From contig JAAYIF010000052.1 in the NCBI GenBank assembly GCA_012523575.1, positions 14,635 through 78,634 of the forward strand: DNA of 64,000 bases. The letters are read 5' to 3'. This DNA is from Clostridia bacterium (GTDB lineage Bacteria > Bacillota > DTU086). Shown here one piece after another: positions 1-64,000 of the stretch. Below the pieces are notes generated by a model. It was given only the letters and a program-made list of their open reading frames with translations. It was not told where the DNA came from and did not search any database. The position numbers were made by a program, and so were the translations under genes. Every line of letters starts with the position of its first letter. Positions within the stretch are counted from its first letter, which is position 1.

Positions 1-918
1 ATGAATAAAAAGAGGACTTGCCCTTCTTTTGTTTACAGAACCCGAAGGTTCAACTGAAGCACTTTTTCCAATATTCCTAAAATAATAATTGTGGGGGAGC
101 CCAAAAACGGCTCTGCTTGGATGTTCATTTATTTCTGCACCCCTTAAAAAATCCAAAACAAGAGCACCATCCCCCTCTTTTCTACCAACTTCCCGCCGAT
201 AATTTATAAATTCAATGCCAATTTTATTTAAGAGTCTAAGGGCGTTTTCACTGCTGCTTCCATCAACAACACTGACTCTCGTTTGGCTGCTGAAAGAGGT
301 ATACGGGGGAAAATCATCTTCTTCGGATAAATCCCTTATACTCAGTTCAGAAATAAAACTTCTAATGCGCTCCTCTAATTCCTCAAAAGAATTTGGTTTT
401 GACCAAACCCGCTTCCCGTCAATCTCAAGATTAGTTAAGGTAAGGGAGCCAAACCCCCTTCGAGAGCGTGAACCTGCACCCCCAAAAAGACCCAATGCTG
501 TAAGCGACTTTTTTAGATAGTCTATATCTTCATCAGTGACCTTCTTTTTACGATGTTCTCTAAACTTAAGCTCCAATGTAAATCTGTCCCCGGGCTGAAA
601 AAATTTGCGGGAGCCGTAAGTTCCATACCCGAGATATGAAAGGCCTATGGGCTTTTGGGAATCTGGAACTCCAATTTTTAAATCACTGCTTTGACTGGAA
701 AAAAGAAACTTTCCCTGACCATCTGCACTTCCAAAAAGCTCCTTTTCTTTTTCCCATATTTCTTCAACAGACCTCATAGAAGGCCAAGCCACCGCCCTAA
801 ACCAAAAACGTACCAAACCCTTAATACTCGGAACTCTGAGCTCGGGATCTGCACATTTGTCGTGCACCGCACCCCCCATAAAAAGCGGGGTCGTTATCAG
901 GTATTCAGCCCTTATCAT
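1..918 (-). CDS. cmr1: Type III-B CRISPR RAMP protein, likely Cmr1 (5' part; continues beyond window start)
   Basis: Reverse-strand translation from ATG at 916-918 (AAAGGAGG RBS upstream) gives MIRAEYLITTPLFMGGAVHDKCADPELRVPSIKGLVRFWFRAVAWPS...GLFGGAGSRSRRGFGSL. The 'SIKGxxRFWFRA' motif and the glycine-rich loop are RAMP/Cmr1 hallmarks. No in-window stop, which is why it is absent from the ORF track. Confidence 0.6.
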   Translation of the reverse strand, partial: MIRAEYLITTPLFMGGAVHDKCADPELRVPSIKGLVRFWFRAVAWPSMRSVEEIWEKEKELFGSADGQGKFLFSSQSSDLKIGVPDSQKPIGLSYLGYGTYGSRKFFQPGDRFTLELKFREHRKKKVTDEDIDYLKKSLTALGLFGGAGSRSRRGFGSLTLTNLEIDGKRVWSKPNSFEELEERIRSFISELSIRDLSEEDDFPPYTSFSSQTRVSVVDGSSSENALRLLNKIGIEFINYRREVGRKEGDGALVLDFLRGAEINEHPSRAVFGLPHNYYFRNIGKSASVEPSGSVNKRRASPLFIH

Positions 919-1211
919 TTGATAGAAGCTATCCTCCTTTAAAAAACTTAAAATTGTTCATTTCATAGTCCACTACAGAACTAAACGTTACCATAAATAG
1001 CCGTTATTTCCATCATAACTTCCTACTCTTTTATTTAGTAGGTAATTACTAAACAGCGGCATAAAAAATAAAACAGCGAAACTTGCAAGTCCTAGACTGC
1101 GTTTCCTGCGTTATTTTCTAATTTGACATATATTTCTATAATCCTCCTATTTTAATGCATTAAAGGAATATTTAAGCATTTCTGGGAAATATCCAAAAAA
1201 ATAAAGAAATA

Positions 1212-1258
1212 TCTAAAAAAACAACAAAAAAAGGAACCCCCGTTAAGGATGGTTCCTT
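1212..1258 (-). terminator. Rho-independent terminator after csx1
   Basis: Minus-strand hairpin AAGGAACC-ATCCTTAACGGG-GGTTCCTT followed by a T-run. Confidence 0.6.
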
Positions 1259-1279
1259 AAAAATTTCATGTTTTTTGTT

Positions 1280-2704
1280 TTAACTGCTATTTTCGGGCAA
1301 TTGCATACTGCCTGGCAACCTTTTTATTTCTTCAGGTAAATTACTTGTAAAAAGCAGTTTGCGAATTTCTTTTATATGGTTTCCAAGATTCCATTCTTTT
1401 ACATTCCTAACCTCTGCAAATCCCGCGTGGGCAATTAAATTCCTAATGGAGTTTATTTCAGAAAACTCGCAATGGAGTTTCTTCAGCGGCGAACCATCGG
1501 GTTCATTAGCAAAATTTTTAAAAAGTTTTTTCGCCTTTTCACGATCATCCTTATTTGTAATAGATACATCTACTCCTGAACTTTTATATAATTCCAAGAT
1601 CTTTGTAATTATAGCTTCTGCTAGGCAGATATAGGAGCTGGAATATCGTTTGTTTTCATAGTACCATTCAGCCAGTCTAAATTGAAATTCTGAATTGGAA
1701 CTTAAGCCGTGGAATCTTTTAGCAAAATCCTCTACGTAAGGCAGCAAATACCTGAAAGCCAGATATTCCGGTGTATCAATTTTCGCCTTTTTACTTTCCA
1801 GCAGATTATTTAGTTTGTCTACGTTGCTTCTTAAATTTTTCAAAGAATTTAGGTTAATTAAATCGGAAATGTTTTTTATTATTTCACTTGTTTCTTCGTC
1901 ATTAATTAATTCGGATATAAGGTAACCGTTGCCGTAATTAATGAAATCATAAGTTGCTTTAATCCATTTGGATATGGTAAAAAGCAGCTTCAAATCCACT
2001 ATTTTTGAATAACCAATTTCTCTGCGAACCTCAAGCATTCCGTAATACACGCTTTTAAGTTTTATATTTTTATATTTCAAAGTCTCAAGGAAATCAAGCA
2101 TTACAAACATAAAAATAGGAATGGACCGGAAAGAGTGAGTGATGTCCAGGTAAACTTCATCACCTTCTTTTAAATTATCTGCTATGTTCATGAAAGTTTT
2201 AAAATTCTTAATTAACTCTTCATCTTTCATTCCGTAATCCATTAAAAAACATCTGCTTCCACCCTCAGCATCAGAACGAAGTTTTTTCAAGTAAGCATCT
2301 ATAACCTCACTAACCTTTTTAAGATCATTCTCACTCACTTTGTTAGGCATACCATGTTTATAATTTTCTACTTTCGTGCCTAGATCTGTATAAAAATTAT
2401 CGTCAATATATACATCTGCATTCTGAGCAAAATAAAGATAAACCTCTTCCCACATGGATTTTTCTGTGCCCACTAGAATAACTTTATCAATCTTTAAATG
2501 AGTGGCCAGCGCTGCAGCAACAAAAGAAGTCACGTAACCTTTACCATTTTCCGAAAATCTATATTCAGTTTTTTGGTATTCCCTTATCTGAAATGGAACA
2601 TTATCCTGCATAACTGCATCGATCGACCGCTCATTTATGCCATTTGGTACTTTTTTGATAATGGGCTGACCTGCACCAATGGCAGATATAAGCACCTTAG
2701 ACAT
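1280..2704 (-). CDS. csx1: CRISPR-associated CARF–HEPN protein Csx1 (cyclic-oligoadenylate sensor/RNase family)
   Basis: 474 aa. N-terminal CARF-type 'DITHSFRSIP' loop (DxTHGFR-like). C-terminal HEPN Rx4-6H motif 'RNLIAH'. Adjacent to cmr1. Confidence 0.75.
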   Translation of the reverse strand: MSKVLISAIGAGQPIIKKVPNGINERSIDAVMQDNVPFQIREYQKTEYRFSENGKGYVTSFVAAALATHLKIDKVILVGTEKSMWEEVYLYFAQNADVYIDDNFYTDLGTKVENYKHGMPNKVSENDLKKVSEVIDAYLKKLRSDAEGGSRCFLMDYGMKDEELIKNFKTFMNIADNLKEGDEVYLDITHSFRSIPIFMFVMLDFLETLKYKNIKLKSVYYGMLEVRREIGYSKIVDLKLLFTISKWIKATYDFINYGNGYLISELINDEETSEIIKNISDLINLNSLKNLRSNVDKLNNLLESKKAKIDTPEYLAFRYLLPYVEDFAKRFHGLSSNSEFQFRLAEWYYENKRYSSSYICLAEAIITKILELYKSSGVDVSITNKDDREKAKKLFKNFANEPDGSPLKKLHCEFSEINSIRNLIAHAGFAEVRNVKEWNLGNHIKEIRKLLFTSNLPEEIKRLPGSMQLPENSS

Positions 2705-2888
2705 AACTCCAGCCTCCTATCCCTTCTTTTTTATTTTTTTATTCCTCATAGGTAGGCTGGAAACATAAAAGAATGAATTGATAACAGTTTTTTACGGCTT
2801 ATCTATATTCCAAAGTAAATCAGTTTCATTTAAAACTGCCTTTGCATATAGTGTATCAGCATAATGGTACAGCAAGGAGGTAATAAAT

Positions 2889-3455
2889 TTGACTGAGCAT
2901 ACACGTGAAGCGGTACCTGCCACTGCCGGGCGGGTTCCAAATCCACCAAAGGAGTGCAGCGGTCAGCTTTATACTGTCCAGGCTTCTGATTCCCTTTTCA
3001 AGATTGCCCGCAGATTTGGAGTTACCGTTGAAGCGATACTGGCAGCCAACCCTCAGATTGTAAACCGCGACGTCATTTTTATCGGCCAGGTTATCTGCAT
3101 ACCCTCCGGGGGACCACAACCTCCCGGTCAGTTTCGCGTTCTAACACTCAGATTTTTGACCGAGGAAGGCCAACCGCTGCCCACGGAGGGTGGAGCGGTT
3201 CAGCTCATAGAACGTGTTATTGTCCGAGCTACCTTTACTCGTCCGGTATCAAGAGCTTTCTTTTTCCTGGAACCAACTGGCACGGAAACCTGCGAATTAG
3301 CCAGCCTTATTGGAGTGGACTGCCCCAGCGCAACTACGGGAGTTGCTGAAATACTTTGGCAGGTGCAGCGGGGAACTCTTGGCCGGGTATATGTGGTTGC
3401 GTGCATTGACAGTGTATGTGCAAAATCTGATGATGTTCTTGTTGTTCGTGAGTAA
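2889..3455 (+). CDS. LysM domain protein
   Basis: TTG start with AAGGAGG RBS. LysM motif YTVQASDSLFKIARRFGVTVEAILAANP. Visibly more GC-rich than its neighbours. Confidence 0.7.
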   Translation: MTEHTREAVPATAGRVPNPPKECSGQLYTVQASDSLFKIARRFGVTVEAILAANPQIVNRDVIFIGQVICIPSGGPQPPGQFRVLTLRFLTEEGQPLPTEGGAVQLIERVIVRATFTRPVSRAFFFLEPTGTETCELASLIGVDCPSATTGVAEILWQVQRGTLGRVYVVACIDSVCAKSDDVLVVRE

Positions 3456-3480
3456 TAAGTGTTGTAGTCTAAAAACCATG

Positions 3481-3506
3481 CCGCCATCCAAGCGGTCTTT
3501 TTTGAG
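3481..3506 (+). terminator. Weak terminator after the LysM gene
   Basis: Short hairpin CCGC-CATCCAA-GCGG followed by TCTTTTTT. Confidence 0.35.
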
Positions 3507-3591
3507 TTTTCCGGCTTCTAATCCTAATAGGTAGGCTCATTATCCTTTTGGCACTGAATTTCCCCTTACCAAAATGTTACAAAATATACAA

Positions 3592-3990
3592 TCATTCTTC
3601 AATCTTTATTTCAACTTCTTTTACAGTTCCCCTTTCCCTGTCAATCCTAAACCCCCGAAGCTCCTGGGGCTCCTCCAGGGACAATATAAGATAGACTACC
3701 GGATAAAAAGCCATGTTCACGTCTTTCTGAGAAGGATATGCAGAACCATGGGGGTGGGAGTGGAAGATAGCAACCATTTTCATATTCCTTTTTCTTATAT
3801 CCTTCATCACGGAAATCTGTTCTTTGGGGTCCATGAAGTAGCTATTTGGGCTTTTATCCACATTGGTCATAGGATAAAATATCTCCGCCCTGCCTTCCAC
3901 TCCCCCTATTAGACCACACGCTTCATTGGGTTTTTCCTTATTGGAGAAATCAACCATCCCTTTGTACATCTTTTTCGGTATCACAAACAT
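3592..3990 (-). CDS. JAMM/MPN+ (Mov34) family metalloprotease
   Basis: 132 aa. JAMM motif E...HSHPHGSAYPSQKD (HxHx7Sx2D). Same strand as metX-metY and 62 nt downstream of metX. Confidence 0.8.
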   Translation of the reverse strand: MFVIPKKMYKGMVDFSNKEKPNEACGLIGGVEGRAEIFYPMTNVDKSPNSYFMDPKEQISVMKDIRKRNMKMVAIFHSHPHGSAYPSQKDVNMAFYPVVYLILSLEEPQELRGFRIDRERGTVKEVEIKIEE

Positions 3991-4052
3991 TTTTTACACC
4001 TCAGAATCACAATTTTATTCGAATGAATTGAAAGAATTGTGGATGGTCCAAT

Positions 4053-5195
4053 TTATACAGCAACGGCTTCAATGGCGAGGAAAAACTGACGCAGTATAGC
4101 CCCCAGCCTCTCAAACTCCACAAGAAAGGCATCGTGGCCGTGGGAAGATTTCAGCTCCACGTACTTTGCCCTCTTGCCCAGAAAAAGGAGATCTTCCACC
4201 AGCTGTCTCAGCAGGTAAGGAGGAAAGAGAATGTCCGAGCTTATACCTATGCAAATTACAATGGATCTAATTCTCCGCAGGGCTTCTTCAAGAGAATCGT
4301 ATCCCCGGGCAATGTCGTGGAGATCCATGGCCTTTGCAAGGTAGATGTAGCAGTTGGCATCAAACCTTTTTACCAGTTTATCCCCCTGATAATGAAGATA
4401 GTTTTCAATCTCGAATCTTCCACTAAAATCAAAGCATTTTTCATCAGGACCGCCGAAATCCCTTCCAAACCTGCGATTCCACAGCTCGTCGCTCTTATAG
4501 GTTATCATTCCAATCATCCTTGCCAGGGCAAGGCCGCGCACCGGGCCCGGCCCCGGGTAGTAATCACCGCCGCACCAGTCCGGGTCCTGCATAATGGCCT
4601 CCCTCTGCACCGCATTAAAGGCTATGCACTGGGGCGTAAGCTGGGCAGACGTCGCTATGGGAATAACACAGTCCATATACCCCGGATAGGTAACCGCCCA
4701 CTCCAGGGCCTGCATGCCTCCCATGGAGCCCCCTATTACCGCAATTAAATGCTTAACACCGAGATGGTCAAGAAGCCTTTTTTGAACCCTGACCATATCC
4801 CTTATGGTAACAGTGGGAAAATCCATGCCATAGGGTTTGCCGGTTCTGGGATTTATAGAGGCCGGGCCCGTGGTGCCATAGCAGCTTCCAAGGACGTTGG
4901 AACAAACTACAAAATATCTGTTTGTATCGATAACCTTTCCGGGTCCTATCAGAGGGTCCCACCAGCCCGGTTCCCTGTCACCGGGGGTATGGTATCCCGC
5001 AGCATGGGCGCTGCCCGTGAGAGCATGGAGAATCAGAACGGCATTATCCCCTCTTTGGTTCAGGGTGCCGTAGGTTTCGTAAGCTACGGTTATTGGACCT
5101 AACTTTTCCCCGCTTTCCAGAACGAATTCGTAAGGGGAAAAGGCAAAGGTATACTTTTGGGTTTTCACCAGCCGGTCCATTAGGTTTACCCCCAT
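4053..5195 (-). CDS. metX: Homoserine O-acetyltransferase
   Basis: 380 aa. Alpha/beta-hydrolase nucleophile motif GGSMGGMQALEW. Typical MetX length and composition. Confidence 0.9.
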   Translation of the reverse strand: MGVNLMDRLVKTQKYTFAFSPYEFVLESGEKLGPITVAYETYGTLNQRGDNAVLILHALTGSAHAAGYHTPGDREPGWWDPLIGPGKVIDTNRYFVVCSNVLGSCYGTTGPASINPRTGKPYGMDFPTVTIRDMVRVQKRLLDHLGVKHLIAVIGGSMGGMQALEWAVTYPGYMDCVIPIATSAQLTPQCIAFNAVQREAIMQDPDWCGGDYYPGPGPVRGLALARMIGMITYKSDELWNRRFGRDFGGPDEKCFDFSGRFEIENYLHYQGDKLVKRFDANCYIYLAKAMDLHDIARGYDSLEEALRRIRSIVICIGISSDILFPPYLLRQLVEDLLFLGKRAKYVELKSSHGHDAFLVEFERLGAILRQFFLAIEAVAV

Positions 5196-5197
5196 TT

Positions 5198-6697
<1,500 letters not shown>

Positions 6698-6784
6698 AAG
6701 CGTGATAATTATTAAGTTTTATAAGGGCAGATTTTTTATTGGGATAAATTATAAATACCCAACTCCCATTTGTCAACAAAAATT

Positions 6785-7609
6785 TTATGGTTCACCGATA
6801 ACTTCGTTAAGGCTGCCTGTGCGGTATCCATCCAGGTCCAGGGCAACGTAATTAAATCCGCAGGCCTTAACCTCCCGGGAAATCCGACGCAGCAGTTCCG
6901 GTTTCAATATCCCGGCCATCTCCTCGGGGGCAATTTCGATTCTGGCCACAGTCCCGTGGTATCTCACCCTCACGTTTTTAAAGCCCAGGTCAGCCAGCCT
7001 CTCTTCCGCCCGGTCAACCATTTCCAGTTTTTCCAGGGATAAGGGTTCCCCATAGGGAATCCTGGTGGCCAGGCAGGGTCTGGCGGGGCGGTTCCAGTTT
7101 TCCAAACCAAGAAACTTGGCTATTTGTCGCACATCATCTTTTTCTATACCGCAGTCAAGCAGAGGACTTCTAACCATTTCAAAGCTCCGGACAGCCTCAA
7201 GGCCGGGGCGGTAATCCCCGGTGTCCGAGCTGTTGGACCCCTCCAGCACATACCTGTAGCCTTCACGGCGGGCCACTTCCGTCAGCAGCTCAAAGGAACG
7301 CCGCTTGCAGTGGTAACAGCGTTGGGGGGTGTTTGCCACAATCTGCGCATCCTGCAGTTCATTGGTCTCAATGATTCGGTGAGGCACTTGCAATTCCCGG
7401 GCAATCCTTTGGGCGTCTTCCAGATCCCCGTGGGGTATGAGGGGAGAACGCAACGTCACGGCCAGAATGTTCCGTTTCCCAAGGCAGTCGGCGGAAACCT
7501 TTAGCACAAGGGAGCTGTCCACCCCGCCGGAAAAGGCAACCATAACCCTTTCCAGCTGTTTAATATAAAGGGAAAGGTTTGCTAGCTTTTCCTCCAGTTG
7601 TTTATCCAT
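6785..7609 (-). CDS. LarE-like PP-loop ATPase / sulfur transferase (TIGR00268 family)
   Basis: 274 aa. PP-loop SGGVDSS. Strong overall similarity to LarE, including the conserved Cys in 'PCLATRIPYG' (equivalent to the LarE catalytic Cys). Additional CxxC (RCYHCK). Confidence 0.8.
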   Translation of the reverse strand: MDKQLEEKLANLSLYIKQLERVMVAFSGGVDSSLVLKVSADCLGKRNILAVTLRSPLIPHGDLEDAQRIARELQVPHRIIETNELQDAQIVANTPQRCYHCKRRSFELLTEVARREGYRYVLEGSNSSDTGDYRPGLEAVRSFEMVRSPLLDCGIEKDDVRQIAKFLGLENWNRPARPCLATRIPYGEPLSLEKLEMVDRAEERLADLGFKNVRVRYHGTVARIEIAPEEMAGILKPELLRRISREVKACGFNYVALDLDGYRTGSLNEVIGEP

Positions 7610-7659
7610 ACAAAAACACCCTTTTCAATTGCCTTTCCTTACGCTTCTCTAAATACTTC

Positions 7660-8589
7660 TCATTCCTCTACCTGAAAAAGTTCGGTGCTCAAATAGCGCT
7701 CCCCGGAATCCGGAAGAATCACAACGATCACTTTACCGCTGCTCTCGGGCCTTTTCGCCACCTGCTGTGCAGCGTAAGCCGCCGCTCCCGCAGAGATCCC
7801 CACCAGTAGACCCAGTGTCCGGGCTAGAAGCCTGCTGGTATTGAAGGCATCCTCAGCGGAAACCGGGATAACCTCATCCACCAGTGACAGATTGAGAACT
7901 TCGGGAACAAAACCGGCGCCAATTCCCTGAATCTTATGTGGGCCCGGCTTGCCTCCTGACAATACCGGAGAGTCAGAGGGTTCCACAGCAATGATCTTCA
8001 AGGTGTCCTTGCGCTTCTTTAGTTCCTCGGCGATACCCGTAATGGTTCCCCCGGTGCCAACACCGCCAACTATGATGTCCACCTTGCCATCCGTATCATC
8101 CCAAATTTCCTGGGCCGTGGTAGCCCGGTGGGCAGCGGGGTTGGACGGGTTTTCGAACTGCTGGGGAATAAAGGAATTGGGTATCTCTTTAGCCAGTTCT
8201 TCAGCCTTTTCCACAGCACCCTTCATCCCTTCAGAGCCCGGCGTTAATACCAGCTCGGCACCGTAAGCCTGGAGGAGTTTGCGGCGCTCTATGCTCATGG
8301 TTTCCGGCATGGTCAATATCAGGCGGTATCCCCTGGCGGCGCAAACAAAGGCCAGGGCAATCCCTGTGTTTCCACTGGTGGGCTCAATGATGACGGTGTC
8401 TTTATTGATAAGCCCCTTTTCCTCAGCATCCCTGATCATGGCATAGCCGATCCTGTCTTTCACACTGCCGGCAGGATTGAAGTACTCCAGTTTCCCGAGG
8501 ACTTCAGCATCCGTCCCCTGGGCTAGAGGTTTTAAACGCAGCAGAGGAGTCCCCCCGATCAGTTCCGTAAGGTTATCATAAACCCGCAT
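7660..8589 (-). CDS. cysK: Cysteine synthase (O-acetylserine sulfhydrylase)
   Basis: 309 aa. PLP-binding motifs [10 protein letters not shown] and [10 protein letters not shown]. Confidence 0.9.
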
Positions 8590-8696
8590 AAATTAACCCT
8601 CCTATTGTTAATAAAGAATGAATAGTTCACCACTATACTTACTTATGTTTTGTTAATTATATTTCCCCGGGATCGGATATGTCAACAACTACAAAA

Positions 8697-8736
8697 AATA
8701 TTCCCCAGGCAGCAATTGCAGTCCGGGGAATATTGA
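8697..8736. promoter_or_regulatory. Palindrome in the cysK/hypothetical divergent intergenic region (candidate operator)
   Basis: AATATTCCCC-AGGCAGCAATTGCAGTCC-GGGGAATATT. Perfect 10-bp arms around a GCAATTGC core. About 108 nt upstream of the cysK start. Confidence 0.3.
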
Positions 8737-8808
8737 ATGGCAGTAACTCATTCCTCCTTTTTGCGCCTTCTGGAAAACAGAAAAAATTTTGCAAAAAAGT
8801 AAACAGCG

Positions 8809-8837
8809 TTGACAGGATAAAAGGTGAGTGTTATGTT
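8809..8837 (+). promoter_or_regulatory. Putative sigma-A-like promoter for the CorA-like gene
   Basis: TTGACA-17 nt-TATGTT. Confidence 0.3.
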
Positions 8838-8869
8838 ATGGTAAAAATATCTCAAGGGCAGGGTTTATT

Positions 8870-10234
8870 ATGGAAATTCCTAAGTTTACCTTTGCCATAA
8901 TTCCCTTCAAGTACAGCTACTCTTTTGATTCCATCGAAAAAATTGCTGCGGAAGGCGGCATATGGCAGGAAGAATGTTCTGATTACTCACGATTTTATAA
9001 ACATATTAATATCAACCTGGACAAAAGAAACCCCAACCGGAGTATTATTGAATATAAAGCTGTGCTGTCTCCGGAAAAAAGTTCTGAATTGGGTTTTTAT
9101 ATCTCTGATAAACACAAATATTTACTGACAGGCAGGAACGAAGCCGGGGAGTATTACCGTGGCACTGTATGGATTCCGGAAATAAAAATGTTTGTCTTTG
9201 ACACAAATATAGGATTTATCTCCTGTAACTTTATCTTTGAGGACAACATAGATTTTGAATCCATGTGTGAATTAATCTGTCTTATTAAAAAAATGAAGTT
9301 CCACCAGGACAATGAAAAAAATAAAACTCTTACCATGAGGCTCGAAGACCAAAGCAAGTGCATTAATCTTCTTGAAATAATTCAAAATACTCTATTGGGT
9401 GAAGGATTTAGTGTAGGTGCGGATTTGTTTTTCGACCGCAGCGATGTTAAACGCCGGGTTTCCGCAATGATGCTGAGCTCATTTCTGTTCGAGAAAGAAA
9501 TCAGTGAAAAGGAAGCTGTCATGTATCTAAGGCCGCTAAAAAGATCCCAGAACAAAACCCACGAAGTAGGTTTTTACAGGGAGGTAGATAAAGAGCGCGT
9601 TTTGCGGCCTTTTAAAAATATGTTCTGGGGATTTTCTCCCCAGGGTGTGGCCAATATCAACTATGTCGTAGAAAAAATCAGCAACGAAAAATTTATCAGA
9701 TCATTATACACCACTATTAAGAGGGAATACCTGTTCATGACCGTTTTTCTGCTAAATCAATCTTACACACTTATTGATTACTGTCACGCTTTCTCCACCG
9801 CTGCTGATAAGGCTGTTTCTCAAGAAGAGATACAGCGGATGCACAATTTTCGGCTTAAACATGTTTTTAACACCGTTTCGATCCTGGAGCATTATCGGGA
9901 ATACTATGAAAAGTTAAGGAATGCCTTGGCTATTGACAGCCTCCTTCATGAAGTGGATGAAAAGCTGGACTCCCTGTATAAGAAAAAGGAAGATCAAAGA
10001 GACGAATACCTCCGGAAAATCGAAAACAGAGTTGTAACACTTACCCTGGTTTTTACTATTCTCCTTGCAATTCTTGGAATAGTGTCCACAATGAATGCCG
10101 GGTATTATTTGTATGTGGATGTTGGCTTAAAAAATTTCCTGCTCTTATTTGTCGGCACCACTATAGCTTTAGCAGTAATTGTCTTTATAATTGTCATGAC
10201 AGTTAGAAAACTTCGCAAAACTCCTGATTTATAA
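8870..10234 (+). CDS. Hypothetical protein with CorA-like C-terminal two-TM module (divergent; 'TMN' in place of GMN)
   Basis: 455 aa from ATG 8870 (the ORF-track start at 8828 is GTG with no RBS spacing). Large soluble N-domain. C-terminus has coiled-coil–TM1(…LGIVSTMNAG)–short loop–TM2–basic tail (RKLRKTPDL), the same order as CorA (…GIYGMNF…KKKKWL). AT-rich. Confidence 0.5.
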   Translation: MEIPKFTFAIIPFKYSYSFDSIEKIAAEGGIWQEECSDYSRFYKHININLDKRNPNRSIIEYKAVLSPEKSSELGFYISDKHKYLLTGRNEAGEYYRGTVWIPEIKMFVFDTNIGFISCNFIFEDNIDFESMCELICLIKKMKFHQDNEKNKTLTMRLEDQSKCINLLEIIQNTLLGEGFSVGADLFFDRSDVKRRVSAMMLSSFLFEKEISEKEAVMYLRPLKRSQNKTHEVGFYREVDKERVLRPFKNMFWGFSPQGVANINYVVEKISNEKFIRSLYTTIKREYLFMTVFLLNQSYTLIDYCHAFSTAADKAVSQEEIQRMHNFRLKHVFNTVSILEHYREYYEKLRNALAIDSLLHEVDEKLDSLYKKKEDQRDEYLRKIENRVVTLTLVFTILLAILGIVSTMNAGYYLYVDVGLKNFLLLFVGTTIALAVIVFIIVMTVRKLRKTPDL

Positions 10235-10319
10235 AAAGAGACCCATTCCCGGTTTGGGAAAGGGTTTTTCTGAAATTGCGAAGTATTTCTTTCACTAAGA
10301 TGGTGAACAAATTTACTCT

Positions 10320-10647
10320 CCTGCTTATTTCTCCTTTTTCCCAAATAAGCAGCCTTAACATATTCTCTTTCCAGCATCTTCCACCCTTTTGTGCTTAAAA
10401 ATTTGTCCGTCTCCAGGATATGGCCACAATCTGCGTGCAGGGCCATATTGGCATTATGTTTTTTAAGAGAATAATTTCCCTTAACACGAATCTTTTCTAT
10501 TATTCCGAAAATATCCCTTACAAACAGGGGAATCATCCTCAGAGAGGCTCGTCCATCTTCAGAATCATAGGATAAAACCTCAGCGCCCTTTTCACTGCCG
10601 ATATTTGCTGCTCTCCACCCGGACAAAGTTCCCACCATCTGCCACAA
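10320..10647 (-). pseudogene. Decayed 3' fragment of a livF-like ABC ATPase gene
   Basis: Translation WQMVGTLSGW...ALHADCGHILETDKFLS...EYVKAAYLGKRRNKQ aligns with the C-terminal ~110 aa of intact LivF at 12312-13064 (WQLAGTLSGGEQQ...ALHIADWGYVLETGKIVLS...EVKAAYLGKKRQ). The Walker-B/LSGGQ region is degraded and the stop is lost. Confidence 0.55.
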
Positions 10648-10769
10648 GTACCCCTAAGCTTGTGGAAAAACACTTATATCCAAACGCTGTTTGATAGCAA
10701 AGATAGCAAAAGGCTTACATTCCTTATAGATAAGGTAAAAAAAATAGCCAGTAGCATTTTTTGAAACTG

Positions 10770-11891
10770 TCATTTTACGAATCCATATTTATTTTTTAAA
10801 TACTCTTTTCTGATATCATCTATGCTTTTTAATTTACCGTTACGAATAACGTACCAATAGTTATAACCATTAACCCTTTTAGCTCTGCCCCCTTTAGCTT
10901 TTGCTGCGCAAGAATGCATATCCATTTCTTCTCCCCTAAAAACAAGTTTTCCGTTAGCTTTCAGTCTAGCCTCCGCTGATTTATTCTTTAGAAAAAAGCT
11001 TTCTCCTTCAATGAAATAACCGTCTTGTATCATTTGTTGCATAGTTACCTTTGGAGGCTTTTCATCAAATTTTGCTTTTTCTATATCTCCTATGTGAGTG
11101 ACAGTTGATGCTAATCTTTTTTCTCCGTATTCACAATATTTTTTGTCTTTTTCAATCATAATATAGTTTCTTCCCATTCTTTTTGCGACTACACCCGTTG
11201 TCATGGTTCCAGCAAATGGATCTAAAACAAGATCTCCAACTTTTGAAGATATGGCAATAATTCTGTAAAGAAGTTCTTCCGGTTTCTGTGTGCTATGAAG
11301 TTTTTCTCCTTTATCATCTTTTAATCTCTCATTACCCTGACAAATACCTATTCTCCAAACAGAACCTAACTGCTTTCTAACACCATTTCTGTATTCTTCC
11401 TCGCTTACAGTATCCTTATTGAGTTCTTTTGCGGTTTTATAATTGAAGGTAAACTTTGATTTTTGCGACTTTGTTGCCCATATCAAGGTTTCATGACTGT
11501 TGTTTAATCTTACTCCTCTAAAGTTAGGGGTTGGATTTTTTTTATACCATATAACATCGTTAATAAGCCAAAAACCTATTCTTTGCATTATTGCTCCAAT
11601 GGTATATATACATTGCATACCTCCTATTACCCAGATAGAGCCATCCTTTTTCAAAACTCTTTTACATTCGCTGAGCCATTTTTCTGTAAAATTTTCATAA
11701 TCCTCTAATGTTGTAAACTGATTGTCCCACTCGTCAACGCAACCATCAAACTCTGTTCCTTCCACTCTATGCAAAACTCCTTCAACTCTCATCCAATAAG
11801 GAGGATCTGCGAAAATTAGATCAACACTGTCATCTGGTATTTTTTTTAATTCCACCAAAGCATCTCCATTAATAACTACATTTTTTTCCAT
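10770..11891 (-). CDS. N6-adenine DNA methyltransferase, beta class, CcrM/M.HinfI family (predicted GANTC); orphan
   Basis: 373 aa. Motif IV DLIFADPPY precedes motif I LDPFAGTMTTG. Near-colinear similarity to CcrM (KRVLKDDG(S/T)(I/L)WVIG…WxLNDIxWxKxNPxPNFxG…HETLIWA…HxTQKPE(E/A)LLYR…LDPFxGxGTTG…) including a C-terminal extension. No adjacent restriction endonuclease. Confidence 0.85.
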   Translation of the reverse strand: MEKNVVINGDALVELKKIPDDSVDLIFADPPYWMRVEGVLHRVEGTEFDGCVDEWDNQFTTLEDYENFTEKWLSECKRVLKKDGSIWVIGGMQCIYTIGAIMQRIGFWLINDVIWYKKNPTPNFRGVRLNNSHETLIWATKSQKSKFTFNYKTAKELNKDTVSEEEYRNGVRKQLGSVWRIGICQGNERLKDDKGEKLHSTQKPEELLYRIIAISSKVGDLVLDPFAGTMTTGVVAKRMGRNYIMIEKDKKYCEYGEKRLASTVTHIGDIEKAKFDEKPPKVTMQQMIQDGYFIEGESFFLKNKSAEARLKANGKLVFRGEEMDMHSCAAKAKGGRAKRVNGYNYWYVIRNGKLKSIDDIRKEYLKNKYGFVK

Positions 11892-12168
11892 ATAATATAT
11901 CTCTCTCCTTCTCTTGCTTTTCTAATAAGGTCTATTAAATTTTAATAGCAGAAACCGCCACCATAAATTTCTGTGAATTCTAGACATCTTTTGATGTTTA
12001 CAATCCTCCGCCGGGAAAGCCACTCTTTCATGGGTGGAATGAAGAGGTGGAGGATCGTAAACTGATCATGTAACGTCCCATCTCGTTTGTTGGTTTTGAC
12101 AACTACAAACATACGGAAAAAACGTGACTACGGGAAGGGCTTTTTTTGGCTCTTCCCATAGTTTTTGA

Positions 12169-12206
12169 TTTTTGCCACGAAATTTTATTTTTGCCACGAA
12201 ATTTTA
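12169..12206. repeat. Perfect 19-bp tandem direct repeat (TTTTTGCCACGAAATTTTA x2)
   Basis: Two identical adjacent copies at 12169-12187 and 12188-12206, between the livF terminator and the methyltransferase gene. Confidence 0.9.
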
Positions 12207-12221
12207 CTTAAAGAAATTCAT

Positions 12222-12290
12222 AAAAAAAACCGTCGAACCCCAAGGTTTTTGCTATACCTGAGGTCGACGACATTATTTGCAATCCAATTT
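12222..12290 (-). terminator. Terminator of the liv operon
   Basis: Minus-strand imperfect hairpin (CGTCGACC…GGTTCGACGG) followed by TTTTTTTT, immediately after the livF stop. Confidence 0.5.
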
Positions 12291-12311
12291 CGATTCAAAG
12301 GGCAACTGCTG

Positions 12312-13064
12312 CTAAATAGCTGAGGCCTGTCTTTTCTTACCCAAATATGCAGCCTTAACTTCTTCGTTCTCCAGCAGTTCCTTCCCTGTTCCGCTCAAAA
12401 CTATTTTCCCCGTTTCCAATACGTAACCCCAATCCGCTATGTGCAGGGCAGCATTGGCATTCTGTTCTATAAGCAGTATGGTTACTCCGTTGTTGTAGAT
12501 TTGCTGAATAATGGAAAATATGCTTTTAACAATTAACGGTGCCAGTCCAAGGGAAGGTTCGTCCATCATCAGAATCTTTGGTCGGGACATCAGGGCTCTT
12601 CCCACCGCCAGCATTTGCTGTTCTCCTCCGGACAAGGTTCCCGCCAGCTGCCACGACCGTTCCTTAAGTCTGGGGAATAGCTCGTATACCCACGCCAGGT
12701 CTTTTTTTATTTGCTCTTTATTGTTTCTCAAATACGCCCCGATCAGCAGGTTTTCGTAAACCGTCAGGTTTGGAAAAACCCGGCGCCCTTCAGGTACCAG
12801 AGTAATTCCCCTGGCAACGATCTCCGAGGTTTTTAACCCGGTGATGTCTTCTCCCTGGTAGGTTATTTTCCCTGATTTTACCTTCACTAATCCCATAATG
12901 GAACGAAGGGTGGTGGATTTCCCAGCCCCGTTAGCTCCAATCAAAGTGACAATGCTGCCCTCGGGCACCTCAATGGTTATCCCCTTAAGGGCTTCAATAC
13001 CGCCATAGCTCACCGTAAGGTTTTCAACTTTAAGCACCTTCTTCCACCCCCAGATAGGCCTCAA
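12312..13064 (-). CDS. livF: Branched-chain amino acid ABC transporter ATP-binding protein LivF
   Basis: 250 aa. Walker A GANGAGKST, signature LSGGEQQ. Last gene of livJHMGF. Confidence 0.9.
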   Translation of the reverse strand: MRPIWGWKKVLKVENLTVSYGGIEALKGITIEVPEGSIVTLIGANGAGKSTTLRSIMGLVKVKSGKITYQGEDITGLKTSEIVARGITLVPEGRRVFPNLTVYENLLIGAYLRNNKEQIKKDLAWVYELFPRLKERSWQLAGTLSGGEQQMLAVGRALMSRPKILMMDEPSLGLAPLIVKSIFSIIQQIYNNGVTILLIEQNANAALHIADWGYVLETGKIVLSGTGKELLENEEVKAAYLGKKRQASAI

Positions 13065-13815
13065 TAACCTTTGGATCGTTTTGAACTTCTTCGGCGGTTC
13101 CTTTGGCTATGGTTTCACCAAAGTCTAGAACGTATATCCGCTGGGAAATCTCCATCACCAGATCCATGTGGTGCTCTATCAACAGCACCGTGAGATCGTA
13201 TTTATCCTTAATCTCTCTGATAAAGTGTGTCAGCTCTTCCGTTTCCTTTGGGTTCATCCCCGCCGCGGGTTCGTCCAGAAGGAGGAGTTTGGGTTCCGTG
13301 GCAAGGGCCCGAGCAATTTCCAGTCTCCTCTGAACTCCGTAGGGCAGGGAAGAAGCCTGATCATCTTGGTATCTGGACAAACCAAATTCTTCGATGAGCC
13401 TGTGGACCTTTTCCCGCATTCTTTTTTCTTCGGCTCTATACTTGGGAAATCTTAATGCAGCACCGGCAAAATTGGACTGCAGGCGAAGGTGACAAGCAAT
13501 CATAATGTTCTCCCATACGGAAAGTTTTTTAAAGAGCCTGATGTTTTGAAAGGTTCTGGCCACACCCATTCTGGTAATCTGGTCAGGTTTAAGTCCCGTA
13601 ATGTCCTTTCCATCGTAAATAACTTTGCCCTTGGTGGGAGCATAGACCCCCGTAATTATGTTAAAGGCGGTGGTTTTCCCTGCTCCGTTGGGTCCGATGA
13701 GGGCCACAATTTCCCCTTTATTTACCTCTATGGAAAGATTGTTAACAGCGGTAAGTCCCCCAAACTTTATGGTAACTTCCTGGGTCTCAAGCAGAGGGTT
13801 TGAGTTTGTTGTCAT
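13030..13815 (-). CDS. livG: Branched-chain amino acid ABC transporter ATP-binding protein LivG
   Basis: 261 aa. Walker A GPNGAGKTT. LivG-type insertion. Confidence 0.9.
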   Translation of the reverse strand: MTTNSNPLLETQEVTIKFGGLTAVNNLSIEVNKGEIVALIGPNGAGKTTAFNIITGVYAPTKGKVIYDGKDITGLKPDQITRMGVARTFQNIRLFKKLSVWENIMIACHLRLQSNFAGAALRFPKYRAEEKRMREKVHRLIEEFGLSRYQDDQASSLPYGVQRRLEIARALATEPKLLLLDEPAAGMNPKETEELTHFIREIKDKYDLTVLLIEHHMDLVMEISQRIYVLDFGETIAKGTAEEVQNDPKVIEAYLGVEEGA

Positions 13816-14885
13816 TGCACTTCACCACTCTTTACACGACGCAGTTTAAAGCGTTTGCCGAAGTTTTTTATCATTTCCCAATTTATTTCCCTGGTTCCCA
13901 TTAAACCGTCACGGTAGAACAGAACAATGATCATCAGGAGCAGGGAAAAGATAACCATTCTGAACCCGGGCCTGAACAACGGGATGGCAATGCCTCCTAT
14001 GGACAGCGGTTCGTCCAGGAAGCGAAGCCACTCCTGCCCGGCGGTGACGACGTAAGCGGAAATGATGGTGCCGGAAACACTTCCCATTCCGCCCAAGACA
14101 ATAATGAGCAGGAAGTTGTAGGTTAGTACAAACAGGAAGTTTTTGGGGTCCACGGTACCCAGCAAAGCTGCATAAAGTCCCCCTCCAATGCCTGCAAAGA
14201 AAGCGCCTATCATAAAGGACATCATTTTATGTTTGAAGAGATTTATACCCATTGCTTCGGCGGCAATTTCATCTTCCCTTATGGCCTTAAAGGCTCTGCC
14301 GTAGCTGGAATTGATGAGCAGCACAATAAAAGCAATGGAAATGATCATGGTAATATAAATCCACCAGATATTTGCCACCGGGGGAATGTTTTTAATACCC
14401 AGTGACCCGTTGGTTATGCTCTGGGCATTGGTAATAACAATTCGAATAATTTCTGAAAAGCCCAATGTAGCAATGGCCAGGTAGTCGTCCCTTAACCTCA
14501 GAACCGGTGCACCGATTAAAAAGGCAATAAAAGCGGATAAAAGCCCCCCTAAAATTAGGGCCACTATAAAGGGCATTTCAATGTCCGCAATAGCTGGATG
14601 CATGGGTTTCATGAAATACACCATGGGCCTGATCTCCACGGGAACGGTAAAAATACCCACCATGTAAGCCCCAATGGCCATAAACCCCGCATGGCCCAGG
14701 GAAAACAATCCCGTAAAACCGTTAATGAGGTTCATGGACAGGGCCAAGATGGTGTAGATGGCACACAGGTTAAGCACCCGCTGGACGTACAGGTTAAAAA
14801 ACTTGTCAGCAACTGCAATAAAAACAAAAAGTCCTGCAATGAGAATTATGGAAAGTATTTTATCTTCCTTTTTCATACTGGTCAC
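13812..14885 (-). CDS. livM: Branched-chain amino acid ABC transporter permease LivM
   Basis: 357 aa, polytopic. Overlaps livH/livG by 4 nt. Confidence 0.85.
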   Translation of the reverse strand: MTSMKKEDKILSIILIAGLFVFIAVADKFFNLYVQRVLNLCAIYTILALSMNLINGFTGLFSLGHAGFMAIGAYMVGIFTVPVEIRPMVYFMKPMHPAIADIEMPFIVALILGGLLSAFIAFLIGAPVLRLRDDYLAIATLGFSEIIRIVITNAQSITNGSLGIKNIPPVANIWWIYITMIISIAFIVLLINSSYGRAFKAIREDEIAAEAMGINLFKHKMMSFMIGAFFAGIGGGLYAALLGTVDPKNFLFVLTYNFLLIIVLGGMGSVSGTIISAYVVTAGQEWLRFLDEPLSIGGIAIPLFRPGFRMVIFSLLLMIIVLFYRDGLMGTREINWEMIKNFGKRFKLRRVKSGEVQ

Positions 14886-15829
14886 ACCTTTTCTGCAATC
14901 TTTTCACCAAGTATTCCCGTCGGTCTGAACAGTAAAATAAGAATTAAAAGGATAAAAGCAAAGGCATCACGATACCCCGTCAGGGAAGGAAGCAGGGCAA
15001 TGAGCATAATTTCACCAAAACCCAATATAAAGCCTCCCAGCACCGCTCCTGGAATATTTCCAATACCTCCCACCACCGCCGCTATGAAGCACTTAAGACC
15101 GGGCATAACGCCCATCATGGGCTGTACCTGGGGATACCTGGTTCCCCACATAATGGCACCCACGGCTGCCAGAGCGGAACCAATGGCAAAGGTAAAGGTA
15201 ATTACCCGGTTTATGTCCACACCCATAACCATGGCCGTTTCATAATCCCTGGAAACCGCCCTCATGGCCATACCCACTTTGGTTTTATTAACGATGTAAA
15301 GGAGGACGGCCAGAAAAATCAGCGTAACAACGGGTATAAAAAAGGTAACTATCTGAATGGAAACACCGCCTATTACCACGGTATCGGCAAAAAAAGCTAT
15401 TTCCGGAAAAGCCTTGGGCTTACCGGAAAATAAGTAAGTGGCCAGGTTTTCCAGAAAAAACGATGCGCCGATGGCAGAAATAAGTATAGAATTCTTGGGA
15501 GCATCCCTTAGGGGCCTGTAGGCTACACGTTCCAGAGTAATACCCAAAAGGGCAGTTGCCACAATAACCAGTATAAATGAAATGGGCCATGGCAGATGGA
15601 AAACAGCAATGCCGAAAAAGGCAAAATATGCAGCCATCATAAAAATATCTCCGTGGGCGAAGTTGATCAATCTGAGAATTCCGTAAACCATGGTGTAGCC
15701 AATGGCAATCAAAGCATACAGGCTGCCCAGGGAAACCCCGTTAGCAAAGTACTGCCATAAACTACTGCTTGAAACGGCATCAGCAGTTGCCGGAATAAAT
15801 AAAGCGTTTATAAATATATCACTTACCAC
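14882..15829 (-). CDS. livH: Branched-chain amino acid ABC transporter permease LivH
   Basis: 315 aa, polytopic permease. Confidence 0.85.
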   Translation of the reverse strand: MVSDIFINALFIPATADAVSSSSLWQYFANGVSLGSLYALIAIGYTMVYGILRLINFAHGDIFMMAAYFAFFGIAVFHLPWPISFILVIVATALLGITLERVAYRPLRDAPKNSILISAIGASFFLENLATYLFSGKPKAFPEIAFFADTVVIGGVSIQIVTFFIPVVTLIFLAVLLYIVNKTKVGMAMRAVSRDYETAMVMGVDINRVITFTFAIGSALAAVGAIMWGTRYPQVQPMMGVMPGLKCFIAAVVGGIGNIPGAVLGGFILGFGEIMLIALLPSLTGYRDAFAFILLILILLFRPTGILGEKIAEKV

Positions 15830-15841
15830 TTTTATTCACCA

Positions 15842-15885
15842 CCGTTTATCAAAACATCTTCGGCAAGCAGAAAGCTTGCCGAAGA
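15842..15885 (-). terminator. Intercistronic hairpin/attenuating terminator between livJ and livH
   Basis: Perfect 15-bp stem ACATCTTCGGCAAGC/GCTTGCCGAAGATGT followed by TTTTGAT. Confidence 0.55.
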
Positions 15886-15917
15886 TGTTTTTTTATACTC
15901 TCTTACTTACAAAACCT

Positions 15918-17087
15918 TTAATTGGCTTTAACGATGTCAAGGTAGACAAATTTTCCGTTCTTAACTGTCTTGATAACTGCGTCTTTAATGGCGTCGCCGT
16001 TTTCATCAAGGGTGATCATACCGGCTGCTCCCTCGAAGTCTTTTGTTTCGGCTAAAGCATCGCGGATAGCCTGGGGATCAGCAGAGTTTGCCCTCTTAAT
16101 GGCGTCAAGGATCAAGATGTATGCGTCGTAACCCAGAGCGGTAACGGCAGCAGGTTCCTTGTCGGGATATTCCTCTGCATAAGCTTCGAGGAATTTCTTG
16201 GATTCGGGGGTAAAGGTTACCGATGGATCAAAGAACGTTGAGAAAACTATCCCTTCTACTTCTTTTCCGCCCACTTTCAGGAATTCATCGGTTTCCCAGG
16301 TATCGCCGCCGATAATCGGGGTCTCAATACCAAGCTTTCTTGCCTGCTTGATTATAAGGGCGGATTCAGTAAAGTTGCCGGGAGCAAAGATTACGTCGGG
16401 ATTTTTGGACTTAATGCTGGTAAGCTGTGCAGAAAAGTCGTTGTCCCCGGTTTGATAATTGGAAACCTCAACCACTGCATTGGGGTCCCCTGTGAGTCTC
16501 ACAAATTCTTCCTTGAAGAAATTGGCAAGGCCTACGGCATAGTCATTGGAAACCTCTTGAATTATGGCAGCCTTTCTGGCATTGAGTTTTTCAAAGGCAT
16601 ATTTGGCCATAACGGTTCCCTGGAATGGGTCGATGAAGCAGACCCTGAAGTAGTAATCATTGCCCTGGGTAACCAGAGGGTTAGTACAGGAAGCTCCCAC
16701 CGCGGGAACCTGCTTTTCCTTTACAATGTTACCGGCAGCAATGGAAAAAGCAGAACCCCATGAACCGATAATGGCTGATACATTTTCCTTCTCAATTAAA
16801 CGGGCAACGGCGGATGCTGCCTCGGCTTTGTCCGATTTGTTGTCAACAATAACAAGCTCCACTTTTTTACCCAGCACTTCCGGATAAAGCTTATTGGCGA
16901 GCTTTACCCCTTCCAGTTCCAGCTCACCGCCGGCAGCATTGGCCCCGGTCAAAGGCTGGAACACACCTATTTTAATAACGTCTTCAGATCCCGATGTGCT
17001 TTCTCCTTGGCCTCCACAGCCTGCAACGCTAGCTATTAGCAAAAAACACAAAAAAATAGAAATGGCCTTTTTCATTTTTAAGTTCAT
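15918..17087 (-). CDS. livJ: Branched-chain amino acid ABC transporter substrate-binding lipoprotein
   Basis: 389 aa. Signal peptide plus lipobox LIASVAGCGG. Type I periplasmic-binding fold. Confidence 0.85.
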   Translation of the reverse strand: MNLKMKKAISIFLCFLLIASVAGCGGQGESTSGSEDVIKIGVFQPLTGANAAGGELELEGVKLANKLYPEVLGKKVELVIVDNKSDKAEAASAVARLIEKENVSAIIGSWGSAFSIAAGNIVKEKQVPAVGASCTNPLVTQGNDYYFRVCFIDPFQGTVMAKYAFEKLNARKAAIIQEVSNDYAVGLANFFKEEFVRLTGDPNAVVEVSNYQTGDNDFSAQLTSIKSKNPDVIFAPGNFTESALIIKQARKLGIETPIIGGDTWETDEFLKVGGKEVEGIVFSTFFDPSVTFTPESKKFLEAYAEEYPDKEPAAVTALGYDAYILILDAIKRANSADPQAIRDALAETKDFEGAAGMITLDENGDAIKDAVIKTVKNGKFVYLDIVKAN

Positions 17088-17386
17088 ATTCCCAACCCCT
17101 TTACAAAAATTTAAATAATTAAAAGCAGTTTAATCTTAATTAACTTACAACATACAGTCCGCCCCCCTTCTACAAAACCTTAGTAAATGTACGCCTCTCA
17201 TGGACAAAGATTTTATAGTATTATGTATAAGACATAATAATTGTTCGATTTCCTTCGTTTACGACTGAAAATCCCTTTTTTTTCTATTTACCAACCAAAC
17301 TTAATTGCCCAACAAAAAATTCTAGATTTTAAGCCGAACTCCTGCTTTATTACGTTCAAATAAAAAGACATAAATAAAAAAATTTA

Positions 17387-17986
17387 TCATCCCGTTCTTT
17401 TTACTTTCTCCGCCCCTTGTAAAAAGAGCTCTATTATAAAGGACGCCTTTTCCCTAGGGCCTTCGCCGTCTAAATTATAAACGCCGTACGCCTGAAACAT
17501 AAAAACCGCGCCCCGCAGGAAAACCGCGGCCCTATAAGTGTCCTTTACTGCAAAAATCCCTTTCCTGCACCCTTCTTCAAGGGCACTTTTAATGAAGCTT
17601 ACGTGCTTCTTCTGTATGTTCATGTACCAGTCGGGAAAGGAGGGGTCCACCATACCCACCACGTTTATGTTAAGCCTGGCAAAGGAAGCGTTTTCGTCGT
17701 AAAATCTAATTTCATTTTCTATGTATTCTCTTATTCTTTCTTTTGGACACTCAATGGAATTCAATTTTTCCGCGCTCTCCTCATGCCTTCTGGAAAGCCA
17801 TTTAAGTATGTTGTTCATCAGCTCTTTTTTGTCCTTGAAGTAGAGGTAAAAGGTGCCCTTGGCCACACGGGCCCTGCGGGTTATTTCCTCAACAGTAGCG
17901 GAATGATAGCCTTTTTGTGCAAAGAGCTCCGCCCCTGCCTTTAAAAGCCGCTCCTTTTTATCCCTTTTCTTTTCCGCAACGTCCAT
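17387..17986 (-). CDS. TetR family transcriptional regulator
   Basis: 199 aa. N-terminal HTH GYHSATVEEITRRARVAKGTFYLYFKDK. Confidence 0.85.
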   Translation of the reverse strand: MDVAEKKRDKKERLLKAGAELFAQKGYHSATVEEITRRARVAKGTFYLYFKDKKELMNNILKWLSRRHEESAEKLNSIECPKERIREYIENEIRFYDENASFARLNINVVGMVDPSFPDWYMNIQKKHVSFIKSALEEGCRKGIFAVKDTYRAAVFLRGAVFMFQAYGVYNLDGEGPREKASFIIELFLQGAEKVKRTG

Positions 17987-18054
17987 ATAACCTCACCCTT
18001 AAATGCAAAAATGCCCATGCCCATGGGGACATGGGGAATTAATTATTAATTATA

Positions 18055-19224
18055 TTAAATCCTTTCCATTTTGGGGGAAGATCCCGACTTTTCCCTTTTG
18101 GTAAATACTGCCCCAAGGATCACGGAAATGATCGCCATTAAAGAAAGAACCTTTAAGGTTTTTCCCAAAAATTCCATTCCCAGCCCCTTTATGGCTGCAA
18201 GCCTTATCCCTTCTGCCATCCAGGTGTAGGGTAGAACATCGGCAAAGGTTCTTACCCAGTTAGCCATGTAGGCCTTGGGCCATGTGAAACCGGAAATCAT
18301 AAATAGAGGTACCGACAGCAGAAGCATGTACCGGGTAACCTGAAGGGAAGTTTTTGCATGAACGGAAATGAAGAATCCTATGGAAGTCACTATGATAACA
18401 AATAAAATACCCAGCAGCACCAAAAGATAAGTACTGCCCTTTATGTTTATGTTCATAAATTCCGAGGAAAACCACAAAAGCAGGGCATAGTTAAATAAGT
18501 TTGAAATACAGTAGGGCAGGGTTTTGCCAATATATATTTTCCACGGCGGCACCGGGGAAGAAAGAAACTGCACCCACGAATTGTTGCTTTTTTCTCTGGT
18601 TACGGAAAGGGCGGCGGTATACATTCCTATCTGGTGAATGATCATCATTAAAATGCCGGGGAAGATAAAAACGGCATAGTTCAAAGTGGGATTATACCAG
18701 ATCTGATATTCGTAACTCACAGCATCTAGGGTGCTTTTGATCTCCCCCTCCGTCATGCCTGTCCCCGCAAGGTATGAAGCGGCACATCGGGCGTTCAGGG
18801 TATTGATCACCTGAAGGGCGTTTTTTCTTATGTTGTATGCGGAGATAAGGTTGGAGGCATCGTAGGCCACCAGGACTTCCGTTCCCCGGCTATTCGTGAC
18901 GTCCCTTTCAAAGTTTTCGGGAATCACCACACCGGCCTTTAGCCTGCCTTCTTTTACTTGCCTTTCAAGTTCGCCGAAGTTTTCCACCCCTTCCCTAACG
19001 CTGAACTGGGGAGAGTTTTTAAAATTTTCCACCAGCTCACGGCTAAGCCCGGAATGGTCCAGGTCAACGATGCCAATGGGTATGCTGTCAAAGATTCCTT
19101 CAACGTAGGCCAAACCGATAACAGCAGCATAAAAGAGGGGTACCACCAGCACCATAAGGGTCAGTATCCTGTTTCTAAATATGTGGAGGGTCTCGTAAAA
19201 GGCAATGTTCAAAATCTGCCGCAA
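18055..19224 (-). CDS. ABC-2 type transporter permease
   Basis: 389 aa. N-terminal TM, large extracytoplasmic loop, C-terminal TM bundle (YhgE/ABC-2 topology). Confidence 0.75.
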   Translation of the reverse strand: MRQILNIAFYETLHIFRNRILTLMVLVVPLFYAAVIGLAYVEGIFDSIPIGIVDLDHSGLSRELVENFKNSPQFSVREGVENFGELERQVKEGRLKAGVVIPENFERDVTNSRGTEVLVAYDASNLISAYNIRKNALQVINTLNARCAASYLAGTGMTEGEIKSTLDAVSYEYQIWYNPTLNYAVFIFPGILMMIIHQIGMYTAALSVTREKSNNSWVQFLSSPVPPWKIYIGKTLPYCISNLFNYALLLWFSSEFMNINIKGSTYLLVLLGILFVIIVTSIGFFISVHAKTSLQVTRYMLLLSVPLFMISGFTWPKAYMANWVRTFADVLPYTWMAEGIRLAAIKGLGMEFLGKTLKVLSLMAIISVILGAVFTKREKSGSSPKMERI

Positions 19225-19289
19225 AACCGTTCACCGTCCTTATAAGAAAGCTTTTTAAAAAGCCGTTATTTCATTCAGCCTTTTCATTT

Positions 19290-20462
19290 TCAGCTGCGCA
19301 CCGCTGCCGCCGCCAATGACAGCAGGTAGAAAAGGCACGCCATGCCCATGAGGACAAATACATAGGGTTGAAGAACTTCCCGGCCGGGATTTTTGAAAAC
19401 CAGGAGGTTGAAGCCCTGAAAAAACCACGTCTGGGGGAAAAACTTTGCCGCTTTCTGCACAAAAGCGGGCATAGCTTCCAAGGGCCACGTATATCCCGAA
19501 AGGATAAAGGAAGGCAGAGCAATTACCATCCCGAATCTCACAGCGTCAACGGGATCCCCGCACAGGGCAGAAATCATCGTTCCCAGGCCATGAATGGAAA
19601 CAGCAAAAACAAGGGTAAAGAGCAAAAGCTCCGCTGGGCTGCACCTAAGGGGCATTTTATATATTCCAAAAGCCATGATGTACAGGGGGATTACTGCCAG
19701 CATAAATCCGATAATATGAGCCAGGGATTTGCTGAAAAAGAAGAGGAATTTTGATACCCTCAGGGCTTTTATCTGGAGCCAGCTTCCTTTCCCCATTTCA
19801 CCGGTTATGTTATAGGTGGCGGTTATGGTGCAGCACTGCTGCCAGACGTTTAGGGCCATGGCCAGAACCACAAAAACGGCATAATTCAGGGTAGAATTGA
19901 ACCAGGGTTCGTCCCTGAAAACAACGCCCATAAGGGCATATTGGGCTTCGGTGTAGTGGACTCCCCTGGCAATGAGTTTTTTAACCCCCAGTTCAGCGCT
20001 GTGGGTTCGGGCCACGGTGAGCACCGCAGAAACGGCATTGTTTGCGTAAATCATATTGCTCCCGTCAATAACGCTCAATATCTTTGATCCCTTTCCTCCG
20101 GCAACGTCCCTGCCGAAGTTCTCAGGAATCACCACTCCCACCACGGCTTCCCCCTTTTCGATAACTTCGCACAGTTCTTTGTAGTCTGCGGAGTAAAGCA
20201 CCACGTTCAGATCTTCACAGTTTTCAATGCTCTGCAGCATTTCGAGACTTTGGGGTGTTCTGTCGAGATCCAGAACCACCGTGGGGATTTCCCTCAACAC
20301 CCGGGTGTAGTAAACGGCAAAAAAAAGAAGCAGGGACAGGATTGAAACAATAAACAATATTCTTCTTAAATCAGAATCCCGCCACAGGAGCTGAAATTCC
20401 CTTGCCACCACAGCAAAGCTTTTTTTAAGCACTTTCAGCATTTTCCCCATCCCTTTTTTCAT
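19290..20462 (-). CDS. ABC-2 type transporter permease
   Basis: 390 aa, paralogous to the preceding permease. Confidence 0.75.
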   Translation of the reverse strand: MKKGMGKMLKVLKKSFAVVAREFQLLWRDSDLRRILFIVSILSLLLFFAVYYTRVLREIPTVVLDLDRTPQSLEMLQSIENCEDLNVVLYSADYKELCEVIEKGEAVVGVVIPENFGRDVAGGKGSKILSVIDGSNMIYANNAVSAVLTVARTHSAELGVKKLIARGVHYTEAQYALMGVVFRDEPWFNSTLNYAVFVVLAMALNVWQQCCTITATYNITGEMGKGSWLQIKALRVSKFLFFFSKSLAHIIGFMLAVIPLYIMAFGIYKMPLRCSPAELLLFTLVFAVSIHGLGTMISALCGDPVDAVRFGMVIALPSFILSGYTWPLEAMPAFVQKAAKFFPQTWFFQGFNLLVFKNPGREVLQPYVFVLMGMACLFYLLSLAAAAVRS

Positions 20463-21159
20463 AAAGTTTCGTTACTTCTTCTTCCCATTTTTCCCGGAGA
20501 GCCGAAGGGTCCATGGGAGTAAAGGTGCCGTCTTTAAGCCATCCGCAGGAGCTTACGGCAGCGCAAACTTCTATACCGCTGAAGCACCCAATACAGGTGC
20601 CCCCACCGTCCACAAAATTCCTTACTTCTTTAAGCATGAGTCTTTGGGATTCTAGGTCTATTCCCGAAAAGGGTTCATCCAGAAGAAGTAGTTTGGGAGG
20701 ACCCAAAAGGGCACAGGCCAGGGAAAGCCTCTTATACACCCCGGCGTCCAGGGCACTGGTGCGCTCCTTAAGGTGCTCCTTTAAGCCCAACCTTTCCACA
20801 AGGTCCGCCGCCCCCTTCATATCTACGCCCTTTAAAGCTCCAATGAAGTCTATATTTTCCCCTGCCCGGAGTTCTCTAAAGAGGCTTGGCTGCTGCGTTA
20901 CAATCCCTTGATACTTTTTAAATTTTTCAGATTTTCTTACGTTAAAGCCCAGCACCTCCACCATTCCCCCAGTGAACCTTTCTATACCCGCAATGATGTG
21001 AAGAAGGGTTGTCTTTCCCGAACCCCCATGACCGAAAATTCCATAGAATTCCCCGGAGGCAACCTCAAAGGATATTCCCTTGAGAATTTCCTTTTTCCCA
21101 ATCCTCTGCACCAAATCCTTTACCTTAACCACAGGCTGTTCTTGGGTCACTTCCCCCAA
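20425..21159 (-). CDS. ABC transporter ATP-binding protein
   Basis: 244 aa. Walker A GHGGSGKTT, Walker B LLLLDEP. Overlaps flanking genes, consistent with translational coupling. Confidence 0.8.
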   Translation of the reverse strand: MGEVTQEQPVVKVKDLVQRIGKKEILKGISFEVASGEFYGIFGHGGSGKTTLLHIIAGIERFTGGMVEVLGFNVRKSEKFKKYQGIVTQQPSLFRELRAGENIDFIGALKGVDMKGAADLVERLGLKEHLKERTSALDAGVYKRLSLACALLGPPKLLLLDEPFSGIDLESQRLMLKEVRNFVDGGGTCIGCFSGIEVCAAVSSCGWLKDGTFTPMDPSALREKWEEEVTKLYEKRDGENAESA

Positions 21160-22226
21160 CCATCTTTCTTTTCTATAAACTTAACTTCCGCGGTCATGCC
21201 TACTTTAAGCTTCAGGTCAGGGTTGGGAACTTCTATCTTCACCTCAAAGCTTCGGATGTCATGGCTGTCCATTTCGCTCACAGCTTTTTTCACGGCAAAT
21301 TCCCCGGCACTGCTTATCCACGTAACCTTCCCTTTAAATTTTTTGTCGGCAAAGGCATCCACACTTATTTCCGCTTCCTGGTTCAAAAATATCCTTCCTA
21401 TTTTATCTTCGCTTATAAGTACTTTTACGTAGGTATTTTTTAGATCCGAAATTTCAAATACAGGGGTTCCAGCGTTCACCAGCTCACCCTCCTCCAAAAA
21501 TTTGCCCGTAACGTATCCGGACATGGGAGCCCTTAAATAGGTATTGTCAAGATAAGCCTCGGCTTCTTGGACAGCACCTTCCGCCTGGCGGCTCTGCCCC
21601 AGGGCGGCTTCGTATTTTGCCCTGGCCACCTCAATGTCTTTCCTTGCGGCGGTGGCTTCCTCCAGTGCCGCCCGGGCCTCCTCCAGGGTTTTTTCCGCAC
21701 CCTTTAAGTTGTTCACCGCTTCGTCGTACTGGGCATCGGATATAACCCCGGTTTCATGGAGTTGCTTTGCCCTTTCATGCTTCTGCTGAGCGTCGGAAAG
21801 CTTCACCTCCGCCTGGGCCACCTTGGCTTCGATCTGGGCAATTTTAGCCTCCAATTGGCTTTCCGCCGAGGTGACCGCCTTCTGGGCGGCTTCCACCTGT
21901 CCCTGGGCCGCCTTATGGGCTCCCTGGGCCTGGGTGATTTTAGCTCTTATTTCGCTGCTGTCAAGGACCGCCAGAACCTGCCCCTTTTCCACCCAGTCCC
22001 CTTCCTTTACGTACATCTTTTCAATTCTACCCGCTATTTTAAATGACGCATTGGCAGAAACCGCTTCCACGGTTCCTATGCTGGTAAGCTCATTTTTCTC
22101 CCGGGCTTGAACCAGTTCGTTTTTGTAAAAATAATTATTATAGATATAATAGCCACCAAAAAGTAAACCCAGAGCTAAAACAAGCACCGCCAGTTTTTTT
22201 AATTTTATTTTAGAAAATTCATCCAT
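21147..22226 (-). CDS. HlyD-family membrane-fusion (periplasmic adaptor) protein
   Basis: Start set at MDEFSKIK (GGGAGG RBS). N-terminal TM, long coiled-coil, beta-barrel C-terminal region. Confidence 0.8.
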   Translation of the reverse strand: MDEFSKIKLKKLAVLVLALGLLFGGYYIYNNYFYKNELVQAREKNELTSIGTVEAVSANASFKIAGRIEKMYVKEGDWVEKGQVLAVLDSSEIRAKITQAQGAHKAAQGQVEAAQKAVTSAESQLEAKIAQIEAKVAQAEVKLSDAQQKHERAKQLHETGVISDAQYDEAVNNLKGAEKTLEEARAALEEATAARKDIEVARAKYEAALGQSRQAEGAVQEAEAYLDNTYLRAPMSGYVTGKFLEEGELVNAGTPVFEISDLKNTYVKVLISEDKIGRIFLNQEAEISVDAFADKKFKGKVTWISSAGEFAVKKAVSEMDSHDIRSFEVKIEVPNPDLKLKVGMTAEVKFIEKKDGWGK

Positions 22227-22361
22227 ACGCCCGCCTCCCAACTGCATTATAAATAAATGACCGCCTGGTCATTTTTTCACCAAAAGAAATTATAACACCC
22301 TTTGGATAAACTATCCAGTAAAAAATTACATAAAAAAATAAAGGCAGCAATTTCTGCTGCC

Positions 22362-23891
22362 CTACTGCTGCCACGTTATTACACCCCTTCGGCTGCCAGC
22401 ATCCCAGTGAACGGAAAATCCTTGGACGTGGGACAACAGGCGAAGGGGAATAAAAACCCTACCGTTTACAATCCTGGGTCCTACCGCCGGTTTAATCTCC
22501 TTTGCGTCAACTCCTTCAATCCTTACAGTACCCTTTCTAAGCTCCATATAAATTTTTTGTCCACCCAGGCCCAGCACCGCTTCCTTTTTCTGGGGATCCC
22601 AATTCATGGTTCCCCCAAAGGCTTCAGCGATAAGCCGCGCCGGCACCATTATGTTTCCCTGGGAAATAAAAATTCCTCCTCCGTAAGCCACAAGCCTTCC
22701 GTTTAAGTAAGTGGCACCCACATCGGGTAGAACTATGAGACTGCTTCCATAAGTCCTCGAGCCCTGCCCTCGACTCAGCAGTATGGCTTCCGCCGCTTTC
22801 AGCTGGAGCTCGGGATCCATTATGACGTAATGGGGGCTTACCCCTATGCCGTCTATCCTCCTTCCCATGGAAGAAAGGTATTCCCCGGTGGTTATTTTAA
22901 GGACTGCCCCGGGTTCGCTGTCCAAAGGCATTACGGTCTGCACCGTCCCTTTGCCAAAGGTGGTGGTCCCCACCAAAATGCCGGCATGGTTTTCTTTAAC
23001 GGCGGCGGCCACAATTTCCGAAGCGCTTGCGCTTCCGTGGTCCACCAGCACCACCAGGGGCAGGGTGTTAACCAAAGGCCTTTTTGCCCATACCCTTACC
23101 GTTTCACTGCTGTTTCTCACATAGGTTATTGTTCTGCCCTGGGGAAGAAAGAGCTCCGCAACTTCCAGGGCAGAGGTAAGGTAGCCTCCGGGATTGTTCC
23201 TGAGATCAAGGATTATGCCTCTAGCACCCTGAGCCTTTAATTCCCTTAAAGCCTTTTCCGTTTTTTCTCCCACGTCGGAAGAGAAAGTGGTGATCCTGAT
23301 GTATCCCACCCCGCTGTCCAAAAGTTCATACTCCACAGTTTCCAGTACAATGTTTCTTCTGGTCAGGGTAACGTTAAAGCCCGTGTCTTCCCTAAGAACG
23401 GTAAGGGTGACTTTTGTGCCCGGCTCACCTCTTACCATGCCGGCAACACTGTCAATGCTTTTTCCATAGGTGCTTATGCCGTTAACAGCGGTGATTATAT
23501 CTCCCGGTTTAAGTCCCACGGCCTCCGCGGGGCTTCCCTTAAACACACTTATTATCACCACTGCGCCGTCTTTTACGCCCAGCTCCATTCCCACACCGCC
23601 GTAGGATCCATTGGTGTCATCCATGAATTCCCGGTATTCTTCGGGAGAAAAATACTGCGTATAGGGGTCCCCCAGTACTTCAATTAATTGTTCAACGTCC
23701 CCGGAGCTGTACAGAATCCATTCGCTTACGGGGTGATAATAGTAACTGCGTATTATGCTCCGCACTTCCTGAAGAAGTTGGTTATTATAGGCTGCTTCCG
23801 CAAAGGAGCAGATTGCAAAAATGAAAAGCAGTGCCAGCACCAAAGCGGCAGTAGCTGGCCTAAGGACATTCCTGGATATCCTTTTCCCCAT
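22362..23891 (-). CDS. S41 C-terminal processing peptidase with PDZ domain and C-terminal copper-amine-oxidase-N ('stalk') domain
   Basis: 509 aa. Signal peptide. PDZ region (GLKPGDIITAVNG). S41 catalytic region (…GSASASEI…TFGKG). C-terminal CuAO-N-like domain. Confidence 0.8.
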   Translation of the reverse strand: MGKRISRNVLRPATAALVLALLFIFAICSFAEAAYNNQLLQEVRSIIRSYYYHPVSEWILYSSGDVEQLIEVLGDPYTQYFSPEEYREFMDDTNGSYGGVGMELGVKDGAVVIISVFKGSPAEAVGLKPGDIITAVNGISTYGKSIDSVAGMVRGEPGTKVTLTVLREDTGFNVTLTRRNIVLETVEYELLDSGVGYIRITTFSSDVGEKTEKALRELKAQGARGIILDLRNNPGGYLTSALEVAELFLPQGRTITYVRNSSETVRVWAKRPLVNTLPLVVLVDHGSASASEIVAAAVKENHAGILVGTTTFGKGTVQTVMPLDSEPGAVLKITTGEYLSSMGRRIDGIGVSPHYVIMDPELQLKAAEAILLSRGQGSRTYGSSLIVLPDVGATYLNGRLVAYGGGIFISQGNIMVPARLIAEAFGGTMNWDPQKKEAVLGLGGQKIYMELRKGTVRIEGVDAKEIKPAVGPRIVNGRVFIPLRLLSHVQGFSVHWDAGSRRGVITWQQ

Positions 23892-24003
23892 AGCCTTTCC
23901 CCTCCTTATAATGCAGCCTTCTTGATTCAGATTTTACAGCACCTATTTTATGGAAATCAATTAATCAATTATAAATATTATAAAAAAAGAAAACTTTAAA
24001 ATT

Positions 24004-24624
24004 TTACTCTTTTTGCTCTCCACCCATTTTAATCATGGAATAATCTTTTAAACAGCAGTAAAGGTGGTACACCACCAGACCCCTTGGAGAATAAATCACT
24101 CCCTGGGGATCATCTGCCGCACCTTTTATATTACAGGGACTGTAGAAGCGGCAGTATTCTTCCTTTATCATCTGGGCGTCCCTGAGCCTGTTTCTTACGG
24201 TTTCTATCTTCTCCATGCACGGGAAAAGAGCTCCTCCCTTGAGCTTCAAGCTGCACCTCACCTCTCCCTCCCCTCCGGAAATGCATTCCACAACCTTATC
24301 CAGAACAACATATCCCAATGCTCCCTGATCTTTGGAAAAGGTTTTCCTCACTTTTAGGGGCACCATTACGTATTCTGCATGGAAGGGAAGGGGAACGCAG
24401 TTTTTCTTTCCCACCACTCACCCATACCGCCGCCTCAGAGAGACGAGGTCCACTGCGAAGATTTCCGCCAGCCCCCTTAAAATGCTTTTGGTTTTTCTCA
24501 CATATGAAAGTTCCCTTCCGTCGTCCAGAAGAATTCGGGTGCAGTTTCCTCCGTTTTCGTCGTAGTATGGATAGAAACCTGCCAAACTGCGCCATATCCC
24601 GCTCAGGTCTACTTTCTTCGGCAT
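24004..24624 (-). CDS. Cys-rich ORF interrupted by an in-frame TGA (candidate selenoprotein, or a disrupted/two-part gene)
   Basis: ORFs 24418..24660 and 24004..24417 are in the same frame, separated only by TGA (plus-strand TCA at 24418-24420), and GTG follows immediately. Likely start MPKKVDL at 24624 (GGGGTG RBS). The downstream half is Cys-rich (C…C…CC). Confidence 0.35.
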
Positions 24625-24683
24625 TGTATCACCCCTTTCCCATTCTATTATAGGGAACATATGTTCGATGTCAAGGGAGCTTT

Positions 24684-25211
24684 TTAGGGATCCACCACAA
24701 AACAGCTCATCCCCATTTTTCTAAGCCTTTGGGCAAACTGCTCCGCATTCTCCCGGGAGCTGAAGGCTCCGCACTGAACCTTCCAGTATTTTTCCTCTCC
24801 GTTAAGGCCTTTTAAAATCCGGGAAAGGGGAAAATGTTTTCCTGGACATAGGGTTTTTGCCCCGGGAACCCCGTTGTGGGGCAGAACATTTTTCTCCGGA
24901 ATATTAAATTCTTTCACGAGCTTTTTAAGAAGGGAAATAAGAGCCGCAATCTGCTCTTCCGTAGGACTTCGCACCTCGAAATTTCCGATTAAAGCGATTC
25001 CTACGGATTTATGGTTCATCCCCGAAGCGCTGCAGTGGGCACCGGGAATGTCAAGGGATCTCCCCTTTACAACGGTGCCGTCCCTCACGATTATATAGTT
25101 GTATCCCACGTCCCTCCATCCTTTACTGAGATGGTATTTACGCACCTGTTTGGCGTTTTTTTCCTCCGCTCCCGTATGATGCAGTATAATGTAACTTCTA
25201 GGATATTGCAC
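24684..25211 (-). CDS. N-acetylmuramoyl-L-alanine amidase (amidase_2/PGRP) with C-terminal SPOR domain (CwlC-like)
   Basis: 175 aa, GTG start. Amidase_2 core (ILHHTG…GYNYII…HNGVPGAKTLCPG) followed by a SPOR-like tail. Confidence 0.8.
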   Translation of the reverse strand: MQYPRSYIILHHTGAEEKNAKQVRKYHLSKGWRDVGYNYIIVRDGTVVKGRSLDIPGAHCSASGMNHKSVGIALIGNFEVRSPTEEQIAALISLLKKLVKEFNIPEKNVLPHNGVPGAKTLCPGKHFPLSRILKGLNGEEKYWKVQCGAFSSRENAEQFAQRLRKMGMSCFVVDP

Positions 25212-25348
25212 GGCTTACCACCTCCCCCAGCCTTGCTATGGCTAATGTAAGCTCATCAAGTTTTTTTTCCACCCGCACCAGAAGATAAATTGCTACCACC
25301 ATGGGAAATCCGTAGTTTCCCACCTGGAGCCATAAGTTTTCCATCACC
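25199..25348 (-). CDS. YvrJ-family small protein (49 aa)
   Basis: MENLWLQVGNYGFPMVVAIYLLVRVEKKLDELTLAIARLGGGGKPCNIL. Matches the YvrJ family pattern (M..LW…GFP..V..YLL.R.E.KLD.L). Not in the ORF track (<60 aa). Confidence 0.6.
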
Positions 25349-25414
25349 GGTACCCCCTTGATATTTATATATTATGAAGGGCGGCCTGCCTTTAGCGCCT
25401 GCCGCCCCATAGCT

Positions 25415-25642
25415 TTAAAAAACGTCAAATTCATGAACTTCAGTAGTTACCAGCTGGGCCGAAACCACGCCCACCAGGTTGCCGTCGCTGGTTTCAAAAA
25501 TGTTTTTGGATATGATGGTATCCATGGCAGACTGCACTTCCGCATCAGTTAAATTACTCCTGGGATTGTCAATGGAAATGGTTCTCCTTCTTCCCCCGGC
25601 GGTTCTGAAGGTGAGCTGCAGCCTTGCAGCCACTGTTATCAC
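25415..25642 (-). CDS. DUF2922-like small protein
   Basis: 75 aa, …LTFRTAGGRRRTISIDNPRSNLTDAEVQSAMDTIISKNIF… Usual partner of DUF1659 in Firmicutes. Confidence 0.55.
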   Translation of the reverse strand: MITVAARLQLTFRTAGGRRRTISIDNPRSNLTDAEVQSAMDTIISKNIFETSDGNLVGVVSAQLVTTEVHEFDVF

Positions 25643-25686
25643 CTCCCTTTAAACATGGTTTTTCTTTTCCTTAAAGTTTACTCTAC

Positions 25687-26016
25687 TTACTCCCAGGTTT
25701 CGGTTAGCTCAATATTGTTCACCCTTAAAACTTCCACCAGGGGAAGTTCCTGCAGGTCCGCCAGTACCATAGCCACATCGTACACATCCTGATCCGATGC
25801 CTCAGGTTTTACCCCTGAGTAAGATCTGGTGCGGTAAACAGGGTTTCCTATTTCATCGGTACCCACCTGCAGGATGAGGCATAGCCTTGAGCCCTGGGGC
25901 ACTGCATTAACAGCCATCTTTTTCACCTCCTTCAACCTTGCTGAGAACATTTTAAAATCCACCTTAAAAAAACCAAAAAGACGACCCATACGGAGGTCGT
26001 CCGGAAACAGCTGCAC
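25687..26016 (-). CDS. DUF1659-like small protein
   Basis: 109 aa. Paired upstream of the DUF2922 gene. Confidence 0.5.
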   Translation of the reverse strand: MQLFPDDLRMGRLFGFFKVDFKMFSARLKEVKKMAVNAVPQGSRLCLILQVGTDEIGNPVYRTRSYSGVKPEASDQDVYDVAMVLADLQELPLVEVLRVNNIELTETWE

Positions 26017-26254
26017 CAGGGATTAGATTTTTAAATACAGAAGGATTTTTAAACGTACCAAAGACTAAATAGGGTCTTTTTTCCCAGTGAACCTATTTTT
26101 TAAAAATTCGAAAAAACGCACATCAAAAGGAAGCGTATAATAATAATGTAGATAACATTCCCCTGGTATGATAGAATATATAGTCGCCAGTCCTACTGTA
26201 TCAAAGGACTTGAACTCAGCGGGCTTTTAGGCACCTGATTCTGGAGGGCTTTTT

Positions 26255-27244
26255 ATGTTTGGCCATAGAACGTCAAGCACAATACCCAATGTAAAGGTTG
26301 TGGGAATAGGTAGCGGGGGAAATCTGGTAATCAATCAAATGATCTCCCAGGGCATTAAGGGCCCAGATTATATTAACCTGGATACAAATCCCCATTTCTT
26401 AAGCCTGTGCAGAGCCCAGCAAAAGCTTAAAATGTTCCATGGCGGCCTCTCCCCAACGGAAATAAGTCAAATAATGGAAGAAACAGCCAGGGAAAATAAA
26501 GAGCACTTTTCAAAAATGTTTAAGGGGGCTGACGTGGTAATAATTGTGGCAGCTCTGGGGGGAAATGTGGGAAGTTCCATAGCTCCCATAGTGGCGGAGG
26601 CGGCCATGGAAGTAGATTCTGTAACCATAGCGGCTGTCACAAAACCCCTTACCTTTGGGCTTAAGGATAGGCTTATCATGGCTGAAGAGAGAGTGGCCCA
26701 GCTTAAGGAAAGGGTGCACACCCTAATGGTTGTGCAAAACGACGTGCTTCAAGAAAAGTTGGGCAAAACTGCGGTACCTGCGGATATATTCCGCTCGGGG
26801 GATGAAATGCTCATCAGGGGTATTCAATCTATTATCCTAACGCTGATCTTTGAAGAGCACCGGAGGAGAAAAAATGCCGCAGCCATAGGGGAAATTAAAC
26901 ACTTTACCCGAAACTACAGCCCCGCTGAATTAAAAAACTTTCTCAAACAAGGCGGCACCGCAGTTATAGGAACGGGCAGCGCTTCAGGTAAAAGAAAAAC
27001 CCTGGAAGCAGCTAAAACCGCTCTTTCCCACTGTTTAACGGAACAACAGAACAGAAATGCGGAGTACGTCATACTAAACGTTACCAGGGGAAAGGAATCC
27101 CACCTTTTGGACGTAAACACCCTGCTAAAAATGGCTAGGAGGGCCTTCAGCAAAGAAGTGAAAATATTCTTTACGGATACGATTTTGGACAAAGATATGG
27201 GGGGAGAAGTAAACGTCACAGCCATTGCAGGCAAAAGGGACTAA
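26255..27244 (+). CDS. Divergent FtsZ/tubulin-like protein (degenerate GTP-binding motifs)
   Basis: 329 aa. VKVVGIGSGGNLVINQM aligns to FtsZ IKVIGVGGGGNNAVNRM. ALGGNVGSSIAPIVA aligns to GGGTGTGAAPVIA with G→N and T→V. VVQNDVLQE aligns to IPNDRLLE. No recognisable T7 'NVDFAD' loop and no C-terminal tail. Confidence 0.7.
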   Translation: MFGHRTSSTIPNVKVVGIGSGGNLVINQMISQGIKGPDYINLDTNPHFLSLCRAQQKLKMFHGGLSPTEISQIMEETARENKEHFSKMFKGADVVIIVAALGGNVGSSIAPIVAEAAMEVDSVTIAAVTKPLTFGLKDRLIMAEERVAQLKERVHTLMVVQNDVLQEKLGKTAVPADIFRSGDEMLIRGIQSIILTLIFEEHRRRKNAAAIGEIKHFTRNYSPAELKNFLKQGGTAVIGTGSASGKRKTLEAAKTALSHCLTEQQNRNAEYVILNVTRGKESHLLDVNTLLKMARRAFSKEVKIFFTDTILDKDMGGEVNVTAIAGKRD

Positions 27245-27446
27245 AAGGGTAAAGCCCTAAACGCTGCTGCGTATCCCTTCCATAAATCCTCGGGATTCCC
27301 TATTTATAACTACATATTATTGTTTACTGGTGAACAAAAATCATGTAGACTCTAAGTAAGAAAAATGTTGGAACCCGAAAGTTCCAATGGAAAATTAAAG
27401 GAGAGGTTGCGTTAAGGGCAGGTTCTCTTGAAAAGGGGGATGTACC

Positions 27447-27884
27447 ATGCTGGAACTTGAAGTCAAAATGGTCTGCCTGGACGAAAACAATCAGCATGTG
27501 GTCGTGCTCACGGATAAGGAACAGAAAATTGCCTTTCCCATATGGATCGGACTCTTTGAAGCCCAAGCCATAGCCTTAAGGCTGAAAAATGAAAAATTTC
27601 CCCGTCCCCTGACCCACGATCTGTTTATCTCGTGGTGCAAGGCGACAAACAGCACCATTGATAAGGTAGTTATTACCGACATCACTCCGGACAGCACATA
27701 TGTCGCCCAGATCCACCTGATTCACCAAAATCAGGAAAAGATTATCGATTCCAGACCCAGCGACGCCATTGCCCTTGCTTTGAGAAGCAACGCTAAAATA
27801 TATATGACCACTAAGCTCATTGAGTTTACCCATAACTTTGAAGACCTTTTTCCCGAAGGGCTTGAGCGCGGAGAAACGCACTAG
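27447..27884 (+). CDS. Bifunctional nuclease (BFN/DUF151) family protein
   Basis: 145 aa. Conserved RPLTHDL motif. Confidence 0.75.
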   Translation: MLELEVKMVCLDENNQHVVVLTDKEQKIAFPIWIGLFEAQAIALRLKNEKFPRPLTHDLFISWCKATNSTIDKVVITDITPDSTYVAQIHLIHQNQEKIIDSRPSDAIALALRSNAKIYMTTKLIEFTHNFEDLFPEGLERGETH

Positions 27885-28101
27885 ATACGGATCCCGCCCC
27901 AAAAAAGTATTGAAACATTCCCTTGGAAAAGTCCCAGTATCCCTTACGAAAATGCCCATCTTTTGATCCCACTTTTTTCCCAACACGCTGATCGAAAGGA
28001 TTAATCATTAGCGCTTTTTTTGTATAAAATATAAAGGAATTTGCACCGCTCCTGTCTAAAGATGGAAATAATTAATATATATTCAGTGGAGGTGCGGCAT
28101 T

Positions 28102-28770
28102 TTGAAATTTACGGATGAAGCCCGGAAAAAGGCTGCTCCTATTTGGGACGCACAATTCAGCCATCCCTTCGTAAAGGGCATAGGGGACGGAAGCCTAGAC
28201 ATGGAAAAGTTTAAATACTGGGTCAGGCAGGATTACGTCTACCTGAAGAACTACTCAAGGGTCTTTGCCCTGGGGGCTGCCAAAGCCAAGGATCTGAAAA
28301 CCATGGGTACCTTTGCCAAGCTTCTGGACGGGACCCTGAATATGGAGATGGAGCTCCACCGGAATTATGCTGCAAAGTTTGGCATATCCGAAGAAGAGCT
28401 GGAAAATGAAACCCCAGCTCCTACCACCCAAGCTTACACTGACTATCTGGTGGTCTGTTCCTACAGCGGAGATCTGGCAGAGCTCATAGCGGCGCTGCTA
28501 CCCTGTGCATGGGGATTCTGGGAAATTGGAAAGTACCTTAAGGAGCACGGGGATACGTCGGAGAAAAACCCCTACAGAGACTGGATAGAGATGTATTCAT
28601 CCAAGGAATTTGAAGAATTATGCCTCTGGTGTATGGAGCTCATGGACAGGGAAGCAGAGCTGTGCCCGCCCCATAAAAAGGAGATTCTCCTGGATATTTT
28701 CATTACCAGCAGTAAGTATGAGTATATGTTCTGGGAAATGGCTTACAATCTTGAAAAGTGGCCGGTGTAA
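28102..28770 (+). CDS. tenA: Thiaminase II / aminopyrimidine aminohydrolase TenA
   Basis: 222 aa, TTG start with GGAGGTG RBS. TenA/THI-4 family signature (FVKGIGDGSLDMEKFKYWVRQDYVYL…). Confidence 0.8.
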   Translation: MKFTDEARKKAAPIWDAQFSHPFVKGIGDGSLDMEKFKYWVRQDYVYLKNYSRVFALGAAKAKDLKTMGTFAKLLDGTLNMEMELHRNYAAKFGISEEELENETPAPTTQAYTDYLVVCSYSGDLAELIAALLPCAWGFWEIGKYLKEHGDTSEKNPYRDWIEMYSSKEFEELCLWCMELMDREAELCPPHKKEILLDIFITSSKYEYMFWEMAYNLEKWPV

Positions 28771-28796
28771 AACGCCAATACTTAAAAAAGACACAA

Positions 28797-28840
28797 AGCC
28801 CTGTACTGAAGACAGTGCAGGGCTTATTTTTTTCAAAGGG
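28797..28840. terminator. Bidirectional terminator after tenA
   Basis: AGCCCTGTACTG-AAGA-CAGTGCAGGGCT with a T-run on the plus side and TTGTGTCTTTTTT on the minus side. Confidence 0.65.
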
Positions 28841-28867
28841 TCTCTGCTGCAGTTTTCTCTACTTGCG

Positions 28868-29035
28868 AACTCACGCCGGACGTCTCTAAGCAAAGCGTAA
28901 TGGGCAAAACCGGGCCGCCCCAAATTCGGCGTCCATGCCTCAGGTTGGGGGCTGGCGCGAACGTCCATGCTCGCGCCCCCCGGTTTTGCCTTACGCTTTG
29001 CCAGAGCTGTTAGCCGGCGTTCGTTAAGTCGTTTC
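28868..29035. other. GC-rich ~170-nt long imperfect inverted repeat (candidate structured ncRNA or MITE-like element)
   Basis: Arms …ACGCCGG…GCAAAGCGTAATGGGCAAAACCGGG… and …CCCGGTTTTGCCTTACGCTTTGC…CCGGCGT… pair over ~55 nt around a ~50-nt core that carries its own hairpin GGCGCGA-ACGTCCATGC-TCGCGCC. GC-rich in an AT-moderate intergenic region. The overlapping ORFs are judged spurious. Confidence 0.4.
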
Positions 29036-29184
29036 GCAAACCGCAGCAGACACCTATTGATATTTAAGAAGTTAACTTGTCTACAGGCCAGGCTTGTCCT
29101 GGAATCAGCACAGGGTTTTTCTTTGCACTATTTTGGAAATCCTTAAAAAATTTTTCATAATTATTTTTAAGCCCTCTACAGGAA

Positions 29185-29213
29185 TTGACAAAGGACAAAT
29201 ATAACTTATTAAT
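29185..29213 (+). promoter_or_regulatory. Putative promoter of the PBP1 gene
   Basis: TTGACA-17 nt-ATTAAT. Confidence 0.3.
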
Positions 29214-29265
29214 TTGAACATTTTTCAAAAAAATGATTCCGCTGGAATAACGGGAGGGAAAGCCC

Positions 29266-31983
29266 GTGCGCAACCGGAACAGCGGTGAAAGAGCAAAAAC
29301 CCCGGGGGTTAAAAAATACATAGCCCCGTTAATTATTTTTTTCCTTATTGCCGCCGTGGCACTGATGGGATTCGCAGCGAATATATTAAAAGACTTGCCC
29401 GAAATTTCCGAGGACAGCCTTAAACCGGAGATTCTCACCACCTTTATCTATGACAAAGACGGAAACAGAGTAACGGATCTCCACGGGATTCATAAATGCG
29501 TGCCCGTAAAACTTAAGGACGTTCCGGAGGAACTTATAAATGCCGTTATAGCCGTGGAAGACAGGGACTTCTTTAAGCATAGAGAGAACACCTGGACCTT
29601 AATTAAGGCCTTCCTATCCCCTTTAAAGGGAGAAAAAAGCCTTCAGGACAAAAACGGCATTACTATGCAGCTGGTGGAAAATATTTTTCATCCTGGGGAA
29701 AACAGTAAGGATTACAGGGAAAAAATCAAAAAAACATACCTGGCCTTGAAAATGGAGCAGAAATTCTCAAAGGAAGAAATCCTTGAGGCTTATCTCAACC
29801 AAATTTATTTCGGTCACGGCGCCTATGGAGTCCAGGCCGCTGCCCAAACCTATTTCGGTAAGGGCGTTGGAGACCTTACCCTGGGAGAATGCGCCCTCAT
29901 TGCCGGTATCGCTGACAATCCCGAGGCTTATTCACCCTTTAACAATCCGGAGGCAGCGAAAAAACGCAGGGATACGGTGCTGAACAGTATGGCGGAAGAG
30001 GGATATATTGGCCGGGAAGAAGCTGAAAAAACGGCAAGTGAGCCATTAAATCTCATTCACCCCGAAGAAAATGAATCCCATAAATATCCTTATTTTATTG
30101 ACGCCGTGGTTCAGGAAACCCAGGAGCTTTTGAAACAAGCGGGCCTGGATCATACGGAGATTTACCGTAAAGGATATAGAATCTACACCACCCTGGACCC
30201 TTCAGTTCAGGAAAAGATGCAGGACATATATAGTAACAGAAGGAAGTTCCCACCGGGTTCGGGAGGCGGTACCGTGGAAAGCACCATGGTGGTGCTGGAT
30301 CATCGCACTGGAGAAATAAGGGGGCTGGTGGGAGGAAGAAGCTACAGCAGCGGAAGCAGTTTCAACAGATCCCTTGAAGCCAAAAGACAACCGGGAACCA
30401 TATTAACTCCTTTTATTGTATACGCCCCTGCCCTTGAGATGGGCTATTCCCCGGCCTATGTAGTGGATGATGCGCCGGTGGTCTATAAAGCGCCGGACGG
30501 CTCCGTATATCGTCCCCAAAACAAAGACGGAAAATTTCGGGGCCTTATAACCATGAGGGAAGCCATGAGTCTTTCCCTCAATGTTCCTGCGGTTAAGTTA
30601 TTAAATGAAGTGGGTGTGGAAAAGGGAACAGACTTTGCGAAAAAAATGGGATTCTCGATTGCAACGGAAAACGAAGATTTAAAAGCTGCCCTGGGGGAAA
30701 CCGGCGGGAAAACAACCCTAATGAACCTTGCCGTCGCCTATGGCGCTTCCGCCAACGGCGGAGTTATAGTTGAGCCCCATACAATTACAAAAATAACTGA
30801 CTACCAGGGAAAGGTTATCGTTAAAGTTACCCCCAAAAAGAAAAGGGTAATGAGCCCCCAAACGGCTTATCTCCTTACCCACATGCTGAAAACGTCTCTG
30901 GGGGCCCAGGAGGGAAGAGCTCAAACTATCAAAGGCAATGCCGCAGCGGGTTACAGCGGACAAGCCCCTCTCCCAGATCTTAAAGAATTTAAAGGTCTTA
31001 GGGGCTATCAGGACCAGTGGTTTGTGGGGTTTACCCCAAAGCTGCTGGGTGCGGTGTGGTTGGGATACGATCAAACCTCCCCCAAGCAGTATTTGAAGGA
31101 TGATTATAGCAGGCTCTGCTTTTCCCTTTGGGAAGAAGTAATGGAAGAAGCCCATAGGGAAATGGGACCCGGGGACTTTATTCCACCCGATGGGATAACC
31201 GAGGTGCTGGTGGACAAAAAATCCGGCAAACTGCCTAGCAGGATCACGCCCAAGAATTATATAATAAAGGAGCTTTTTAGAGAGGACAAAGTGCCCGGGG
31301 AAGTTTCCGATGTTTGGATCGAAAAGGAAATCTGTACGGAAACCGGGCTTCTGGCTTCCCAGTTCTGCCCTGAAACAACTAAAGAAGTATTCCTCAAAAG
31401 GCCCGAAGTTTCAGGGAACGTAAAGCCCCTTGATGCAGCCCTGGAAGCACCAAAGGAAGTATGTTTCCTCCACACTACAACGGGAAGCTATATCACAGTA
31501 AACGTCTGTACGGACCCCGCACACAAGGGCAAATATTATCTTGCAAACATCCCTGTGGAAGGTTATTTGGGAGGATGTCCCTCCAAATATATTAAGAAGA
31601 TGAATTTCCCGGCGGGAAAGGAGCCCAGGGAGTACTGCCCCATACCGGCTCATCAGCTTAAATTGGACACGGGAAACAACTCAGGAACAGTACCCCCCAC
31701 GCCCATACTGAAAGGCTCCGTTTCCAGGGGAGAAGGGGGTAAGCCCTTGGTGCGCCTTCAGTGGAAAGTGCCCGATAATTCGGGAACCATACTTTACTCC
31801 ATAGAAAGGTGGACACCCCTTTACCCCATAAGGTTTGAAATTGCCATAACGTCCAAAAATATATGGACGGACGTTTATGTAAAACCGGGGAATACTTACT
31901 ATTACCGAGTGGTAGCCGTGGACGTTTACTCCAATTTAAAATCCCCGTCAAACCGCATTGAAGTTTCAGTTCCGGCAAATTAA
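29266..31983 (+). CDS. Class A penicillin-binding protein (PBP1A/1B: glycosyltransferase + transpeptidase) with C-terminal FN3-like domain
   Basis: 905 aa, GTG start. N-terminal TM. GT51 motifs (…AVIAVEDRDFFKH…). Transpeptidase SxxK/SxN-type regions. C-terminal beta-rich domain. Confidence 0.9.
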   Translation: MRNRNSGERAKTPGVKKYIAPLIIFFLIAAVALMGFAANILKDLPEISEDSLKPEILTTFIYDKDGNRVTDLHGIHKCVPVKLKDVPEELINAVIAVEDRDFFKHRENTWTLIKAFLSPLKGEKSLQDKNGITMQLVENIFHPGENSKDYREKIKKTYLALKMEQKFSKEEILEAYLNQIYFGHGAYGVQAAAQTYFGKGVGDLTLGECALIAGIADNPEAYSPFNNPEAAKKRRDTVLNSMAEEGYIGREEAEKTASEPLNLIHPEENESHKYPYFIDAVVQETQELLKQAGLDHTEIYRKGYRIYTTLDPSVQEKMQDIYSNRRKFPPGSGGGTVESTMVVLDHRTGEIRGLVGGRSYSSGSSFNRSLEAKRQPGTILTPFIVYAPALEMGYSPAYVVDDAPVVYKAPDGSVYRPQNKDGKFRGLITMREAMSLSLNVPAVKLLNEVGVEKGTDFAKKMGFSIATENEDLKAALGETGGKTTLMNLAVAYGASANGGVIVEPHTITKITDYQGKVIVKVTPKKKRVMSPQTAYLLTHMLKTSLGAQEGRAQTIKGNAAAGYSGQAPLPDLKEFKGLRGYQDQWFVGFTPKLLGAVWLGYDQTSPKQYLKDDYSRLCFSLWEEVMEEAHREMGPGDFIPPDGITEVLVDKKSGKLPSRITPKNYIIKELFREDKVPGEVSDVWIEKEICTETGLLASQFCPETTKEVFLKRPEVSGNVKPLDAALEAPKEVCFLHTTTGSYITVNVCTDPAHKGKYYLANIPVEGYLGGCPSKYIKKMNFPAGKEPREYCPIPAHQLKLDTGNNSGTVPPTPILKGSVSRGEGGKPLVRLQWKVPDNSGTILYSIERWTPLYPIRFEIAITSKNIWTDVYVKPGNTYYYRVVAVDVYSNLKSPSNRIEVSVPAN

Positions 31984-31987
31984 TTAA

Positions 31988-32015
31988 GGGAGCTTTGGTC
32001 AAGCTCCCTTTTTTG
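31988..32015 (+). terminator. Terminator after the PBP gene (overlaps 3' end of the convergent gene)
   Basis: GGGAGCTT-TGGTCA-AGCTCCC followed by TTTTTTG. Confidence 0.6.
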
Positions 32016-32817
32016 AATAAACCATATTCTTGTGGCCGGTTTTACCGTCCATGCCCACTTTAACGGCATAGACGGGTACCTCCACCCCTGACTGCTCCAC
32101 AGCTTTAAGGACAGCCCTTAGCAGAGCAGTGCAGCAGGCAAGATCCATATAGGCTACGGTAATGCCCTTGATGGAATTTTTCTTTATGATTTCCATTAAT
32201 TTGTTTATATAAAAAGTCTGATCTCCCTGTTTTGGACAGTTCATTATTAAAATCTTACCTTTGAGCATTTCCAGGTGGAAGAGGGGCAGAACCGCCGGCA
32301 CACAATCCGCTGCTAAAAGAAGATCTGCATTTTTCAGATAGCTCGCTTCCGGGTTGATTAAAAACATTTGAATGGGCCAGTTTTTAAGCTGGGACTTTAC
32401 GCTTATGGATACATCTCCGGATTCCACGGATACACCGGAAGCGTCAGAGTCACCGCCGCTGTCCAGGGTAATGGACCTGCTGGAAGGGCAGCCGGAAGAA
32501 GATTTTTGATCGTGGCCGCAGCAGGGACCCTTTTCTTCTCCTTCCCGTTTTTCAGCCCCTTCCTCCATACCTACAAAATCTTCCACTTCCTTTTCTATGA
32601 TAGCTATAGCTCCCCTGGGACAGCTGCCGATGCAGTTGCCCAATCCGTCACAGTGCCTTTCATCCACAAGCTTCGCCTTACCGTCAATTATTTGAAGGGC
32701 TCCTTCTTCACATGAGGGTATGCAGAGGCCGCAGCCGACGCATTTTTCCTCATCTATGTGAACTACCTTCCTTTTTGCCATTTTCCGTTCCTCCTTTAAG
32801 TCTTGTACTGTGTACAT
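31999..32817 (-). CDS. 4Fe-4S dicluster ferredoxin-domain protein with Gly/Ser/Asp-rich linker and Cys-containing C-terminal domain
   Basis: 272 aa. CVGCGLCIPSC…CDGLGNCIGSCP (two 4Fe-4S motifs). C-terminal domain with conserved Cys (NCPKQGD…DLACCTAL). Confidence 0.65.
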   Translation of the reverse strand: MYTVQDLKEERKMAKRKVVHIDEEKCVGCGLCIPSCEEGALQIIDGKAKLVDERHCDGLGNCIGSCPRGAIAIIEKEVEDFVGMEEGAEKREGEEKGPCCGHDQKSSSGCPSSRSITLDSGGDSDASGVSVESGDVSISVKSQLKNWPIQMFLINPEASYLKNADLLLAADCVPAVLPLFHLEMLKGKILIMNCPKQGDQTFYINKLMEIIKKNSIKGITVAYMDLACCTALLRAVLKAVEQSGVEVPVYAVKVGMDGKTGHKNMVYSKKGA

Positions 32818-32949
32818 TATAAAAAGAATTTTCCTTTATTTCTGTGCTTTTAATCACAAATAAACGTGATATTTTGGCAAATCCAAAACAAAAAAGGCCG
32901 CTAAAATGCGGCCTCCCTTTCAACAGTATATATTCTATATATTAATATA

Positions 32950-33717
32950 TCAACGATAGTCTTCATCAAAATAATCTACTTCGAGATCTTCGTCTTCCCC
33001 ATCTTTTTCAAACTCTACAAGTTTGTCACCGCTGTCATCATCGATGATAGTTCCTCTAACATAGCAGTCTTCATCCAGCTTGTCATGGATATACTGTATA
33101 AAATCTTCAAGCCAGTCTTTTATATCTCTATCTCTGAGTTCTTCCCATTCATCATCATCTTTTCCTAAATCCACTTTGATTTTCACTGTCAACTTTTTCT
33201 TATCGCCACTTAAGGTAAGACTTCTAATTTTTACATCTTCCAGTTTGCCAAATTTATCTAACAGCTTATCTTTCAAATCGGACAGATCGCTATCTTTATT
33301 CTTTTCTTTTTCTTTATCCAATTCAGCCTGCAAGGACGATATCTGATCCTTAAGCTCAGTTACCTGTCTTTCCAGCTCGTTAATCCTGGTCTGTCTTTCA
33401 ATAACCTGCTGTTGGAGGGCTTCAATTTCTGCCGCATTGGTGCTAATAATAACTTTGTTTTCGGCGCTGTCCCAGTGAACATTTGCACCAAGGGCTTCGC
33501 CTACCATACGCAGCGGGACAAAAACCCTATTGCCTACAATAAAGGGCTCGGGCTCGCCATCGGCGACTTTTGCTTCCGTGCCGTCAACTATTATTTTAAT
33601 GTTCTTAAACACTGCCTTCAGGGTGCTCGTGCCCGTGGCGGCAGAAACAGCCCCTGCACACAAAATAACAATGAGCACAGCCGCTAAAGATGCAAAAAGA
33701 AACTTCTTTCTCCTCAT
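32950..33717 (-). CDS. Secreted copper-amine-oxidase-N ('stalk') domain protein with coiled-coil and acidic C-terminus
   Basis: 255 aa. Signal peptide. CuAO-N-like domain (…NRVFVPLRMVGEALGANVHWD…). Coiled-coil, then D/E-rich tail. Confidence 0.7.
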   Translation of the reverse strand: MRRKKFLFASLAAVLIVILCAGAVSAATGTSTLKAVFKNIKIIVDGTEAKVADGEPEPFIVGNRVFVPLRMVGEALGANVHWDSAENKVIISTNAAEIEALQQQVIERQTRINELERQVTELKDQISSLQAELDKEKEKNKDSDLSDLKDKLLDKFGKLEDVKIRSLTLSGDKKKLTVKIKVDLGKDDDEWEELRDRDIKDWLEDFIQYIHDKLDEDCYVRGTIIDDDSGDKLVEFEKDGEDEDLEVDYFDEDYR

Positions 33718-33787
33718 TATACAGCCTCCCTTTTCTTTCCTTTACCTTTGGAAGTTTCTACATTTATTGTTTTTTCTCCTTCTTTAG

Positions 33788-33814
33788 TTGAAAAAATAAA
33801 CTTTATGTTATAAT
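33788..33814 (+). promoter_or_regulatory. Putative sigma-A promoter with extended -10 for fprA
   Basis: TTGAAA-15 nt-TGtTATAAT. Confidence 0.4.
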
Positions 33815-33842
33815 TTAAAATAATTAAATAGAAAGGGGTAGA

Positions 33843-35039
33843 GTGGTCTTGGGATATAAAGTTAAAGGCATTGTTGACTGGGTAGGAACGGTTGATTGGG
33901 AATTAAGAACTTTTCACGGTGAAGAGCTCTCAACCCACAGAGGTTCTTCCTACAATGCTTATCTAATCCGTGACGAAAAAACTGTCTTAATAGACACCAG
34001 CTGGACACCTTTTGCTGAAGAATTTGTGGAAAATTTAAAAAAGGAAATTGATCTCAAAAAAATCGACTATATCATTTGCCTGCACAGTGAAATAGATCAC
34101 AGCGGAGCCCTTCCCCTACTGATGAAAGAAATCCCTGACACCCCCATTTACTGCACCGCAAACGGCGCCAGGTTTATAAAACACCAGTTCCACCAGGATT
34201 GGAACTTTGTAACAGTAAAAACCGGGGACAAGCTCCCCATTGGTTCCCAGGAAATAATGTTTATTGAAGCTCCCATGCTTCACTGGCCGGACACCATGTT
34301 CTGCTATTTGACAGGGGAAAAGATTCTATTCAGCAGCGATGCATTTGGTCAGCATTATGCAACGCATCCTGCCTTTAACGATCTTGTAGATGAATGTGAA
34401 TTGTATCAAGAAGCCATAAAGTACTATGCCAACATCGTCAGCCCCTTCGGTGCCATGGTGGAAAGAAAAATTAATGAAATACTGGACCTCAACCTTCCCA
34501 TTGAGATGATATGTCCTGCCCACGGCGTTATCTGGAGGGATAATCCCACTCAGATAGTGGAAACCTATTTAAAGTGGGCAAAAAATTACGCTGAAAATCA
34601 GATTACCATTGTTTACGGAACCATGTGGGATGCCACAAAAATAATGGCTGAGGCCATAGCCCAGGGAATTGCGGAAGAAGATCCTTCCATCACATTAAAA
34701 ATTTACAACATAGGTGTTTCCGATAAAAATGATGTGATTACGGAAATCTTCAAATCAAAGGCGGTGCTGGTGGGCTCTTCAACGTTCTACAACGGCATGC
34801 TGTCTGAAGTGGCAGGACTGCTGGAAGAAGTTAAGAACCTGAAACTAGGAAGGGGCAAAAAAGCTGCAGCTTTCGGCGCCTATGGCTGGAGCGGTGAATC
34901 CGTAAAGCTGGTAAGTGAAGCCCTTAAGGCAGCGGGGTATGAATTAGTTAATGATGGTTTAAGGGAATTGTGGAAACCTGACGAAAAAGTGCTGGAAAAC
35001 TGCATCAATTTTGGTAAAAACTTTTTGAAAAGTATTTAA
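33843..35039 (+). CDS. fprA: A-type flavoprotein / flavodiiron protein (metallo-beta-lactamase + flavodoxin domains)
   Basis: 398 aa. Diiron-site motif HSEIDHSGA. C-terminal flavodoxin-like domain. Confidence 0.85.
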   Translation: MVLGYKVKGIVDWVGTVDWELRTFHGEELSTHRGSSYNAYLIRDEKTVLIDTSWTPFAEEFVENLKKEIDLKKIDYIICLHSEIDHSGALPLLMKEIPDTPIYCTANGARFIKHQFHQDWNFVTVKTGDKLPIGSQEIMFIEAPMLHWPDTMFCYLTGEKILFSSDAFGQHYATHPAFNDLVDECELYQEAIKYYANIVSPFGAMVERKINEILDLNLPIEMICPAHGVIWRDNPTQIVETYLKWAKNYAENQITIVYGTMWDATKIMAEAIAQGIAEEDPSITLKIYNIGVSDKNDVITEIFKSKAVLVGSSTFYNGMLSEVAGLLEEVKNLKLGRGKKAAAFGAYGWSGESVKLVSEALKAAGYELVNDGLRELWKPDEKVLENCINFGKNFLKSI

Positions 35040-35100
35040 ATTGGATTTTGGATAAAATATAATGAACATATGAAAATTTTAAATTTTAAAAGGAGGCCTG

Positions 35101-35415
35101 ATGATGCCTGAGTTTAGTCATGCCTTTCAGGGGAACAAGTTCGACCGTAATCTGACCAAAGAAGAACTTATCAGAGCCATTAGGTTAATGATTGCGGCAG
35201 AATATGAAGCGGTACAACTCTATGCTCAGCTTGCTGACAGCATTGATGATGAATTTGCAAAGGCCGTATTACTGGATATAGCCGACGAAGAGAAGGTTCA
35301 CGCCGGCGAGTTTCTAAAGCTTTTATTCTATCTTGATCCGGAAGAAGAAGAATTCTATAAGCAGGGATACGAAGAAGTAGATGAAATTCTTGAAGAACTG
35401 AAGAAAAAATCCTAA
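35101..35415 (+). CDS. Small ferritin-like/rubrerythrin-like diiron-motif protein
   Basis: 104 aa. Helix pair with E…EE..H pattern (AEYEAVQLY…DEEKVHAGEF). Followed by hairpin GCCTCCCTCGTAAGGGAGGC. Confidence 0.5.
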   Translation: MMPEFSHAFQGNKFDRNLTKEELIRAIRLMIAAEYEAVQLYAQLADSIDDEFAKAVLLDIADEEKVHAGEFLKLLFYLDPEEEEFYKQGYEEVDEILEELKKKS

Positions 35416-35537
35416 AGGCCCAGGAGCCTCCCTCGTAAGGGAGGCTTCGACATGTTAATGATAAAAAAATAGGTAAAGGTCTATTAAGTTAATAGTTTGT
35501 ATGGTATAATCTTCAAAAAAGGAAAGGGGTTTTGTCC

Positions 35538-35702
35538 ATGAGTAAATGGGAATGTACAATCTGCGGCTACATTTACGATCCCGAAGTTGGGGATCCTGAT
35601 AACGGAATTGAGCCCGGTACTGCCTTTGAAGACCTTCCCGATGATTGGGTTTGCCCTTTATGCAAAGTTGACAAAGGAAACTTTGTGGAACTTTCAGAAT
35701 AA
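35538..35702 (+). CDS. rd: Rubredoxin (54 aa)
   Basis: [54 protein letters not shown]. Classic CxxCG…CPxCG rubredoxin. Not in the ORF track (<60 aa). Followed by hairpin AGCCTCCCTTTTGAGGGAGGCTTT. Confidence 0.9.
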
Positions 35703-35828
35703 CCTCTTAATATAGACAAGCCAAACCCCTGAAGCCTCCCTTTTGAGGGAGGCTTTCAGCTTTTAGACAAAGGCTATCTACTACGGTTTGCCAACAACTT
35801 AATAAGCGTCGGGACATTTTGGCAAAGC

Positions 35829-36239
35829 CTAACTGCAGATTTCCTTAATGAAGACAACTATTTCTTCCGCCCATGAAACGGCTTGTTCTGCCGTTTCTGC
35901 CTCGACGAATTGATCGTCTTCGCTCTCAAAGTACTTCCCTTCCTCTGGAGAAATGTAATATTTATCAAGGTTCCTTGCGTATTCTTTTAATTTTAAGGAA
36001 AATTCAATTCCTTCTTTTCCGGCCCTGGTGATAAGCTGAAGGAGATAGGGTTCATTGCAACCATATATACCCATTCCCCTAAGCAGACCCTTTAATGCAT
36101 ATTCTGCAGCCCTTCTGGATTTATAATAGCTCCAGACATAAAAACTTTTAATTCTGTCATTTTCAGCCAATCTCAGCATTTCTTCCGCACTGCTCATCCA
36201 GCGGTCATATACATCCCTTTTAACTAAAGATATTTTCAA
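35829..36239 (-). CDS. HEPN domain protein (solitary; no adjacent nucleotidyltransferase partner)
   Basis: Start reassigned to TTG at 36239 (GGGGAGGG RBS 7 nt upstream). HEPN-like helices (…SSAEEMLRLAENDRI…RRAAEYALKGLL…). Confidence 0.6.
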   Translation of the reverse strand: MKISLVKRDVYDRWMSSAEEMLRLAENDRIKSFYVWSYYKSRRAAEYALKGLLRGMGIYGCNEPYLLQLITRAGKEGIEFSLKLKEYARNLDKYYISPEEGKYFESEDDQFVEAETAEQAVSWAEEIVVFIKEICS

Positions 36240-36552
36240 AAATTTAACCCTCCCCAATTTTTTTACAAAATTACTTCCTACGGGAAGCGAAACAGTCAAA
36301 ACACTTTTCTTACCTCAATAATACCACTAATTTTAAAAAATAAGAAATGCTTTTATAAATCGGCAAAAAAGTAAGAAAAAAAGAGAAAAAAGAGATCTGT
36401 CCCGGAAGTTTCTTGTCTAAAGCAATATATAAAACAATTCTTAATTTTGTGCTTACAGTAAATTTCTGTTAGCATATCAGCAATGATAATTATTTTCTTT
36501 TGGTATCCTGGAATACCAAAAATTTTCAAAATAAAAAAGGAGGTTTTGCTAA

Positions 36553-37218
36553 ATGGAACATGTCAATATTGAAGCTCAGGATATTCCCCGCATTCCCATG
36601 ATAGGGGAAAAGGCCCCCGATTTTGAAGCCATTACTACCCATGGAAAAATCAGTTTAAAGGATTACAAGGGTTCATGGTTGATATTATTCTCCCACCCCG
36701 CAGACTTCACCCCGGTCTGCACAACGGAGTTTGTAGCCTTCACAGACATTCACGATGAGCTGGAAAAAAGAGGAGTAAAACTACTGGGACTGAGCATTGA
36801 CAGCGTGCATTCTCACATTGCCTGGGTAAGAAATATTGAGGAAAAATTTGGTAAAAAGGTTCCTTTCCCCATTATTGCAGATCTAAGCATGGATGTAGCC
36901 AAAAAGTTCGGTATGATCCATCCAAAACAAAGCAGTACCTCTGCCGTAAGATGCGTATTTGTAATTGACCCCAATCAAATCGTCAGAGCCATTATCTATT
37001 ATCCACTCTCCACAGGAAGAAATATGGATGAAATTTTGAGACTTGTTGATTCCTTGCAAACCGTGGACAAGCATAGTGTTGCAACTCCTGCTAACTGGCG
37101 TCCCGGAGACAAAGTCATTGTGCCTGCTCCTATGACCCAAGAAGGAGCAGAAGAGAGAATGAAGCAAGAAGATTTGGAATGCATTGACTGGTATCTTTGC
37201 AAAAAGGAAATTAAATAA
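36553..37218 (+). CDS. Peroxiredoxin (Prx6-like, AhpC/TSA family)
   Basis: 221 aa. Peroxidatic Cys in FTPVCTTE. Confidence 0.9.
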   Translation: MEHVNIEAQDIPRIPMIGEKAPDFEAITTHGKISLKDYKGSWLILFSHPADFTPVCTTEFVAFTDIHDELEKRGVKLLGLSIDSVHSHIAWVRNIEEKFGKKVPFPIIADLSMDVAKKFGMIHPKQSSTSAVRCVFVIDPNQIVRAIIYYPLSTGRNMDEILRLVDSLQTVDKHSVATPANWRPGDKVIVPAPMTQEGAEERMKQEDLECIDWYLCKKEIK

Positions 37219-37352
37219 ATTTATATAATTAAAGCATCTTGAAACATCCTGGCTTCTCCGTTAATGGAGAAGCCTTTTTTGATACATTTCTAATAAACTT
37301 TCTTCATTGCGGAAATAATAAGTGAGAAAACAAAATCTTTTAAAGGGGGTTT

Positions 37353-37544
37353 TTGATTTTGCAGCATCTCAATCAGATGGAACTGCAGAATATCAGGCAT
37401 TTAATTTTTGACGAAATGGTATGTAACTCAAAATGCAGCGCATACGCTGAAGCCTGCAACCATCCCCAGCTGAAAGAATTTTTTCAAAGAGGGGCTCAGG
37501 AAGCAAAATCTAACGTAGAAAAATTAAAACAATTCCTGCATTAA
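37353..37544 (+). CDS. Spore coat protein F (CotF)-like small protein
   Basis: 63 aa, …NHPQLKEFFQRGAQEAKSNVEKLKQFL. Coat_F-like helix. Paired with the next gene. Confidence 0.5.
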   Translation: MILQHLNQMELQNIRHLIFDEMVCNSKCSAYAEACNHPQLKEFFQRGAQEAKSNVEKLKQFLH

Positions 37545-37558
37545 AAGGAGGAATTTGT

Positions 37559-37855
37559 ATGCTTTCGAACAAGGATATGGCCAATGATGTCTTAGAAATG
37601 TATAAGGTTTTCGCTACGGAACTTACTAAAGCCGCTGCAGAATGCAGCAATACGCAGCTCAAGCAGACCCTGCATCAAATGAGAAGCACCGTGGAGCAGC
37701 GCCAGGAAAGCCTGGCCCAAATGGCCATAAGAGAAGGATGGTATCTCCCTGCAGGTTCCGCAGACCAGCAGGAAATAAATCGCATAAGAAGCTTTGTGGA
37801 ACAAAGCCAGGCTGCAGCGCAGCATCACTATGCATCACCGGGTTTAAGGTTTTAG
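37559..37855 (+). CDS. Spore coat protein F (CotF)-like protein
   Basis: 98 aa. MLSNKDMANDVLEMYKVFATELTKAAAECSNTQLKQ matches the Coat_F domain pattern. Confidence 0.6.
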   Translation: MLSNKDMANDVLEMYKVFATELTKAAAECSNTQLKQTLHQMRSTVEQRQESLAQMAIREGWYLPAGSADQQEINRIRSFVEQSQAAAQHHYASPGLRF

Positions 37856-37933
37856 AAAAATAAAAGGGGAAAAGGGACGCCGACAAAGTCCCTATTCCCC
37901 TTTAATTTTTTGACTATCCTTCCTATTTATTTT

Positions 37934-39430
<1,497 letters not shown>

Positions 39431-39439
39431 TTAAATTAA

Positions 39440-39916
39440 TTATTTTTGAATTTCTAAGATTTTGTATATAATAATTCCCTCGGGCACCTGCACATCCACC
39501 ACCGAGCCCACCTTTTTCCCAAAAATGGCCTTTCCCACAGGGGACTCGTTGGAAATGCGGTTTTCGCTGGGATTTGCCTCCATTGATCCCACTATTTCAT
39601 ACTCAACTATTTCTCCCAGCTCCATATCCTCCAAAACCACCTTGGAACCCAGGGAAACTTCATCGGTCCTGATTTGGTCTACGTCAATAACTTCCGCATT
39701 CCTCAGCTGCTTCTCAAGGGTTAAAATACGCCCTTCAATAAAAGCCTGCTCCTTTTTGGCCTCATCATATTCGGAATTCTCGCTGATGTCCCCAAACTCT
39801 ATAGCCTGTTTTATTCTATCGGCCACTTCCCTCCTCTTAACGGTTCTTAAATAATTGAGTTCTTCCTCAAGCTTTTTTAAACCTGCGGGCGTCAATAAAA
39901 TTTTCTTCTCTGCCAT
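39440..39916 (-). CDS. greA: Transcription elongation factor GreA
   Basis: 158 aa. N-terminal coiled-coil plus C-terminal FKBP-like domain. Conserved acidic tip. Confidence 0.9.
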
Positions 39917-40007
39917 CCTCTTCTCCCCTTAAGCAAGCTTGTTGCTCGCCAAAGTATATGATGAAAAAAATCAAAAATACATACAGCTGAAAATTACGTG
40001 CACAATA

Positions 40008-40075
40008 AAAAGCCCTTCAAAAAGTTGGGCACTTCAATAACTAAAAATTTTATCTTTTAGGGCTTTTTTCCCACA
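40008..40075. terminator. Long bidirectional hairpin terminator between the cynS and greA regions
   Basis: AAAAGCCCT…AGGGCTTTTTT with a nested CTAAAA/TTTTAG stem. U-runs on both strands. Confidence 0.4.
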
Positions 40076-40231
40076 AACTTAAAAGCTATTATATAAACCT
40101 AAAATGTCCTTGTCAAGAACCAGCCAAAGAAAACTGCCAACCGTACCCGGGTTGACAGCCGCTGTCCATACATGTATTAATTAAGGGGGATGGCTCCGGG
40201 AAGAAGTTTAATTCCTAACTATCCATTAGAA

Positions 40232-40645
40232 CTAAAACACTTTATAGGGCAGGAACTTGGAATCTATTGTAATAACGGCTCTGTTGCCTTTTTTCTCAAA
40301 ACGAACTTCCAGATCGATGGCGCTCAAAATACCGTCTCCGAAATGCTCGTTAACCAGATCTCTTATGGAATCTGCGTATACTTCAACCATTTCGTGAAGT
40401 CTGTATTTCAAGGGATCCCAATTTCTTATGGGGGGCTTTTTCAATGGAGCTACTGTTTCCTGGTCAAGCTCCAAAATTTCGGCAAGCTTTGCTGCGGATT
40501 CCTCTGTTAACGGATGCTGGCCGTGAAGAACGCATCCCATATAAACGGGGTCATGTCCCACTTTAGCAGCGAGTTCTTCAATGGAAAGCCCTTTTTCTTC
40601 CTTCTTTTTCCTTACTATCTCCAGGGCCTTTTCCAGCTCCATCAA
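40232..40645 (-). CDS. cynS: Cyanase (cyanate hydratase)
   Basis: 137 aa. C-terminal domain …HFGDGILSAIDLEVRFEKKGNRAVITIDSKFLPYKVF is nearly colinear with E. coli CynS …KFGDGIISAINFKLDVKK…GERAVITLDGKYLPTKPF. Confidence 0.85.
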   Translation of the reverse strand: MMELEKALEIVRKKKEEKGLSIEELAAKVGHDPVYMGCVLHGQHPLTEESAAKLAEILELDQETVAPLKKPPIRNWDPLKYRLHEMVEVYADSIRDLVNEHFGDGILSAIDLEVRFEKKGNRAVITIDSKFLPYKVF

Positions 40646-40866
40646 TACACCTCCATTAACATTTAAAATTTTTTACCCGGAACCATCCCCTTATGTAATT
40701 TAAATTTTCACAATCTTCACTGTGATATTCTTCATATTATTCTTCATAAGAAAGATAATTCCTTCCAATTATAAAATAATTATTAATTTTTTATTTCATC
40801 ATTTTAAAAATCATTGCCGCTGTAACTCTATCCCTTTCTTAAAAGGGTTTAGTGCCTTCCGGACCG

Positions 40867-41619
40867 CTACAGCGGCACCACAACGGGTATATCCCCCAAC
40901 TTTTCCACAGTCACCGAAATACCATAAACAGCGGAAATGTTTTTCGGGGTCATAACCTCCAGGCCGCCACAGTCATATATGGTACCGTCCTTCAAAAACA
41001 AAAACCTGTCCGCAAAGCGCAGAGCCAAATTTAGGTCATGCATTACCAGAACCACTGCAATTTCCCGCTCCTTTGCGGCATCCTTTACTATTTTCATCAC
41101 TTCGTACCGGTTTTTTAAATCCAGGCTGCTGGTGGGCTCATCCAGCAGCAGCACCCCTGGCTCCTGGGCCAGGGCCCTTGCAATGATTACCCTCTGCAGC
41201 TCTCCCCCACTCAATTCATCGAGATAGCGCAGGGAAAAGTCCTCCAGATTTAGGGATGCCAGGATTTCCCGAACAATCTTCATATCCTTTTCCGAAGCCT
41301 CCCACCCTATGTGGGGTTTTCTCCCCAAAAGCACGGCATCAAAAACGGTAATCCTTCCCCCTTCATTTCTCTGGGCCGCATAACCCACCCTGCGGGCAAT
41401 TTCCCGGGAGCTTAAGGAAAAGAGGTCATCGCCGTCGATGAAAACCGTCCCCCTTTTGGGTTTAAGAATCCTGTTTATGCATCTTAAAAGGGTGGTTTTC
41501 CCCGCCCCGTTGTTTCCCAGTATGGAAAGGATCTCTCCCCTGTTAACGCTGAATTTAATATCCCTTAAAACGGGCCGTCCGTTGTAGCTGAATTCAATTC
41601 CGTCCACCGAAAGGATCAT
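40867..41619 (-). CDS. Iron-complex/cobalamin-type ABC transporter ATP-binding protein (FepC/FecE-like)
   Basis: 250 aa. Walker A GNNGAGKTT, signature LSGGELQR. Confidence 0.85.
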   Translation of the reverse strand: MILSVDGIEFSYNGRPVLRDIKFSVNRGEILSILGNNGAGKTTLLRCINRILKPKRGTVFIDGDDLFSLSSREIARRVGYAAQRNEGGRITVFDAVLLGRKPHIGWEASEKDMKIVREILASLNLEDFSLRYLDELSGGELQRVIIARALAQEPGVLLLDEPTSSLDLKNRYEVMKIVKDAAKEREIAVVLVMHDLNLALRFADRFLFLKDGTIYDCGGLEVMTPKNISAVYGISVTVEKLGDIPVVVPL

Positions 41620-42689
41620 CTTCCGCCGTTCCCCCTTGTCAAAAGGTATATAAAAAGGGGCGCTCCCATAAACGAAGTAACGGCTCCCACAGGCAGTACC
41701 ACAGGAGCTATGATGGTGCGGGCAATGGTATCCGAGGCTAAAAGGAGAAATCCCCCCATAACAGCCGAAGCGGGTATGAGAAAACGATGATCACCGCCCA
41801 GCACCCTCCGCATTATATGGGGTCCTAAAAGCCCGATAAAGCTGATTATTCCCAAAAAAGAAACTATAACCGCCGTAATCAACGAAGCTCCAAACATCAC
41901 CAGCATTCTTATTCTTTCAACATTGACACCCAGGCCCTTTGCCGTTTCCTCACCGCCGTCAATGGCATTATAGTTCCAGCGGTTTGCCATAAGGTACAGG
42001 AAAAATATTCCCACCACTAAAGTCATTATTTTAATTTCTCCCCAAGATGCCCTGCCGATGTCCCCAAAGGTCCAAAAAACCAGGGATGCCACCTGCACAT
42101 CACTGGCAAAATACTGAAGAACTACGGTGGCAGCAGAAAAAAGGGATCCCAGGGCAACACCGGCCAGGATCATGGCCTGGGGGGTTACCCCTCTTATGCG
42201 GGCCAGCATAAGTACAATTACGGTGGTCAGTATGGCCCCGATAAAGGCCGTGACGGAAACAATATAGGGGCTGTTAATAATGACGGCAGCGGCCCCGGTG
42301 CTATGCAGACTTCCCGCCCCCAAAGCAATAATTGCCACCGCAGCCCCAAAGGCCGCACCCTGGGAAACCCCTAGGGTTGAAGGAGAAGCCAGGGGATTCT
42401 GTAGCAAATTCTGCATAACGCATCCCGCCACGGAAAGGCCTATTCCGGCGATAAAAGCCGCCGCAATGCGGGGCAGCCTTATGTTCCAGACAATTACATT
42501 CAAGCGCCGGTCCCCTTTTCCCAAAAGCGCAGAAAAAACCTCCGCCGGGGAAAGGTCCGTTGACCCGGCATTAAGGGCATAGATACCCAGGACAACACTT
42601 AAAAGAAAAATAAGGAATATTATAAGAACCTTTCTGCCCGTATATTTAAGGTATCCTTGGTAAATATTTTCCGTTATTCCCTGTTCCAT
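41616..42689 (-). CDS. Iron-complex/cobalamin-type ABC transporter permease (FecCD family)
   Basis: 357 aa, ~9-10 TM. Confidence 0.85.
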   Translation of the reverse strand: MEQGITENIYQGYLKYTGRKVLIIFLIFLLSVVLGIYALNAGSTDLSPAEVFSALLGKGDRRLNVIVWNIRLPRIAAAFIAGIGLSVAGCVMQNLLQNPLASPSTLGVSQGAAFGAAVAIIALGAGSLHSTGAAAVIINSPYIVSVTAFIGAILTTVIVLMLARIRGVTPQAMILAGVALGSLFSAATVVLQYFASDVQVASLVFWTFGDIGRASWGEIKIMTLVVGIFFLYLMANRWNYNAIDGGEETAKGLGVNVERIRMLVMFGASLITAVIVSFLGIISFIGLLGPHIMRRVLGGDHRFLIPASAVMGGFLLLASDTIARTIIAPVVLPVGAVTSFMGAPLFIYLLTRGNGGR

Positions 42690-42708
42690 TGCTTACCACT
42701 CCGGTTAC

Positions 42709-43839
42709 TTATTCGAGATTCTTCAGGGTGATTTTTTTAAAACCTCCAAAATCCTCTGCCATCTGTTCATACAGGGGTTTCCCCAGCATAAATCCGTATA
42801 TCTCATCGGCTTTCTTTACGGGGTCCACGTCTTTGAACTGTTCAGGAAAAACAACCTTCCCCACGAAAAAGGCATCCGCCACGGCAGTATCAATGTTGGC
42901 GGTATAAAAAATGAAGGGAATCTGCCCGTAAACCCTCTCATTTTTAAAAGCCTTAAGGGACTGATAAAACTTCTTATTCTTTCTGTAGTCCTCCCTAACT
43001 AGGGGTAAGCCGCCTTCATCAATAAAAATTATGTCAGGATCCCAGGATAAAAGCTTTTCCTTCTCTATCATAATACTTCCGCTGCTTCCCGTTTCATCCG
43101 CCACATTGACCGCTCCCACGGCATCAAAGGGGCCGTACTCCGCAGCGGTGCTCTCTATGCCGTGAGAGCCCTTCATGCCCAGAGCACCCACATAAACCCT
43201 GGGCCTTTCATCCTTCGGAATATCCCCGGTCCTCTTCATCAGATCCTTCCGGCACTTCTCAAGATATTCTACAACCATTTCCGCCCTCTCTTCTTTTCCC
43301 GTTACCCGGCCGATGAGTTTAAGGGATTCATACACATCCTCATCAAAGGGAACCTTTTCTCCGTAGGAAAGAACAATCACCGGGATACCCGTTTTTGCCT
43401 GTAGCTCATCGGCCCTGGATTTGTCCAGGAGATAGGCGGCAAAAATAACATCGGGCTTCACTGCCACCAGCTTTTCCATATCGGGGGCGGAATCCGGACC
43501 TCCCTGTCCGATGGTGGGGAGGTTTTTAAGTTCAGGATGGGCTAAAATGTACGGTCTCCCAACGGAATGCTGTTTTTCGAAATTTTCAATACCCACAACC
43601 TTTTCCGCTCCCCCAGCGTAGCAGACCAGTCTCAGGGCACCGGGACCAATGGCAACCAATCTTTCGGCAGGAACGGAAACCTCCACCTTCCGGCCCAGCA
43701 TATCCGTAATTACGGCCTTATCACCGTTTTGTTCCGCAGCATCCTTTGTTGAGTCGGCAGAACCGCAGCCCCCTATAAAAGCAGCAAAAAGCAGAACAAG
43801 CGCCAAAGCCGCCACTGTTTTTCTTAAACCAAAGCCCAT
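42709..43839 (-). CDS. ABC transporter substrate-binding lipoprotein (class 8 PBP; siderophore/B12 type)
   Basis: 376 aa. Signal peptide plus lipobox FIGGCGS. GGGGAG RBS. Confidence 0.8.
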   Translation of the reverse strand: MGFGLRKTVAALALVLLFAAFIGGCGSADSTKDAAEQNGDKAVITDMLGRKVEVSVPAERLVAIGPGALRLVCYAGGAEKVVGIENFEKQHSVGRPYILAHPELKNLPTIGQGGPDSAPDMEKLVAVKPDVIFAAYLLDKSRADELQAKTGIPVIVLSYGEKVPFDEDVYESLKLIGRVTGKEERAEMVVEYLEKCRKDLMKRTGDIPKDERPRVYVGALGMKGSHGIESTAAEYGPFDAVGAVNVADETGSSGSIMIEKEKLLSWDPDIIFIDEGGLPLVREDYRKNKKFYQSLKAFKNERVYGQIPFIFYTANIDTAVADAFFVGKVVFPEQFKDVDPVKKADEIYGFMLGKPLYEQMAEDFGGFKKITLKNLE

Positions 43840-43860
43840 TTACCGCTCACTCCCCTTTTT

Positions 43861-43908
43861 ACGGAAAAAATAAGGTCCCCGCCTTATACCCAAGGCAACG
43901 GGGACCTT
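43861..43908 (-). promoter_or_regulatory. Terminator-like hairpin in the 5' leader immediately upstream of the transporter SBP gene (candidate attenuator)
   Basis: Minus strand: AAGGTCCCCG-…17 nt…-CGGGGACCTT followed by ATTTTTT, ending ~20 nt before the RBS. No room for a promoter between the hairpin and the ATG. Confidence 0.4.
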
Positions 43909-44145
43909 CATGGTCACATTCTTTGCAATATGAAAACTATAAATAAGGAGAATTTATTATGAGGACTGCGCTCCTTCATGAAGCGCTTTATCACATATTA
44001 CATTAGTATTCTACACACCCTTTCAAATTCCTTTTATCAACCAAATTTTTCATAAGTTTTTCCTTAATGTTTTGCTTATAGATGTCTGGTATGGGTTTCG
44101 GAGTAAGAAAACTGCAGCAGAAACCCTTTGTCAACAAACTGAAAA

Positions 44146-45237
44146 TCAGACAACCATGTGTTTTTCAGCCTTTTTGGCATTCTCCTTAACGGAAATAATC
44201 TCCTCCTCCGTAAGGGACTTTTCAAAACTCCTAAATCCTGCCAGTTTAAAGCCGTGTTTTTCCCCAAGCCTTCTGATCTCATCCACCTGCTCTATGGTTA
44301 TGTCCCTGCCCAAAGTGAAGTTCTCATATCTCCCTTCCAATGCAAGGATCATGGTTTCCGCCATGCAGGCAAGGGTAACGTTTTTGGGGTATCCGATACT
44401 AAGGTCGGTTTCCACAGCTCCGGGGATTTGCACCAATCCCCCTTCAATCACCAGAACATCCTTTCTTTTTTCCGCCACCCGGCGGGCCACATCTCTAGGC
44501 CTTGCCACATCGCAGACCACCGCTCCCGGGGAAAGGTGCTCCGGCTGTATAATGGCCTCTGCGGAAGAAGTGACTGTTATAACCACCTTTGCTCTTTTAA
44601 GGGCCCTTTCCAGGTCACTGGTTACGGAAACTGCCAGCCCCGTTTCGTGCATAATTATCCTGGAAAGGCGGTCCAGCTTTTCTCTGTTTCTGGCAATGAG
44701 AGTGAGATACTTGCATTCCCTTGCCATAAGCCTGGCGCATACCGCCCCAATGGAACCCGTCGCTCCCACTACCACAACCTCTTCCTCAGATATATCAATG
44801 CCCATGATTTCCGCTGCCTTTTTTGTTCCCTCCATGGCAGTGGCCACCGTATAGCTGTTTCCCGTGGTTACGGCAATATTTAAATTTTCTGCCACCGTTA
44901 TCCCGGCATCGGCCACCACGGAAGTCATGGCTCCAAGGCCCACAATTTTGGCATCGTATTTTTCCCCCAACTTTCCTGACTTTATTATCCGTTTCAACAC
45001 GTACCTTTCCGGAAGATACAGCATCTGCCTAGTAGTCAAGGGGCATACAATGAAAACCCCAGAAACTTCCTTTCCCGTGGCAGCGGATCGTATTCCCCTT
45101 ATGGAAGCAAGTTTAAAGGGCGGTGAAAGGCGGAAGCTTCCCTCCACTATTTTTCCGGGAACCTTGCGGGCAAAATGAAATTTTCGAAAGATGTCACTGA
45201 CGTCCAGTGGATGAACTATAAAGGCGAAATCAGCCAT
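44146..45237 (-). CDS. Acyl-ACP reductase (AAR)-like / shikimate-DH-fold NAD(P)-dependent dehydrogenase
   Basis: 363 aa. Colinear similarity to cyanobacterial AAR (…GYPKN…ETMILALEGRYENFTLGRDITIEQVDEI…HGFK vs …GGYPKN…[29 protein letters not shown]…HGFQ). Rossmann motif VVGATGSIG. Confidence 0.7.
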   Translation of the reverse strand: MADFAFIVHPLDVSDIFRKFHFARKVPGKIVEGSFRLSPPFKLASIRGIRSAATGKEVSGVFIVCPLTTRQMLYLPERYVLKRIIKSGKLGEKYDAKIVGLGAMTSVVADAGITVAENLNIAVTTGNSYTVATAMEGTKKAAEIMGIDISEEEVVVVGATGSIGAVCARLMARECKYLTLIARNREKLDRLSRIIMHETGLAVSVTSDLERALKRAKVVITVTSSAEAIIQPEHLSPGAVVCDVARPRDVARRVAEKRKDVLVIEGGLVQIPGAVETDLSIGYPKNVTLACMAETMILALEGRYENFTLGRDITIEQVDEIRRLGEKHGFKLAGFRSFEKSLTEEEIISVKENAKKAEKHMVV

Positions 45238-46204
45238 GAATAAGCCTCCTTTCGGGTTCCACCCCGGATTTTATCCCTTGGGAATTTGGAGTGTTTTGGT
45301 CCGTAAAATCCACTATTCTGGGTTTAAAGCCCATTTTATCAATCATTCGGGAATAATCCTGGGGCGTAATTTCTTCCTGGGGTTTTTCCAAAAAAGCAAC
45401 CATCAAAGCTTCCATGACGTTGGTTCCGAAGGATCGCCCGTTGAATTCTGGGGTTGTGGTTATTAGTTTTGCCACTCCCCTGTCCCTCAACATTTCCACG
45501 TCTTTGGGGGTAACGGTATTGGTTATTATTATCTTTCCCTTGAGGTTTTCGGGGATATGGCGTTTTATATAGTGAAAATCCCCGGCAATGATTTCAGCTT
45601 CGTAGTAGTACTTTGCCACCTTCCGGCTGGGCTTTTTGGTTTTTTTGTTTCCCGAAGGATACAACAATTTGATGGGAAGAAAAGTCACCGCCGGAGCCGC
45701 TATGCGCGCCAATTTGTCCATGGTTTCAAGGGAATAAAGGGGAATGGGAATACCCAAACCAAACATGAGATCTCCAATGGTCAAATTGGCATGGTGCTTT
45801 ATCATTTCCTCCGCCATTCCAAAGCGGTCAGCAGCGCACACCATCAAAACCTTTTTGCCCTCGAAGGAAACAATGGATTCTTTCTGAAGATAATCCACAA
45901 CCCTTCTTTCCAAAGTATTTTTGAGGCCGCTGCCGTCCACAATGGGCGTCTTTTTAACGGCTGAAACCATTTTTTTGCCGTCCCTTAAGGCATACCTCTT
46001 TTTCCCCACATAAATATAAAGGTCAGTGCCCCCTATTCCAAAGGCATCAACGGTTCCGTCCAGCTCCCTCAAAAGGGATAGAGCCCTGGCCAGGTTTCCG
46101 TCGGTTCCAATTCTTTCTATATGAACCTTTTCTCCGAAAATCTCCGTCTCCACTTTATGGTTCCTCTCCGAAGAGCCTAAACTTATGCTGACTACCTTCT
46201 TCAT
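45230..46204 (-). CDS. Conserved protein of unknown function (co-operonic with the AAR-like dehydrogenase)
   Basis: 324 aa, MKKVVSISLGSSERNH… Overlaps the downstream gene by 8 nt. Confidence 0.6.
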   Translation of the reverse strand: MKKVVSISLGSSERNHKVETEIFGEKVHIERIGTDGNLARALSLLRELDGTVDAFGIGGTDLYIYVGKKRYALRDGKKMVSAVKKTPIVDGSGLKNTLERRVVDYLQKESIVSFEGKKVLMVCAADRFGMAEEMIKHHANLTIGDLMFGLGIPIPLYSLETMDKLARIAAPAVTFLPIKLLYPSGNKKTKKPSRKVAKYYYEAEIIAGDFHYIKRHIPENLKGKIIITNTVTPKDVEMLRDRGVAKLITTTPEFNGRSFGTNVMEALMVAFLEKPQEEITPQDYSRMIDKMGFKPRIVDFTDQNTPNSQGIKSGVEPERRLIHG

Positions 46205-46223
46205 CAGACGGCCTCCCTTAATT

Positions 46224-46754
46224 TCATTTGTCCAACATCACCCTGTCAATGATCTTTTCTATTTCCTCAACGGGTACATATTTGTCGCCCTTTATGGGAG
46301 ATTTTCCGATTTCAATCCCAATCACTTCCTTGTCCAGAAGGGCTTCGCTCAGCTTTATCCTGTAGTTGGAGCCCAGCACAAGCACCACATCATAGCTCCT
46401 CAATTTGGTAATAATTTCCATAACAGTGTTGAAAAGCTCCATCCCGTTGGACTCCTGCACAAACCGCCAGCGCTCCTCATCGGTCATGATAAGCATGTAT
46501 TCAACGCCTCTGGAGGCCAAAGCATTTTGTAGCTCTTCCTTGTTTTCTATGGGAAAGCCAACAACGGCTATGCGCTTTCCCTTCCGGATCTCTCCCAAAC
46601 TTTCCAATCTGGAAATGAAGGTTCTGTCCACATTCATCTTTTCCCCCACTTCCTGCTGGGAAAGGCCCGAGGAACGCAGCTGCAGTATTTTGTCCACAGC
46701 ATTGTAAATTTTGTCCACACTTATTAACTTGCTGCCGATACGAATGATTTTCAT
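46224..46754 (-). CDS. HTH-domain putative regulator with C-terminal domain of unknown function
   Basis: Start set at MKIIRIG (AAAGG RBS). HTH-like LSQQEVGEKMNVDRTFISRLE. Confidence 0.55.
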   Translation of the reverse strand: MKIIRIGSKLISVDKIYNAVDKILQLRSSGLSQQEVGEKMNVDRTFISRLESLGEIRKGKRIAVVGFPIENKEELQNALASRGVEYMLIMTDEERWRFVQESNGMELFNTVMEIITKLRSYDVVLVLGSNYRIKLSEALLDKEVIGIEIGKSPIKGDKYVPVEEIEKIIDRVMLDK

Positions 46755-46856
46755 AACTATAACCTTTGTGCACAAAAATGTCTACATATAATTTTAGCAG
46801 AAACTAACTCTTTTATTCAATTTTGACATAAAAAAAAGAGGCCCAAGAAAAAACTT

Positions 46857-47828
46857 TCAGCCTCTTTTTTCCTTGATTTCCCCAAGGAACTCCTTCAAAG
46901 TTTCAATGTCCTTTATTCTGTTTATCTTTTCTCTGATTTGAGCCGATTTGGGCAACCCCCTGGTATACCAGGCTAGATGCTTCCTCATTTCCAGAAGGGC
47001 CCTTTTTTGCCCTTTAAACATAAGGGCAAGTTCCAGGTGCCGTTCCGCTGTTTCCAGCCTTTCCAGGTAATCCGGTTCGTGAAGCAATTCCCCGCAGGCT
47101 AAATAAACCGTAGTGCGTTTAAAAATCCAGGGGTTTCCCCTGGCTCCTCGCCCGATCATAACGGCGTCACAGCCGGTAAAGTCCATCATCTTCCGGGCAT
47201 CCTCGGGAGTCCAAATGTCGCCGTTTCCTATAACGGGTATATTTACGGAGCCTTTAACTTCCTTTATAATATTCCAATCTGCCTCACCGGAGTAAAACTG
47301 CTCCCTGGTGCGCCCGTGAACCGTTACCGCCGATACCCCCACCTGCTCCAAAGCCCTGGTCAACTCCACGGCATTTACCTCTGTCTTATCCCAGCCCTTT
47401 CTCATCTTAACGGTTACCGGAACCTTCACCGCTTTGACCACAGCTTCCGCTATCCTTACCGCCAGATCAAGATTCCTCATTAAAGCAGCGCCGTCCCCGT
47501 TTTTTACTATCTTGGGTGTAGGACAACCCATATTGATGTCAATGAGTGCAGCTCCCGCTTCTTCTGCCACCCTCGCCCCTTCCGCCATGGAAAGGGGTTC
47601 GGAACCGAATATCTGAACGGCCACTGGCCCAGATTCCCGGGACAGGTCGATGAGTTCAAGGGTTTTTTTATTTTTATGGCAGAGCCCTTTGGCGCTGACC
47701 ATTTCCGTATAGGTGAGGCCGCAGCCGAACTCCCAGGCTAAGATGCGGAAGGCTTTATCGCTTACCCCCGCCATTGGGGCTGAAAATACCGGGTTGTCCA
47801 GTTCAAGGGTTCCAATCCTCATCCCCAT
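46857..47828 (-). CDS. dusB: tRNA-dihydrouridine synthase
   Basis: 323 aa. TIM-barrel Dus motifs (APMAGVSD…GCP…). Confidence 0.9.
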   Translation of the reverse strand: MGMRIGTLELDNPVFSAPMAGVSDKAFRILAWEFGCGLTYTEMVSAKGLCHKNKKTLELIDLSRESGPVAVQIFGSEPLSMAEGARVAEEAGAALIDINMGCPTPKIVKNGDGAALMRNLDLAVRIAEAVVKAVKVPVTVKMRKGWDKTEVNAVELTRALEQVGVSAVTVHGRTREQFYSGEADWNIIKEVKGSVNIPVIGNGDIWTPEDARKMMDFTGCDAVMIGRGARGNPWIFKRTTVYLACGELLHEPDYLERLETAERHLELALMFKGQKRALLEMRKHLAWYTRGLPKSAQIREKINRIKDIETLKEFLGEIKEKRG

Positions 47829-47835
47829 GCCTCCG

Positions 47836-48603
47836 TTAACTACTGCGTTGGTAAATAATTCTCAGCCCCTTAAGGGTAAGATCGGGATCAATGTAATCTA
47901 TGCTCTGGGCGTATCTGCCCACCATGTCAGCCAATCCCCCAGTGGCCACCACTAGGGTGGGCGTTCCCAATTCCTTCTTGATGGCAGCCACAGTGTAGTC
48001 TATCCCTCCAATAAGGGAACACATGATTCCCGACTGCATGCTACTTATGGTATTTTTCCCGATAACCCTGTGGGGTTTTTTAAAGTCCACCCTGGGGAGC
48101 TTTGCGGTCCTGTGAAAAAGGGCTTCCATGGATATGAAAACCCCCGGGGAAATGGTTCCCCCAAGATACTCCCCTTTTTCGGAAACCACGTCAAAGGTGG
48201 TGGCAGTTCCAAAATCCGCCACGATAACGGGTCCACCATACAACTCATAGGCGGCAACGCCGTTGGCTATTCTATCCGCCCCCACTTCTCTGGGATTATC
48301 GGTCTTGATGGGCATTCCCGTTTTTACCCCCGGCCCCAGTATAAGGGGTTCAACTTTAAAGAGGGATCTGATGAGGGTTTCAAATATTCCAGTTACCGTG
48401 GGAACCACCGAAGCCAGAGCAGCTCCGGAAATTTTCTTCAAATCCATTCCCCGATAATGAAAAAAATTCCTTAATAGGACCTCATATTCGTCAGCGGTCT
48501 TGCTGTCATCGGTTTTTATGCGCCACGAGCTTAAAAGCTCACCTTCCCCGTCAAAAACTCCCAAAACAATATTGGTATTTCCCACATCCACAACAAACAA
48601 CAA
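47836..48603 (-). CDS. coaX: Type III pantothenate kinase
   Basis: 255 aa, MLFVVDVGNTNIVLGVF… ASKHA fold. Confidence 0.9.
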   Translation of the reverse strand: MLFVVDVGNTNIVLGVFDGEGELLSSWRIKTDDSKTADEYEVLLRNFFHYRGMDLKKISGAALASVVPTVTGIFETLIRSLFKVEPLILGPGVKTGMPIKTDNPREVGADRIANGVAAYELYGGPVIVADFGTATTFDVVSEKGEYLGGTISPGVFISMEALFHRTAKLPRVDFKKPHRVIGKNTISSMQSGIMCSLIGGIDYTVAAIKKELGTPTLVVATGGLADMVGRYAQSIDYIDPDLTLKGLRIIYQRSS

Positions 48604-48623
48604 TTTTGAACCCCTCCGCCTCG

Positions 48624-49589
48624 TTACTTTTCAACGGTAACCTCTCCGGAATAAAAAGTCTTCCTTTCCCCTGAAGGGGCTTCCAATATAAGGCCCCCCT
48701 CAGGGGTTACGTCCACGGCCAGGCCGTAATACTCCCTATCCCCCTGCTTAAGGGTTAGATGTTTTCCCAGGGTGCTGTTCCACTTCTTCCACTTTTTCAT
48801 AACTTCATGAAAATCTCCACGAAGATAAGCATGGTACATATTTTCCATGGAATATAGAATTTCCGACAAAAGCACTTTACGGTCAACGGGTCGGCCGAGC
48901 ATAAGCTTAAGGGAAGTGGCCGTTTCTGAAATTTTCCCAAGGTCTTTTTCATCCAGATTTACGTTTAAGCCCACACCCTGAATGATGTATTGGACCATAT
49001 CCGTTTCGGCCTTCATCTCCGTCAGAATTCCACATACCTTTTTGCCTTCAATGAGCAGGTCATTGGGCCATTTTACGGAAATCCCAAGGCCGGTAACTTT
49101 CATTACTGCCTCACAAACCGCCGCGGCACTGAGAAGGGTTGTGCCCATGGCCCGGTGGGGCTGTATCTTAGGCCTTAAAATAAGGGACATCCAGATTCCC
49201 CCTTTGGGGGAATGCCAGCCTCTCCCCAATCGGCCCCTGCCCTTCCTTTGCTCCTCAGCAATAACCACTGTCCCTTCTCCGACACCCTTTTCCGCCAGCT
49301 CCTTTGCTTCGGTGTTGGTGGAATCTACCACCGTAAAGTGTACCAGCTTTTTCCCGAAGATTTTGGTTTTAAGAAGGGGGCGCACCTCCCAGGGATACAG
49401 AATGTCCGGAGAAGAAATAATCCTGTAGCCCTTCCTGGTGGAAGCCTCTACAACATAACCCCTGCGCCTCAATTCGCTGATGTGCTTCCATACCGCTGTC
49501 CTAGAGATGCCAAGCCTTTCGCTTATTTCCTCACCGGAAACATATCCCCTTTCATTTTCCCGAAGCATGGCCAGTATTTTTTCCTTCAA
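48624..49589 (-). CDS. birA: Bifunctional biotin--[acetyl-CoA-carboxylase] ligase / biotin operon repressor
   Basis: 321 aa. N-terminal HTH plus BPL domain (GRGRLGRGWHSPKG). Confidence 0.9.
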   Translation of the reverse strand: MKEKILAMLRENERGYVSGEEISERLGISRTAVWKHISELRRRGYVVEASTRKGYRIISSPDILYPWEVRPLLKTKIFGKKLVHFTVVDSTNTEAKELAEKGVGEGTVVIAEEQRKGRGRLGRGWHSPKGGIWMSLILRPKIQPHRAMGTTLLSAAAVCEAVMKVTGLGISVKWPNDLLIEGKKVCGILTEMKAETDMVQYIIQGVGLNVNLDEKDLGKISETATSLKLMLGRPVDRKVLLSEILYSMENMYHAYLRGDFHEVMKKWKKWNSTLGKHLTLKQGDREYYGLAVDVTPEGGLILEAPSGERKTFYSGEVTVEK

Positions 49590-49774
49590 AGCAGATCCCA
49601 GCTCCTAACCCTGAATCTTTTTAACAAAATCCGCCCCTGCTTCCCCGGATCCTAAAAAGTACTATTTACTTAAAGAACCACCTGTTAAAGAAGGAGCAAA
49701 AGCGGTTTTTGCTCATCCTAAATTTTACCATAGGCTATTATTAAGAACCATAGCTATTTTTAATTCTTAATGTC

Positions 49775-50137
49775 TTAAGGGCCATCGTGCACCTCTACAA
49801 TTCCATTGTGCTCGTCCACCAGCACAATCCGGGGATGATGTTCCGCAAGCTCCTTATGATTAAAGAAGCCGTAGGCCATAATGATCAGCAAATCGCCGGG
49901 TTGAGCCAGGCGGGCGGCGGCTCCGTTGACGCAGATTTCCCCTTCTCTTTCCCCTTCCATAACATAGGTTTCAAAACGATTCCCGTTATTTATATTCACC
50001 ACCTGAACTTTTTCGTAGGGCAGGATGGAAGCCGCTTCAAGGAGTCTCCAGTCTATGGTAATGCTTCCCACATAATTGAGATTTACCTCCGTTACCCTTG
50101 CCCTGTGGATCTTGCTCCTCAGCATTTCCCGAAACAC
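49775..50137 (-). CDS. panD: Aspartate 1-decarboxylase
   Basis: Start set at GTG giving [29 protein letters not shown] (cf. B. subtilis [29 protein letters not shown]). Pyruvoyl-forming G-S site. Confidence 0.9.
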
Positions 50138-51003
50138 GGATAATCCCCCCAAACGAAGTTATCGATGAGCCGGGTTTTCCCTATCCAAACCGCCACCGCA
50201 ACAAGAACGGGACCGTTAATAGTTTCAACCTCCCTAAGGGTTTCTATGTCCCTCAGGTCAACATAATCAATTCTAGCAAGGGGTTCATTTTCTATCACCT
50301 TTTTAACGGCTTCGATAATCTTTGCTGCATTTCTTTCCCCTGATTGGAGAAGCTCCTTTCCCTTCCGGAGACTTTCAGGAACCACCAAAGCCGCTTTTCT
50401 TTCCTCATCATTTAAGTAAGTGTTGCGGGAACTCAGGGCCAGCCCGTCCTTTTCCCTTACGGTGGGCAGAATGACAATTTCCAAGGGGAAATTGAGATCC
50501 CGTACCATCCTCCTTACTACCAGGGCCTGCTGGGCGTCCTTCTGCCCAAAATATGCCCGGTCAGGCTGGGTTATGTTGAACAGCTTTGAAACCACTGTGG
50601 TTACGCCCCTGAAGTGCCCGGGCCTGGAAGCGCCGCACATTACTTCCGTAAGACCCAGAACCTCCACGTAGGTGCAGTAACCAATGGGATACATTTCCTC
50701 CGCCGACGGGGCGAAAACGGCGTCCACTCCTACTTCCTCCGCCAGCTTAATATCCCTATTTAGATCTCTGGGGTAGGTATCATAATCCTCATTTTCACCA
50801 AACTGGGTGGGATTCACAAATACACTGGCAACGGTAAAGTCATTCTCTTCAACGGACCTGCGCATCAAGCTCAGGTGCCCCTCATGGAGATAGCCCATGG
50901 TGGGAACCAAACCTATGGTTTTGCCCTGTAATTTAATTTTTCTGCAGAGCTTCTGCATTTCCGAAGCGTCGGTTACCACAATCATCCCAAGCTTCCCCTC
51001 CAC
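50119..51003 (-). CDS. panC: Pantoate--beta-alanine ligase
   Basis: 294 aa. [17 protein letters not shown]-type motif. Overlaps panD by 19 nt. Confidence 0.9.
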
Positions 51004-51023
51004 AGCCTAAATGGATTCATCCT

Positions 51024-51890
51024 TTATTTTTCCTTTAAAAGCTCGCCAATGGCCTTTGCCCTTTCCGGGCTGATATGCCCCTTTTCCCGGGACAGTTTTA
51101 AAGTTTCCAGGCCTAAAATCCGGTATGCTTCTAGATACTGGGGCAATTTATCCTCCAAGACCCTCAGATGCGCCTCCACCGTTTCAGCATCACCCCGGGC
51201 AATGGGTCCCGTCAGAGCCGCCGGGGGTTTAAGATGCTTCAAATTTTCAAGGGTTCCTTCCATTAAAGGTATGAGGGCCTGGGTAAGAAGGGATTCATCA
51301 ATTCCTGCGGCTAACAGCATTTGGGACCCCATGGAGAATAAAGACACAAGATAATTGGAAACCACACATAAAGCGGCATGATAAAGGGCCTTGTCCTCCC
51401 TGCTTATAATAAAATATCTGCCCCCTATTGCCTCTACAATCCTTTTACCCACTTCGATGCCTTCCTTATCCCCTTCAAGGCTGAAAACAGCCCGGGACAG
51501 GTTTTTTACCCCCTGCTCCACATCGGCACAGGACTGAAGGGGATGTATGGACAGCAAAAAGGCTCCATGATCCCGGGCCGGGGAAAGAACATCGGCCCCC
51601 AAGGAACCGCTCATGTGGGCCACCACCTGGCCTTTAAAAAAGGCACCTTTTTCCGCCAATTTTTCTGCGGTTTCCCCTATGGCGGAATCAGGGGTGGTTA
51701 TAAACAATAGCGGGCACTTTGAGGCCAGCTCTGCGGGATCCTCGTACCGTCTGGAGCCCGTAGCCTTTGCAGCCCTTTTGGCAGATTCAAGACTCCTGCT
51801 ACAGTAGCCTTCTATCTCAAAACCCTTTTCCTTTATAAGCTTTCCCATGGCCGTACCCACGACCCCTGCTCCGATAAATCCCGCGCGCAT
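51024..51890 (-). CDS. Rossmann-fold oxidoreductase with DUF2520 domain (putative ketopantoate reductase-type)
   Basis: 288 aa. GFIGAGVVG dinucleotide motif. C-terminal DUF2520-like domain. Adjacent to panCD. Confidence 0.65.
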   Translation of the reverse strand: MRAGFIGAGVVGTAMGKLIKEKGFEIEGYCSRSLESAKRAAKATGSRRYEDPAELASKCPLLFITTPDSAIGETAEKLAEKGAFFKGQVVAHMSGSLGADVLSPARDHGAFLLSIHPLQSCADVEQGVKNLSRAVFSLEGDKEGIEVGKRIVEAIGGRYFIISREDKALYHAALCVVSNYLVSLFSMGSQMLLAAGIDESLLTQALIPLMEGTLENLKHLKPPAALTGPIARGDAETVEAHLRVLEDKLPQYLEAYRILGLETLKLSREKGHISPERAKAIGELLKEK

Positions 51891-52071
51891 ATTAAACCCT
51901 CCATAAAAATTAAGCCTTCCGGACCAAAGGGTACGGAAGGCATAGCATCGACAGACCGTCTAACCTCCGTCTCGGTCCTCACAGGATCCAAGCGGAAAAA
52001 AATAGGATATTTAAATGTTAACACAGGAACGGTCCCCTGTCCATAAAAGCTCCTTTATATTTCACTCACTT

Positions 52072-52614
52072 TTATACCGGAGATTCCTTATAAAAAACAA
52101 CATCCTCCTGAGAAGGATTTAGCCTTTTAAGAATCTCCCTGAGAAGGATACCGTCGGGAAGACGGCAGTCGGGATAAATTTCAAGAAGGGGAATGAGCAC
52201 AAAGGCCCTCTCCTTAAGTCTGGGATGGGGAATTTCCAGCTCCTTTGTTTTAACGATTTCATTATCAAAAAGCAGGATATCCAGATCTATTTCCCTGGGG
52301 CCAAAGCGCACCCCGGGCTTCCTTCCCATTTCCTTCTCTATGGTTTTAAGTTCCTTTAACAGCTCGTAGGGCTGTAAGAAAGTTTTAATTTTTGCCACCA
52401 TATTAAGGAAAAGGGGCTGCCCCAGGGGGCCTCCCACAGGTTTGGTTTCGTAAATTGACGATGTGCTTTCCAAAGCAATTTTTTCATGGGCTCCAAGTTT
52501 TCTTAAAGCATCCCTAAGGTTTTTTTCCCTGTCTCCAAGGTTTGTTCCTAGACCCAAAAAGACCTCGTGCACCATTGACTTTTCATCCCCATTATTCACA
52601 TACACTATTATCAT
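52072..52614 (-). CDS. folK: 2-amino-4-hydroxy-6-hydroxymethyldihydropteridine diphosphokinase
   Basis: HPPK motifs (…FLGLGTNLGDR…GPREIDLDIL…). True start may be the internal MVHEVFLG. Confidence 0.85.
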   Translation of the reverse strand: MIIVYVNNGDEKSMVHEVFLGLGTNLGDREKNLRDALRKLGAHEKIALESTSSIYETKPVGGPLGQPLFLNMVAKIKTFLQPYELLKELKTIEKEMGRKPGVRFGPREIDLDILLFDNEIVKTKELEIPHPRLKERAFVLIPLLEIYPDCRLPDGILLREILKRLNPSQEDVVFYKESPV

Positions 52615-52988
52615 TAACTATCCTTTAAGTCCCCATACATCACAGCCCTAACCTCCGCATAATCCATGTGCCCCCCTACGGGAGCATTGGGTTTGCGAAC
52701 TCTAACCTCCGCTCTCTCCACGGGAAAATCCTCAACGATCCTTTCCGCTAAAGTGCAGGCAAGAGTTTCAATGAGATTATATCTTTTAGAATTAAAAACC
52801 TCCACAACAGTCCCGTAAATTTGGGAGTAGTCCACCGTTTCTTCCAAAGAATCCTTAATAATCCCCTTATCCCAGGTTAAGCTCACTTCCACATCAATTT
52901 CAAAAACCTGCCCTCTTTCCCTTTCGTGGGGCAGGACACCGTGGAAGCCATACAGCCTTATTCCTTTAAGGGTGATCCTACCATCCAT
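52614..52988 (-). CDS. folB: Dihydroneopterin aldolase
   Basis: Start set at MDGRITLKGIRLYGFHGV. FolB signature. Confidence 0.85.
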   Translation of the reverse strand: MDGRITLKGIRLYGFHGVLPHERERGQVFEIDVEVSLTWDKGIIKDSLEETVDYSQIYGTVVEVFNSKRYNLIETLACTLAERIVEDFPVERAEVRVRKPNAPVGGHMDYAEVRAVMYGDLKDS

Positions 52989-54177
52989 GGGCCTCACCCT
53001 TTCCCAGCAAGGCATCGGTCATCCGGACCACCCTAACCATTTCTTTTACATCATGCACCCTTACAATATCCGCTCCCCGGAGGATTCCCACGGTAACAGC
53101 GGCGGCGGTACCCTCCAGCCGCTCCTCCGGAGGAAGTTTCAGGACATTTCCTATTACCGATTTCCTGGACACCCCCAGGAGAATGGGCTGACCCAGCACC
53201 TTCAGGACATCAAGCCCATTTATCACCTCCAGATTCTGACGGGTATTCTTGGCAAAGCCTATACCGGGGTCCAGGATTATGTTTTCCCTTTTTACTCCTT
53301 TCTCTTCAGCAAGCTCCCTTTTCTTCCTTAAGGTCCTTATTACACCTTCAAGAATACTTTCTGTATTTTCCGGGACACCGTGCATAATGATTATGGGTGC
53401 GCCATATTTTGCCACTGTCTCTGCCATGTGGGGATCCGCCAGGCCGGAAACGTCGTTGATTATATGGGTTCCCCTTTCCAGGGCGAGGCGGGCCACTCTG
53501 CTTTTGTACGTATCAACGGAAATGGGAACCTTAACCTTATCCACCAGCTTTTCCAAAACAGGCATAAGCCTTGAAATTTCCTCCTCTTCGGATACGGGCT
53601 CAAATCCGGGGCGGGTTGATTCAGCCCCCACATCAATAATGTCAGCCCCCTGCTCTTCCATTTCCAGCGCCCTTTCAAGGGCAGCATCGGGGTTATTATA
53701 AAGGCCACCGTCAGAGAAGGAATCCGGGGTTACATTCAATATGCCCATTACGAGGGTTTTTCTTCCTAGCACCAGTTCCTTTCCCCGGCAGGAAATTTTC
53801 CTTACCCTGTTCCCCATAAGGTATTCCAATGCCGTTTCCAGTTCTTCCCCCAGTTCCTTTAACCCAAAGGGCTGCTGTTTCAGCTTTGGGATCAATTTTT
53901 TAAACTGGGCCAGCGTTCCCATAAGCAGGGCATAGGTGGAATCGGCACCGCAGATAACGCTGCCCTTTACAGCGGCTTCTCCGCCCTTGGTAAGCATCTC
54001 CTGCTTTAATATGTTGGCCGCCTGGTGTTTTAACGGCCCCACCTTTAAAGTAAAAAATTTTCCTTTGGGAGCCATTATGGAAATACCACCGGGGCACACA
54101 CCCATTTCTTGCATAATTTTTTCCGCTGTTCCTGGGGCGTCTATAGTAACGGGAAAAATGTCATAGCGCACCGGCAT
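52978..54177 (-). CDS. folP: Dihydropteroate synthase with ~120-aa N-terminal extension of unknown function
   Basis: 399 aa. DHPS core starts at …KTLVMGILNVTPDSFSDGG. The preceding ~120 residues have no DHPS counterpart. Confidence 0.8.
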   Translation of the reverse strand: MPVRYDIFPVTIDAPGTAEKIMQEMGVCPGGISIMAPKGKFFTLKVGPLKHQAANILKQEMLTKGGEAAVKGSVICGADSTYALLMGTLAQFKKLIPKLKQQPFGLKELGEELETALEYLMGNRVRKISCRGKELVLGRKTLVMGILNVTPDSFSDGGLYNNPDAALERALEMEEQGADIIDVGAESTRPGFEPVSEEEEISRLMPVLEKLVDKVKVPISVDTYKSRVARLALERGTHIINDVSGLADPHMAETVAKYGAPIIIMHGVPENTESILEGVIRTLRKKRELAEEKGVKRENIILDPGIGFAKNTRQNLEVINGLDVLKVLGQPILLGVSRKSVIGNVLKLPPEERLEGTAAAVTVGILRGADIVRVHDVKEMVRVVRMTDALLGKGEAHGW

Positions 54178-54184
54178 CCCCTCT

Positions 54185-54535
54185 TTACATTCTGATTTGA
54201 CTGGGCCTTATCTTCTCAACCATGAGGGCCTGCTCCGCCGTAGACAAAATTGCCCTAAAGGAAACTTCTCCCACAATATCCGCTTCCACCACATCCACAT
54301 TAAACCTTCTACCCACAGCCCTAACATGTTCAAGCACCTTAAGGGGAGGAACCTCCTCAACATCCTTTATACCTATTAAAATCCTGGCTTCATGGGCCTT
54401 AAAGGCTTCCCGCACAATTCCCCGGGCCCAAATTTTTTCCTCCCCCCAAAACTTCACCAGCCCTTTGGCAATGTAGCTAGCTTTCCGGGCATCATCGGTG
54501 GAAAGGGTAAGATTGTACCTCATTTCAAAATCCAA
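54185..54535 (-). CDS. Hypothetical protein (116 aa) upstream of folP
   Basis: Coding-like composition, same strand as and adjacent to the fol operon. No family recognised. Confidence 0.4.
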   Translation of the reverse strand: MDFEMRYNLTLSTDDARKASYIAKGLVKFWGEEKIWARGIVREAFKAHEARILIGIKDVEEVPPLKVLEHVRAVGRRFNVDVVEADIVGEVSFRAILSTAEQALMVEKIRPSQIRM

Positions 54536-54668
54536 TGGAATTTACCCCCATTTATACTTTTTATAAAAACATATGAGGGTACATTAAAATTTTTTCCAAT
54601 TTTTAAAAAAGTACCTGCACAGTGCAGGTACTTTTAGACAAAGGAAAGTGAATTTTTACGAAAAGCCT

Positions 54669-55124
54669 TTACTCATACAGCCAGACATCCACATTTTTGT
54701 CATAGCTTAAAATTTCATCATTGCTGAAATACAGGGAAATTTCCCTCTGGGCACTTTCTTTGGAATCAGCGCCATGGATAACATTGCGGCCGATTTCCAG
54801 ACCAAAATCTCCCCTTATGGTTCCCGGAAGGGCTTCCTGGGGATTGGTCTTGCCCATCATTTTTCTCACTTCATCCACTGCATTTTTCCCTTCCAGAACC
54901 ATGGCCACCACAGGCCCGGAAGTAATGTACTCCAAAAGTCCCGGGAAAAAGGGTTTGTCTACGTGCTCCTTATAATGCTCCCTTGCAGTTTTCTCATCCA
55001 GCCTCATGAGTTTGAGAGCCACAATTTTTAATCCCTTTTCCTCAATACGAGAAATAATTTTCCCGATAAGGTTCCTCTGCACCCCGTCGGGTTTGATCAT
55101 TACAAAGGTTTTCTCCAAAGACAC
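54669..55124 (-). CDS. ndk: Nucleoside diphosphate kinase
   Basis: 151 aa. Active-site NVIHGADS. Confidence 0.95.
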
Positions 55125-55132
55125 CGCCTCCC

Positions 55133-57100
55133 TTAAACCAAATCATGACAGTAATTATAGTTTAACATTATAAAGGGTTTGTTATCACTTACTGCAAAAT
55201 CTGCGGGGTGCGGATCCAACGGTTCTCCGGCACTTTCCCCTTTTTCCTTTTGTTCAGCCTCTTTTTCTTCCCCTTCGCCTTCAAGGGCTTTGGGTTTTTC
55301 CGCCCCCTCAAGAAGGGCAATAAACTCCTCTGCCTCTAAGGTTTCCTTTTCCATTAGTGTTTCCGCAATGAGGTGAAGCTTTTCAATATTATCGCTGATA
55401 AGCTCCTTGGCTCTGGCGTAGCACTCTTCTATTATTCTCCTTGCTTCCTTGTCAATGGAAAAGGCTACGGCTTCCGAATAGTTGCGCTCCCGGGCAATAT
55501 CCCTTCCCAAGAATACCTGCTCATGCCTGGTGCCGAAGGTCAGGGGCCCCAGTTCTTCGGACATTCCGTATTCCGTAATCATTTTTCTAACCAGTTCCGT
55601 TGCCCTTTCCAGGTCGTTTTGGGCACCGGTACTGATTTCTTTCAATATAAGCTCTTCAGCCACCCTGCCCCCCAAAAGCATGGTAACCTGGTCCAAAATC
55701 TGGGATTTGGTCATGTACCTTCTGTCTTCCCGGGGAAGCAGAAGGGTGTACCCACCGGCACGTCCCCGAGGAATGATGGATACCTTATGCAGAGGATCCG
55801 TATGGGGCAGAAGGTGCCCTACCAGAGCATGACCGGACTCGTGATAAGATACCAGTTTCTTTTCAAAATCGCTCATAACCCTGGACTTTTTCTCCGGACC
55901 GGCAATAACCCTTTCAATACTCTCCTCCAGGGCATCCATGGTGATCACTTTCTGGCCCCTTCTGGCGGATAAAAGGGCTGCCTCATTTACCAGGTTAGCC
56001 AAATCCGCTCCGGTGAATCCCGGTGTACGCCTTGCAAGGACGTTGATATCTACATCGGAGGCCAGGGGTTTTCCCTTCATGTGCACTTTGAGTATCTCTT
56101 CTCTTCCCTGAATATCGGGAACGTCCATGGTTATCTGGCGGTCGAAACGTCCGGGACGGAGAAGGGCTGGGTCCAAAATGTCCGGCCGGTTTGTGGCCGC
56201 AATGATAATTATTCCTTCATTTGCTTCAAAACCGTCCATTTCCACCAGAAGCTGGTTTAGGGTCTGTTCCCTTTCGTCGTGGCCGCCTCCCAAACCTGCG
56301 CCCCGCTGTCTTCCCACTGCATCAATTTCATCTATGAACACAATACACGGAGCATTCTTTTTAGCCTGGTCAAAAAGATCCCTAACTCTGGAGGCTCCCA
56401 CTCCCACAAACATTTCCACAAAATCGGAACCGCTTATGCTGAAAAAGGGAACGTCGGCTTCCCCGGCAACGGCTCTGGCTACCAATGTTTTACCCGTTCC
56501 CGGAGGGCCGTACAGCAGCACCCCTTTGGGAATGCGGGCTCCCAGCTCGCTGAATTTTTTTGGATTTTTAAGGTACTCAACAATTTCCTGAAGCTCTTCC
56601 TTTACTTCATCGGCACCGGCAACATCGGCAAAGGTCACCTTCCGCCTGTCGCCAGTATGCAGCCTTGCCCTGCTTTTACCGAACTGCATAACCCTACTGC
56701 CCCCGCCCTGGGTCTGCTGCATCATGAAAAACACAAGACCCACCAGCAGAAGTATGGGCAAAAAGGTACCTAAAAGATTGGTCCACCAGGGCGGCTCCGG
56801 GGGTGACTTAACGTCCACCACCACTCCTTTGGTCCTGAGAGTCTCTATCAACCCCGGTTCCACAGGGGCTTCCAGGGTAAATTCCCTGCCGTTTTTATAT
56901 TCACCCACCACCCTGTAGATGTTTTTTTCGCTCACCAATGTTACTTCACTTACCTGACCTGCTTCCACTTTCTGCATAAACGCAGTGTAATTTATCTTTT
57001 CCGTTTCGTTCTCCGTGGGGGTGGCCCACCGAACGATGGAAACCGCTATAAAAACAATAAGCAGGTATATGGCAAGATTTTTTAGAATTCTATTATGCAA
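55133..57100 (-). CDS. ftsH: ATP-dependent zinc metalloprotease FtsH
   Basis: 655 aa. AAA Walker [14 protein letters not shown] (HESGHAL). Confidence 0.95.
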
Positions 57101-57249
57101 AAATTACCCTCCTTTCAAAAAAACCCAGGCACTTCCCTCAGGATAAAAAATTTATTGTAAATTCAGTAAAATTCACTACATTTCATGAGATTTCATTTTA
57201 TCATAAGAAGACACAAAACTCAATCATAACATATGTTCATAACTACCTT

Positions 57250-58659
57250 TTAATTAGTTATATAATCAATGTGCAGGATTTTTTGGGTATTTTCCGTTAT
57301 TTTAACCCTTTCATCTATTCTAAACCCCGCAAACCACACAATACCTTTCTGATCCAGCACAACGGGTATCTTTTCCCTCTCTTCCCGGGGGACTTTGGCA
57401 TCTATCAGGATGTCCTTGATTTTCTTTCTGCCCTTTAACCCAAGGGGGTTGTATCCGTCCCCATCGGTCCTGGAGCGCACAAAGAGGGGCAGCTCAAGCT
57501 TGTTTAAATCCATATAGGCCGTTTCCGGTGGAGAAAAAAGATACTGTCTTCCCACTTCTCCGACATTTAAAATCTCTGCTTTTAAAAGGGCGCCGGTTTC
57601 AGGGATTAGCGTTGTTCCTGGAACCTTTATTTCCCTTTGATATCTTATCCCTTCTTTCTTTTTTTCAAAATCTTCCTTTATAAATGTAACAGCTTCATAG
57701 GTTTTATAAGCAGCGGCGCTACAGGGGAGTACAAGTTTTTTCCCGGTGGAACCTTTATAAATAAAATTTCTCACCCTTTCCACATGTTTATATTCCAGCC
57801 CCTCCTCAATTCCCGTAACCCATGTCCAGCAGTGCCGGATAATCCTTCTCTGGAGGGCTTTGTGAAGGGGGGTAAATTTTTTAATAGGAAGGATTAATTT
57901 ACCGCCGTCCTTTTCCGAAATTACTACTTCTTTAAAAACTTTACGGGTTTCCAAATCCATATATTCGTTTTCAAACAAAAGGATTTCCGCAGTCCTGTTT
58001 AAAGCTTTCACAATGTTGGGGTTGTAACCTTTCAGTACAGGCAGCAGATCATGCCTGATTTTATTCCGGGTATAAATAACTTCTTCATTGGTGCTGTCCC
58101 ATACAAAGGAAAGCCTATGTTCTGAGCAGTACCTTTCAATTTCTTCGCGGGTGACTTCGAGAAGGGGTCTGATGACATTTTTATACTTAGGTCTAATCCC
58201 TTCAAGGCCCTCAGGCCCCGTACCCCTTAACAGGTGAAGAAGCAGGGTTTCCGCCCTGTCATCGGCATTGTGACCCACAGCAATTTTTGCCGCTCCCACT
58301 TTTTCCGCCGTATTGGCTAAAAACTCATATCTAACTTTCCTGGCAGCTTCCTCCAGGGAAAGCTTTTCCTTTTCCGCCAGCTGAGCCGCATCAGCACGTC
58401 CCACGGTGCAGTGGATGCCCAGTTTTTGGGCAAAGGTGGATGCGAACCGGGCATCCCTTTCTGCTTCCTCACCCCGCAGCATATGATTAAGATGGGCTAT
58501 GTGAAGGGTTATCTCGTATTCTTCTTTAAGGCGGTGCATTACATGGGCCAGGGCAACAGAATCCGCGCCCCCCGAAACAGCCAAAAGGATTCTTTCCCCT
58601 TTTTTAAGGAGCCCAAATTTGTCAATGGTTTTTTTAACCTTTTCAATCAAAACTCTCAC
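57250..58659 (-). CDS. tilS: tRNA(Ile)-lysidine synthetase
   Basis: 469 aa. PP-loop SGGADS. Confidence 0.9.
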   Translation of the reverse strand: MRVLIEKVKKTIDKFGLLKKGERILLAVSGGADSVALAHVMHRLKEEYEITLHIAHLNHMLRGEEAERDARFASTFAQKLGIHCTVGRADAAQLAEKEKLSLEEAARKVRYEFLANTAEKVGAAKIAVGHNADDRAETLLLHLLRGTGPEGLEGIRPKYKNVIRPLLEVTREEIERYCSEHRLSFVWDSTNEEVIYTRNKIRHDLLPVLKGYNPNIVKALNRTAEILLFENEYMDLETRKVFKEVVISEKDGGKLILPIKKFTPLHKALQRRIIRHCWTWVTGIEEGLEYKHVERVRNFIYKGSTGKKLVLPCSAAAYKTYEAVTFIKEDFEKKKEGIRYQREIKVPGTTLIPETGALLKAEILNVGEVGRQYLFSPPETAYMDLNKLELPLFVRSRTDGDGYNPLGLKGRKKIKDILIDAKVPREEREKIPVVLDQKGIVWFAGFRIDERVKITENTQKILHIDYITN

Positions 58660-58857
58660 CTGCCTAAAGGCGAGGACGCTTTAAAACTTCGCCGGTTAAA
58701 CACCTTTTCCTGCCGTATGGTTAATTTTTCCTTCTATAGTTTTGTCCGTCCTTTTCTTCATTATACAGTAAAAAAGGCCCTAAGGCCCTTGGAGGAAATA
58801 CGGGGAAAAATACCCTGCACTTAATGCTTTTATAAGCTAAATACGGGCGGATTATAA

Positions 58858-59885
58858 CTACTTGCCTTTATAGAGTGGGTTGTCAATAATTATAACGTTA
58901 TCCCCTCCAGCTTCAAACACAAGCTGTTTAATTTCGGTAAAGTCCTTAAAGCCGTTTTCTCCCCCACGAAGGGTATTGCCTTTGTCATCAGCCGCAACGA
59001 AACTTTCGGGAACTTTCTTGTAAGTTTCTTTGCCATCAATGACAAAACGAGGATCAGCATGGTATCTTATTTTATCACCTGCTTCAACCAAATAATGATG
59101 CGGTCCAGCTCCCCTATTAGGTTGTTCAGCGGTAATTTCAATTTTATCTTTATAGAACTTTACACCGTAAACAGTAGTGTATTTGTTTACTTTTATCCCT
59201 TCAGCTGGGAATCCGTTTTCAGACACCTTAATTACATTCTTTCCTTCTAGTCTTTGCTTCCACTGCGGAACCACATAGCTGTAATCGCTTGCCTTGAAAG
59301 TTTCACCAGTTACAGGAGGAGTCGGCTGCGGTTTCTGTTCCCCCACATATTCCATAATGTTAGAGTAGTCAGGCTTTTCTTCTCCCTTGGGATAACACAC
59401 TACAACTTTATTTTCAGCATCCCATGCTACCTCGTAGCCCAGTGCCTCAGCCACATACCTTGCGGGTAAATAGGTTCTTCCGCTTTTCAGTATCGGTGCT
59501 ACGTCCATAGTCTTCGAAATCCCGTCACTCTTGATTTTTGAGCCTACAGATAGCTCCACAACCGGTAGCCCGGGTTCCTTGAAGGTTACCTTTGGGGAAT
59601 TCCAGTAAATATACTTGTTGGTTACCCAAAGGCGTTTCCAAGGTAGCGGATCGGAACAAAAGTCCTTCCGTCTTGAATGAATGGGGTAGCATCCATCTTT
59701 ATCCCCGGGGTTTCTCCGTTTACGAAGTATTCCTGTACTCCAATTACGAAAACTACGCTTTTTACCAGCTTGCCGTCTTCGTATACGTCCACCTGCTCCT
59801 GATCCTGCGCCATTGCAGGTACTGCCGTGCAGGTCAGGATAAAAGCCATCAAAAGAACCAGAGATACTTTTTTCTTAAAGTACAA
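58858..59885 (-). pseudogene. Secreted copper-amine-oxidase-N ('stalk') domain protein gene split by a frameshift at a G-run
   Basis: ORF 59622..59885 (signal peptide + CuAO-N domain …FVPIRYLGNAFG*) continues in the +1 frame as VTNKYIYWNSPKVTF…VELSVGSKIK… (ORF 58858..59559). One extra G in the GGG run near 59615-59617 restores a single ~340-aa reading frame. Confidence 0.6.
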
Positions 59886-60178
59886 ACACCTCCAGATTAT
59901 CTGTTGGTAATTGCTTAATTTACCCCTCCCATTCTACCATAATTTACTATTTTCCTGAAATTCATTCCCTTAAATAAAAAAGCCCGGGCAAAACACCCAG
60001 GCAGCTCGCAGCTCGCTCTCTATTAAAACCGCTTTGTGATATTTTATCACAATCCTTGTGAGTTTTTATCACAATTTATGTGATATCGCAGCGGATATTC
60101 TGCTTACCAAAAAGAGGAACGTGAGAGAAGCAAATCGTTCCAAAGAAAACCAGAAAACCGGTTTTTTCAATCCACCCT

Positions 60179-62635
60179 TTATACCACCCTTGAAAAGGTG
60201 GTCTTTCCCGACGCAAAATTGTTGTAATGAGGAATCAGCCGTGCCACCACAACAGCTGCGTCATCGGGGAGAGAGCCTCCTGCCAGTTCCTTTGCCCTAG
60301 CCAAAAGGGCGTCCGCTATTCTCTTGGGATCTTTGGAGTTTAATCTTTTCAGTTCTTTAACCAACCAGAATTCCTTTTTTGATGATTTTCTTTTCACTTC
60401 CAAAAAACCGTCGGAAATCATTACCACAATATCCCCCGGCTCCAGGCTTAAGCTCTTTAGCTCAAAATCAACGGTATCCAAAATTCCTATGGGCAGAGAG
60501 CTTGAGGTTATTATGTCCACGCTGTTTCTTCTTTTTATGAAAGTGGGAGCTGCAGCTATCTTTAAGAAATCCGCCTGCCCTGAATAGAGATCAATCATGG
60601 CTAAATCGACGGTGGAAAAGGTTTCCTCAGGGGACCGCTGGGCCAGGGCGGCATTAACGGCTTTTAACGCCAGTTCCTGCTCAAACCCCGTTTCCAGAAG
60701 CTTTTTAAGCTGGGTAACAGTGGCGCCGCTTTCCTGCCCGGCCCTTGCCCCCGTTCCCATTCCATCGCTTAAAATAAGCGCTACCTTACCGCTGTCCAAG
60801 TGAACGCATTCAACGCTGTCCCCGGATATGACGTTTCCTTCCTTAGCCTCCAGGGCCGTACCCAGTTCCACATCGTACTGTTTTTTGGAAGCAAAGACCA
60901 TTCCGCAGTCCGTCCCGTTATTCCTTAAAGCACAGTCCACCCGAAGGGGGGACAATCTGCATCCCAGGGCTTCTTCGCACAGCGGAAGAAGATGCCTTGT
61001 ACATTCCATGCTGCCCCGGCAGGATTCCTTTACGACCTGACACTTAAATCCGCCGGGCAACCTGTAAACCGCAGCATCCTTCACCTCTATTCCGCTTCTG
61101 GCAATCATTTTTAAAAGGTTGTTTTCAATGTCCTCTTCTCTCCTTTTATTAATATCAGCCTTTGATACCAGAGCGCCGATAATTTCGGAAACACCGTAAA
61201 GCTGCGAAGCCACCAGCCCCCTGCTCTCCTTGAGCTTTTTGCGCCAGTAGCTGTTCACCTGGCAAACTTCCAGAATGCAGCCTATAGTGGCCTTTAGTTC
61301 CGTAAATCTTCCGCACCTGCGGGTAAGGATCCCCCTATAATTACCCAGCTTTTCCTCTCCATCTTCAAAAAGGGAAAAGAGTTTTAGAATTTCCCCATAG
61401 GTTCTGTAAATATCCCGCTCCCAGCAGGTCTTATACAGTGAACAGCCGTGACAGACGTTGGAAGTAATAATTTTCAGCATCAAATGGGCGTTTTCCTTGC
61501 CAACGTCCTTGATGGGGCCCTCAAAACTGGTCCTTTCAAAGGCCCTGCCCAGCTCGTTAAAAATCTGCCCCAGATCCTTTAATTTATGGAGTATCATCTC
61601 CGTTTTTATGGCACTTCTTCCATATCCGCTGCCATAGGGCACCACCCTTTTTATGCTCTCCAACCATCCTTTGGGGAAAAGGATAAAAAGCAGTACCGCC
61701 AAAGCCATTTCCCCAATCGCCCCATAAATGGCCCTTTCATCACCAAAGTACATAAGAAGAATAAAATGGGCAGAGGCAAATCCCGCCGCAGCGCCCAATT
61801 TTCCCCAGCCCTTAAAAAGCCCCGATGCCAATCCGGAAAAAGCATACAGTCCCACCATGTTGGGAGTGCCGGTTACCGTAAGGAGAGGGGCCAAACCCGT
61901 TATAACCCCCGCTGAAGCCCCTAAACCGCTTCCTCCTATGAAGCCCGCACATAAAACCATAAATCCTCCTATTATCCCTACGACATCCAGTGTGCCAATT
62001 TTCAGCCCCATAAAGCTTCCCAGCAGGGAAACCGCCAGGATCATGGCACAGACCATTTCTTCCCATGACAAGGAAGATTTCTCCTTTAAAACCCTGCTTA
62101 GGGAAGTAAAAGCCCCATAATAAGCATGGGTTAAACCTGCAGCGAAGAGCCCTTCAAAGACCAAAAGCAGAAAACCGTCAAGATGAAAGCCCTTTAATAG
62201 AAGAAAAACCCCTTTAACAGCGGCGGTAACCAAAAAGACCACCGCCGGAAGGGTATAAGTTCCCCAAAAATTCCAGCAATTAACCCATTGAAATAGGATA
62301 AAAAGCACAAAGAGGATGGTTGTAAGCTGCCAAAGCTGTGGGCCCGTTAAAGGGGCGGTAATGTAGCCCAAAGATGTGGCTAAAATAAAAGGCCCCATAA
62401 GGTTCCTGCGGTGGAAGGCTGCAGCGGTGAAAAACGCCGTTCCAAAGGGGAAGAGTTCCTGCAAAATTGCCCCCCGGGAAAGGGAAAAGCCCATAAGGAT
62501 CAGTAGTATCCCCTCAACATCAGCCTCCCGGGCTAGAAGGTCCACAAACCTATTCCAAATACCTTCCATGCCCCTTCGGCTTTTCCTAAGGGGATATTTT
62601 TTGTTATAAGGATAAATATGAATGCCATTGTACAT
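60179..62635 (-). CDS. spoIIE: Stage II sporulation protein E (PP2C phosphatase)
   Basis: Start set at MYNGIH (AGGTG RBS). Alternative GTG at 62644. ~10 N-terminal TM segments plus C-terminal PP2C domain. Conserved position upstream of tilS–ftsH. Confidence 0.9.
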   Translation of the reverse strand: MYNGIHIYPYNKKYPLRKSRRGMEGIWNRFVDLLAREADVEGILLILMGFSLSRGAILQELFPFGTAFFTAAAFHRRNLMGPFILATSLGYITAPLTGPQLWQLTTILFVLFILFQWVNCWNFWGTYTLPAVVFLVTAAVKGVFLLLKGFHLDGFLLLVFEGLFAAGLTHAYYGAFTSLSRVLKEKSSLSWEEMVCAMILAVSLLGSFMGLKIGTLDVVGIIGGFMVLCAGFIGGSGLGASAGVITGLAPLLTVTGTPNMVGLYAFSGLASGLFKGWGKLGAAAGFASAHFILLMYFGDERAIYGAIGEMALAVLLFILFPKGWLESIKRVVPYGSGYGRSAIKTEMILHKLKDLGQIFNELGRAFERTSFEGPIKDVGKENAHLMLKIITSNVCHGCSLYKTCWERDIYRTYGEILKLFSLFEDGEEKLGNYRGILTRRCGRFTELKATIGCILEVCQVNSYWRKKLKESRGLVASQLYGVSEIIGALVSKADINKRREEDIENNLLKMIARSGIEVKDAAVYRLPGGFKCQVVKESCRGSMECTRHLLPLCEEALGCRLSPLRVDCALRNNGTDCGMVFASKKQYDVELGTALEAKEGNVISGDSVECVHLDSGKVALILSDGMGTGARAGQESGATVTQLKKLLETGFEQELALKAVNAALAQRSPEETFSTVDLAMIDLYSGQADFLKIAAAPTFIKRRNSVDIITSSSLPIGILDTVDFELKSLSLEPGDIVVMISDGFLEVKRKSSKKEFWLVKELKRLNSKDPKRIADALLARAKELAGGSLPDDAAVVVARLIPHYNNFASGKTTFSRVV

Positions 62636-62844
62636 CTCCAACACCTACCCTTTCTTGATTACCCCCATTTGATTACCCTCAATTATAGTACGGGGCACCA
62701 AGATAATTTGTCAGGTTCAGTGGGGTAGGGTGGTTTTTTTTTCGACAAAAGGATAAGTGTGGATGAAACCCCATGGGTTTTCCTTGGGGACGAAGAAGTC
62801 GGCTCCAAGACAAAAAGTTAAACTTAAGAAAATTTTTTTAATAA

Positions 62845-62878
62845 AAAATTAGGCTCCGCCTTAATCCGGCAGAGCCTG
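62845..62878 (-). terminator. Terminator of the tRNA operon
   Basis: AGGCTCTGCC-GGATTAA-GGCGGAGCCT followed by AATTTTTTATT on the minus strand. Confidence 0.7.
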
Positions 62879-62879
62879 A

Positions 62880-62954
62880 TGGTGACCCGTAGGGGATTCG
62901 AACCCCTGTTACCGGCGTGAAAGGCCGGTGTCTTAACCACTTGACCAACGGGCC
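62880..62954 (-). tRNA. tRNA-Glu (UUC)
   Basis: Minus strand: GGCCCGTTGGTCAAGTGGTTAAGACACCGGCCTTTCACGCCGGTAACAGGGGTTCGAATCCCCTACGGGTCACCA. Anticodon loop CTTTCAC. CCA encoded. Confidence 0.9.
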
Positions 62955-62966
62955 GGAAACAAAACT

Positions 62967-63043
62967 TGGTAGCGGTGGTAGGACTCGAACCTACGACACT
63001 ACGGGTATGAACCGTATGCTCTAACCACCTGAGCTACACCGCC
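62967..63043 (-). tRNA. tRNA-Met (CAU, elongator type)
   Basis: Minus strand: GGCGGTGTAGCTCAGGTGGTTAGAGCATACGGTTCATACCCGTAG…CCACCGCTACCA. Close to B. subtilis elongator tRNA-Met. Could alternatively be Ile2 (lysidine), but the acceptor and anticodon stems match Met. Confidence 0.8.
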
Positions 63044-63050
63044 ACTTAAT

Positions 63051-63125
<75 letters not shown>

Positions 63126-63250
63126 ATAAAAATATAAAGCTGTATTTACCCATACATGCAATATTCATTATACGAATTAAAGCTTAAATGTCAAGGGGTG
63201 AACAAAACTTTGGCGGGAACAATAATGCAGCTTTAATTAAAGAAAATTCC

Positions 63251-63691
63251 TTACCCCAGCATCAGCCTTGCCCCTGCCGCAAGGAGGATCAATCCCACAA
63301 GCTTAAGCCAGGTAAAGGGTATTTTCTCCAAACCGAAAAGCCCAAAGTGATCGATAAGCAGGGCCGTGGAAACTTGGCCGATAATTATGGCTGTGGTGGC
63401 AAGGGCAACTCCAACTTTAGGAATGCTCGCAATTACACCGTATATGATCAAAACGCTTATTATACCCCCAAGGAAGGAATACCAGGGGGCATTAACAAAG
63501 TTTCCTAAATTCCCTTTACCGAAACCCAGAAGCAGCACTGCTCCTATGGCCACCGAACCTATTACGTGCACAAAAAGTGTTGCTTCAATTTCGCCCACAT
63601 ATTTTCCCAGCACCGAATTTAAAGATCCCTGCACAGCCATCGAAATGCCGGATACAACGGCCAAAATCACAGCAAATAAAGTTTCGCTCAT
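63251..63691 (-). CDS. DMT-superfamily small transporter (DUF606/YdcZ-like)
   Basis: About 146 aa, 4-5 TM helices. Start ambiguous (ATG 63691 vs TTG 63703). Confidence 0.65.
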   Translation of the reverse strand: MSETLFAVILAVVSGISMAVQGSLNSVLGKYVGEIEATLFVHVIGSVAIGAVLLLGFGKGNLGNFVNAPWYSFLGGIISVLIIYGVIASIPKVGVALATTAIIIGQVSTALLIDHFGLFGLEKIPFTWLKLVGLILLAAGARLMLG

Positions 63692-63887
63692 GGCATCCTC
63701 CAAATTCTTATTTAATAAATTTTTACTGTTACTTTAAAATTTTGTACCAAAAACCCCTCCAATATTGTGGAAATTTTAACCTATGGCAGTTTCGTAAAAA
63801 ACAAGAATAACATTCCCTTTTAACTGCCAACATAAAAACGGGCGTAAAATTTCAAATAAACAGGAAAAACGATTAAACGGGGTTGAT

Positions 63888-64000
63888 GAATTTGAACCGC
63901 AGAACATTAACCTTGGTATTTTTTTTGACATTTTTATTCGTATTTTTTCTCTTAACCCCTTCCCTTATCGCCGGGGAACAACCCCAATGCAGCTGTATAA
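63888..64000 (+). CDS. 5' end of a gene encoding a signal-peptide protein (continues beyond window)
   Basis: MNLNRRTLTLVFFLTFLFVFFLLTPSLIAGEQPQCSC… Signal-peptide-like. Partial. Confidence 0.35.

Follow-up and report, generated by a model that had tools for sequence, protein, structure and literature searches.

Canonical Cmr complexes, such as those of Pyrococcus furiosus and Thermus thermophilus, are encoded by a six-gene operon led by cmr1 and include a Cas10 subunit with a GGDD Palm domain. The P. furiosus Cmr2 has an N-terminal HD nuclease domain, which is absent from the Cas10 of the locus described here. The nearest relative of the Csx1 protein of this locus with a solved structure is Csx1-Crn2 from Marinitoga sp., a cA4-activated, non-specific ssRNase of a type III system (PDB 8Y6Z, 8Y75 and 8Y7G), in which the HEPN motif R-N-S-V-A-H is numbered R401/H406 (PMC11317161).

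Similar gene arrangements are found in Thermoanaerobacter kivui (CP009170) and Moorella naiadis, where csx1 is located directly upstream of cmr1-cas10-cmr3-cmr4-cmr5-cmr6 on the same strand; cmr3-6 are also present in a third related locus, L009. In T. kivui and in a metagenome relative, L001 (JGI 3300012949, Ga0153798_10001931), the cmr module is followed by the type I-B genes cas8b-cas7-cas5. Loci that combine a member of the TIGR02221/TM1812 family with type III-B and I-B modules, in thermophilic Firmicutes and Thermotoga, share with the present locus a 30-nt repeat family ending in ATTGAAAC. The T. kivui locus differs in that an IS element interrupts its cas10 and its Cmr1 is only 45% identical. 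In both T. kivui and L009, cas6, a Cas_NE0113 CARF regulator and a small ORF lie upstream of the CARF effector, whereas in the stretch analyzed here no cas gene lies farther out than csx1, which borders directly on LysM, JAB and methionine-biosynthesis genes.

Boundaries and gene content of the locus

The window, i.e. the whole 64-kb stretch of DNA that was analyzed, very likely begins within a canonical type III-B (Cmr) CRISPR-Cas locus of an uncultured Clostridia bacterium; the end of this locus on the csx1 side occupies positions 1-2764 (Table 1). The original prediction, an edge of such a locus with csx1 (CARF-HEPN) followed by cmr1, is borne out by both genes, which are found on the minus strand where it had placed them. 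The locus is of a known kind, a textbook type III-B module that combines the ancillary RNase Csx1 with a putatively cyclase-competent Cas10 lacking the HD domain. GenBank already names these genes, and the PGAP name of the source Csx1 protein is the same as the TIGR02221 assignment. The significance of the locus beyond right annotation is small.

Table 1. Features of the locus and of the genes and repeat relics discussed in the text (window coordinates)
Feature	Position	Strand	Description
cmr1, 5' part	1..918	-	codons 1-306 of 376; type III-B RAMP protein Cmr1; cut by the window edge
csx1-cmr1 spacer	919..1279	-	361 nt, AT-rich; holds the csx1 terminator-like element
intrinsic-terminator-like element	1215..1258	-	hairpin 1231-1258, then U-rich tract 1215-1230 (RNA folding)
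csx1	1280..2704	-	474-aa CARF-HTH-HEPN (predicted fold) ancillary RNase of the TIGR02221/TM1812 family; protein NLO90108.1
csx1 Shine-Dalgarno sequence, GGAGG	2713..2717	-	7 nt 5' of the ATG; read from sequence
solitary CRISPR repeat relic	2735..2764	- (csx1 sense strand)	GTTTCCAGCCTACCTATGAGGAAT + AAAAAA; 31-37 nt upstream of the csx1 ATG
second repeat relic, weak	3514..3543	-	between the LysM and JAB genes
CorA-like membrane protein gene	8828..10234		
third repeat relic	10713..10742	-	beside the methyltransferase island
small HEPN protein gene	35829..36299		156 aa

The cmr1 frame starts with the ATG at position 918 and exits the window at base 1 after 306 aa; the truncation by the window edge is the sole cause of its absence from the list of open reading frames, as had been supposed. 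The fragment is 100% identical to the corresponding part of a full-length protein of 376 aa (NLO90107.1). A search with TIGR01894, which had been proposed as a check, yields 56.9 bits, well above the cut-off of 28.65, and the Pfam RAMPs and PADLOC Cmr1 profiles are matched with E-values of 4.5e-21 and 1.4e-25, respectively. The two motifs by which the gene had been recognized, SIKGLVRFWFRA and the G-rich loop GLFGGAGSRSRRGFG, are present at residues 31-42 and 143-157. Both the RFWFR motif and the G-rich loop are conserved in an alignment of 120 homologues, where R37, W39, R41, G146, G149, R153, G155 and G157 are each retained in 119-120 sequences.

The csx1 gene, with its start codon ATG at position 2704 and its stop codon TAA at positions 1280-1282 (read from the sequence), is intact, is preceded by a ribosome-binding site of its own and is followed by a terminator-like hairpin. 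The hairpin, AAGGAACC.UCC-UUAAC-GGGGGUUCCUU, begins 21 nt past the stop codon and consists of an inner stem of 11 pairs followed by UUUUUGUUGUUUUUUU (fold z-score of the region, -2.4), but a rule-based consensus scan reports no terminator for csx1. The claim that this gene has its own terminator is plausible, given the folded hairpin and U-tract, though unproven. The effector operon begins with cmr1 on the far side of the 361-nt spacer. The promoter of this operon presumably lies within the spacer, but a rule-based scan of the minus strand of 919-1279 detects no convincing consensus promoter. The spacer as a whole has a modest fold z-score of -2.2 and contains only weak repeats; a search for structured RNA gives nothing significant, with no Rfam family beyond an E-value of 0.2.

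The remainder of a Cas10-based system had been predicted to lie to the left of the window. The source record supports this prediction in that Cas10/Cmr2 (NLO90106.1, outside the window), Cmr1 (NLO90107.1) and Csx1 (NLO90108.1) are numbered consecutively among the proteins of a single 80,725-bp contig of a GenBank metagenome-assembled genome, so that cas10 adjoins cmr1 immediately left of the window. For cmr3-6, cas6, the adaptation genes and any array of the source, we infer their presence by analogy with the metagenome relative L001, where the cmr module is only 63-75% identical.

Csx1, a predicted CARF-HTH-HEPN ribonuclease

The search with TIGR02221 identifies Csx1 with 188.7 bits (cut-off 76.25), and the DxTHG domain profile TIGR02549 is also matched (38.9 bits, residues 184-208), which agrees with the CARF-HEPN assignment made from the sequence alone. 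The PADLOC profile CARF2--CARF_HEPN covers residues 1-451 with an E-value of 1.9e-125, and the PADLOC Csx1/Csm6 profile is matched with an E-value of 6.9e-83. The CARF loop DITHSFR and the HEPN motif RNLIAH, both quoted in the original prediction, are found at residues 187-193 and 421-426. In an alignment of 89 homologous sequences, no substitution occurs at D187, F192, R193, R421 or H426, and at least 90% of the sequences keep T189 and H190. The CARF loop reads DITHS, not DxTHG, with serine being the family consensus in the clade of this protein; the HEPN R-x4-6-H motif corresponds to R421-NLIA-H426.

The structure of Csx1 was predicted with an alignment-based AF2 model (pLDDT 92.7, pTM 0.86); a single-sequence AlphaFold model (pLDDT 38.9) was discarded. 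The fold of the protein in this model is CARF-HTH-HEPN. A Foldseek search with the model identifies as the best match 8y7g, a complex with cA4 (E-value 1.8e-12, TM 0.60), followed by SisCsx1, PfuCsx1 and several Csm6 structures, and the best 28 PDB fold matches are all structures of Csx1, Csm6 or SSO1389. At the sequence level, the family profile of Csx1 matches Csx1-Crn2 in PDB with an E-value of 1.3e-18, with the DxTHG and R-N-x3-H motifs aligned. A phmmer search of PDB with the single sequence yielded only spurious hemerythrin matches, so that the family profile was needed. Csx1-Crn2 shares with the Csx1 of the window the CARF-HTH-HEPN architecture, the DxTH(G/S)xR loop and the R-N-x3-H motif. 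The two proteins differ in that the one described here lacks the Crn2 ring-nuclease domain at the C terminus (474 vs 563 aa) and has an extra N-terminal insertion at about residues 13-40, which is modeled with low confidence (pLDDT 52-74); identity between the two is only 18-19%.

This low identity to the cA4-bound template bears on the identity of the messenger. Csx1 might respond to cA6 or cA5 rather than cA4, or might function mainly as a ring nuclease or regulator and not as a cA4-activated RNase. Csm6 proteins of Firmicutes, such as that of E. italicus (6tug), use cA6 and are also among the fold matches, and a cA5-specific Csm6 is reported (PMC13187428). Nevertheless, the top sequence-profile and fold matches are all cA4-activated Csx1 proteins (Csx1-Crn2 and SisCsx1), and the invariant HEPN arginine-histidine pair argues for a nuclease function, so that these alternative roles appear rather unlikely.

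Cas10 and the predicted signaling pathway

The Cas10 protein encoded next to cmr1 contains the Pfam domains Cmr2_N and Cas10-Cmr2_palm2. The GGDD motif is located at residues 421-424 (Palm2) and D379-G-D381 belongs to Palm1; both are conserved in 118-120 of 120 homologues. The protein is short, 652 aa, with a median of 636 aa among 120 relatives. Cmr2_N begins at residue 5, and no HD dipeptide is present in the first 130 aa. Judging from these motifs, Cas10 is a putative cyclase that carries GGDD and lacks the HD nuclease domain. The presence of GGDD makes the synthesis of a second messenger plausible.

By the established type III mechanism, the complex of Cmr1-6 with crRNA would bind invader transcripts by complementarity. 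Cmr4 would cleave the RNA, and target binding would turn on the Palm domains of Cas10 to produce cyclic oligoadenylate (cOA). The most probable messenger is cA4, given that the closest relative of Csx1 with a solved structure responds to it. Binding of cOA by the CARF domain of a Csx1 dimer would cause allosteric assembly of the R421/H426 HEPN site, and the activated Csx1 would degrade RNA non-specifically, leading to growth arrest or abortive infection. Aside from the cleavage of target RNA, this signaling arm is probably the main defense output, because Cas10 has no HD domain.

CRISPR repeat relics and the state of the locus

In agreement with the original prediction, the 64 kb of the window contain no CRISPR array, but that statement has to be amended since solitary repeat relics are present. 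The repeat family is 30 nt long and follows the pattern GTTTT.AGC.TACCTATGAGGAATTGAAAC, with the ends GTTT...ATTGAAAC. The relic closest to csx1 retains positions 1-24 of the repeat and has lost the 3' ATTGAAAC tag; it matches the intact L001 repeat at 26 of 30 positions and the repeat model R1 at model positions 1-24 with 22.1 bits (E-value 1e-5), with no chance matches in 100 shuffles. The Rfam family CRISPR-DR2 gives 25.1 bits and an E-value of 0.12 for this relic. The third relic is matched by R1 at model positions 2-24 (14.3 bits, E-value 0.003) and agrees with the L001 repeat at 21 of 30 positions. The second relic is borderline (R1 9.4 bits, E-value 0.1; 22 of 30 positions of the L001 repeat) and is conserved in L001 at positions 7452-7481. 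The relic upstream of csx1 is also conserved in L001, and a similar one precedes the csx1 homologue of another locus, L019.

The terminal repeats of the arrays of relatives carry the identical 1-24 truncation, and the relic upstream of csx1 is best read as a degenerate trailer-end repeat of a lost array. The relics show that one or more arrays have decayed and that the locus could thus be degenerate in part; the trailer-type relics scattered among housekeeping genes are a record of how arrays were lost or rearranged at the border of the locus. Taken to its extreme, such decay would make the locus an orphaned remnant, in which csx1 and the cmr genes persist with no source of crRNA and no active immunity. 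The lack of an array in 64 kb and the two or three solitary, tag-less relics among housekeeping genes at 2.7, 3.5 and 10.7 kb are compatible with such a state, as is the retention in L001 of only a two-repeat mini-array on the csx1 side; the IS-split cas10 of the homologous T. kivui locus indicates that such loci do decay. However, Csx1, Cmr1 and Cas10 are full-length proteins with all catalytic motifs intact. Furthermore, up to 16.7 kb of the contig lies left of the window, where the L001 counterpart holds cas6 and type I-B genes, and in four relatives (L011, L013, L018 and L035) arrays are located on either side of csx1. An orphaned remnant is decidedly improbable on this evidence, and the locus is better described as the edge of a canonical type III-B system.

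It is conceivable, though very improbable, that the repeat in the csx1 leader is still functional, either as a site that Cas6 binds or processes or as a Cre-like regulatory element. If so, it would link expression of csx1 to the machinery that processes crRNA.

Other candidate effectors in the window

Two further genes of the window had been suggested as possible type III ancillary effectors, the CorA-like gene at 8.9 kb and the solitary HEPN gene at 35.8 kb; that either or both of them have such a role is extremely doubtful. The CorA-like protein is matched by the PADLOC CRISPR CorA-like profiles at residues 287-452 with an E-value of 1.8e-11, and its gene is flanked by the third relic and the csx1-side relics. 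This match, however, covers only the C-terminal coiled-coil and two TM helices, with TMN replacing GMN, and there is no Pfam CorA match in the protein. CRISPR-associated CorA is typically encoded beside, or fused with, an NrN or DEDD phosphodiesterase or a SAM lyase in a type III locus (PMC10600005). No NrN, DEDD or SAM-lyase gene adjoins the CorA-like gene, which has cysK, a type II methyltransferase gene and the fragment of a decayed ABC-ATPase gene as neighbors. The gene lies on the strand opposite to csx1 and is separated from it by 6 kb with the LysM and JAB genes and the housekeeping genes cysK/metX/metY/ATP-pyrophosphatase. Its homologues with 60-65% identity are found in housekeeping neighborhoods, between SASP or permease genes on one side and a sigma-factor gene on the other, and no cas gene lies within 10 kb of them. 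In addition, the CARF effector implies cOA rather than SAM-AMP signaling. These contexts provide no link between the CorA-like protein and the system.

The small HEPN protein matches Pfam PF05168 (HEPN) with an E-value of 3.4e-14 but has no PADLOC match and no sensor domain, and its gene lies 33 kb from csx1 in a rubredoxin/peroxiredoxin (oxidative-stress) cluster. The position of the HEPN motif reads RNLDKYY, and the entire sequence is histidine-free; therefore, an R-x4-6-H site is impossible. No nucleotidyltransferase partner is evident among the adjacent ORFs of at least 40 aa, whose listed translations were inspected.

Comparison with related loci and the csx1 identity block

In a survey of 80 loci with csx1 homologues, performed with tblastn and home-made Cas10 and Cmr1 HMMs and used only qualitatively, Cas10-like ORFs were found in only about 33 loci because the HMMs are III-B-specific.

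The gene order of L001 is csx1-cmr1-cas10-cmr3-cmr4-cmr5-cmr6-cas6, followed by type I-B genes. L001 has the same metY-metX-JAB-LysM flank as the window and the same two repeat relics; its Csx1 is identical to that of the window in 473 of 474 positions, and the csx1-cmr1 spacer is 99-100% identical, dropping to 94% in the final bin of 100 nt, where cmr1 starts. In contrast, Cmr1 and Cas10 are only 63% and 75% identical, respectively, compared with a nucleotide identity of roughly 88% in the housekeeping flank. Beyond cysK, L001 has the two-repeat mini-array, whereas the window has the island with the CorA-like and methyltransferase genes.

A 3.4-kb block that includes csx1 is about 100% identical in the window and in L001, whereas the neighboring cmr genes differ strongly, with 25-37% divergence between their proteins. 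Unless it stems from assembly chimerism, the identity of this block could reflect natural exchange of a single cOA effector that would serve divergent Cmr complexes. The combined reading, in which the repeat in the csx1 leader is functional rather than debris and the csx1 block is an effector exchanged between Cmr complexes, is very improbable. The near-identity of csx1 against the divergence of the Cmr proteins fits coupling through a diffusible messenger, which would allow ancillary effectors and effector complexes to be shuffled independently.

Csx1 and Cmr1 belong to a type III-B locus

The 474-aa protein with CARF, HTH and HEPN domains encoded near the left end of the window matches TIGR02221 (cas_TM1812) with 188.7 bits (cut-off 76.25); the model for the DxTHG domain, TIGR02549, matches as well. 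Among the PADLOC profiles, CARF2--CARF_HEPN covers the whole protein (E = 1.9e-125), and Csx1/Csm6 'CARF+HEPN' also yields a hit (E = 6.9e-83). The adjacent 306-aa fragment scores 56.9 bits against TIGR01894 (Cmr1, cut-off 28.65), with further matches to Pfam RAMPs (E = 4.5e-21) and PADLOC Cmr1 (E = 1.4e-25). The motifs cited for both proteins in the original prediction, which was made from the sequence alone, have definite coordinates: SIKGLVRFWFRA (residues 31-42) and GLFGGAGSRSRRGFG (143-157) in Cmr1, and DITHSFR (187-193) and RNLIAH (421-426) in Csx1. These profile searches and motifs, together with the neighboring Cas10 (NLO90106.1), bear out the predicted edge of a type III-B locus, with csx1 followed by cmr1.

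Among 1.84 billion representative proteins, 3,014 relatives of Csx1 are found, the closest with 50% identity; in an alignment of 89 relatives, five residues (D187, F192, R193, R421 and H426) never vary, and T189 and H190 are kept in at least 90%. A GGAGG sequence lies 7 nt 5' of the csx1 ATG, and an AT-rich gap of 361 nt separates csx1 from cmr1. A consensus scan reports no terminators near csx1 and cmr1 and no convincing minus-strand promoter. Folding of the 96 nt past the csx1 stop (z = -2.4) predicts a hairpin with GC pairs (1231-1258) and, after it, UUUUUGUUGUUUUUUU (1215-1230), so that the proposal that csx1 has its own terminator is plausible from the folding and finds no counterpart in the consensus scan. 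The remainder of the csx1-cmr1 spacer contains nothing notable in terms of structured RNA, repeats or Rfam families.

Genes and CRISPR repeat relics discussed in the text
Feature	Position	Strand	Evidence
csx1 ORF, 474 codons	ATG 2704 to TAA 1280-1282	-	read from sequence
cmr1 frame, 306 codons within window	ATG 918, exits window at base 1	-	translation
repeat relic	2741-2764 (relic 2735-2764)	-	model 22.1 bits, E 1e-5
repeat relic	3522-3537 (relic 3514-3543)	-	model 9.4 bits, E 0.1
repeat relic	10719-10741 (relic 10713-10742)	-	model 14.3 bits, E 0.003
CorA-like ORF, 468 aa	8828-10234	+	membrane protein, CorA-like C-terminus
small HEPN ORF, 156 aa	35829-36299	-	Pfam HEPN

Structure and likely ligand of Csx1

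A search of PDB with the single Csx1 sequence gives no relevant match. The family profile identifies Csx1-Crn2 from Marinitoga sp. (8Y75, 8Y6Z, 8Y7G) with E = 1e-18, and the two proteins align at the CARF loop and at the R-N-x3-H motif. The Marinitoga protein is activated by cA4 (PMC11317161). An AlphaFold model built from the 89-relative alignment is confident (pLDDT 92.7, pTM 0.86), and all of its best PDB matches are to Csx1/Csm6 structures, headed by the cA4 complex 8y7g (E = 1.8e-12, TM 0.60) and followed by Csx1 of S. islandicus and P. furiosus, Csm6 of T. thermophilus and T. onnurineus, SSO1389, and Csm6 of E. italicus. Because profile, motif and fold agree, membership of this protein in the Csx1 family is established; its RNase activity and ligand are predicted from these relatives.

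Cas10 and the remainder of the locus

The Cmr1 fragment is identical (100%) to part of the full-length, 376-aa Cmr1 NLO90107.1, whose source is an 80,725-bp contig of a 'Clostridia bacterium' MAG. NLO90106.1, a 652-aa Cas10/Cmr2, comes from the same organism and likewise from an 80,725-bp contig. The subsequent accessions (Csx1 NLO90108.1, LysM NLO90109.1, JAB NLO90110.1, CysK NLO90114.1) track the window coordinates, and therefore cas10 is located directly to the left of cmr1, where it had been expected. This Cas10 has Cmr2_N, which starts at residue 5, and Palm2; the GGDD motif (residues 421-424) and the Palm1 DGD are kept in 118-120 of 120 relatives, and there is neither space nor a motif for an HD domain.

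The syntenic metagenome relative L001 (JGI 3300012949, Ga0153798_10001931) has the flank metY-metX-JAB-LysM-csx1 in common with the window, and continues with cmr1-cas10-cmr3-cmr4-cmr5-cmr6-cas6-cas8b-cas7-cas5-cas3. Thus, the prediction of cmr3-6 and cas6 further left is upheld by synteny rather than by direct reading. The csx1-cmr1 order is the same in Thermoanaerobacter kivui and Moorella naiadis, whereas in locus L009 a different CARF gene (CARF_Card1) occupies the position of csx1. In the homologous locus of T. kivui (L008, from CP009170), cas10/cmr2 is interrupted by a DDE transposase insertion (L008 12313-13827).

If general knowledge of type III systems is carried over to this locus, the Cmr-crRNA complex would recognise invader transcripts, which Cmr4 would cut, and the Palm domains of Cas10 would produce cOA, most likely cA4, whose binding to the CARF dimer of Csx1 would switch on the HEPN RNase. 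Given that Cas10 has no HD domain, the main collateral effector is probably Csx1. Overall, this is a canonical type III-B system with Csx1, and PGAP already names its genes.

Mosaic similarity to the metagenome relative

Identity between the window and L001 is about 88% in the housekeeping flank and 84-95% at 4300-6700, reaches 99-100% at 940-4300 (metX 3' end, JAB, LysM, csx1 and the spacer), and drops to 47-81% leftwards from the cmr1 start, divergence beginning exactly at cmr1. At the protein level, Csx1 differs in one of 474 residues, and Cmr1 and Cas10 show 63% and 75% identity, respectively. This pattern suggests either a recent exchange of a 3.4-kb block or replacement of the cmr cassette beside a retained csx1; assembly chimerism could also produce such a mosaic.

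CRISPR repeat relics

As first noted, the 64-kb window contains no CRISPR array, although solitary repeat relics exist. A permissive Rfam scan detects a CRISPR-DR2-like 30-mer at 2735-2764, some 30 nt ahead of the csx1 start codon; this relic, the strongest, reads GTTTCCAGCCTACCTATGAGGAAT-AAAAAA on the csx1 strand, is kept in L001, and matches the intact repeat GTTTTCAGCCTACCTATGAGGAATTGAAAC of a two-repeat mini-array in L001 at 26 of 30 positions. Repeats of this family form large arrays beside csx1 homologues in five other loci (L011, L013, L018, L030 and L035). When ten such repeats are combined into a sequence model and the window is searched with it unfiltered, three matches result; each is a minus-strand match without the 3' ATTGAAAC tag. 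The terminal repeats of the L018 and L035 arrays match the same stretch of the model (positions 1-24 or 1-25), so the relics look like trailer-end repeats of arrays otherwise lost. They are dispersed among housekeeping genes and bracket the LysM gene and the met/cys cluster.

The L001 mini-array (996-1091; two intact repeats, one spacer) lies just past cysK, exactly where homology to the window stops (window ~8735); the window instead has an island with the CorA-like and methyltransferase genes. The 14-mer GTTTTAAATGAAAC at 2822-2835 (-), 58 nt upstream of the strongest relic, looks like the two ends of the repeat (5' and 3') joined together; it has no significance in the repeat-model search of the window, and the resemblance may be due to chance.

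Candidate additional effectors

Two further genes had been put forward as ancillary effectors, and for both, context and motif evidence argues against this role. The CorA-like protein matches the CRISPR 'CorA-like' profiles over residues 287-452 only (E = 1.8e-11), has no match to Pfam CorA, and contains TMN where GMN is expected. Its gene belongs to a variable low-GC region (0.34-0.39); only six homologues are found among 5.8 billion clusters, none with a Pfam domain, and those on long contigs have SASP or amino-acid-permease genes on one side and a sigma-factor/PBP cluster on the other, and no cas genes lie within 10 kb. CRISPR CorA effectors are encoded inside type III loci, beside NrN/DEDD phosphodiesterases or SAM lyase, and respond to SAM-AMP (PMC10600005); the gene in the window has none of these neighbors and no type III context, and is rejected as such an effector.

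The small HEPN protein contains no histidines, its motif position reading RNLDKYY, and therefore lacks the R-x4-6-H catalytic motif; PADLOC gives no match. Judging by translation, its gene sits between what look like rubredoxin and peroxiredoxin genes, with one that resembles a metallo-beta-lactamase/flavodoxin-type (flavodiiron-like) gene also nearby, and no adjoining nucleotidyltransferase-like ORF is seen among these translations. This candidate is rejected as well.

Other features

At 10105-10647 (-), a 180-aa ORF represents a degenerate copy of the LivF-like ABC ATPase gene at 12312-13064, corresponding to the 3' half of that gene (43% identity over 113 aa). Next to this ORF, a type II N6/N4 DNA methyltransferase gene with a RAMA domain has been inserted (10770-11891, minus strand), beside which no restriction enzyme gene is evident. 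A SAM (S-box) riboswitch at 6586-6697 (-; 97 bits) precedes the genes for O-acetylhomoserine sulfhydrylase/homoserine O-acetyltransferase, which are neighbors of the CRISPR locus. A TwoAYGGAY RNA at 28867-29026 (-; 67.8 bits), a pan motif at 51963-52043 (-; 40.6 bits) and three tandem tRNA genes at 62883-63125 (-) all exceed the Rfam gathering score.

Follow-up and report, generated by a model that had tools for sequence, protein, structure and literature searches.

A larE gene paired with the cysteine synthase gene cysK: a predicted iron-sulfur-class LarE in a putative cysteine-supply operon of a Clostridia bacterium

INTRODUCTION

The LarE of T. maritima is a characterized iron-sulfur LarE. 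Its CXXC-C motif (C92, C95, C172) was defined as binding a [4Fe-4S] cluster, the enzyme makes the nickel-pincer precursor, and CXXC-C proteins form the majority class of LarE (PMC9283937). In vitro, this [4Fe-4S] LarE works with L-cysteine plus IscS as the sulfur source and fails with Na2S, and its gene was reported to lie far from cysteine desulfurase genes (PMC9283937). The L. plantarum LarE (PDB 5UDQ and others), in contrast, has no CXXC (W97 and A100 stand there), uses Cys176 once with conversion to dehydroalanine, and is encoded in a larA-E operon. The M. maripaludis protein 8CNZ carries a CXXC (RCYNCK) together with a third Cys (TCMATR); it is archaeal, and its gene context is unrelated to the one described here.

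A grouping of comparable genes is found in Bacillus subtilis, where cymR-yrvO-mnmA, with yrvO encoding a cysteine desulfurase, is a cysteine-linked thiolation operon and CymR works with CysK. There, as at several larE loci, one locus unites a regulator of the Rrf2 type with cysteine metabolism and a PP-loop enzyme of sulfur transfer, although the B. subtilis PP-loop enzyme is a tRNA thiouridylase, whereas LarE acts on a small-molecule cofactor precursor.

Here we analyzed a 64-kb stretch of a Clostridia bacterium contig (64,000 nucleotides of JAAYIF010000052.1, hereafter the window), in which larE, in contrast to the T. maritima gene with its distant desulfurase genes, lies beside the gene of cysteine synthase. 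A preliminary description of this DNA had considered the LarE-like protein unlikely to make the nickel-pincer cofactor and had proposed an uncharacterized sulfur-trafficking role. Our main reading, to which we give a probability of about 0.65, is that a genuine catalytic LarE has been placed in a cysteine-supply operon.

RESULTS

Organization of the cysK-larE locus

In the open reading frame list, cysK and larE lie on the same strand with 50 nt between them (Table 1), which, together with the family assignment given below, bears out the earlier statement that a LarE-family gene follows cysK at this distance. The cysK product scores 469.1 bits against TIGR01139 (cutoff, 350.95) and 267.8 bits against PF00291, as expected for a PLP-dependent fold. 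A promoter, identified by its match to the consensus alone, is located about 67 nt 5' of the cysK ATG, and scanning of the 50-nt gap returned 0 promoter-like sites and 0 minus-strand terminator-like sites. Because of this consensus promoter and the gap free of promoter and terminator, we infer that cysK and larE are cotranscribed as one transcript. A permissive Rfam scan of positions 6400..9000 found no T-box or other leader 5' of cysK, its sole match being the SAM riboswitch downstream of larE. That riboswitch scores 97.1 bits against the RF00162 gathering score of 44.4 and covers the full model (1-108). With metY and metX behind it, the context 3' of larE is one of sulfur amino-acid metabolism, and the second consensus promoter, judged from its sequence, marks a separate met transcription unit downstream of larE. 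Unlike the B. subtilis cymR-yrvO-mnmA operon, the 64-kb window holds no Rrf2, cysteine desulfurase or mnmA gene.

Table 1. Features of the cysK-larE locus and its surroundings (positions in the window)
Feature	Position	Strand	Remarks
cysK, O-acetylserine sulfhydrylase A (cysteine synthase A)	7660..8589	-	309 aa; NCBI NLO90114.1; TIGR01139, PF00291
larE, [4Fe-4S]-type (CXXC-C, predicted) ATP-dependent sulfur insertase, PP-loop superfamily	6785..7609	-	274 aa; NLO90113.1
Intergenic spacer cysK/larE, 50 nt	7610..7659	-	No promoter-like or terminator-like site
Sigma-70-type promoter, TTGACA-18-TATAAT	8656..8685	-	12/12 consensus match; presumed for the cysK-larE unit
Second consensus promoter, TTGACA-17-TATAAT	6748..6776	-	Begins 9 nt past the larE stop
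SAM (S-box) riboswitch	6586..6697	-	RF00162; leader of metY-metX
metY, O-acetylhomoserine sulfhydrylase	5198..6481	-	TIGR01326, 670.5 bits
metX, homoserine O-acetyltransferase	4053..5195	-	NF001209, 501.2 bits
PP-loop SGGVDSS (S27-S33) codons	7511..7531	-	ATP pyrophosphatase motif
C98-Y-H-C101 (CXXC, in RCYHCK) codons	7307..7318	-	2 of 3 predicted [4Fe-4S] ligands; C98 at 7318..7316, C101 at 7309..7307
C179 codon (in PCLATRIPYG)	7073..7075	-	Third predicted cluster ligand

Family, fold and active-site residues of the window LarE

The second protein of the unit matches TIGR00268, "ATP-dependent sacrificial sulfur transferase LarE," with 314.7 bits (cutoff, 150), and this alignment is full-length, residues 7-268 covering model positions 1-259 of 259. 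It also aligns over its full length with L. plantarum LarE (PDB 5UDQ, E=1e-53) and, more distantly, with M. maripaludis 8CNZ (E=5e-29). The AlphaFold2 model has a pLDDT of 91.2 and a pTM of 0.87, and the best 50 Foldseek PDB matches of the model were L. plantarum LarE in 50/50 cases, with TM-scores (query) of 0.76-0.86. Set against L. plantarum LarE, the fold agrees with a TM of 0.77-0.86 at 36-40% identity.

The PP-loop noted in the preliminary description is indeed present, lying within AFSGGVDSS (residues 25-33); the SGGxDS loop is common to the T. maritima enzyme, a PP-loop is likewise found in the L. plantarum enzyme, and S27, G28, G29, D31 and S32 are invariant across an alignment of 31 homologs. 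C98, C101 and C179 are invariant in alignment A1, and across 165 sequences their conservation is 99%. By alignment, C98 and C101 fall on W97 and A100 in the L. plantarum enzyme and on the RCYNCK motif of 8CNZ, whose third Cys matches C179. C179 itself aligns with Ser177 of L. plantarum LarE, one residue past Cys176, and T. maritima LarE shows the same one-residue shift at its third cluster-ligand Cys (PMC9283937). The PCLATRIPYG motif is there as stated earlier, but its Cys is not the positional equivalent of the reactive Cys176. T. maritima LarE differs in having a fourth, adjacent Cys where the window protein has Pro178.

Further residues are common to the L. plantarum and window proteins (K101/K102, R181/R183, E200/E202, R212/R214 and R214/R216). 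The P2CMN phosphate ligands proposed for L. plantarum LarE, Ser180, Arg212 and Arg214 (PMC9283937), correspond to T182, R214 and R216 in the alignment, and these ligands are conserved in T. maritima LarE as well. Judged from its sequence, the window protein belongs to the iron-sulfur class of genuine LarE enzymes and is a routine member of a characterized class. The suggestion that RCYHCK could support an Fe-S cluster and a catalytic rather than sacrificial transfer agrees with the T. maritima CXXC-C pattern, although the CxxC that had been called extra defines the published majority of LarE (PMC9283937) and is no new feature.

Recurrence of the cysK-larE pairing

Two sets of larE loci were surveyed. 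The genome scan with a LarE alignment gave, among the matches listed, homologs of 40-52% identity and not the near clade, and it served as a broad sample. Scanning of metagenomes with the window LarE alone gave mostly 40-49%-identical homologs and was biased by the 8-mer patterns derived from it. We found cysK directly adjacent to larE at 6/80 genome loci among the matches listed and at 19/80 metagenome loci, the latter figure being given less weight, with 12 of the 19 cysK matches belonging to one clade at 70% identity. The cysK-adjacent larE genes form 5 clusters at 55% identity and come from at least five lineages, often in the order Rrf2-cysK-larE, as at Geobacteraceae and Desulfuromonadales loci. 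Other arrangements are cysK-cysteine desulfurase-mnmA-larE, fdhD-mnmA-larE and S-box-metY-larE, and several loci (L026, L031 and L091) combine Rrf2, cysK, Aminotran_5 and mnmA with larE. The Rrf2 proteins adjoining larE score between the NCBIfam models for IscR and CymR, below both cutoffs. The cysK-larE pairing is real and recurrent, and the lack of conservation in relatives that the preliminary description had named as a ground against the link is not what we observed. No description of larE beside cysK, Rrf2, cysteine desulfurase or MnmA/FdhD, or under an S-box, was found in the searchable literature.

Relation to the nickel-pincer genes

Pfam searches of every ORF of 150 aa or more and tblastn with LarA, LarB and LarC queries detected no larA, larB or larC in the 64-kb window, as had been stated before for larB and larC. 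This absence says little, because neither larB nor larC lies within 10 kb at 59/80 sampled genome larE loci (among the matches listed). On the contig of a 79%-identical near-clade ortholog, larB-larC lies at a distance of 14 kb and larA at 6.5 kb, and no second larE occurs in that 21 kb. The larC of this contig is the N-terminal part alone (242 aa). Its LarA and LarB look horizontally acquired; their best other matches are 56% and 72% identical, respectively, the latter in Desulfitobacterium. In C. estertheticum, larA stands next to a larE in the order SAM riboswitch-metY-larE, and a LarA homolog that depends on the nickel pincer is present in G. metallireducens (PMC11770544). As for the MAG of the window, 0/10 NCBI-sourced LarB matches checked had an NLO accession, and a search with the near-clade LarA, its matches screened by source name and identity, traced no LarA. 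Under the main reading, larB and larC would lie elsewhere in the genome.

By comparing conserved columns between 26 larB/larC-linked and 34 cysK/Rrf2-linked LarE proteins, we found that every column at least 96% conserved in the former carries the same residue in 88-100% of the latter, with R214 and R216 100% conserved in both classes. In the NJ tree, the cysK-linked proteins are scattered among the larB/larC-linked ones; for example, L028, L027 and L082 have L019 as their nearest larB/larC-linked relative at 57-65% identity, compared with 56-57% for cysK-linked ones. No separate subfamily of cysK-linked LarE emerged from the NJ tree, which mixes the classes, or from the search for class-specific conserved columns.

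DISCUSSION

The cluster, the substrate and the in vivo sulfur route of the window LarE are assigned here by analogy with the family. C98, C101 and C179 would hold a [4Fe-4S] cluster with a non-core sulfide on the fourth iron; this sulfide would attack the activated carboxylate, so that the thiocarboxylates of the nickel-pincer precursor would be made catalytically and no cysteine would be sacrificed. The cluster sulfide may then be refilled from free L-cysteine via a cysteine desulfurase, the route also expected from the likeness to T. maritima LarE, and CysK may supply that cysteine from sulfide and O-acetylserine. It seems most likely that larE is paired with cysteine synthase because this LarE type draws its sulfur from free cysteine: a [4Fe-4S] LarE that takes its sulfur from L-cysteine with the help of a cysteine desulfurase, but not from Na2S, explains such a partner, and an uncharacterized sulfur-trafficking role is not needed. 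According to this proposal, cysK and larE form a two-gene operon under a promoter of their own, into which larE was recruited, directly 5' of the S-box-controlled metY-metX operon, and in each recurring arrangement larE would sit among makers and users of cysteine-derived sulfur.

Two other readings have to be weighed against this one. The protein could be a normal LarE whose cysK neighbor is meaningless, a by-product of rearrangement in a sulfur amino-acid region for which no coregulation is required. The closest full-length relatives, L001 (83% identity) and L003 (79%), would fit such a history, having larE followed by the SAM riboswitch and still 5' of an S-box met operon, without cysK upstream; larE contexts are also very variable, with none of the tracked neighbors within 3 kb at 97/171 loci. 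However, same-strand cysK-to-larE adjacency, seen in at least five lineages, is about 100-fold above the chance rate of 2 in 3000, at which as few as 4/80 would have a binomial P of ~3e-7. Moreover, the near-clade contig L162 (85% identity) keeps cysK upstream of larE, the 50-nt gap has neither terminator nor internal promoter, and the use of L-cysteine as the sulfur source gives the link a biochemical reason. A meaningless neighbor is therefore improbable, and the significance that the preliminary description attached to the cysK linkage is upheld by the lineages and by L162.

Alternatively, in line with the preliminary description, the cysK-linked LarE proteins may be functionally diverged paralogs that keep the same PP-loop/[4Fe-5S] chemistry and serve cysteine-linked sulfur trafficking with a non-P2CMN substrate, for example another carboxylate converted to a thiocarboxylate, in genomes that may lack larB/larC. 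The separation of the two neighborhoods points this way: among the 80 genome loci in the matches listed, they never overlap, larB/larC being found at 0/11 loci that have cysK and larE no more than 10 kb apart (Fisher one-sided p=0.027). So do the sulfur-relay genes (Rrf2, cysteine desulfurase, MnmA, FdhD) often accompanying cysK-linked larE, and the fact that neither the window search nor the screened LarA/LarB matches traced a lar gene to the MAG. Yet such paralogs form no separate clade and show no class-specific change at strongly conserved positions, P2CMN phosphate ligands included; the near-clade ortholog is the sole larE near larB-larC-larA, the met-linked larE of C. estertheticum adjoins larA, and the window protein scores as an equivalog-level LarE. 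Diverged paralogs are accordingly an unlikely explanation, and the earlier opinion that the protein probably does not make the nickel-pincer cofactor is contradicted by the shared conserved residues, the mixed tree and the contig of the 79%-identical ortholog. In a related proposal, Rrf2-cysK-larE with its variants would be a distinct sulfur-status-regulated module whose LarE-type [4Fe-5S] enzyme thiocarboxylates a non-P2CMN substrate in some larB/larC-less carriers; this is a long shot, which, if true, would give the LarE scaffold a second job in cysteine-linked sulfur trafficking.

For the preferred reading, a catalytic LarE in a cysteine-supply operon, the gain is modest and lies in the comparison: larE stands repeatedly beside cysK, Rrf2, cysteine desulfurase or MnmA/FdhD or under an S-box. 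The pattern lends independent support from genomes to the cysteine-via-desulfurase sulfur source seen in vitro for iron-sulfur LarE, and from it one would expect synthesis of the nickel-pincer cofactor to be coupled to sulfur status in many anaerobes.

NCBI already lists the window protein under the name LarE. The "sacrificial" in that label is probably wrong for it and for most other CXXC-C LarE proteins.

The cysK-larE locus

The LarE-family protein encoded downstream of cysK scores at twice the TIGR00268 cutoff, and all three sequence motifs quoted for it in the preliminary description are present. Because the cysK/larE gap carries neither a promoter-like nor a terminator-like site on the minus strand, the sequence is read most simply as a putative bicistronic cysK-larE unit. 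The CysK, LarE and MetY records all come from a MAG labelled 'Clostridia bacterium' (NCBI), and Syntrophomonadaceae is the label of the nearest LarE homolog (83% identity). The 64-kb window contains no gene for an Rrf2 regulator, a desulfurase or MnmA. Directly upstream of the cysK promoter, the stretch 8828-11891 is low in G+C (0.36 at 10-12 kb versus about 0.47 elsewhere) and could be a restriction-modification or mobile segment that was inserted here. It encodes an N6/N4 DNA methylase that carries a RAMA domain (10770-11891), and a membrane protein of 468 aa lacking any significant family match.

Features of the cysK-larE locus in the window, and of larE loci fetched from other genome or metagenome contigs (L handles)
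Feature	Location	Strand	Detail
Consensus promoter, 5' of cysK	8685..8656	-	consensus match
cysK	8589..7660	-	NLO90114.1; TIGR01139 equivalog, 469 bits vs cutoff 351
cysK/larE spacer, 50 nt	between 8589..7660 and 7609..6785	-	gene coordinates
LarE-family gene	7609..6785	-	NLO90113.1; TIGR00268 LarE equivalog, 314.7 bits vs cutoff 150
Second consensus promoter, 3' of larE	6776..6748	-	consensus match
SAM riboswitch	6697..6586	-	97.1 bits
metY	6481..5198	-	NLO90112.1
metX	5195..4053	-	
cysK upstream of larE	L028		Bacillota
cysK upstream of larE	L037		Geoalkalibacter
cysK upstream of larE	L041		Geobacteraceae
cysK upstream of larE	L056		Desulfuromonadales
cysK upstream of larE	L091		deltaproteobacterial MAG
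cysK downstream of larE	L082		Lachnospira
fdhD - mnmA - larE	L011 7909-10882; L173 7556-10852; L174 7851-10867		
ArsR/HTH_5 - P1B-type ATPase - larE	L005 4148-7361; L008 3671-6876; L069 6895-10279		L009, L010 equivalent
~141-aa hydrophobic protein	L147 2961-3386		14 other loci (e.g. L150, L164, L100, L104)

Class and active site of the LarE protein

Alignments of the window LarE to L. plantarum LarE (5UDQ, E=1e-53) and to 8CNZ, a LarE-type protein of M. maripaludis, spanned the whole protein. Its AlphaFold2 model, from an alignment of 31 homologs, was confident (pLDDT 91.2), and the best 50 PDB fold matches were all LarE. W97 and A100 of L. plantarum LarE correspond in the alignment to C98 and C101, while C179 lies one residue past L. 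plantarum Cys176. T. maritima LarE has the same CXXC-C layout with the 'single residue shift', and its [4Fe-4S] cluster, bound by Cys92, Cys95 and Cys172, is required for sulfur transfer (PMC9283937). The phosphate ligands of the cofactor precursor P2CMN named in that study are kept (Ser180 as T182, Arg212 as R214, Arg214 as R216), and the PP-loop, R97, C98, C101, C179, R183, R214, R216 and H218 are kept in 31/31 close and mid-range homologs. Each of the sequence and fold tests applied places the protein in the [4Fe-4S]-dependent LarE class, and it is predicted to share the cluster and substrate of that class. The CxxC that the preliminary description called extra is part of the CXXC-C motif that the T. 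maritima study reports in most LarE homologs (PMC9283937), and is thus the usual, already described form. For this protein, 'sacrificial' in the NCBI product name is probably wrong.

Recurrence of the cysK pairing

The two closest full-length relatives, P0002 (83% identity; loci L001 and L002) and P0006 (79%; L003), lack cysK and keep the order larE, SAM riboswitch and two Cys/Met-metabolism PLP genes. On a partial contig of the same near-clade (L162, 85% identity), cysK precedes larE by 190 nt. Two CRISPR direct repeats (RF01315) occur just 5' of cysK-larE on this bioreactor contig (347-442). For a broader view, 80 larE loci listed, all from species-representative genomes and with LarE 40-52% identical to the query, were fetched with 10 kb on either side, and the neighbour clusters were confirmed as AIRC, Ni_insertion and Rrf2. 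cysK lay within 10 kb of larE in 11/80, and in 6/80 it was the immediate same-strand neighbour (upstream in L028, L037, L041, L056 and L091, downstream in L082). When a generic ABC-ATPase cluster (14 loci) and an ORF antisense within larE (15 loci) are left out, the most frequent recognisable neighbours were LarB (19 loci), LarC (18) and then CysK (11), followed by an Rrf2 regulator (8), Cys/Met PLP enzymes (7), MnmA (6) and an Aminotran_5 cysteine-desulfurase-like protein (6).

An independent metagenome sample of 80 loci, shaped by search-pattern bias and dominated by one sediment clade, had cysK directly upstream of larE in 19/80 and larB/larC adjacent in only 6/80. Rrf2-cysK-larE made up 11 of these 19, and Rrf2-larE without cysK occurred at 5 more loci. 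Clustering the LarE sequences linked to cysK gives 5 groups at 55% identity, 9 at 60% and 13 at 70%, and with a chance adjacency of 2 in 3000 even 4/80 would have P ~3e-7. Therefore, the pairing is genuine, having emerged or persisted in several lineages, and the refuting outcome named in the preliminary description, a pairing not conserved in relatives, is not what these loci show.

A probable single LarE function in varied settings

Neither Pfam, run on every ORF of 150 aa or more, nor tblastn detected LarA, LarB or LarC in the 64-kb window. The absence of larB and larC had been noted correctly, but it loses its force as an argument against the cofactor role, because larB and/or larC lay within 10 kb of larE in only 21 of the 80 genome loci listed and the unlinked state is thus the commoner one among them.

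It could be supposed that the cysK-linked proteins are functionally split from the larB/larC-linked ones, as the two neighbourhoods never overlapped among the genome loci listed (0/11; one-sided p=0.027). However, a neighbour-joining tree interspersed cysK-linked among larB/larC-linked LarE, and the cysK-linked L028, L027 and L082 were at least as close to the larB/larC-linked L019 (57-65% identity) as to any cysK-linked sequence (56-57%). Columns conserved at 96% or more in 26 larB/larC-linked LarE carried the same residue in 88-100% of 34 cysK/Rrf2-linked ones, and the few columns whose majority residue differed were all poorly conserved. The near-clade contig L172, which is the JGI contig of L003 extended, runs GntR, LarB, the N-terminal 242 aa of LarC and, further on, LarA with a lactate-utilisation set and the 79%-identical larE. 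The distance from this larE is 14 kb to larB-larC and 6.5 kb to larA, and no second larE occurs in that stretch. The met-linked larE of Clostridium estertheticum (L029; SAM riboswitch, metY, larE) adjoins a convergent larA. A LarA homolog that depends on the nickel-pincer cofactor has been characterised biochemically in Geobacter metallireducens (PMC11770544), in keeping with the larE of the Rrf2-cysK-larE loci in that lineage serving as its LarE. Taken together, these observations make a split unlikely, and we favour one function across the family with varying genomic settings. The earlier pairing observation stands, while its interpretation, a paralog with an uncharacterised sulfur-trafficking role, is partly wrong.

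Close relatives are lacking for the LarA and LarB of the near-clade contig, whose next best matches (56% and 72% identical) suggest horizontal acquisition in that organism; none of 10 NCBI entries checked among the LarB matches had an NLO accession. The L172 LarC (3374-4102) is the N-terminal part only; no C-terminal part follows within 700 nt, and the contig-proximal end carries a DDE transposase. This lar island may be acquired or partly decayed.

Cysteine as the probable sulfur source

L-cysteine together with the cysteine desulfurase IscS raises the activity of T. maritima LarE and enables turnover; the desulfurase genes are reported to be distant from larE in that organism (PMC9283937). 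Free cysteine would thus be where iron-sulfur LarE ultimately gets its sulfur, and cysteine is the product of CysK. The cluster-bound sulfide would have to be refilled from cysteine, which would best explain why larE is repeatedly placed in cysteine or sulfur-relay regulons. The other recurrent neighbours (Aminotran_5 desulfurase-like proteins, MnmA, FdhD, Rrf2 and S-box leaders) are consistent with cysteine-derived sulfur. MnmA and FdhD receive their sulfur from cysteine desulfurases, and the fdhD-mnmA-larE tandem, three presumed persulfide-sulfur consumers, is kept in the clade at 58-61% identity (L011, L173, L174). Cysteine-desulfurase-like, Se_S_carrier and HGD-D genes lie just 3' of the tandem in L011 and L174. 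When compared with the IscR/CymR type, the larE-linked Rrf2 regulators scored under both specific cutoffs. In the literature searched, no paper was found that ties LarE to cysteine synthase or describes Rrf2-cysK-larE, and the recurrent linkage is small, apparently undescribed comparative evidence for a cysteine-derived sulfur route.

Other larE neighbourhoods and window features

In the relatives whose LarE is 62-66% identical, larE follows the gene for a heavy-metal P1B-type ATPase (HMA + E1-E2_ATPase) after 0-23 nt, and an ArsR/HTH_5 regulator precedes the ATPase. This metal-linked setting is unlike both the larB/larC and the cysK contexts. At the near-clade locus L001, an ATPase of this kind, accompanied by a CsoR-type repressor, lies 2.5 kb upstream. 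In Rrf2-(cysK)-larE loci of the sediment/Desulfuromonadales-like clade, a conserved hydrophobic protein of about 141 aa without a Pfam match is encoded directly 3' of larE.

Elsewhere in the window, a TwoAYGGAY RNA motif (28867-29026, minus strand; RF01731, 67.8 bits) is flanked by a TenA/THI-4 family gene (28102-28770) and a class A penicillin-binding protein gene (29266-31983). A pan motif barely over its gathering score (51963-52043, minus strand; RF01749, 40.6 bits) lies 5' of a DUF2520/Rossmann gene (51024-51890) and panC (50119-51003). The sole match of a 474-aa ORF (1280-2704, minus strand) is a weak, sub-threshold one to the Csx1 CARF domain (E=6e-4; 20.6 bits against a cutoff of 24.7). 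Three co-directional genes 3' of a FecCD-type ABC transporter (44146-46775, minus strand) encode a 363-aa protein with just a Rossmann-type (Shikimate_DH) match and 324-aa and 183-aa proteins without a Pfam match. A short FtsZ/tubulin-family protein (26255-27244, plus strand; 329 aa, modest Pfam scores), isolated from any division cluster, may be a divergent FtsZ paralog.

What the first reader, a model, noticed from the sequence alone, without database searches (positions are those of the whole stretch)
8600..12310. AT-rich accessory island downstream of the liv operon with a diverged duplicate of the livF 3' end
Between cysK and the intact liv operon lies a distinctly AT-rich block. It contains an unknown CorA-like membrane protein and a degraded copy of the last ~110 codons of livF at 10320-10647, same orientation, 1.7 kb downstream of the intact livF. 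It also holds an orphan CcrM-family methyltransferase and a perfect 19-bp tandem repeat. A decayed target-gene 3' end at one boundary is the usual footprint of an integrative element that inserted into the 3' end of a gene and brought a replacement end. No integrase remains, so this looks like an old, eroded insertion that left cargo behind.
Basis: partly seen in the sequence, partly recalled or inferred. Interest (0 to 1): 0.65.

Follow-up and report, generated by a model that had tools for sequence, protein, structure and literature searches.

The report
Orphan methylase insertion beside livF relic
The gap between the liv amino-acid transporter operon and cysK is a variable slot. In this genome it holds a horizontally acquired stand-alone DNA methylase, a decayed copy of the last ~125 codons of livF, and a CorA-like membrane protein gene; this is an ordinary recombination scar, not a new kind of element.

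Summary
Window 8736-12230 is AT-rich (GC 0.37, against 0.51 and 0.46 in the flanks). It contains four things:
- a CorA-like gene, X (8870-10234, + strand);
- a frameshifted livF 3' relic (about 10320-10700, - strand);
- an intact CcrM/M.HinfI-type methyltransferase with no restriction partner (10770-11891, - strand);
- two exact copies of a 19-bp unit (12168-12205).

A sister lineage (L178/L089, livF 94% identical) shares both flanks at 84-90% nt identity but carries a CRISPR array in this slot, so the block is accessory.

The "integrative element that brought a replacement livF end" reading is not supported.
- The intact livF 3' half and its terminator are colinear with relatives that lack the methylase.
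- livF shows no break in identity or GC content.
- No recombinase remnant was found.
- The relic lies in the middle of the block, not at its edge.

The relic comes from this lineage's own livF. It has decayed neutrally (private changes 30/31/29 at codon positions 1/2/3) since about the split from the sister lineage.

The best reading is a recombination-driven insertion of a foreign methylase cassette (GC3 0.26) with a long target duplication, as described for restriction-modification genes. This is ordinary and of low to moderate interest.

The parts
8736..12230 (.). Variable (accessory) block between the native livF terminator and the conserved cysK promoter region; GC 0.369.
   Evidence: blastn of L178 against the window: homology stops at window 12231 on one side and 8735 on the other. 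L178 carries a CRISPR array in this slot instead.
8809..8837 (+). Promoter-like site for X (TTGACA, 17-nt spacer, TATGTT, with a TG upstream of the -10 element).
   Evidence: Consensus scan. Inferred, not tested.
8870..10234 (+). Gene X: a 454-aa protein with an N-terminal soluble domain, a long stalk helix and two C-terminal transmembrane helices. It is a divergent member of the CorA superfamily.
   Evidence: PADLOC CorA-like model, E = 1.6e-11, over residues 273-438. 39 of 41 relatives hit the same model and 6 of 41 hit Pfam CorA. A family profile matches PDB CorA transmembrane regions at E = 0.003. The AF2 model has pLDDT 86.5, and its best Foldseek hits are CorA at E = 7e-3. Only 6 close homologues were found in 5.8 billion proteins, plus 289 distant cluster representatives.
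10246..10260 (.). Hairpin followed by T-runs on both strands, between the X stop codon and the end of the livF relic. Terminator-like.
   Evidence: and direct reading of the sequence.
10320..10700 (-). livF' pseudogene: a decayed copy of livF codons ~122-247. The region after the signature motif and the Walker B region are thrown out of frame.
   Evidence: An NJ tree places it with window+L089 in 278 of 300 bootstraps. Private changes fall 30/31/29 at codon positions 1/2/3; GC->AT changes number 49 against 24 AT->GC.
10693..10710 (.). 9-bp tandem repeat (GATAGCAAA, two copies) at the promoter-proximal edge of the relic's homology.
   Evidence: TRF. Significance unknown.
10770..11891 (-). Intact stand-alone beta-class N6-adenine DNA methyltransferase of the CcrM/M.HinfI family (DPPY motif, then FxGxG, then a C-terminal RAMA domain). 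Horizontally acquired.
   Evidence: Pfam. PDB 6pbd, E = 1e-83. PADLOC MTase_II and oMTase models. GC 0.342 and GC3 0.259. The closest homologue outside this organism is 75% identical and solitary in a 35% GC genome. A 71% identical homologue sits next to R.HinfI.
11892..12131 (.). Non-coding spacer upstream of the methylase. The 56-aa ORF at 11942-12112 has no RBS and no homologue. The palindrome CTATTAAA-T-TTTAATAG lies just upstream of the methylase RBS.
12132..12157 (.). GC-rich hairpin (10 bp stem), terminator-like.
12168..12205 (.). Two exact tandem copies of the 19-bp unit ATTTTTGCCACGAAATTTT, at the livF-proximal edge of the inserted DNA.
   Evidence: Found only here and in the same-strain contig L180.
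12231..12279 (-). Native livF terminator, shared with L089/L178/L179.
   Evidence: 84% identity to L178 2471-2520; sequences compared.
12312..13064 (-). Intact livF. Positions 12320-12700 are the functional counterpart of the relic.

Best explanation
The space between the liv operon and cysK is a recombination-prone variable slot. In this lineage, a 1.6-kb piece of foreign low-GC DNA (10701-12230) became joined to the chromosome by recombination without its own recombinase. [quoted passage not shown] The foreign piece carries a solitary M.HinfI/CcrM-type adenine methyltransferase with its upstream spacer, a hairpin and the 19-bp repeats.

The event left about 380 bp of the livF 3' end in two direct copies. 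The copy attached to the operon stayed under selection as part of the working livF. The distal copy (10320-10700) lost its function at once and has drifted neutrally, with an AT bias, for about as long as this lineage has been separate from the L089/L178 lineage.

The methylase is intact and probably active. It most likely methylates GANTC, without a restriction partner, so it acts as an orphan epigenetic or anti-restriction enzyme.

Gene X (CorA-like) is a separate transcription unit that shares the slot.

What is shown: the composition, the homologies, the neutral decay, the flank conservation and the absence of a restriction or recombinase gene. What is inferred: the recombination mechanism, the order of events and GANTC specificity.
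For: - Direct repeats of the livF 3' end, spaced 2.0 kb apart, flank the methylase.
- The insert between them has GC 0.35, and the methylase GC3 of 0.259 is the lowest of 48 genes.
- Only the methylase coding sequence is homologous to its nearest relatives, which sit in 35% GC genomes.
- The relic groups with the window+L089 livF clade in 278 of 300 bootstraps.
- Its private changes are spread evenly over codon positions (30/31/29), whereas the two functional copies differ at 5/3/46. At informative sites it mostly keeps the ancestral state. It therefore became a pseudogene at about the lineage split and was never a working gene in a distant donor.
- The intact livF plus terminator is colinear with L089/L178, with no break.
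- No recombinase was found.
- Stretches of 99-100% identity inside livH/livM between the window and L089 show ongoing homologous exchange between the two lineages. Both lineages occur in the same sample.
- Insertion of R-M genes with target duplications of 46-423 bp and no other mobility gene is a documented pattern (PMC2853133).
- A methylase 71% identical to this one is paired with R.HinfI (PF09520) in another genome.
Against: - No genome with an 'empty' or intermediate site (livF-X-cysK without the methylase) was found. The only syntenic relative has a CRISPR array in the slot, so the ancestral state and the order of events are not fixed.
- The sequences after the two stop positions are not detectably similar (p = 0.37), so the extent of the duplication beyond the coding region is unknown.
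- The native-type terminator follows the intact copy rather than the relic. That does not fit a simple in-place target duplication unless the terminator was part of the duplicated target and has since decayed.
- The published long-target-duplication cases carry both R and M genes; here only M is present.
- GANTC is not depleted in the window (129 observed, 128 expected). This says nothing for or against methylase activity.
Confidence: 0.5

Rival explanations
1. The relic is a passenger. A block [livF 3' part - X - cysK side] was imported from a close relative in which X lies directly downstream of livF. The import was anchored by homology on the cysK side and joined illegitimately next to a methylase that was already resident. 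On this reading the relic was never duplicated in place; it is the truncated end of the donor's livF.
For: - The relic, the bidirectional terminator-like hairpin, X, its promoter-like site and the divergent cysK promoter form a tidy, native-looking arrangement.
- The native-type terminator follows the intact livF, not the relic.
- The relic is slightly closer to L089/L178 livF (66-70% nt identity) than to the window's own livF (63-68%).
- Mosaic 99-100% identity patches show that DNA is exchanged between the lineages.
Against: - The extra similarity to L089 comes from retained ancestral states, not shared derived ones: 1 shared with L089 against 2 shared with the window.
- No relative with livF directly followed by X was found. 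In other genomes, X homologues lie between a SASP gene and a sigma-factor gene.
Confidence: 0.22
2. A site-specific integrative element (an integrase-bearing island or prophage) integrated into the 3' part of livF and supplied a replacement end. The displaced native end is the relic, and the element later eroded down to the methylase.
For: - Direct repeats of a gene's 3' end around foreign, AT-rich DNA are the classic footprint of such elements (general knowledge, for example e14 and phage 21 at icd).
- The relic keeps mostly ancestral states, as a displaced native end would.
- In another genome a 71% identical methylase lies beside a block of small genes that looks mobile, with HTH_17 and HTH_36 domains.
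Against: - The intact 3' half and its terminator are shared with L089/L178/L179, which lack the methylase. There is no identity or GC discontinuity at the presumed crossover.
- No recombinase remnant was found.
- Only 1.6 kb lies between the copies.
- There is no exact core repeat.
- The X gene lies outside the repeats but inside the variable block.
Confidence: 0.1
3. A local tandem duplication of a segment starting inside livF, followed by deletion or replacement of most of the second copy. On this reading the methylase was already downstream of livF before the duplication.
For: The two copies are direct, in the same orientation and about 2.0 kb apart, as in a tandem duplication of a 2-kb unit.
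Against: - Nothing after the relic resembles the terminator, spacer or methylase that follow the intact copy.
- It needs at least one extra step compared with the other models.
Confidence: 0.08
4. The similarity is due to chance, or the fragment derives from an unrelated ABC ATPase paralogue or from a foreign livF.
For: None beyond the fragment's low GC.
Against: - E = 2e-20 with colinear nucleotide homology.
- The fragment nests inside the window+L089 livF clade, to the exclusion of relatives at 82-83% identity.
- The low GC is explained by AT-biased neutral decay.
Confidence: 0.01

Closest known systems
Insertion of restriction-modification genes with long target duplication (Nobusato et al. 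2000; Furuta, Abe & Kobayashi 2010, PMC2853133)
   Same: A small insert carrying an R-M-type gene. There is no transposase or integrase. The insert is flanked by long direct repeats (here about 380 bp; published cases range from 46 to 423 bp). The repeated sequence is single-copy in a related genome. The insert's GC is below the genome average.
   Different: Only the methylase is present and there is no restriction gene. The repeats have diverged to 63-73% identity, whereas published cases are above 90%. The related genome does not show a clean empty site; it has a CRISPR array instead. A further gene (X) lies beyond the distal repeat inside the variable block.
Integrative elements that carry a replacement 3' end of their target gene (e14 and phage 21 at icd; tRNA-gene islands). 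Comparison from general knowledge.
   Same: Direct duplication of a gene's 3' end around foreign DNA. The proximal copy keeps the gene intact while the distal copy decays.
   Different: There is no recombinase and no conserved core. The proximal copy is the native one, judged by comparison with relatives. The insert is only 1.6 kb.
CcrM / M.HinfI family of beta-class N6-adenine methyltransferases (GANTC)
   Same: The same domain order, with DPPY before FxGxG, and a C-terminal RAMA domain. It aligns full length to CcrM structure 6pbd (E = 1e-83) and is about 41% identical to alphaproteobacterial CcrM. Homologues 71% identical are paired with R.HinfI. It is solitary, as CcrM is.
   Different: It falls below the NCBIfam CcrM equivalog cutoff (388 bits against 830). 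The host is a Clostridia-class MAG, not an alphaproteobacterium. There is no evidence of a cell-cycle role. Its specificity has not been measured.
CRISPR type III-associated CorA effectors (Chi et al. 2023, PMC10600005)
   Same: Similar length (454 aa against profiles of about 450 aa). Both have an N-terminal soluble domain and a C-terminal region of about 170 aa with CorA-type transmembrane helices. In both, that C-terminal region is the only part that matches CorA. A type III-B locus (Cmr1, Csx1) lies about 6 kb away in the window.
   Different: X is not adjacent to cas genes, and no NrN or SAM-AMP lyase gene lies in the island or immediately beside X. X homologues in three other genomes have no cas genes within 10 kb. 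The GMN motif is replaced by TMN, NMS, NMN or NLN.

Membership tests
Site-specific integrative element with a replacement gene end | A tyrosine or serine recombinase gene, or a remnant of one, inside the element | tested here: not met
   No Pfam, PHROGs or NCBIfam hit other than the methylase and CorA-like models. This covers every ORF of 20 aa or more between the methylase and livF (11892-12311) and the larger ORFs of the block. The small ORFs of 10235-10770 were not scanned.
Site-specific integrative element with a replacement gene end | The gene-proximal copy is element-derived, shown by a discontinuity against relatives that lack the element | tested here: not met
   The identity profile against L089 is 82-89% through the livF 3' half, within the range of the rest of the operon. 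Homology continues through the terminator. GC of the two livF halves is 0.479 and 0.475.
Site-specific integrative element with a replacement gene end | attL and attR share an exact core sequence | tested here: inconclusive
   The longest repeat segments are 73-82% identical with no long exact core. With about 35% divergence, any core could have been erased.
R-M insertion with long target duplication | Direct repeats longer than 30 bp flank an insert shorter than 20 kb that has no mobility genes | tested here: met
   Repeats of about 380 bp and a 1.6-kb insert. No mobility genes.
R-M insertion with long target duplication | The repeat is single-copy in a related genome that lacks the insert | tested here: met
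   L178, L179 and L089 each have one livF 3' end and no methylase.
R-M insertion with long target duplication | The insert contains both R and M genes (criterion of PMC2853133) | tested here: not met
   Only M is present. tblastn with R.HinfI from L174 finds no remnant.
R-M insertion with long target duplication | Sequence outside both repeats is colinear with the relative (a clean empty site) | tested here: not met
   Beyond the distal repeat lies X, which is absent from L178. L178 has a CRISPR array there instead.
CcrM / M.HinfI beta-class N6-adenine methyltransferase | N6_N4_Mtase domain with DPPY before FxGxG, plus a C-terminal RAMA/CcrM domain | tested here: met
   PF01555 at E = 4.7e-63 and PF18755 at E = 3.6e-10. 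The motifs FADPPYW and DPFAGTMTT are in the translation. 6pbd aligns to residues 5-363.
CcrM / M.HinfI beta-class N6-adenine methyltransferase | Orthology to Caulobacter CcrM (NCBIfam equivalog cutoff) | tested here: not met
   NF050803 scores 388 bits against a cutoff of 830.
CcrM / M.HinfI beta-class N6-adenine methyltransferase | GANTC m6A specificity | not testable with these tools
   Inferred only. A 71% identical homologue is followed by a PF09520 HinfI endonuclease.
CorA superfamily / CRISPR-associated CorA | C-terminal module of about 170 aa with two transmembrane helices, similar to CorA | tested here: met
   PADLOC CorA-like model at E = 1.6e-11 over residues 273-438. A family profile matches PDB CorA at E = 0.003. 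The model has helices 355-418 and 420-449.
CorA superfamily / CRISPR-associated CorA | Pfam CorA gathering score and the GMN motif | tested here: not met
   No PF01544 hit for X. The motif position reads STMN, SNMS, SNMN or SNLN in the family.
CorA superfamily / CRISPR-associated CorA | Whole-chain fold match to CorA | tested here: inconclusive
CorA superfamily / CRISPR-associated CorA | Genomic association with type III cas genes and an NrN or SAM-AMP lyase gene | tested here: not met
   Cmr1 and Csx1 are about 6 kb away, with housekeeping genes in between. X homologues in L081, L086 and L088 have no cas genes within 10 kb.

The most novel reading that the evidence does not exclude
Gene X may be a stand-alone CorA-type membrane effector that works with the type III-B CRISPR system at the left edge of the window (Cmr1, Csx1). 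It sits in exactly the slot where the sister lineage keeps its CRISPR array. On this reading the livF-cysK gap is a defence-gene exchange site where a CRISPR array, an orphan methylase and a CorA-like effector replace one another.
Probability: 0.1. Interest if true: 0.5.

Novelty: new member of a known kind. Interest (0 to 1): 0.25.

Why it matters
The locus is a clean, datable example of how a solitary DNA methyltransferase gene enters a Clostridia chromosome without any transposase or integrase. The neutrally decaying livF relic works as a built-in clock: the event is about as old as the split from the sister lineage. It also shows that one intergenic slot can hold a CRISPR array in one lineage and a methylase plus a CorA-like gene in the next. 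That is useful for people mapping defence-gene hot spots. It does not reveal a new mechanism or a new class of element.

Tried and rejected
- Exact-protein look-ups of livF and the methylase (window starts) found nothing on record.
- The GTDB species scan with livF gave relatives at 83% identity or less, and their downstream genes are not syntenic. The 86% relative L181 is also not syntenic. The ancestral state of the slot therefore could not be polarised.
- Searches of phage, plasmid and viral-contig collections with the methylase found no close relative: best full-length identity about 41% in plasmids, 27-37% over 68-82% of the query in phages, and none in viral contigs.
- The flanks of the nearest methylase homologues share nothing with the window apart from the coding sequence.
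- A search for R.HinfI or its 87-aa neighbour in the window found only chance hits.
- GANTC is not depleted.
- Rfam found nothing inside the block.
- The sequences after the two stop positions are not significantly similar.
- The 19-mer has no match in viral contigs or in any other fetched locus.
- A codon-usage likelihood score did not discriminate foreign genes; GC3 did.
- X is unrelated to the Csx1 gene at 1280-2704.

Full report
**What is there**

On the minus strand the window reads: livJ-livH-livM-livG-livF (17087-12312), the livF terminator (12279-12231), and then a 3.5-kb AT-rich block. After the block come cysK (8589-7660), a LarE-like gene, metY and metX.

GC is 0.34-0.41 inside the block and 0.45-0.56 outside it. 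With the boundaries refined below (8736-12230), GC is 0.369 against 0.512 and 0.464 in the flanks.

Reading the block from livF towards cysK:
- two exact tandem copies of ATTTTTGCCACGAAATTTT (12168-12205);
- a GC-rich hairpin (12132-12157);
- a 240-bp spacer whose 56-aa ORF has no RBS and no homologue;
- a 373-aa methyltransferase (11891-10770);
- 70 bp of spacer, then a decayed copy of the livF 3' end (about 10700-10320);
- a terminator-like hairpin (10246-10260);
- on the opposite strand, a 454-aa gene X (8870-10234) with its own promoter-like site (8809-8837).

**The livF relic is real**

The ORF that spans it aligns to the C-terminal half of livF with 43% identity over 113 residues, E = 2e-20.

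At the nucleotide level the homology is colinear from livF codon ~122 to codon ~247. Identity is 63-66%. There are +1, -1, -2 and -1 frameshifts and two 3-nt deletions. These put the region after the signature motif and the Walker B region out of frame.

Homology does not extend beyond the stop position (p = 0.37 against shuffles) or upstream of codon ~122. Two independent metagenome contigs from another sample, L173 and L180, reproduce both junctions at 99.9% identity.

**Whose livF is it, and how old is it?**

The relic nests with the livF of the window and of its closest relative L089 in 278 of 300 NJ bootstraps. This excludes the relatives at 82-83% identity. It is therefore neither a foreign livF nor an old paralogue.

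Changes private to the relic fall 30/31/29 on codon positions 1/2/3. The two functional genes differ at 5/3/46. GC->AT changes outnumber AT->GC changes 49 to 24. The relic has therefore evolved neutrally, with an AT bias, along essentially its whole private branch, and that explains its lower GC.

At sites where the window and L089 differ, the relic mostly keeps the outgroup state. Shared derived states number 2 with the window and 1 with L089. This places its origin at about the split of the two lineages.

**Is the block accessory?**

Yes. The first scans gave only relatives whose genes downstream of livF differ. A final protein search then found a 36.5-kb contig, L178, with livF 94% identical to the window's. 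It belongs to the same lineage as L089 and L179.

L178 matches the window in two stretches:
- window 14717-12313 at 88.6% and 12279-12231 (the terminator) at 84%;
- window 8735-3821 (cysK upstream palindrome and promoter, cysK, larE-like, metY, metX) at 86-90%.

Between these stretches L178 has a CRISPR leader, 26 repeats, a 1.85-kb phage-like insert and two more repeats. Neither X nor the methylase leaves any trace in L178, L089, L001 or L002. The gap between livF and cysK is therefore a variable slot.

**The methylase**

It has the N6_N4_Mtase and RAMA domains. It aligns full length to the CcrM structure 6pbd at E = 1e-83 and is about 41% identical to alphaproteobacterial CcrM. It scores below the NCBIfam CcrM equivalog cutoff.

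Its GC3 of 0.259 is the lowest of 48 genes in the window, which otherwise range from 0.32 to 0.61. The nearest homologue outside this organism is 75% identical, solitary, and sits in a 35% GC genome. Only the coding sequence is shared.

A 71% identical homologue is followed by an 87-aa gene and an R.HinfI-family endonuclease. GANTC specificity is therefore a reasonable inference. The window holds no remnant of such an endonuclease, and GANTC is not depleted. The enzyme is thus an orphan at this locus.

**Gene X**

Pfam finds nothing convincing. PADLOC's CorA-like model matches residues 273-438 at E = 1.6e-11.

The full HMMER scan found 289 distant cluster representatives of similar length. Of 41 aligned members, 39 hit the same PADLOC model and 6 hit Pfam CorA. 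A family profile hits the transmembrane region of solved CorA structures at E = 0.003.

This architecture is the one described for CRISPR type III-associated CorA effectors (PMC10600005). However, X homologues at 60-65% identity in three other genomes sit between a SASP gene and a sigma-factor gene, with no cas genes within 10 kb.

**How the arrangement arose**

It predicts that the intact 3' half is foreign. It is not:
- Identity to L089 stays at 82-89% through the 3' half, within the range of the rest of the operon.
- Homology continues through the terminator.
- The two halves of livF have the same GC.

In addition, no recombinase remnant exists, there is no exact core repeat, and the relic is in the middle of the block, not at its edge.

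The pattern is a small insert with an R-M-type gene, no mobility gene, long direct repeats of a sequence that is single-copy in a relative, and low insert GC. This matches "insertion with long target duplication", described for R-M genes (PMC2853133). It could also arise by homology-facilitated illegitimate recombination. That is plausible here for two reasons: stretches of 99-100% identity inside livH/livM show recent exchange with the L089 lineage, and both lineages live in the same sample.

A variant model treats the relic as the truncated end of a donor block [livF'-X]. It cannot be excluded, because the native-type terminator follows the intact copy and the relic-terminator-X-promoter arrangement looks native. 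No intermediate genome was found to decide between the two.

**Verdict**

This is a new member of a known kind, of low to moderate interest.

Noticed in passing
window 1-2704 (- strand): A type III-B/C CRISPR-Cas locus starts at the left edge of the window. An open frame at 1-957 running off the edge matches Cmr1 (PADLOC, E = 1.3e-25). ORF 1280-2704 is a Csx1/Csm6 CARF-HEPN effector (E = 1.9e-125). That ORF is AT-rich (GC 0.34) and has no Pfam hit.
   Followed up: partly
window ~2745-2770 and ~3512-3537 (- strand): Two degenerate copies of the CRISPR repeat found in L089/L178 (GTTTTCAGCCTACCTATGAGGAATTGAAAT) flank the LysM-domain gene at 2889-3455. They score 43 and 29, against a maximum of 26 in shuffles. 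This looks like the remnant of an array next to csx1.
   Followed up: partly
L178 2521-6354 (also L089 3700-4430): In the sister lineage the livF-cysK slot holds a CRISPR leader and 28 repeats. A 1.85-kb insert encoding a Phage_min_cap2-domain protein and small ORFs interrupts the array after repeat 26.
   Followed up: partly
window 8697-8734: Palindrome AATATTCCCCAGGCAGCAA/TTGCAGTCCGGGGAATATT, just upstream of a perfect sigma-70-type cysK promoter (8685-8656, - strand). It is conserved in L178, so it is probably an operator for a cysteine-metabolism regulator.
   Followed up: partly
window 14200-15020 (livM/livH): Stretches of 97-100% nt identity to L089 are embedded in an operon that is otherwise 82-93% identical. 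This is a mosaic pattern typical of recent homologous recombination between the two lineages.
   Followed up: partly
window 10105-10647 (- strand): A 180-codon ORF stays open across the livF relic despite the frameshifts. It continues 70 codons past the old stop position and runs antisense into the 3' end of X. It is probably a chance ORF and was not called as a gene in the JGI contig L173.
   Followed up: partly
L178 8436-9438: Relative to the window, L178 has about 1 kb extra between the larE-like gene and metY. The extra DNA holds short fragments of a Cys_Met_Meta_PP gene and an ABC permease gene. This is another small rearrangement scar in the same neighbourhood.
   Followed up: no
window 6586-6697 (-), 28867-29026 (-), 51963-52043 (-): Rfam hits: a SAM riboswitch upstream of metY-metX, a TwoAYGGAY RNA, and a pan motif.
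   Followed up: no
window 35829-36299 (- strand): An AT-rich (GC 0.39) HEPN-domain protein gene, possibly half of a HEPN/MNT toxin-antitoxin pair.
   Followed up: no
L174 6001-8493: A complete HinfI-type R-M system (M, an 87-aa ORF, R.HinfI). Its methylase is 71% identical to the window's. It sits next to a block of small genes with HTH_17 and HTH_36 domains that looks like a mobile element.
   Followed up: partly

Follow-up and report, generated by a model that had tools for sequence, protein, structure and literature searches.

Gene structure and genomic context

The window, i.e., the whole 64,000-nt stretch of Clostridia bacterium DNA that was analyzed, carries on its forward strand an intact gene of 454 codons encoding a CorA-like membrane protein (8870–10234, +; ATG at 8870, stop codon at 10232–10234). 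The initial annotation gave a size of 455 aa, which agreed with the 454 aa found except that the stop codon had been counted. A GTG at 8828 was rejected as the start codon from the homolog N-termini and the promoter position: it is improbable because homologs start at M-x-x-x-K-[FY]-T-F-A-I-I-P-F and because the predicted −10 box (8832–8837) lies downstream of this GTG. The box is part of a promoter-like site (8809–8837, +) comprising TTGACA, a 17-nt spacer, and TATGTT with a TG before the −10 box, which is predicted to be of the sigma-A type with an extended −10 from its consensus match (10 of 12 positions). A terminator-like hairpin followed by a T-run was found 12 nt past the stop codon (10246–10270, +), and the gene represents a single unit with its own predicted promoter and terminator.

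The gene is located in a low-GC islet (38% vs. 51–55% in adjacent core genes), which bears out the earlier description of an accessory island. It is flanked upstream by cysK and downstream by a livF fragment and a type II/orphan DNA methyltransferase gene, and no intact ORF was found on the + strand in 10235–10769. The claim that the genome carries a type III-B system was also confirmed. The 5′ part of cmr1 (type III-B RAMP; 1–918, −; PADLOC Cmr1, E 1.4e-25) runs off the window edge, and next to it is a csx1-type CARF-HEPN effector gene with an RNLIAH motif (1280–2704, −; TIGR02221, E 1.3e-55; PADLOC CARF_HEPN, E 1.9e-125); both were used as context only. The cas10 gene of this Cmr locus lies outside the window. 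The CorA-like gene is 6.2 kb from csx1–cmr1 and is separated from the Cmr locus by five core metabolic genes (5.8 kb); LysM, MPN, metX, metY, larE-like, and cysK genes lie in between. It is not part of a type III cas operon and does not adjoin one, and no signal generator and no gene for NrN, DEDD, or a SAM-AMP lyase is adjacent to it. The neighboring Csx1 points to cyclic-oligoadenylate (cOA) signaling, not SAM-AMP.

Methionine/SAM metabolism was observed beside the gene in two contexts, the window (S-box-controlled metY–metX and cysK) and Laceyella (a methionine-salvage cluster), and is a hint only. A link between the SAM-riboswitch met operon next door and SAM-AMP signaling was considered, and the neighborhood was treated as a coincidence because close homologs are found without such neighbors.

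Protein architecture

A cytoplasmic part of approximately 385 residues is followed by two C-terminal membrane helices with a TMN triplet and a basic tail. Residues 1–272 (8870–9685, +) form a putative alpha/beta sensor domain, in which IIPF (10–13), FDTNIGF (110–116), K140-K141, and PFKNMFWGFSPQGVANINY (247–265) are the conserved motifs. The helical stalk (residues 273–387; 9686–10030, +), delimited by a PADLOC match to 273–438, hhalign, and the model helices, contains the conserved EYLFMTVFLLNQSYTLIDYC (286–305) and S..LEHYR. This is the part that aligns with the stalks of CRISPR CorA and Pfam CorA, and hhalign paired residues 286–417 with CorA-1 313–448. The structural models were of moderate confidence (pLDDT 69–74; monomer prediction). 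Helices were predicted at 273–313, 318–352, and 355–418, the last of which would make the stalk continuous with TM1, as in CorA, in the monomer model.

Hydropathy analysis identified hydrophobic segments only at 388–408 and 423–445, with nothing else above the threshold. The first segment is TM1 (10031–10093, +), which coincides with the model helix 355–418 and ends in T407-M408-N409 (10088–10096, +), which alignments with relatives identify as what is left, by position, of the GMN selectivity motif of CorA. The TM1–TM2 loop is 14 residues long (NAGYYLYVDVGLKN; residues 409–422; 10094–10135, +) and is predicted to be extracytoplasmic from the positive-inside rule. TM2 (residues 423–445; 10136–10204, +) leads into the basic cytoplasmic tail RKLRKTPDL (10205–10231, +). 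The window protein has the paired C-terminal TM helices, short connecting loop, and basic tail of CorA/MIT proteins, and hydropathy supported the earlier reading of TMN at the end of TM1, the loop, TM2, and the tail. Under the same positive-inside rule, the N- and C-termini would both be cytoplasmic. Basic tails are kept across the family, and K450 is almost invariant.

Homology to CRISPR CorA-like effectors

No Pfam or NCBIfam family matched the window protein, a single-sequence search of the PDB returned spurious matches only, and the N-domain fold had no match among solved structures. As far as Pfam, NCBIfam, and PDB sequences are concerned, this agrees with the initial annotation, which could not place the N-domain in any family; however, the domain shares homology with the N-terminal domain of CRISPR-associated CorA-like proteins. 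Residues 273–438 are collinear with 270–440 of the 457 positions of the PADLOC 'CorA-like' model PDLC01043 (E 1.6e-11), and PDLC01174 also matches (E 2e-6). The PADLOC CorA model was matched by 93 of 95 relatives. The subfamily profile retrieved 862 representatives of clusters at 50% identity (397 at E ≤ 1e-10), mostly of 430–520 aa, which align across almost their whole length.

The 95-sequence profile was compared by hhalign with the published CorA-1 alignment (Suppl. Fig. 10 of PMC10600005, text via OCR), giving a probability of 98.1% and an E-value of 1e-13, and the greedy alignment was collinear from 5–452 against 2–482. The motifs IxPF, F.T.VGF, Y..M....L.Q...L, and [YW]G.S are common to both. 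In this OCR-derived reference alignment, K140-K141 occupies the column of BfrCorA R152-R153, whose mutation abolishes immunity (PMC10600005), and the BfrCorA D219-D220 column had no reliable placement. K140 is invariant or almost so across 31–95 relatives. Identity to the characterized CorA-1 proteins is very low; the III-B and III-D2 CorAs share 12–15% identity (PMC13294483), and the superfamily is therefore known to be very divergent. These alignments place the full-length protein in the superfamily to which the type III CRISPR CorA effectors belong.

Pore module and loss of the GMN motif

The window protein did not match PF01544 even at E ≤ 10, and the CorA-type alpha/beta/alpha cytoplasmic N-domain was tested for in it and was absent. 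When the profile of 95 relatives was searched against the PDB, the top nine matches were genuine CorA Mg2+ channels at a marginal E-value (~0.005), with TM1, the loop, and TM2 in register. The motif LPxTxxxG[FIL][FY]GMN is kept in approximately 10 of 145 full-length relatives, where it aligns to ILGIVSTMN of the window protein, which has this sequence instead of an LPxT-preceded GMN. Seven of the GMN-bearing relatives (P0020, P0026, P0028, P0038, P0022, P0021, and P0042) exceeded the PF01544 gathering score, at 27.7–61.7 bits for a cut-off of 27. As relatives with the canonical LPxT...GMN pass as CorA in Pfam, TMN was interpreted as a decayed GMN. The C-terminal module is, by its alignments, a true but degenerate CorA pore module, as the initial annotation had proposed; the PADLOC match, the profile–PDB matches, and the GMN-bearing relatives all bear this out. 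TMN itself is not conserved in the close homologs (SNMSEG, SNMNSG, SNLNSG, GLVNNV, and ALVSDS), which have NMS, NMN, NLN, VNN, or VSD at the GMN position.

Some distant relatives carry GMN, an observation that the initial annotation had named as weighing against its effector proposal. The proposal is left standing because these relatives share the non-CorA N-domain and because the characterized CRISPR CorA-1 clade also has GMN. The GMN and LPxT signatures are required for Mg2+ selectivity in CorA. The window protein should not be a Mg2+-selective uptake channel, because LPxT...GMN has decayed to ILG..TMN.

Neighbors of relatives and selection in the subfamily

Type III cas operons and cas6 adjoin relatives at four places (L009/L012, L019, L023, and L024). 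One of these relatives, P0009, is 29–32% identical to the window protein and adjoins cas6, Csx19, and RAMP-family proteins of 631 and 670 aa in a III-D-like layout. A gene for a 2H phosphoesterase, catalytically intact by sequence, lies directly downstream of a relative in two unrelated MAGs, and a PycC-like class III cyclase is encoded directly upstream of the relative at L020. No cas genes were found near the five closest homologs in the available locus sequence, which extended at most 10 kb to each side. The co-occurrence of homologs with cas10/cmr or NrN/SAM-lyase genes, suggested earlier as a check, was thus partly seen, as type III cas genes beside distant relatives but not beside the five closest.

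The immediate subfamily is very rare, with 11 clusters among 5.8 billion proteins; P0011 and P0125 were the only additions from a second and a third word-indexed homolog search. The homolog alignment has 47 invariant columns at 29–65% identity. All homologs have an intact, collinear ORF, and every member retains both TM helices and the basic tail. The dN/dS values were 0.12–0.15 in the closest pairs, compared with 0.11 for the flanking PBP gene, and the clade is under purifying selection. Together with the predicted promoter and terminator and the invariant columns, these values suggest that the gene is functional.

Proposed function and alternatives

The best explanation, which we hold with slightly better than even confidence, is that the gene encodes a divergent, stand-alone, ligand-gated, and non-Mg2+-selective member of the CorA-like membrane-effector superfamily, of which the SAM-AMP-gated effectors of type III CRISPR are the characterized representatives. 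The cytoplasmic alpha/beta sensor (1–272), the helical stalk (273–387), and the CorA-type TM1–loop–TM2 pore module would assemble, by homology, into a pentamer like that of CorA. The ligand, small and probably derived from a nucleotide, may bind at the interface of the sensor domain and the stalk and open the pore, so that the membrane potential and ion gradients would collapse. The collapse would cause growth arrest, a putative role in abortive-infection-type defense. A candidate source of the signal, acting in trans, is the type III-B Cmr system close by; this is the weakest step of the proposal. The signaling and defense logic of the type III cas genes, the 2H phosphoesterase, and the PycC-like cyclase beside relatives was counted for the effector reading, as was the low-GC islet with its DNA methyltransferase gene near csx1–cmr1, while the missing adjacent signal enzyme, the housekeeping-looking slot of the five closest homologs, and the Csx1 of the Cmr locus were counted against it. 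The initial annotation had suggested a CRISPR-type ligand-gated effector; the superfamily membership was retained, but neither a functional link to Cmr nor an adjacent NrN, DEDD, or SAM-AMP lyase gene was found.

A possible though doubtful alternative is a physiological, non-defense channel or transporter of spore-forming Firmicutes, vertically inherited and gated by a metabolite for ion homeostasis, stress, sporulation, or germination, with the window copy acquired laterally. A single syntenic chromosomal slot of spore-formers houses all five of the closest homologs, in the order SASP gene, CorA-like gene, and a block of sigma factor, PBP, U32 peptidase, and YceG genes. Their identity (63–82%) tracks the divergence of the flanking core genes, and the dN/dS is also within the range of these genes. 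This single-slot pattern looks like the vertical inheritance of a physiological gene, not of a mobile defense gene. The single unit with its sigma-A-type promoter and no partner gene fits such a channel, as does the NCBI annotation of the GMN-bearing relatives as 'CorA family divalent cation transporter'. In liposomes, a VI-B-linked CRISPR CorA moves Zn2+, Ni2+, and Cd2+ (PMC11662929). Searches of plasmid and phage collections (tblastn) and two scans of viral contigs returned no copies, and the CorA-like gene is not evidently borne by a mobile element. However, GMN and LPxT are lost and the position varies even inside the clade, the N-domain is of the CRISPR-effector type rather than the CorA cytoplasmic type, and the subfamily is patchy as well as extremely rare. 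The slot is itself variable, with an amino-acid permease or DUF2383 gene inserted at some loci, and the window copy lies elsewhere, within the low-GC islet and next to defense-type genes.

We consider it unlikely that the protein is a trans-encoded ancillary effector of the neighboring type III-B Cmr system, activated in parallel to Csx1 by a product of the local Cas10 (cOA or SAM-AMP). The chance of the 6.2-kb distance to csx1–cmr1 was estimated to be well under 1%, assuming one cas locus and a genome of 3–4 Mb, and P0009, a more distant member, is encoded directly beside cas6 and the III-D-like operon. CorA also co-occurs with, and is fused to, the cA6-activated Csm6-2, and CorA subclasses with other ligands have been proposed (Hoikka et al. 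2024, PMC11229360). Against this alternative, core metabolic genes of normal GC content (metX, metY, larE-like, and cysK) part the two islets, no degrading enzyme is adjacent, and the five closest homologs are not cas-linked.

Also rather improbable in our estimation is that the CorA-like sensor–pore is a general plug-in effector without a tie to CRISPR, which different lineages would pair with type III Cas10, a Pycsar-like cyclase, a 2H phosphoesterase, or a Biopterin_H-like protein. The window clade would then be a partner-less version, vertically inherited in spore-formers, whose gating ligand would be a metabolite of endogenous or phage origin, possibly related to nucleotides or SAM, rather than a dedicated immune messenger.

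It is very unlikely that the protein has no pore function and is a relic in decay or a simple membrane anchor, its channel activity lost together with GMN, as the degenerate, clade-variable selectivity motif and the missing partner genes might suggest, given the intact and collinear ORFs, the strong and non-uniform motif conservation, the low dN/dS, and the membrane helices and basic tail kept in every member.

Significance

For immune messengers of the SAM-AMP class, no effector other than CRISPR-associated CorA is known to us, and the literature to mid-2026 had solved neither its structure nor how it is gated. The CorA-like sensor–pore architecture recurs in a large family, with 862 clusters at the 50% identity level, of which the window clade is a partner-less and GMN-less version outside cas operons that is maintained by purifying selection. 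Such natural variants are useful for studying sensing by the N-domain and the need of the pore for an Mg2+ filter, and they suggest that CorA-like effectors serve signaling systems beyond type III CRISPR. Until a ligand or a phenotype comes to light, the window gene is of modest practical value.

Comparison with known systems

The CRISPR type III CorA effectors reportedly have NrN, DEDD, or a SAM-AMP lyase as an obligate partner, and the Bacteroides fragilis type III-B CorA of clade CorA-1 is activated by SAM-AMP (Chi et al. 2023, PMC10600005). The window protein resembles CorA-1 in its unique-fold N-domain, helical stalk, two C-terminal TM helices, and size class (~450–530 aa), as well as in its match to the PADLOC CorA-like model; the OCR-derived alignment also puts a basic pair in the R152-R153 column. 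Unlike CorA-1, most members of which have LPxT...GMN, it has ILG..TMN, and its gene lies outside a cas operon with no NrN, DEDD, or SAM-AMP lyase gene adjacent.

The type III-D2 CorA uses SAM-AMP and SAM-AMP2 (PMC13294483). The gene layout of P0009 is similar to that of this system, whereas the window gene itself is without such neighbors. The Prevotella muris type VI-B1 CorA is CRISPR-linked and branched off from CorA-1; it carries divalent metals and attenuates Cas13b (PMC11662929). It shares the two C-terminal TM helices, but the window gene has no Cas13 context. With the CorA/MIT proteins of T. maritima and M. jannaschii (PF01544), the window protein shares the stalk helix running into TM1, the short loop, TM2, the basic tail, and an N-terminus predicted to be inside. 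By analogy, it may follow the logic of signal-gated membrane disruptors such as Pycsar PycTM, CBASS Cap15, and type III Cam1 and Csx23. These four are unrelated to the CorA-like protein in sequence, and the relative at L020 directly follows a PycC-like cyclase.

Sequence features of the target gene

The target gene (8870-10234, plus strand) comprised 454 codons and a stop; the figure of 455 aa in the initial annotation includes this stop codon. Translation probably starts at the ATG at 8870, because the N-terminal motif M-x-x-x-K-[FY]-T-F-A-I-I-P-F was common to the start of all homologs and a sigma-70-type promoter-like site (8809-8837, plus strand; TTGACA, 17 nt, TATGTT, and a TG extension) was located just upstream. 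A terminator-like hairpin was found 3' of the stop codon (10246-10260, plus strand), and together with the promoter-like site, it makes the target look like a single transcription unit. The promoter of the divergent cysK gene (7660-8589, minus strand) matched the consensus at 12 of 12 positions (8685-8656). Between the two promoters, we observed a near-perfect palindrome of 19+19 nt (8697-8734; AATATTCCCCAGGCAGCAA / TTGCAGTCCGGGGAATATT), which may be an operator.

Hydropathy analysis identified exactly two membrane segments (residues 388-408 and 423-445). T407-M408-N409 closed the first segment and was followed by a 14-residue loop, and the protein ended in the tail RKLRKTPDL; the membrane segments, TMN, and tail had thus been accurately described in the initial annotation. 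AlphaFold2 with a ten-sequence alignment yielded a moderate model (pLDDT 68.6, pTM 0.62) with an alpha/beta domain (1-265) and helices at 273-313, 318-352, 355-418, and 420-448. A long helix running from the stalk into TM1 is a hallmark of CorA, and the predicted 64-residue helix of this moderate-confidence model matches it.

Family membership and CorA homology

The target protein matched no Pfam or NCBIfam family. In PADLOC, the "CorA-like" model, which was built from CRISPR-associated proteins, was matched by residues 273-438, collinear with positions 270-440 of 457 (E 1.6e-11), and the same model was matched by 93 of the 95 relatives scanned. Direct homologs were very few, with ten among 5.8 billion proteins and an eleventh retrieved by profile. 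The profile of the direct homologs, scored against 1.84 billion cluster representatives, gave 862 matches at E<=1e-3 and 397 at E<=1e-10. These relatives were mostly 430-520 aa in length and aligned from approximately residue 5 to residue 445; therefore, the whole target, rather than its tail alone, belongs to a sizeable family.

The textbook signature of CorA TM1 is LPxTxxxG[FIL][FY]GMN, and approximately 10 of 145 relatives kept it where the target reads ILGIVSTMN. Seven GMN-bearing relatives, named "CorA family divalent cation transporter" by NCBI, exceeded the gathering score of Pfam CorA (PF01544) over the stalk-TM1-TM2 region. When the family profile was compared with the PDB, the top nine matches were all genuine CorA channels; their E-values were marginal (~0.005), and TM1, the loop, and TM2 were in register. 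Judged from these sequence comparisons, the TMN of the target is a decayed GMN within a true CorA-type pore module, and the homology evidence is strong. The remnant was variable even inside the target's own clade (NMS, NMN, NLN, VNN, and VSD).

Genomic neighborhood

The left edge of the window (1-2704, minus strand) is the edge of a type III-B locus, comprising a cmr1 ORF cut by the window edge (918 to 1; PADLOC Cmr1, E 1.4e-25) and a csx1-type CARF-HEPN gene with an RNLIAH motif (1280-2704; TIGR02221 E 1.3e-55, PADLOC E 1.9e-125), both of ~34% GC. The target lies 6.2 kb from these cas genes. As the intervening genes have normal GC (LysM and a sulfur-amino-acid block of an MPN-like gene at 3592-3990, metX, metY, larE-like, and cysK), the target occupies a separate low-GC islet. 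The GC content was 38.2% for the target, 34% for the downstream methyltransferase gene, 51-55% for the left core genes, and 45% for the whole window. A SAM riboswitch (S-box; 6586-6697, minus strand, 97 bits) precedes metY-metX; that genes of SAM metabolism lie close to the homolog of a SAM-AMP receptor is probably a coincidence. No CRISPR array was found anywhere in the window, and no phosphodiesterase or lyase gene was found near the target.

The methyltransferase gene (10770-11891; type II/orphan N6/N4 DNA methyltransferase with a RAMA domain) sits between a decayed livF 3' fragment (10330-10650, minus strand) and the intact livF (12312-13064, minus strand). The fragment duplicates the livF 3' end, ~2005 nt from the intact copy, with 43% amino acid and ~73% nucleotide identity to it. 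This arrangement suggests that the original 3' end of livF was interrupted by the insertion of a methyltransferase cassette, which brought or created a replacement end. Elsewhere in the window, we observed a TwoAYGGAY RNA (28867-29026, 67.8 bits), a pan motif ahead of pantothenate genes (51963-52043, 40.6 bits), and three tRNA genes (62883-63125), all on the minus strand.

Genomic contexts of more distant relatives

In two unrelated gut MAGs, relatives with 32-34% identity to the target were directly followed by a 2H phosphoesterase gene (L010 9974-11982 and L011 9974-11980 for the two-gene modules). The phosphoesterases (196-197 aa, both HVTL motifs intact) were 48% identical to each other, and the other flanking genes differed. 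No cas gene was present among the annotated neighbors, for which part of the genes within 10 kb was scanned. By analogy with NrN, a signal-degrading enzyme of published CRISPR CorA effectors, this phosphoesterase may be a messenger-degrading partner.

Another relative (P0009, 29-32% identical) adjoined cas6, Csx19, and large RAMP-family proteins in a III-D-like layout. The remaining contexts were those of distant relatives (~20-23% identical), three of which were in type III-B operons with cas6 (L019, L023, and L024). At L020 (7660-10062), the gene directly upstream of the CorA-like gene encoded a class III nucleotide cyclase of 207 aa (Pfam Guanylate_cyc, E 9.5e-11; PADLOC Pycsar PycC, E 1.9e-7), an arrangement reminiscent of a Pycsar-type system whose effector is CorA-like. 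At L021 (8487-11383), a 490-aa protein with an N-terminal HEPN-like "NLRNRITH" motif and a C-terminal SAM-dependent methyltransferase domain ended 9 nt upstream.

A 547-574 aa protein was encoded upstream in two separate lineages, L017 (55-3277) and Laceyella sacchari (L029 7163-10488 in CP025943, and L030). It was Biopterin_H-like by Pfam in Laceyella, and the likeness of the L017 protein was judged by eye only. The Laceyella pair adjoined APH (mtnK-like), IF-2B (mtnA-like), and RuBisCO-like genes by Pfam family, which we read as methionine-salvage genes. In Bacillus sp. JJ1562 (L028 1-10472), the GMN-bearing P0020, which passes Pfam CorA, closed an operon of DnaJ-TPR, AAA, GrpE, Hsp70, TPR, and DnaJ genes and was followed by a DUF4145 protein matching PADLOC candidate-defence models. 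The context shared by L016/L018 looked like housekeeping. Searches of plasmid, phage, and viral-contig collections yielded no relatives.

Predicted function

On balance, we lean towards the target being a membrane effector or channel that stands alone and is gated by a ligand. Homology makes a pentamer most likely, in which the binding of a small ligand to the cytoplasmic sensor would open the pore and dissipate the membrane potential. The LPxT...GMN filter is lost, which speaks against selective uptake of Mg2+. A role in defence is favored by the repeated pairing of the superfamily with enzymes that make or degrade signals and by the position of the target's low-GC islet, beside a methyltransferase and near Cmr/Csx1. 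Even as a stand-alone effector, it is quite unlikely to be coupled to the neighboring Cmr system.

Evidence against a role in defence is that no degrading enzyme such as published CorA systems require lies next to the target and that its closest homologs are partner-less, syntenic, and core-like. All five (58-65% identical) were in one slot, in the order HTH-cupin, AMP-binding enzyme, SASP, sometimes an amino-acid permease, and the target homolog, and then a convergent sigma factor, PBP, U32 peptidase, and YceG. The sequence available per locus (up to 10 kb on each side) contained no cas gene. It is fairly unlikely that the target is a physiological channel. The five homologs were 63-82% identical pairwise, these values ranked in the same order as those of the flanking core genes, and dN/dS for the least-diverged pairs was 0.12-0.15, compared with 0.11 for PBP, 0.06 for U32, and 0.035 for sigma. 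Within this lineage, inheritance of the gene is stable and purifying selection acts on it; a relic is very unlikely.

Comparison with known CorA effectors

The 95-sequence family profile was aligned using hhalign with CorA-1, the published CRISPR type III effector clade, represented by the eleven proteins in Supplementary Fig. 10 of Chi et al. 2023 (PMC10600005) as rebuilt from OCR text with some errors. The probability was 98.1% (E 1e-13) over 286-417 against CorA-1 313-448, and a permissive alignment threshold stretched the same match to 5-452 against 2-482. "HIFYPF", "LYATGVGF", "IYARMAEIVLVQRASML", and "LYGIS" of CorA-1 lined up with "IIPF" (N-terminal), "FDTNIGF", "EYLFMTVFLLNQSYTL", and "FWGFS" of the target, respectively. 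In this OCR-derived alignment, K140-K141 of the target fell in the column of R152-R153 of BfrCorA, the SAM-AMP-activated Bacteroides fragilis effector, whose mutation abolishes immunity (PMC10600005). All of 31 relatives carried K140, and in a set of 95 it was nearly invariant. The BfrCorA pair D219-D220 had no reliably aligned column. Most CorA-1 proteins kept GMN and 3 of 11 did not; therefore, some genuine CRISPR effectors have also lost GMN.

In a limited literature search, we found neither a partner-less, GMN-less, vertically inherited CorA subfamily outside cas loci nor a CorA-like gene paired with a 2H phosphoesterase or Pycsar-like cyclase. CRISPR-associated CorA is already known, and beside it, the main value of the target family is as a starting point for learning what the CorA sensor domain, still unsolved, can recognize.
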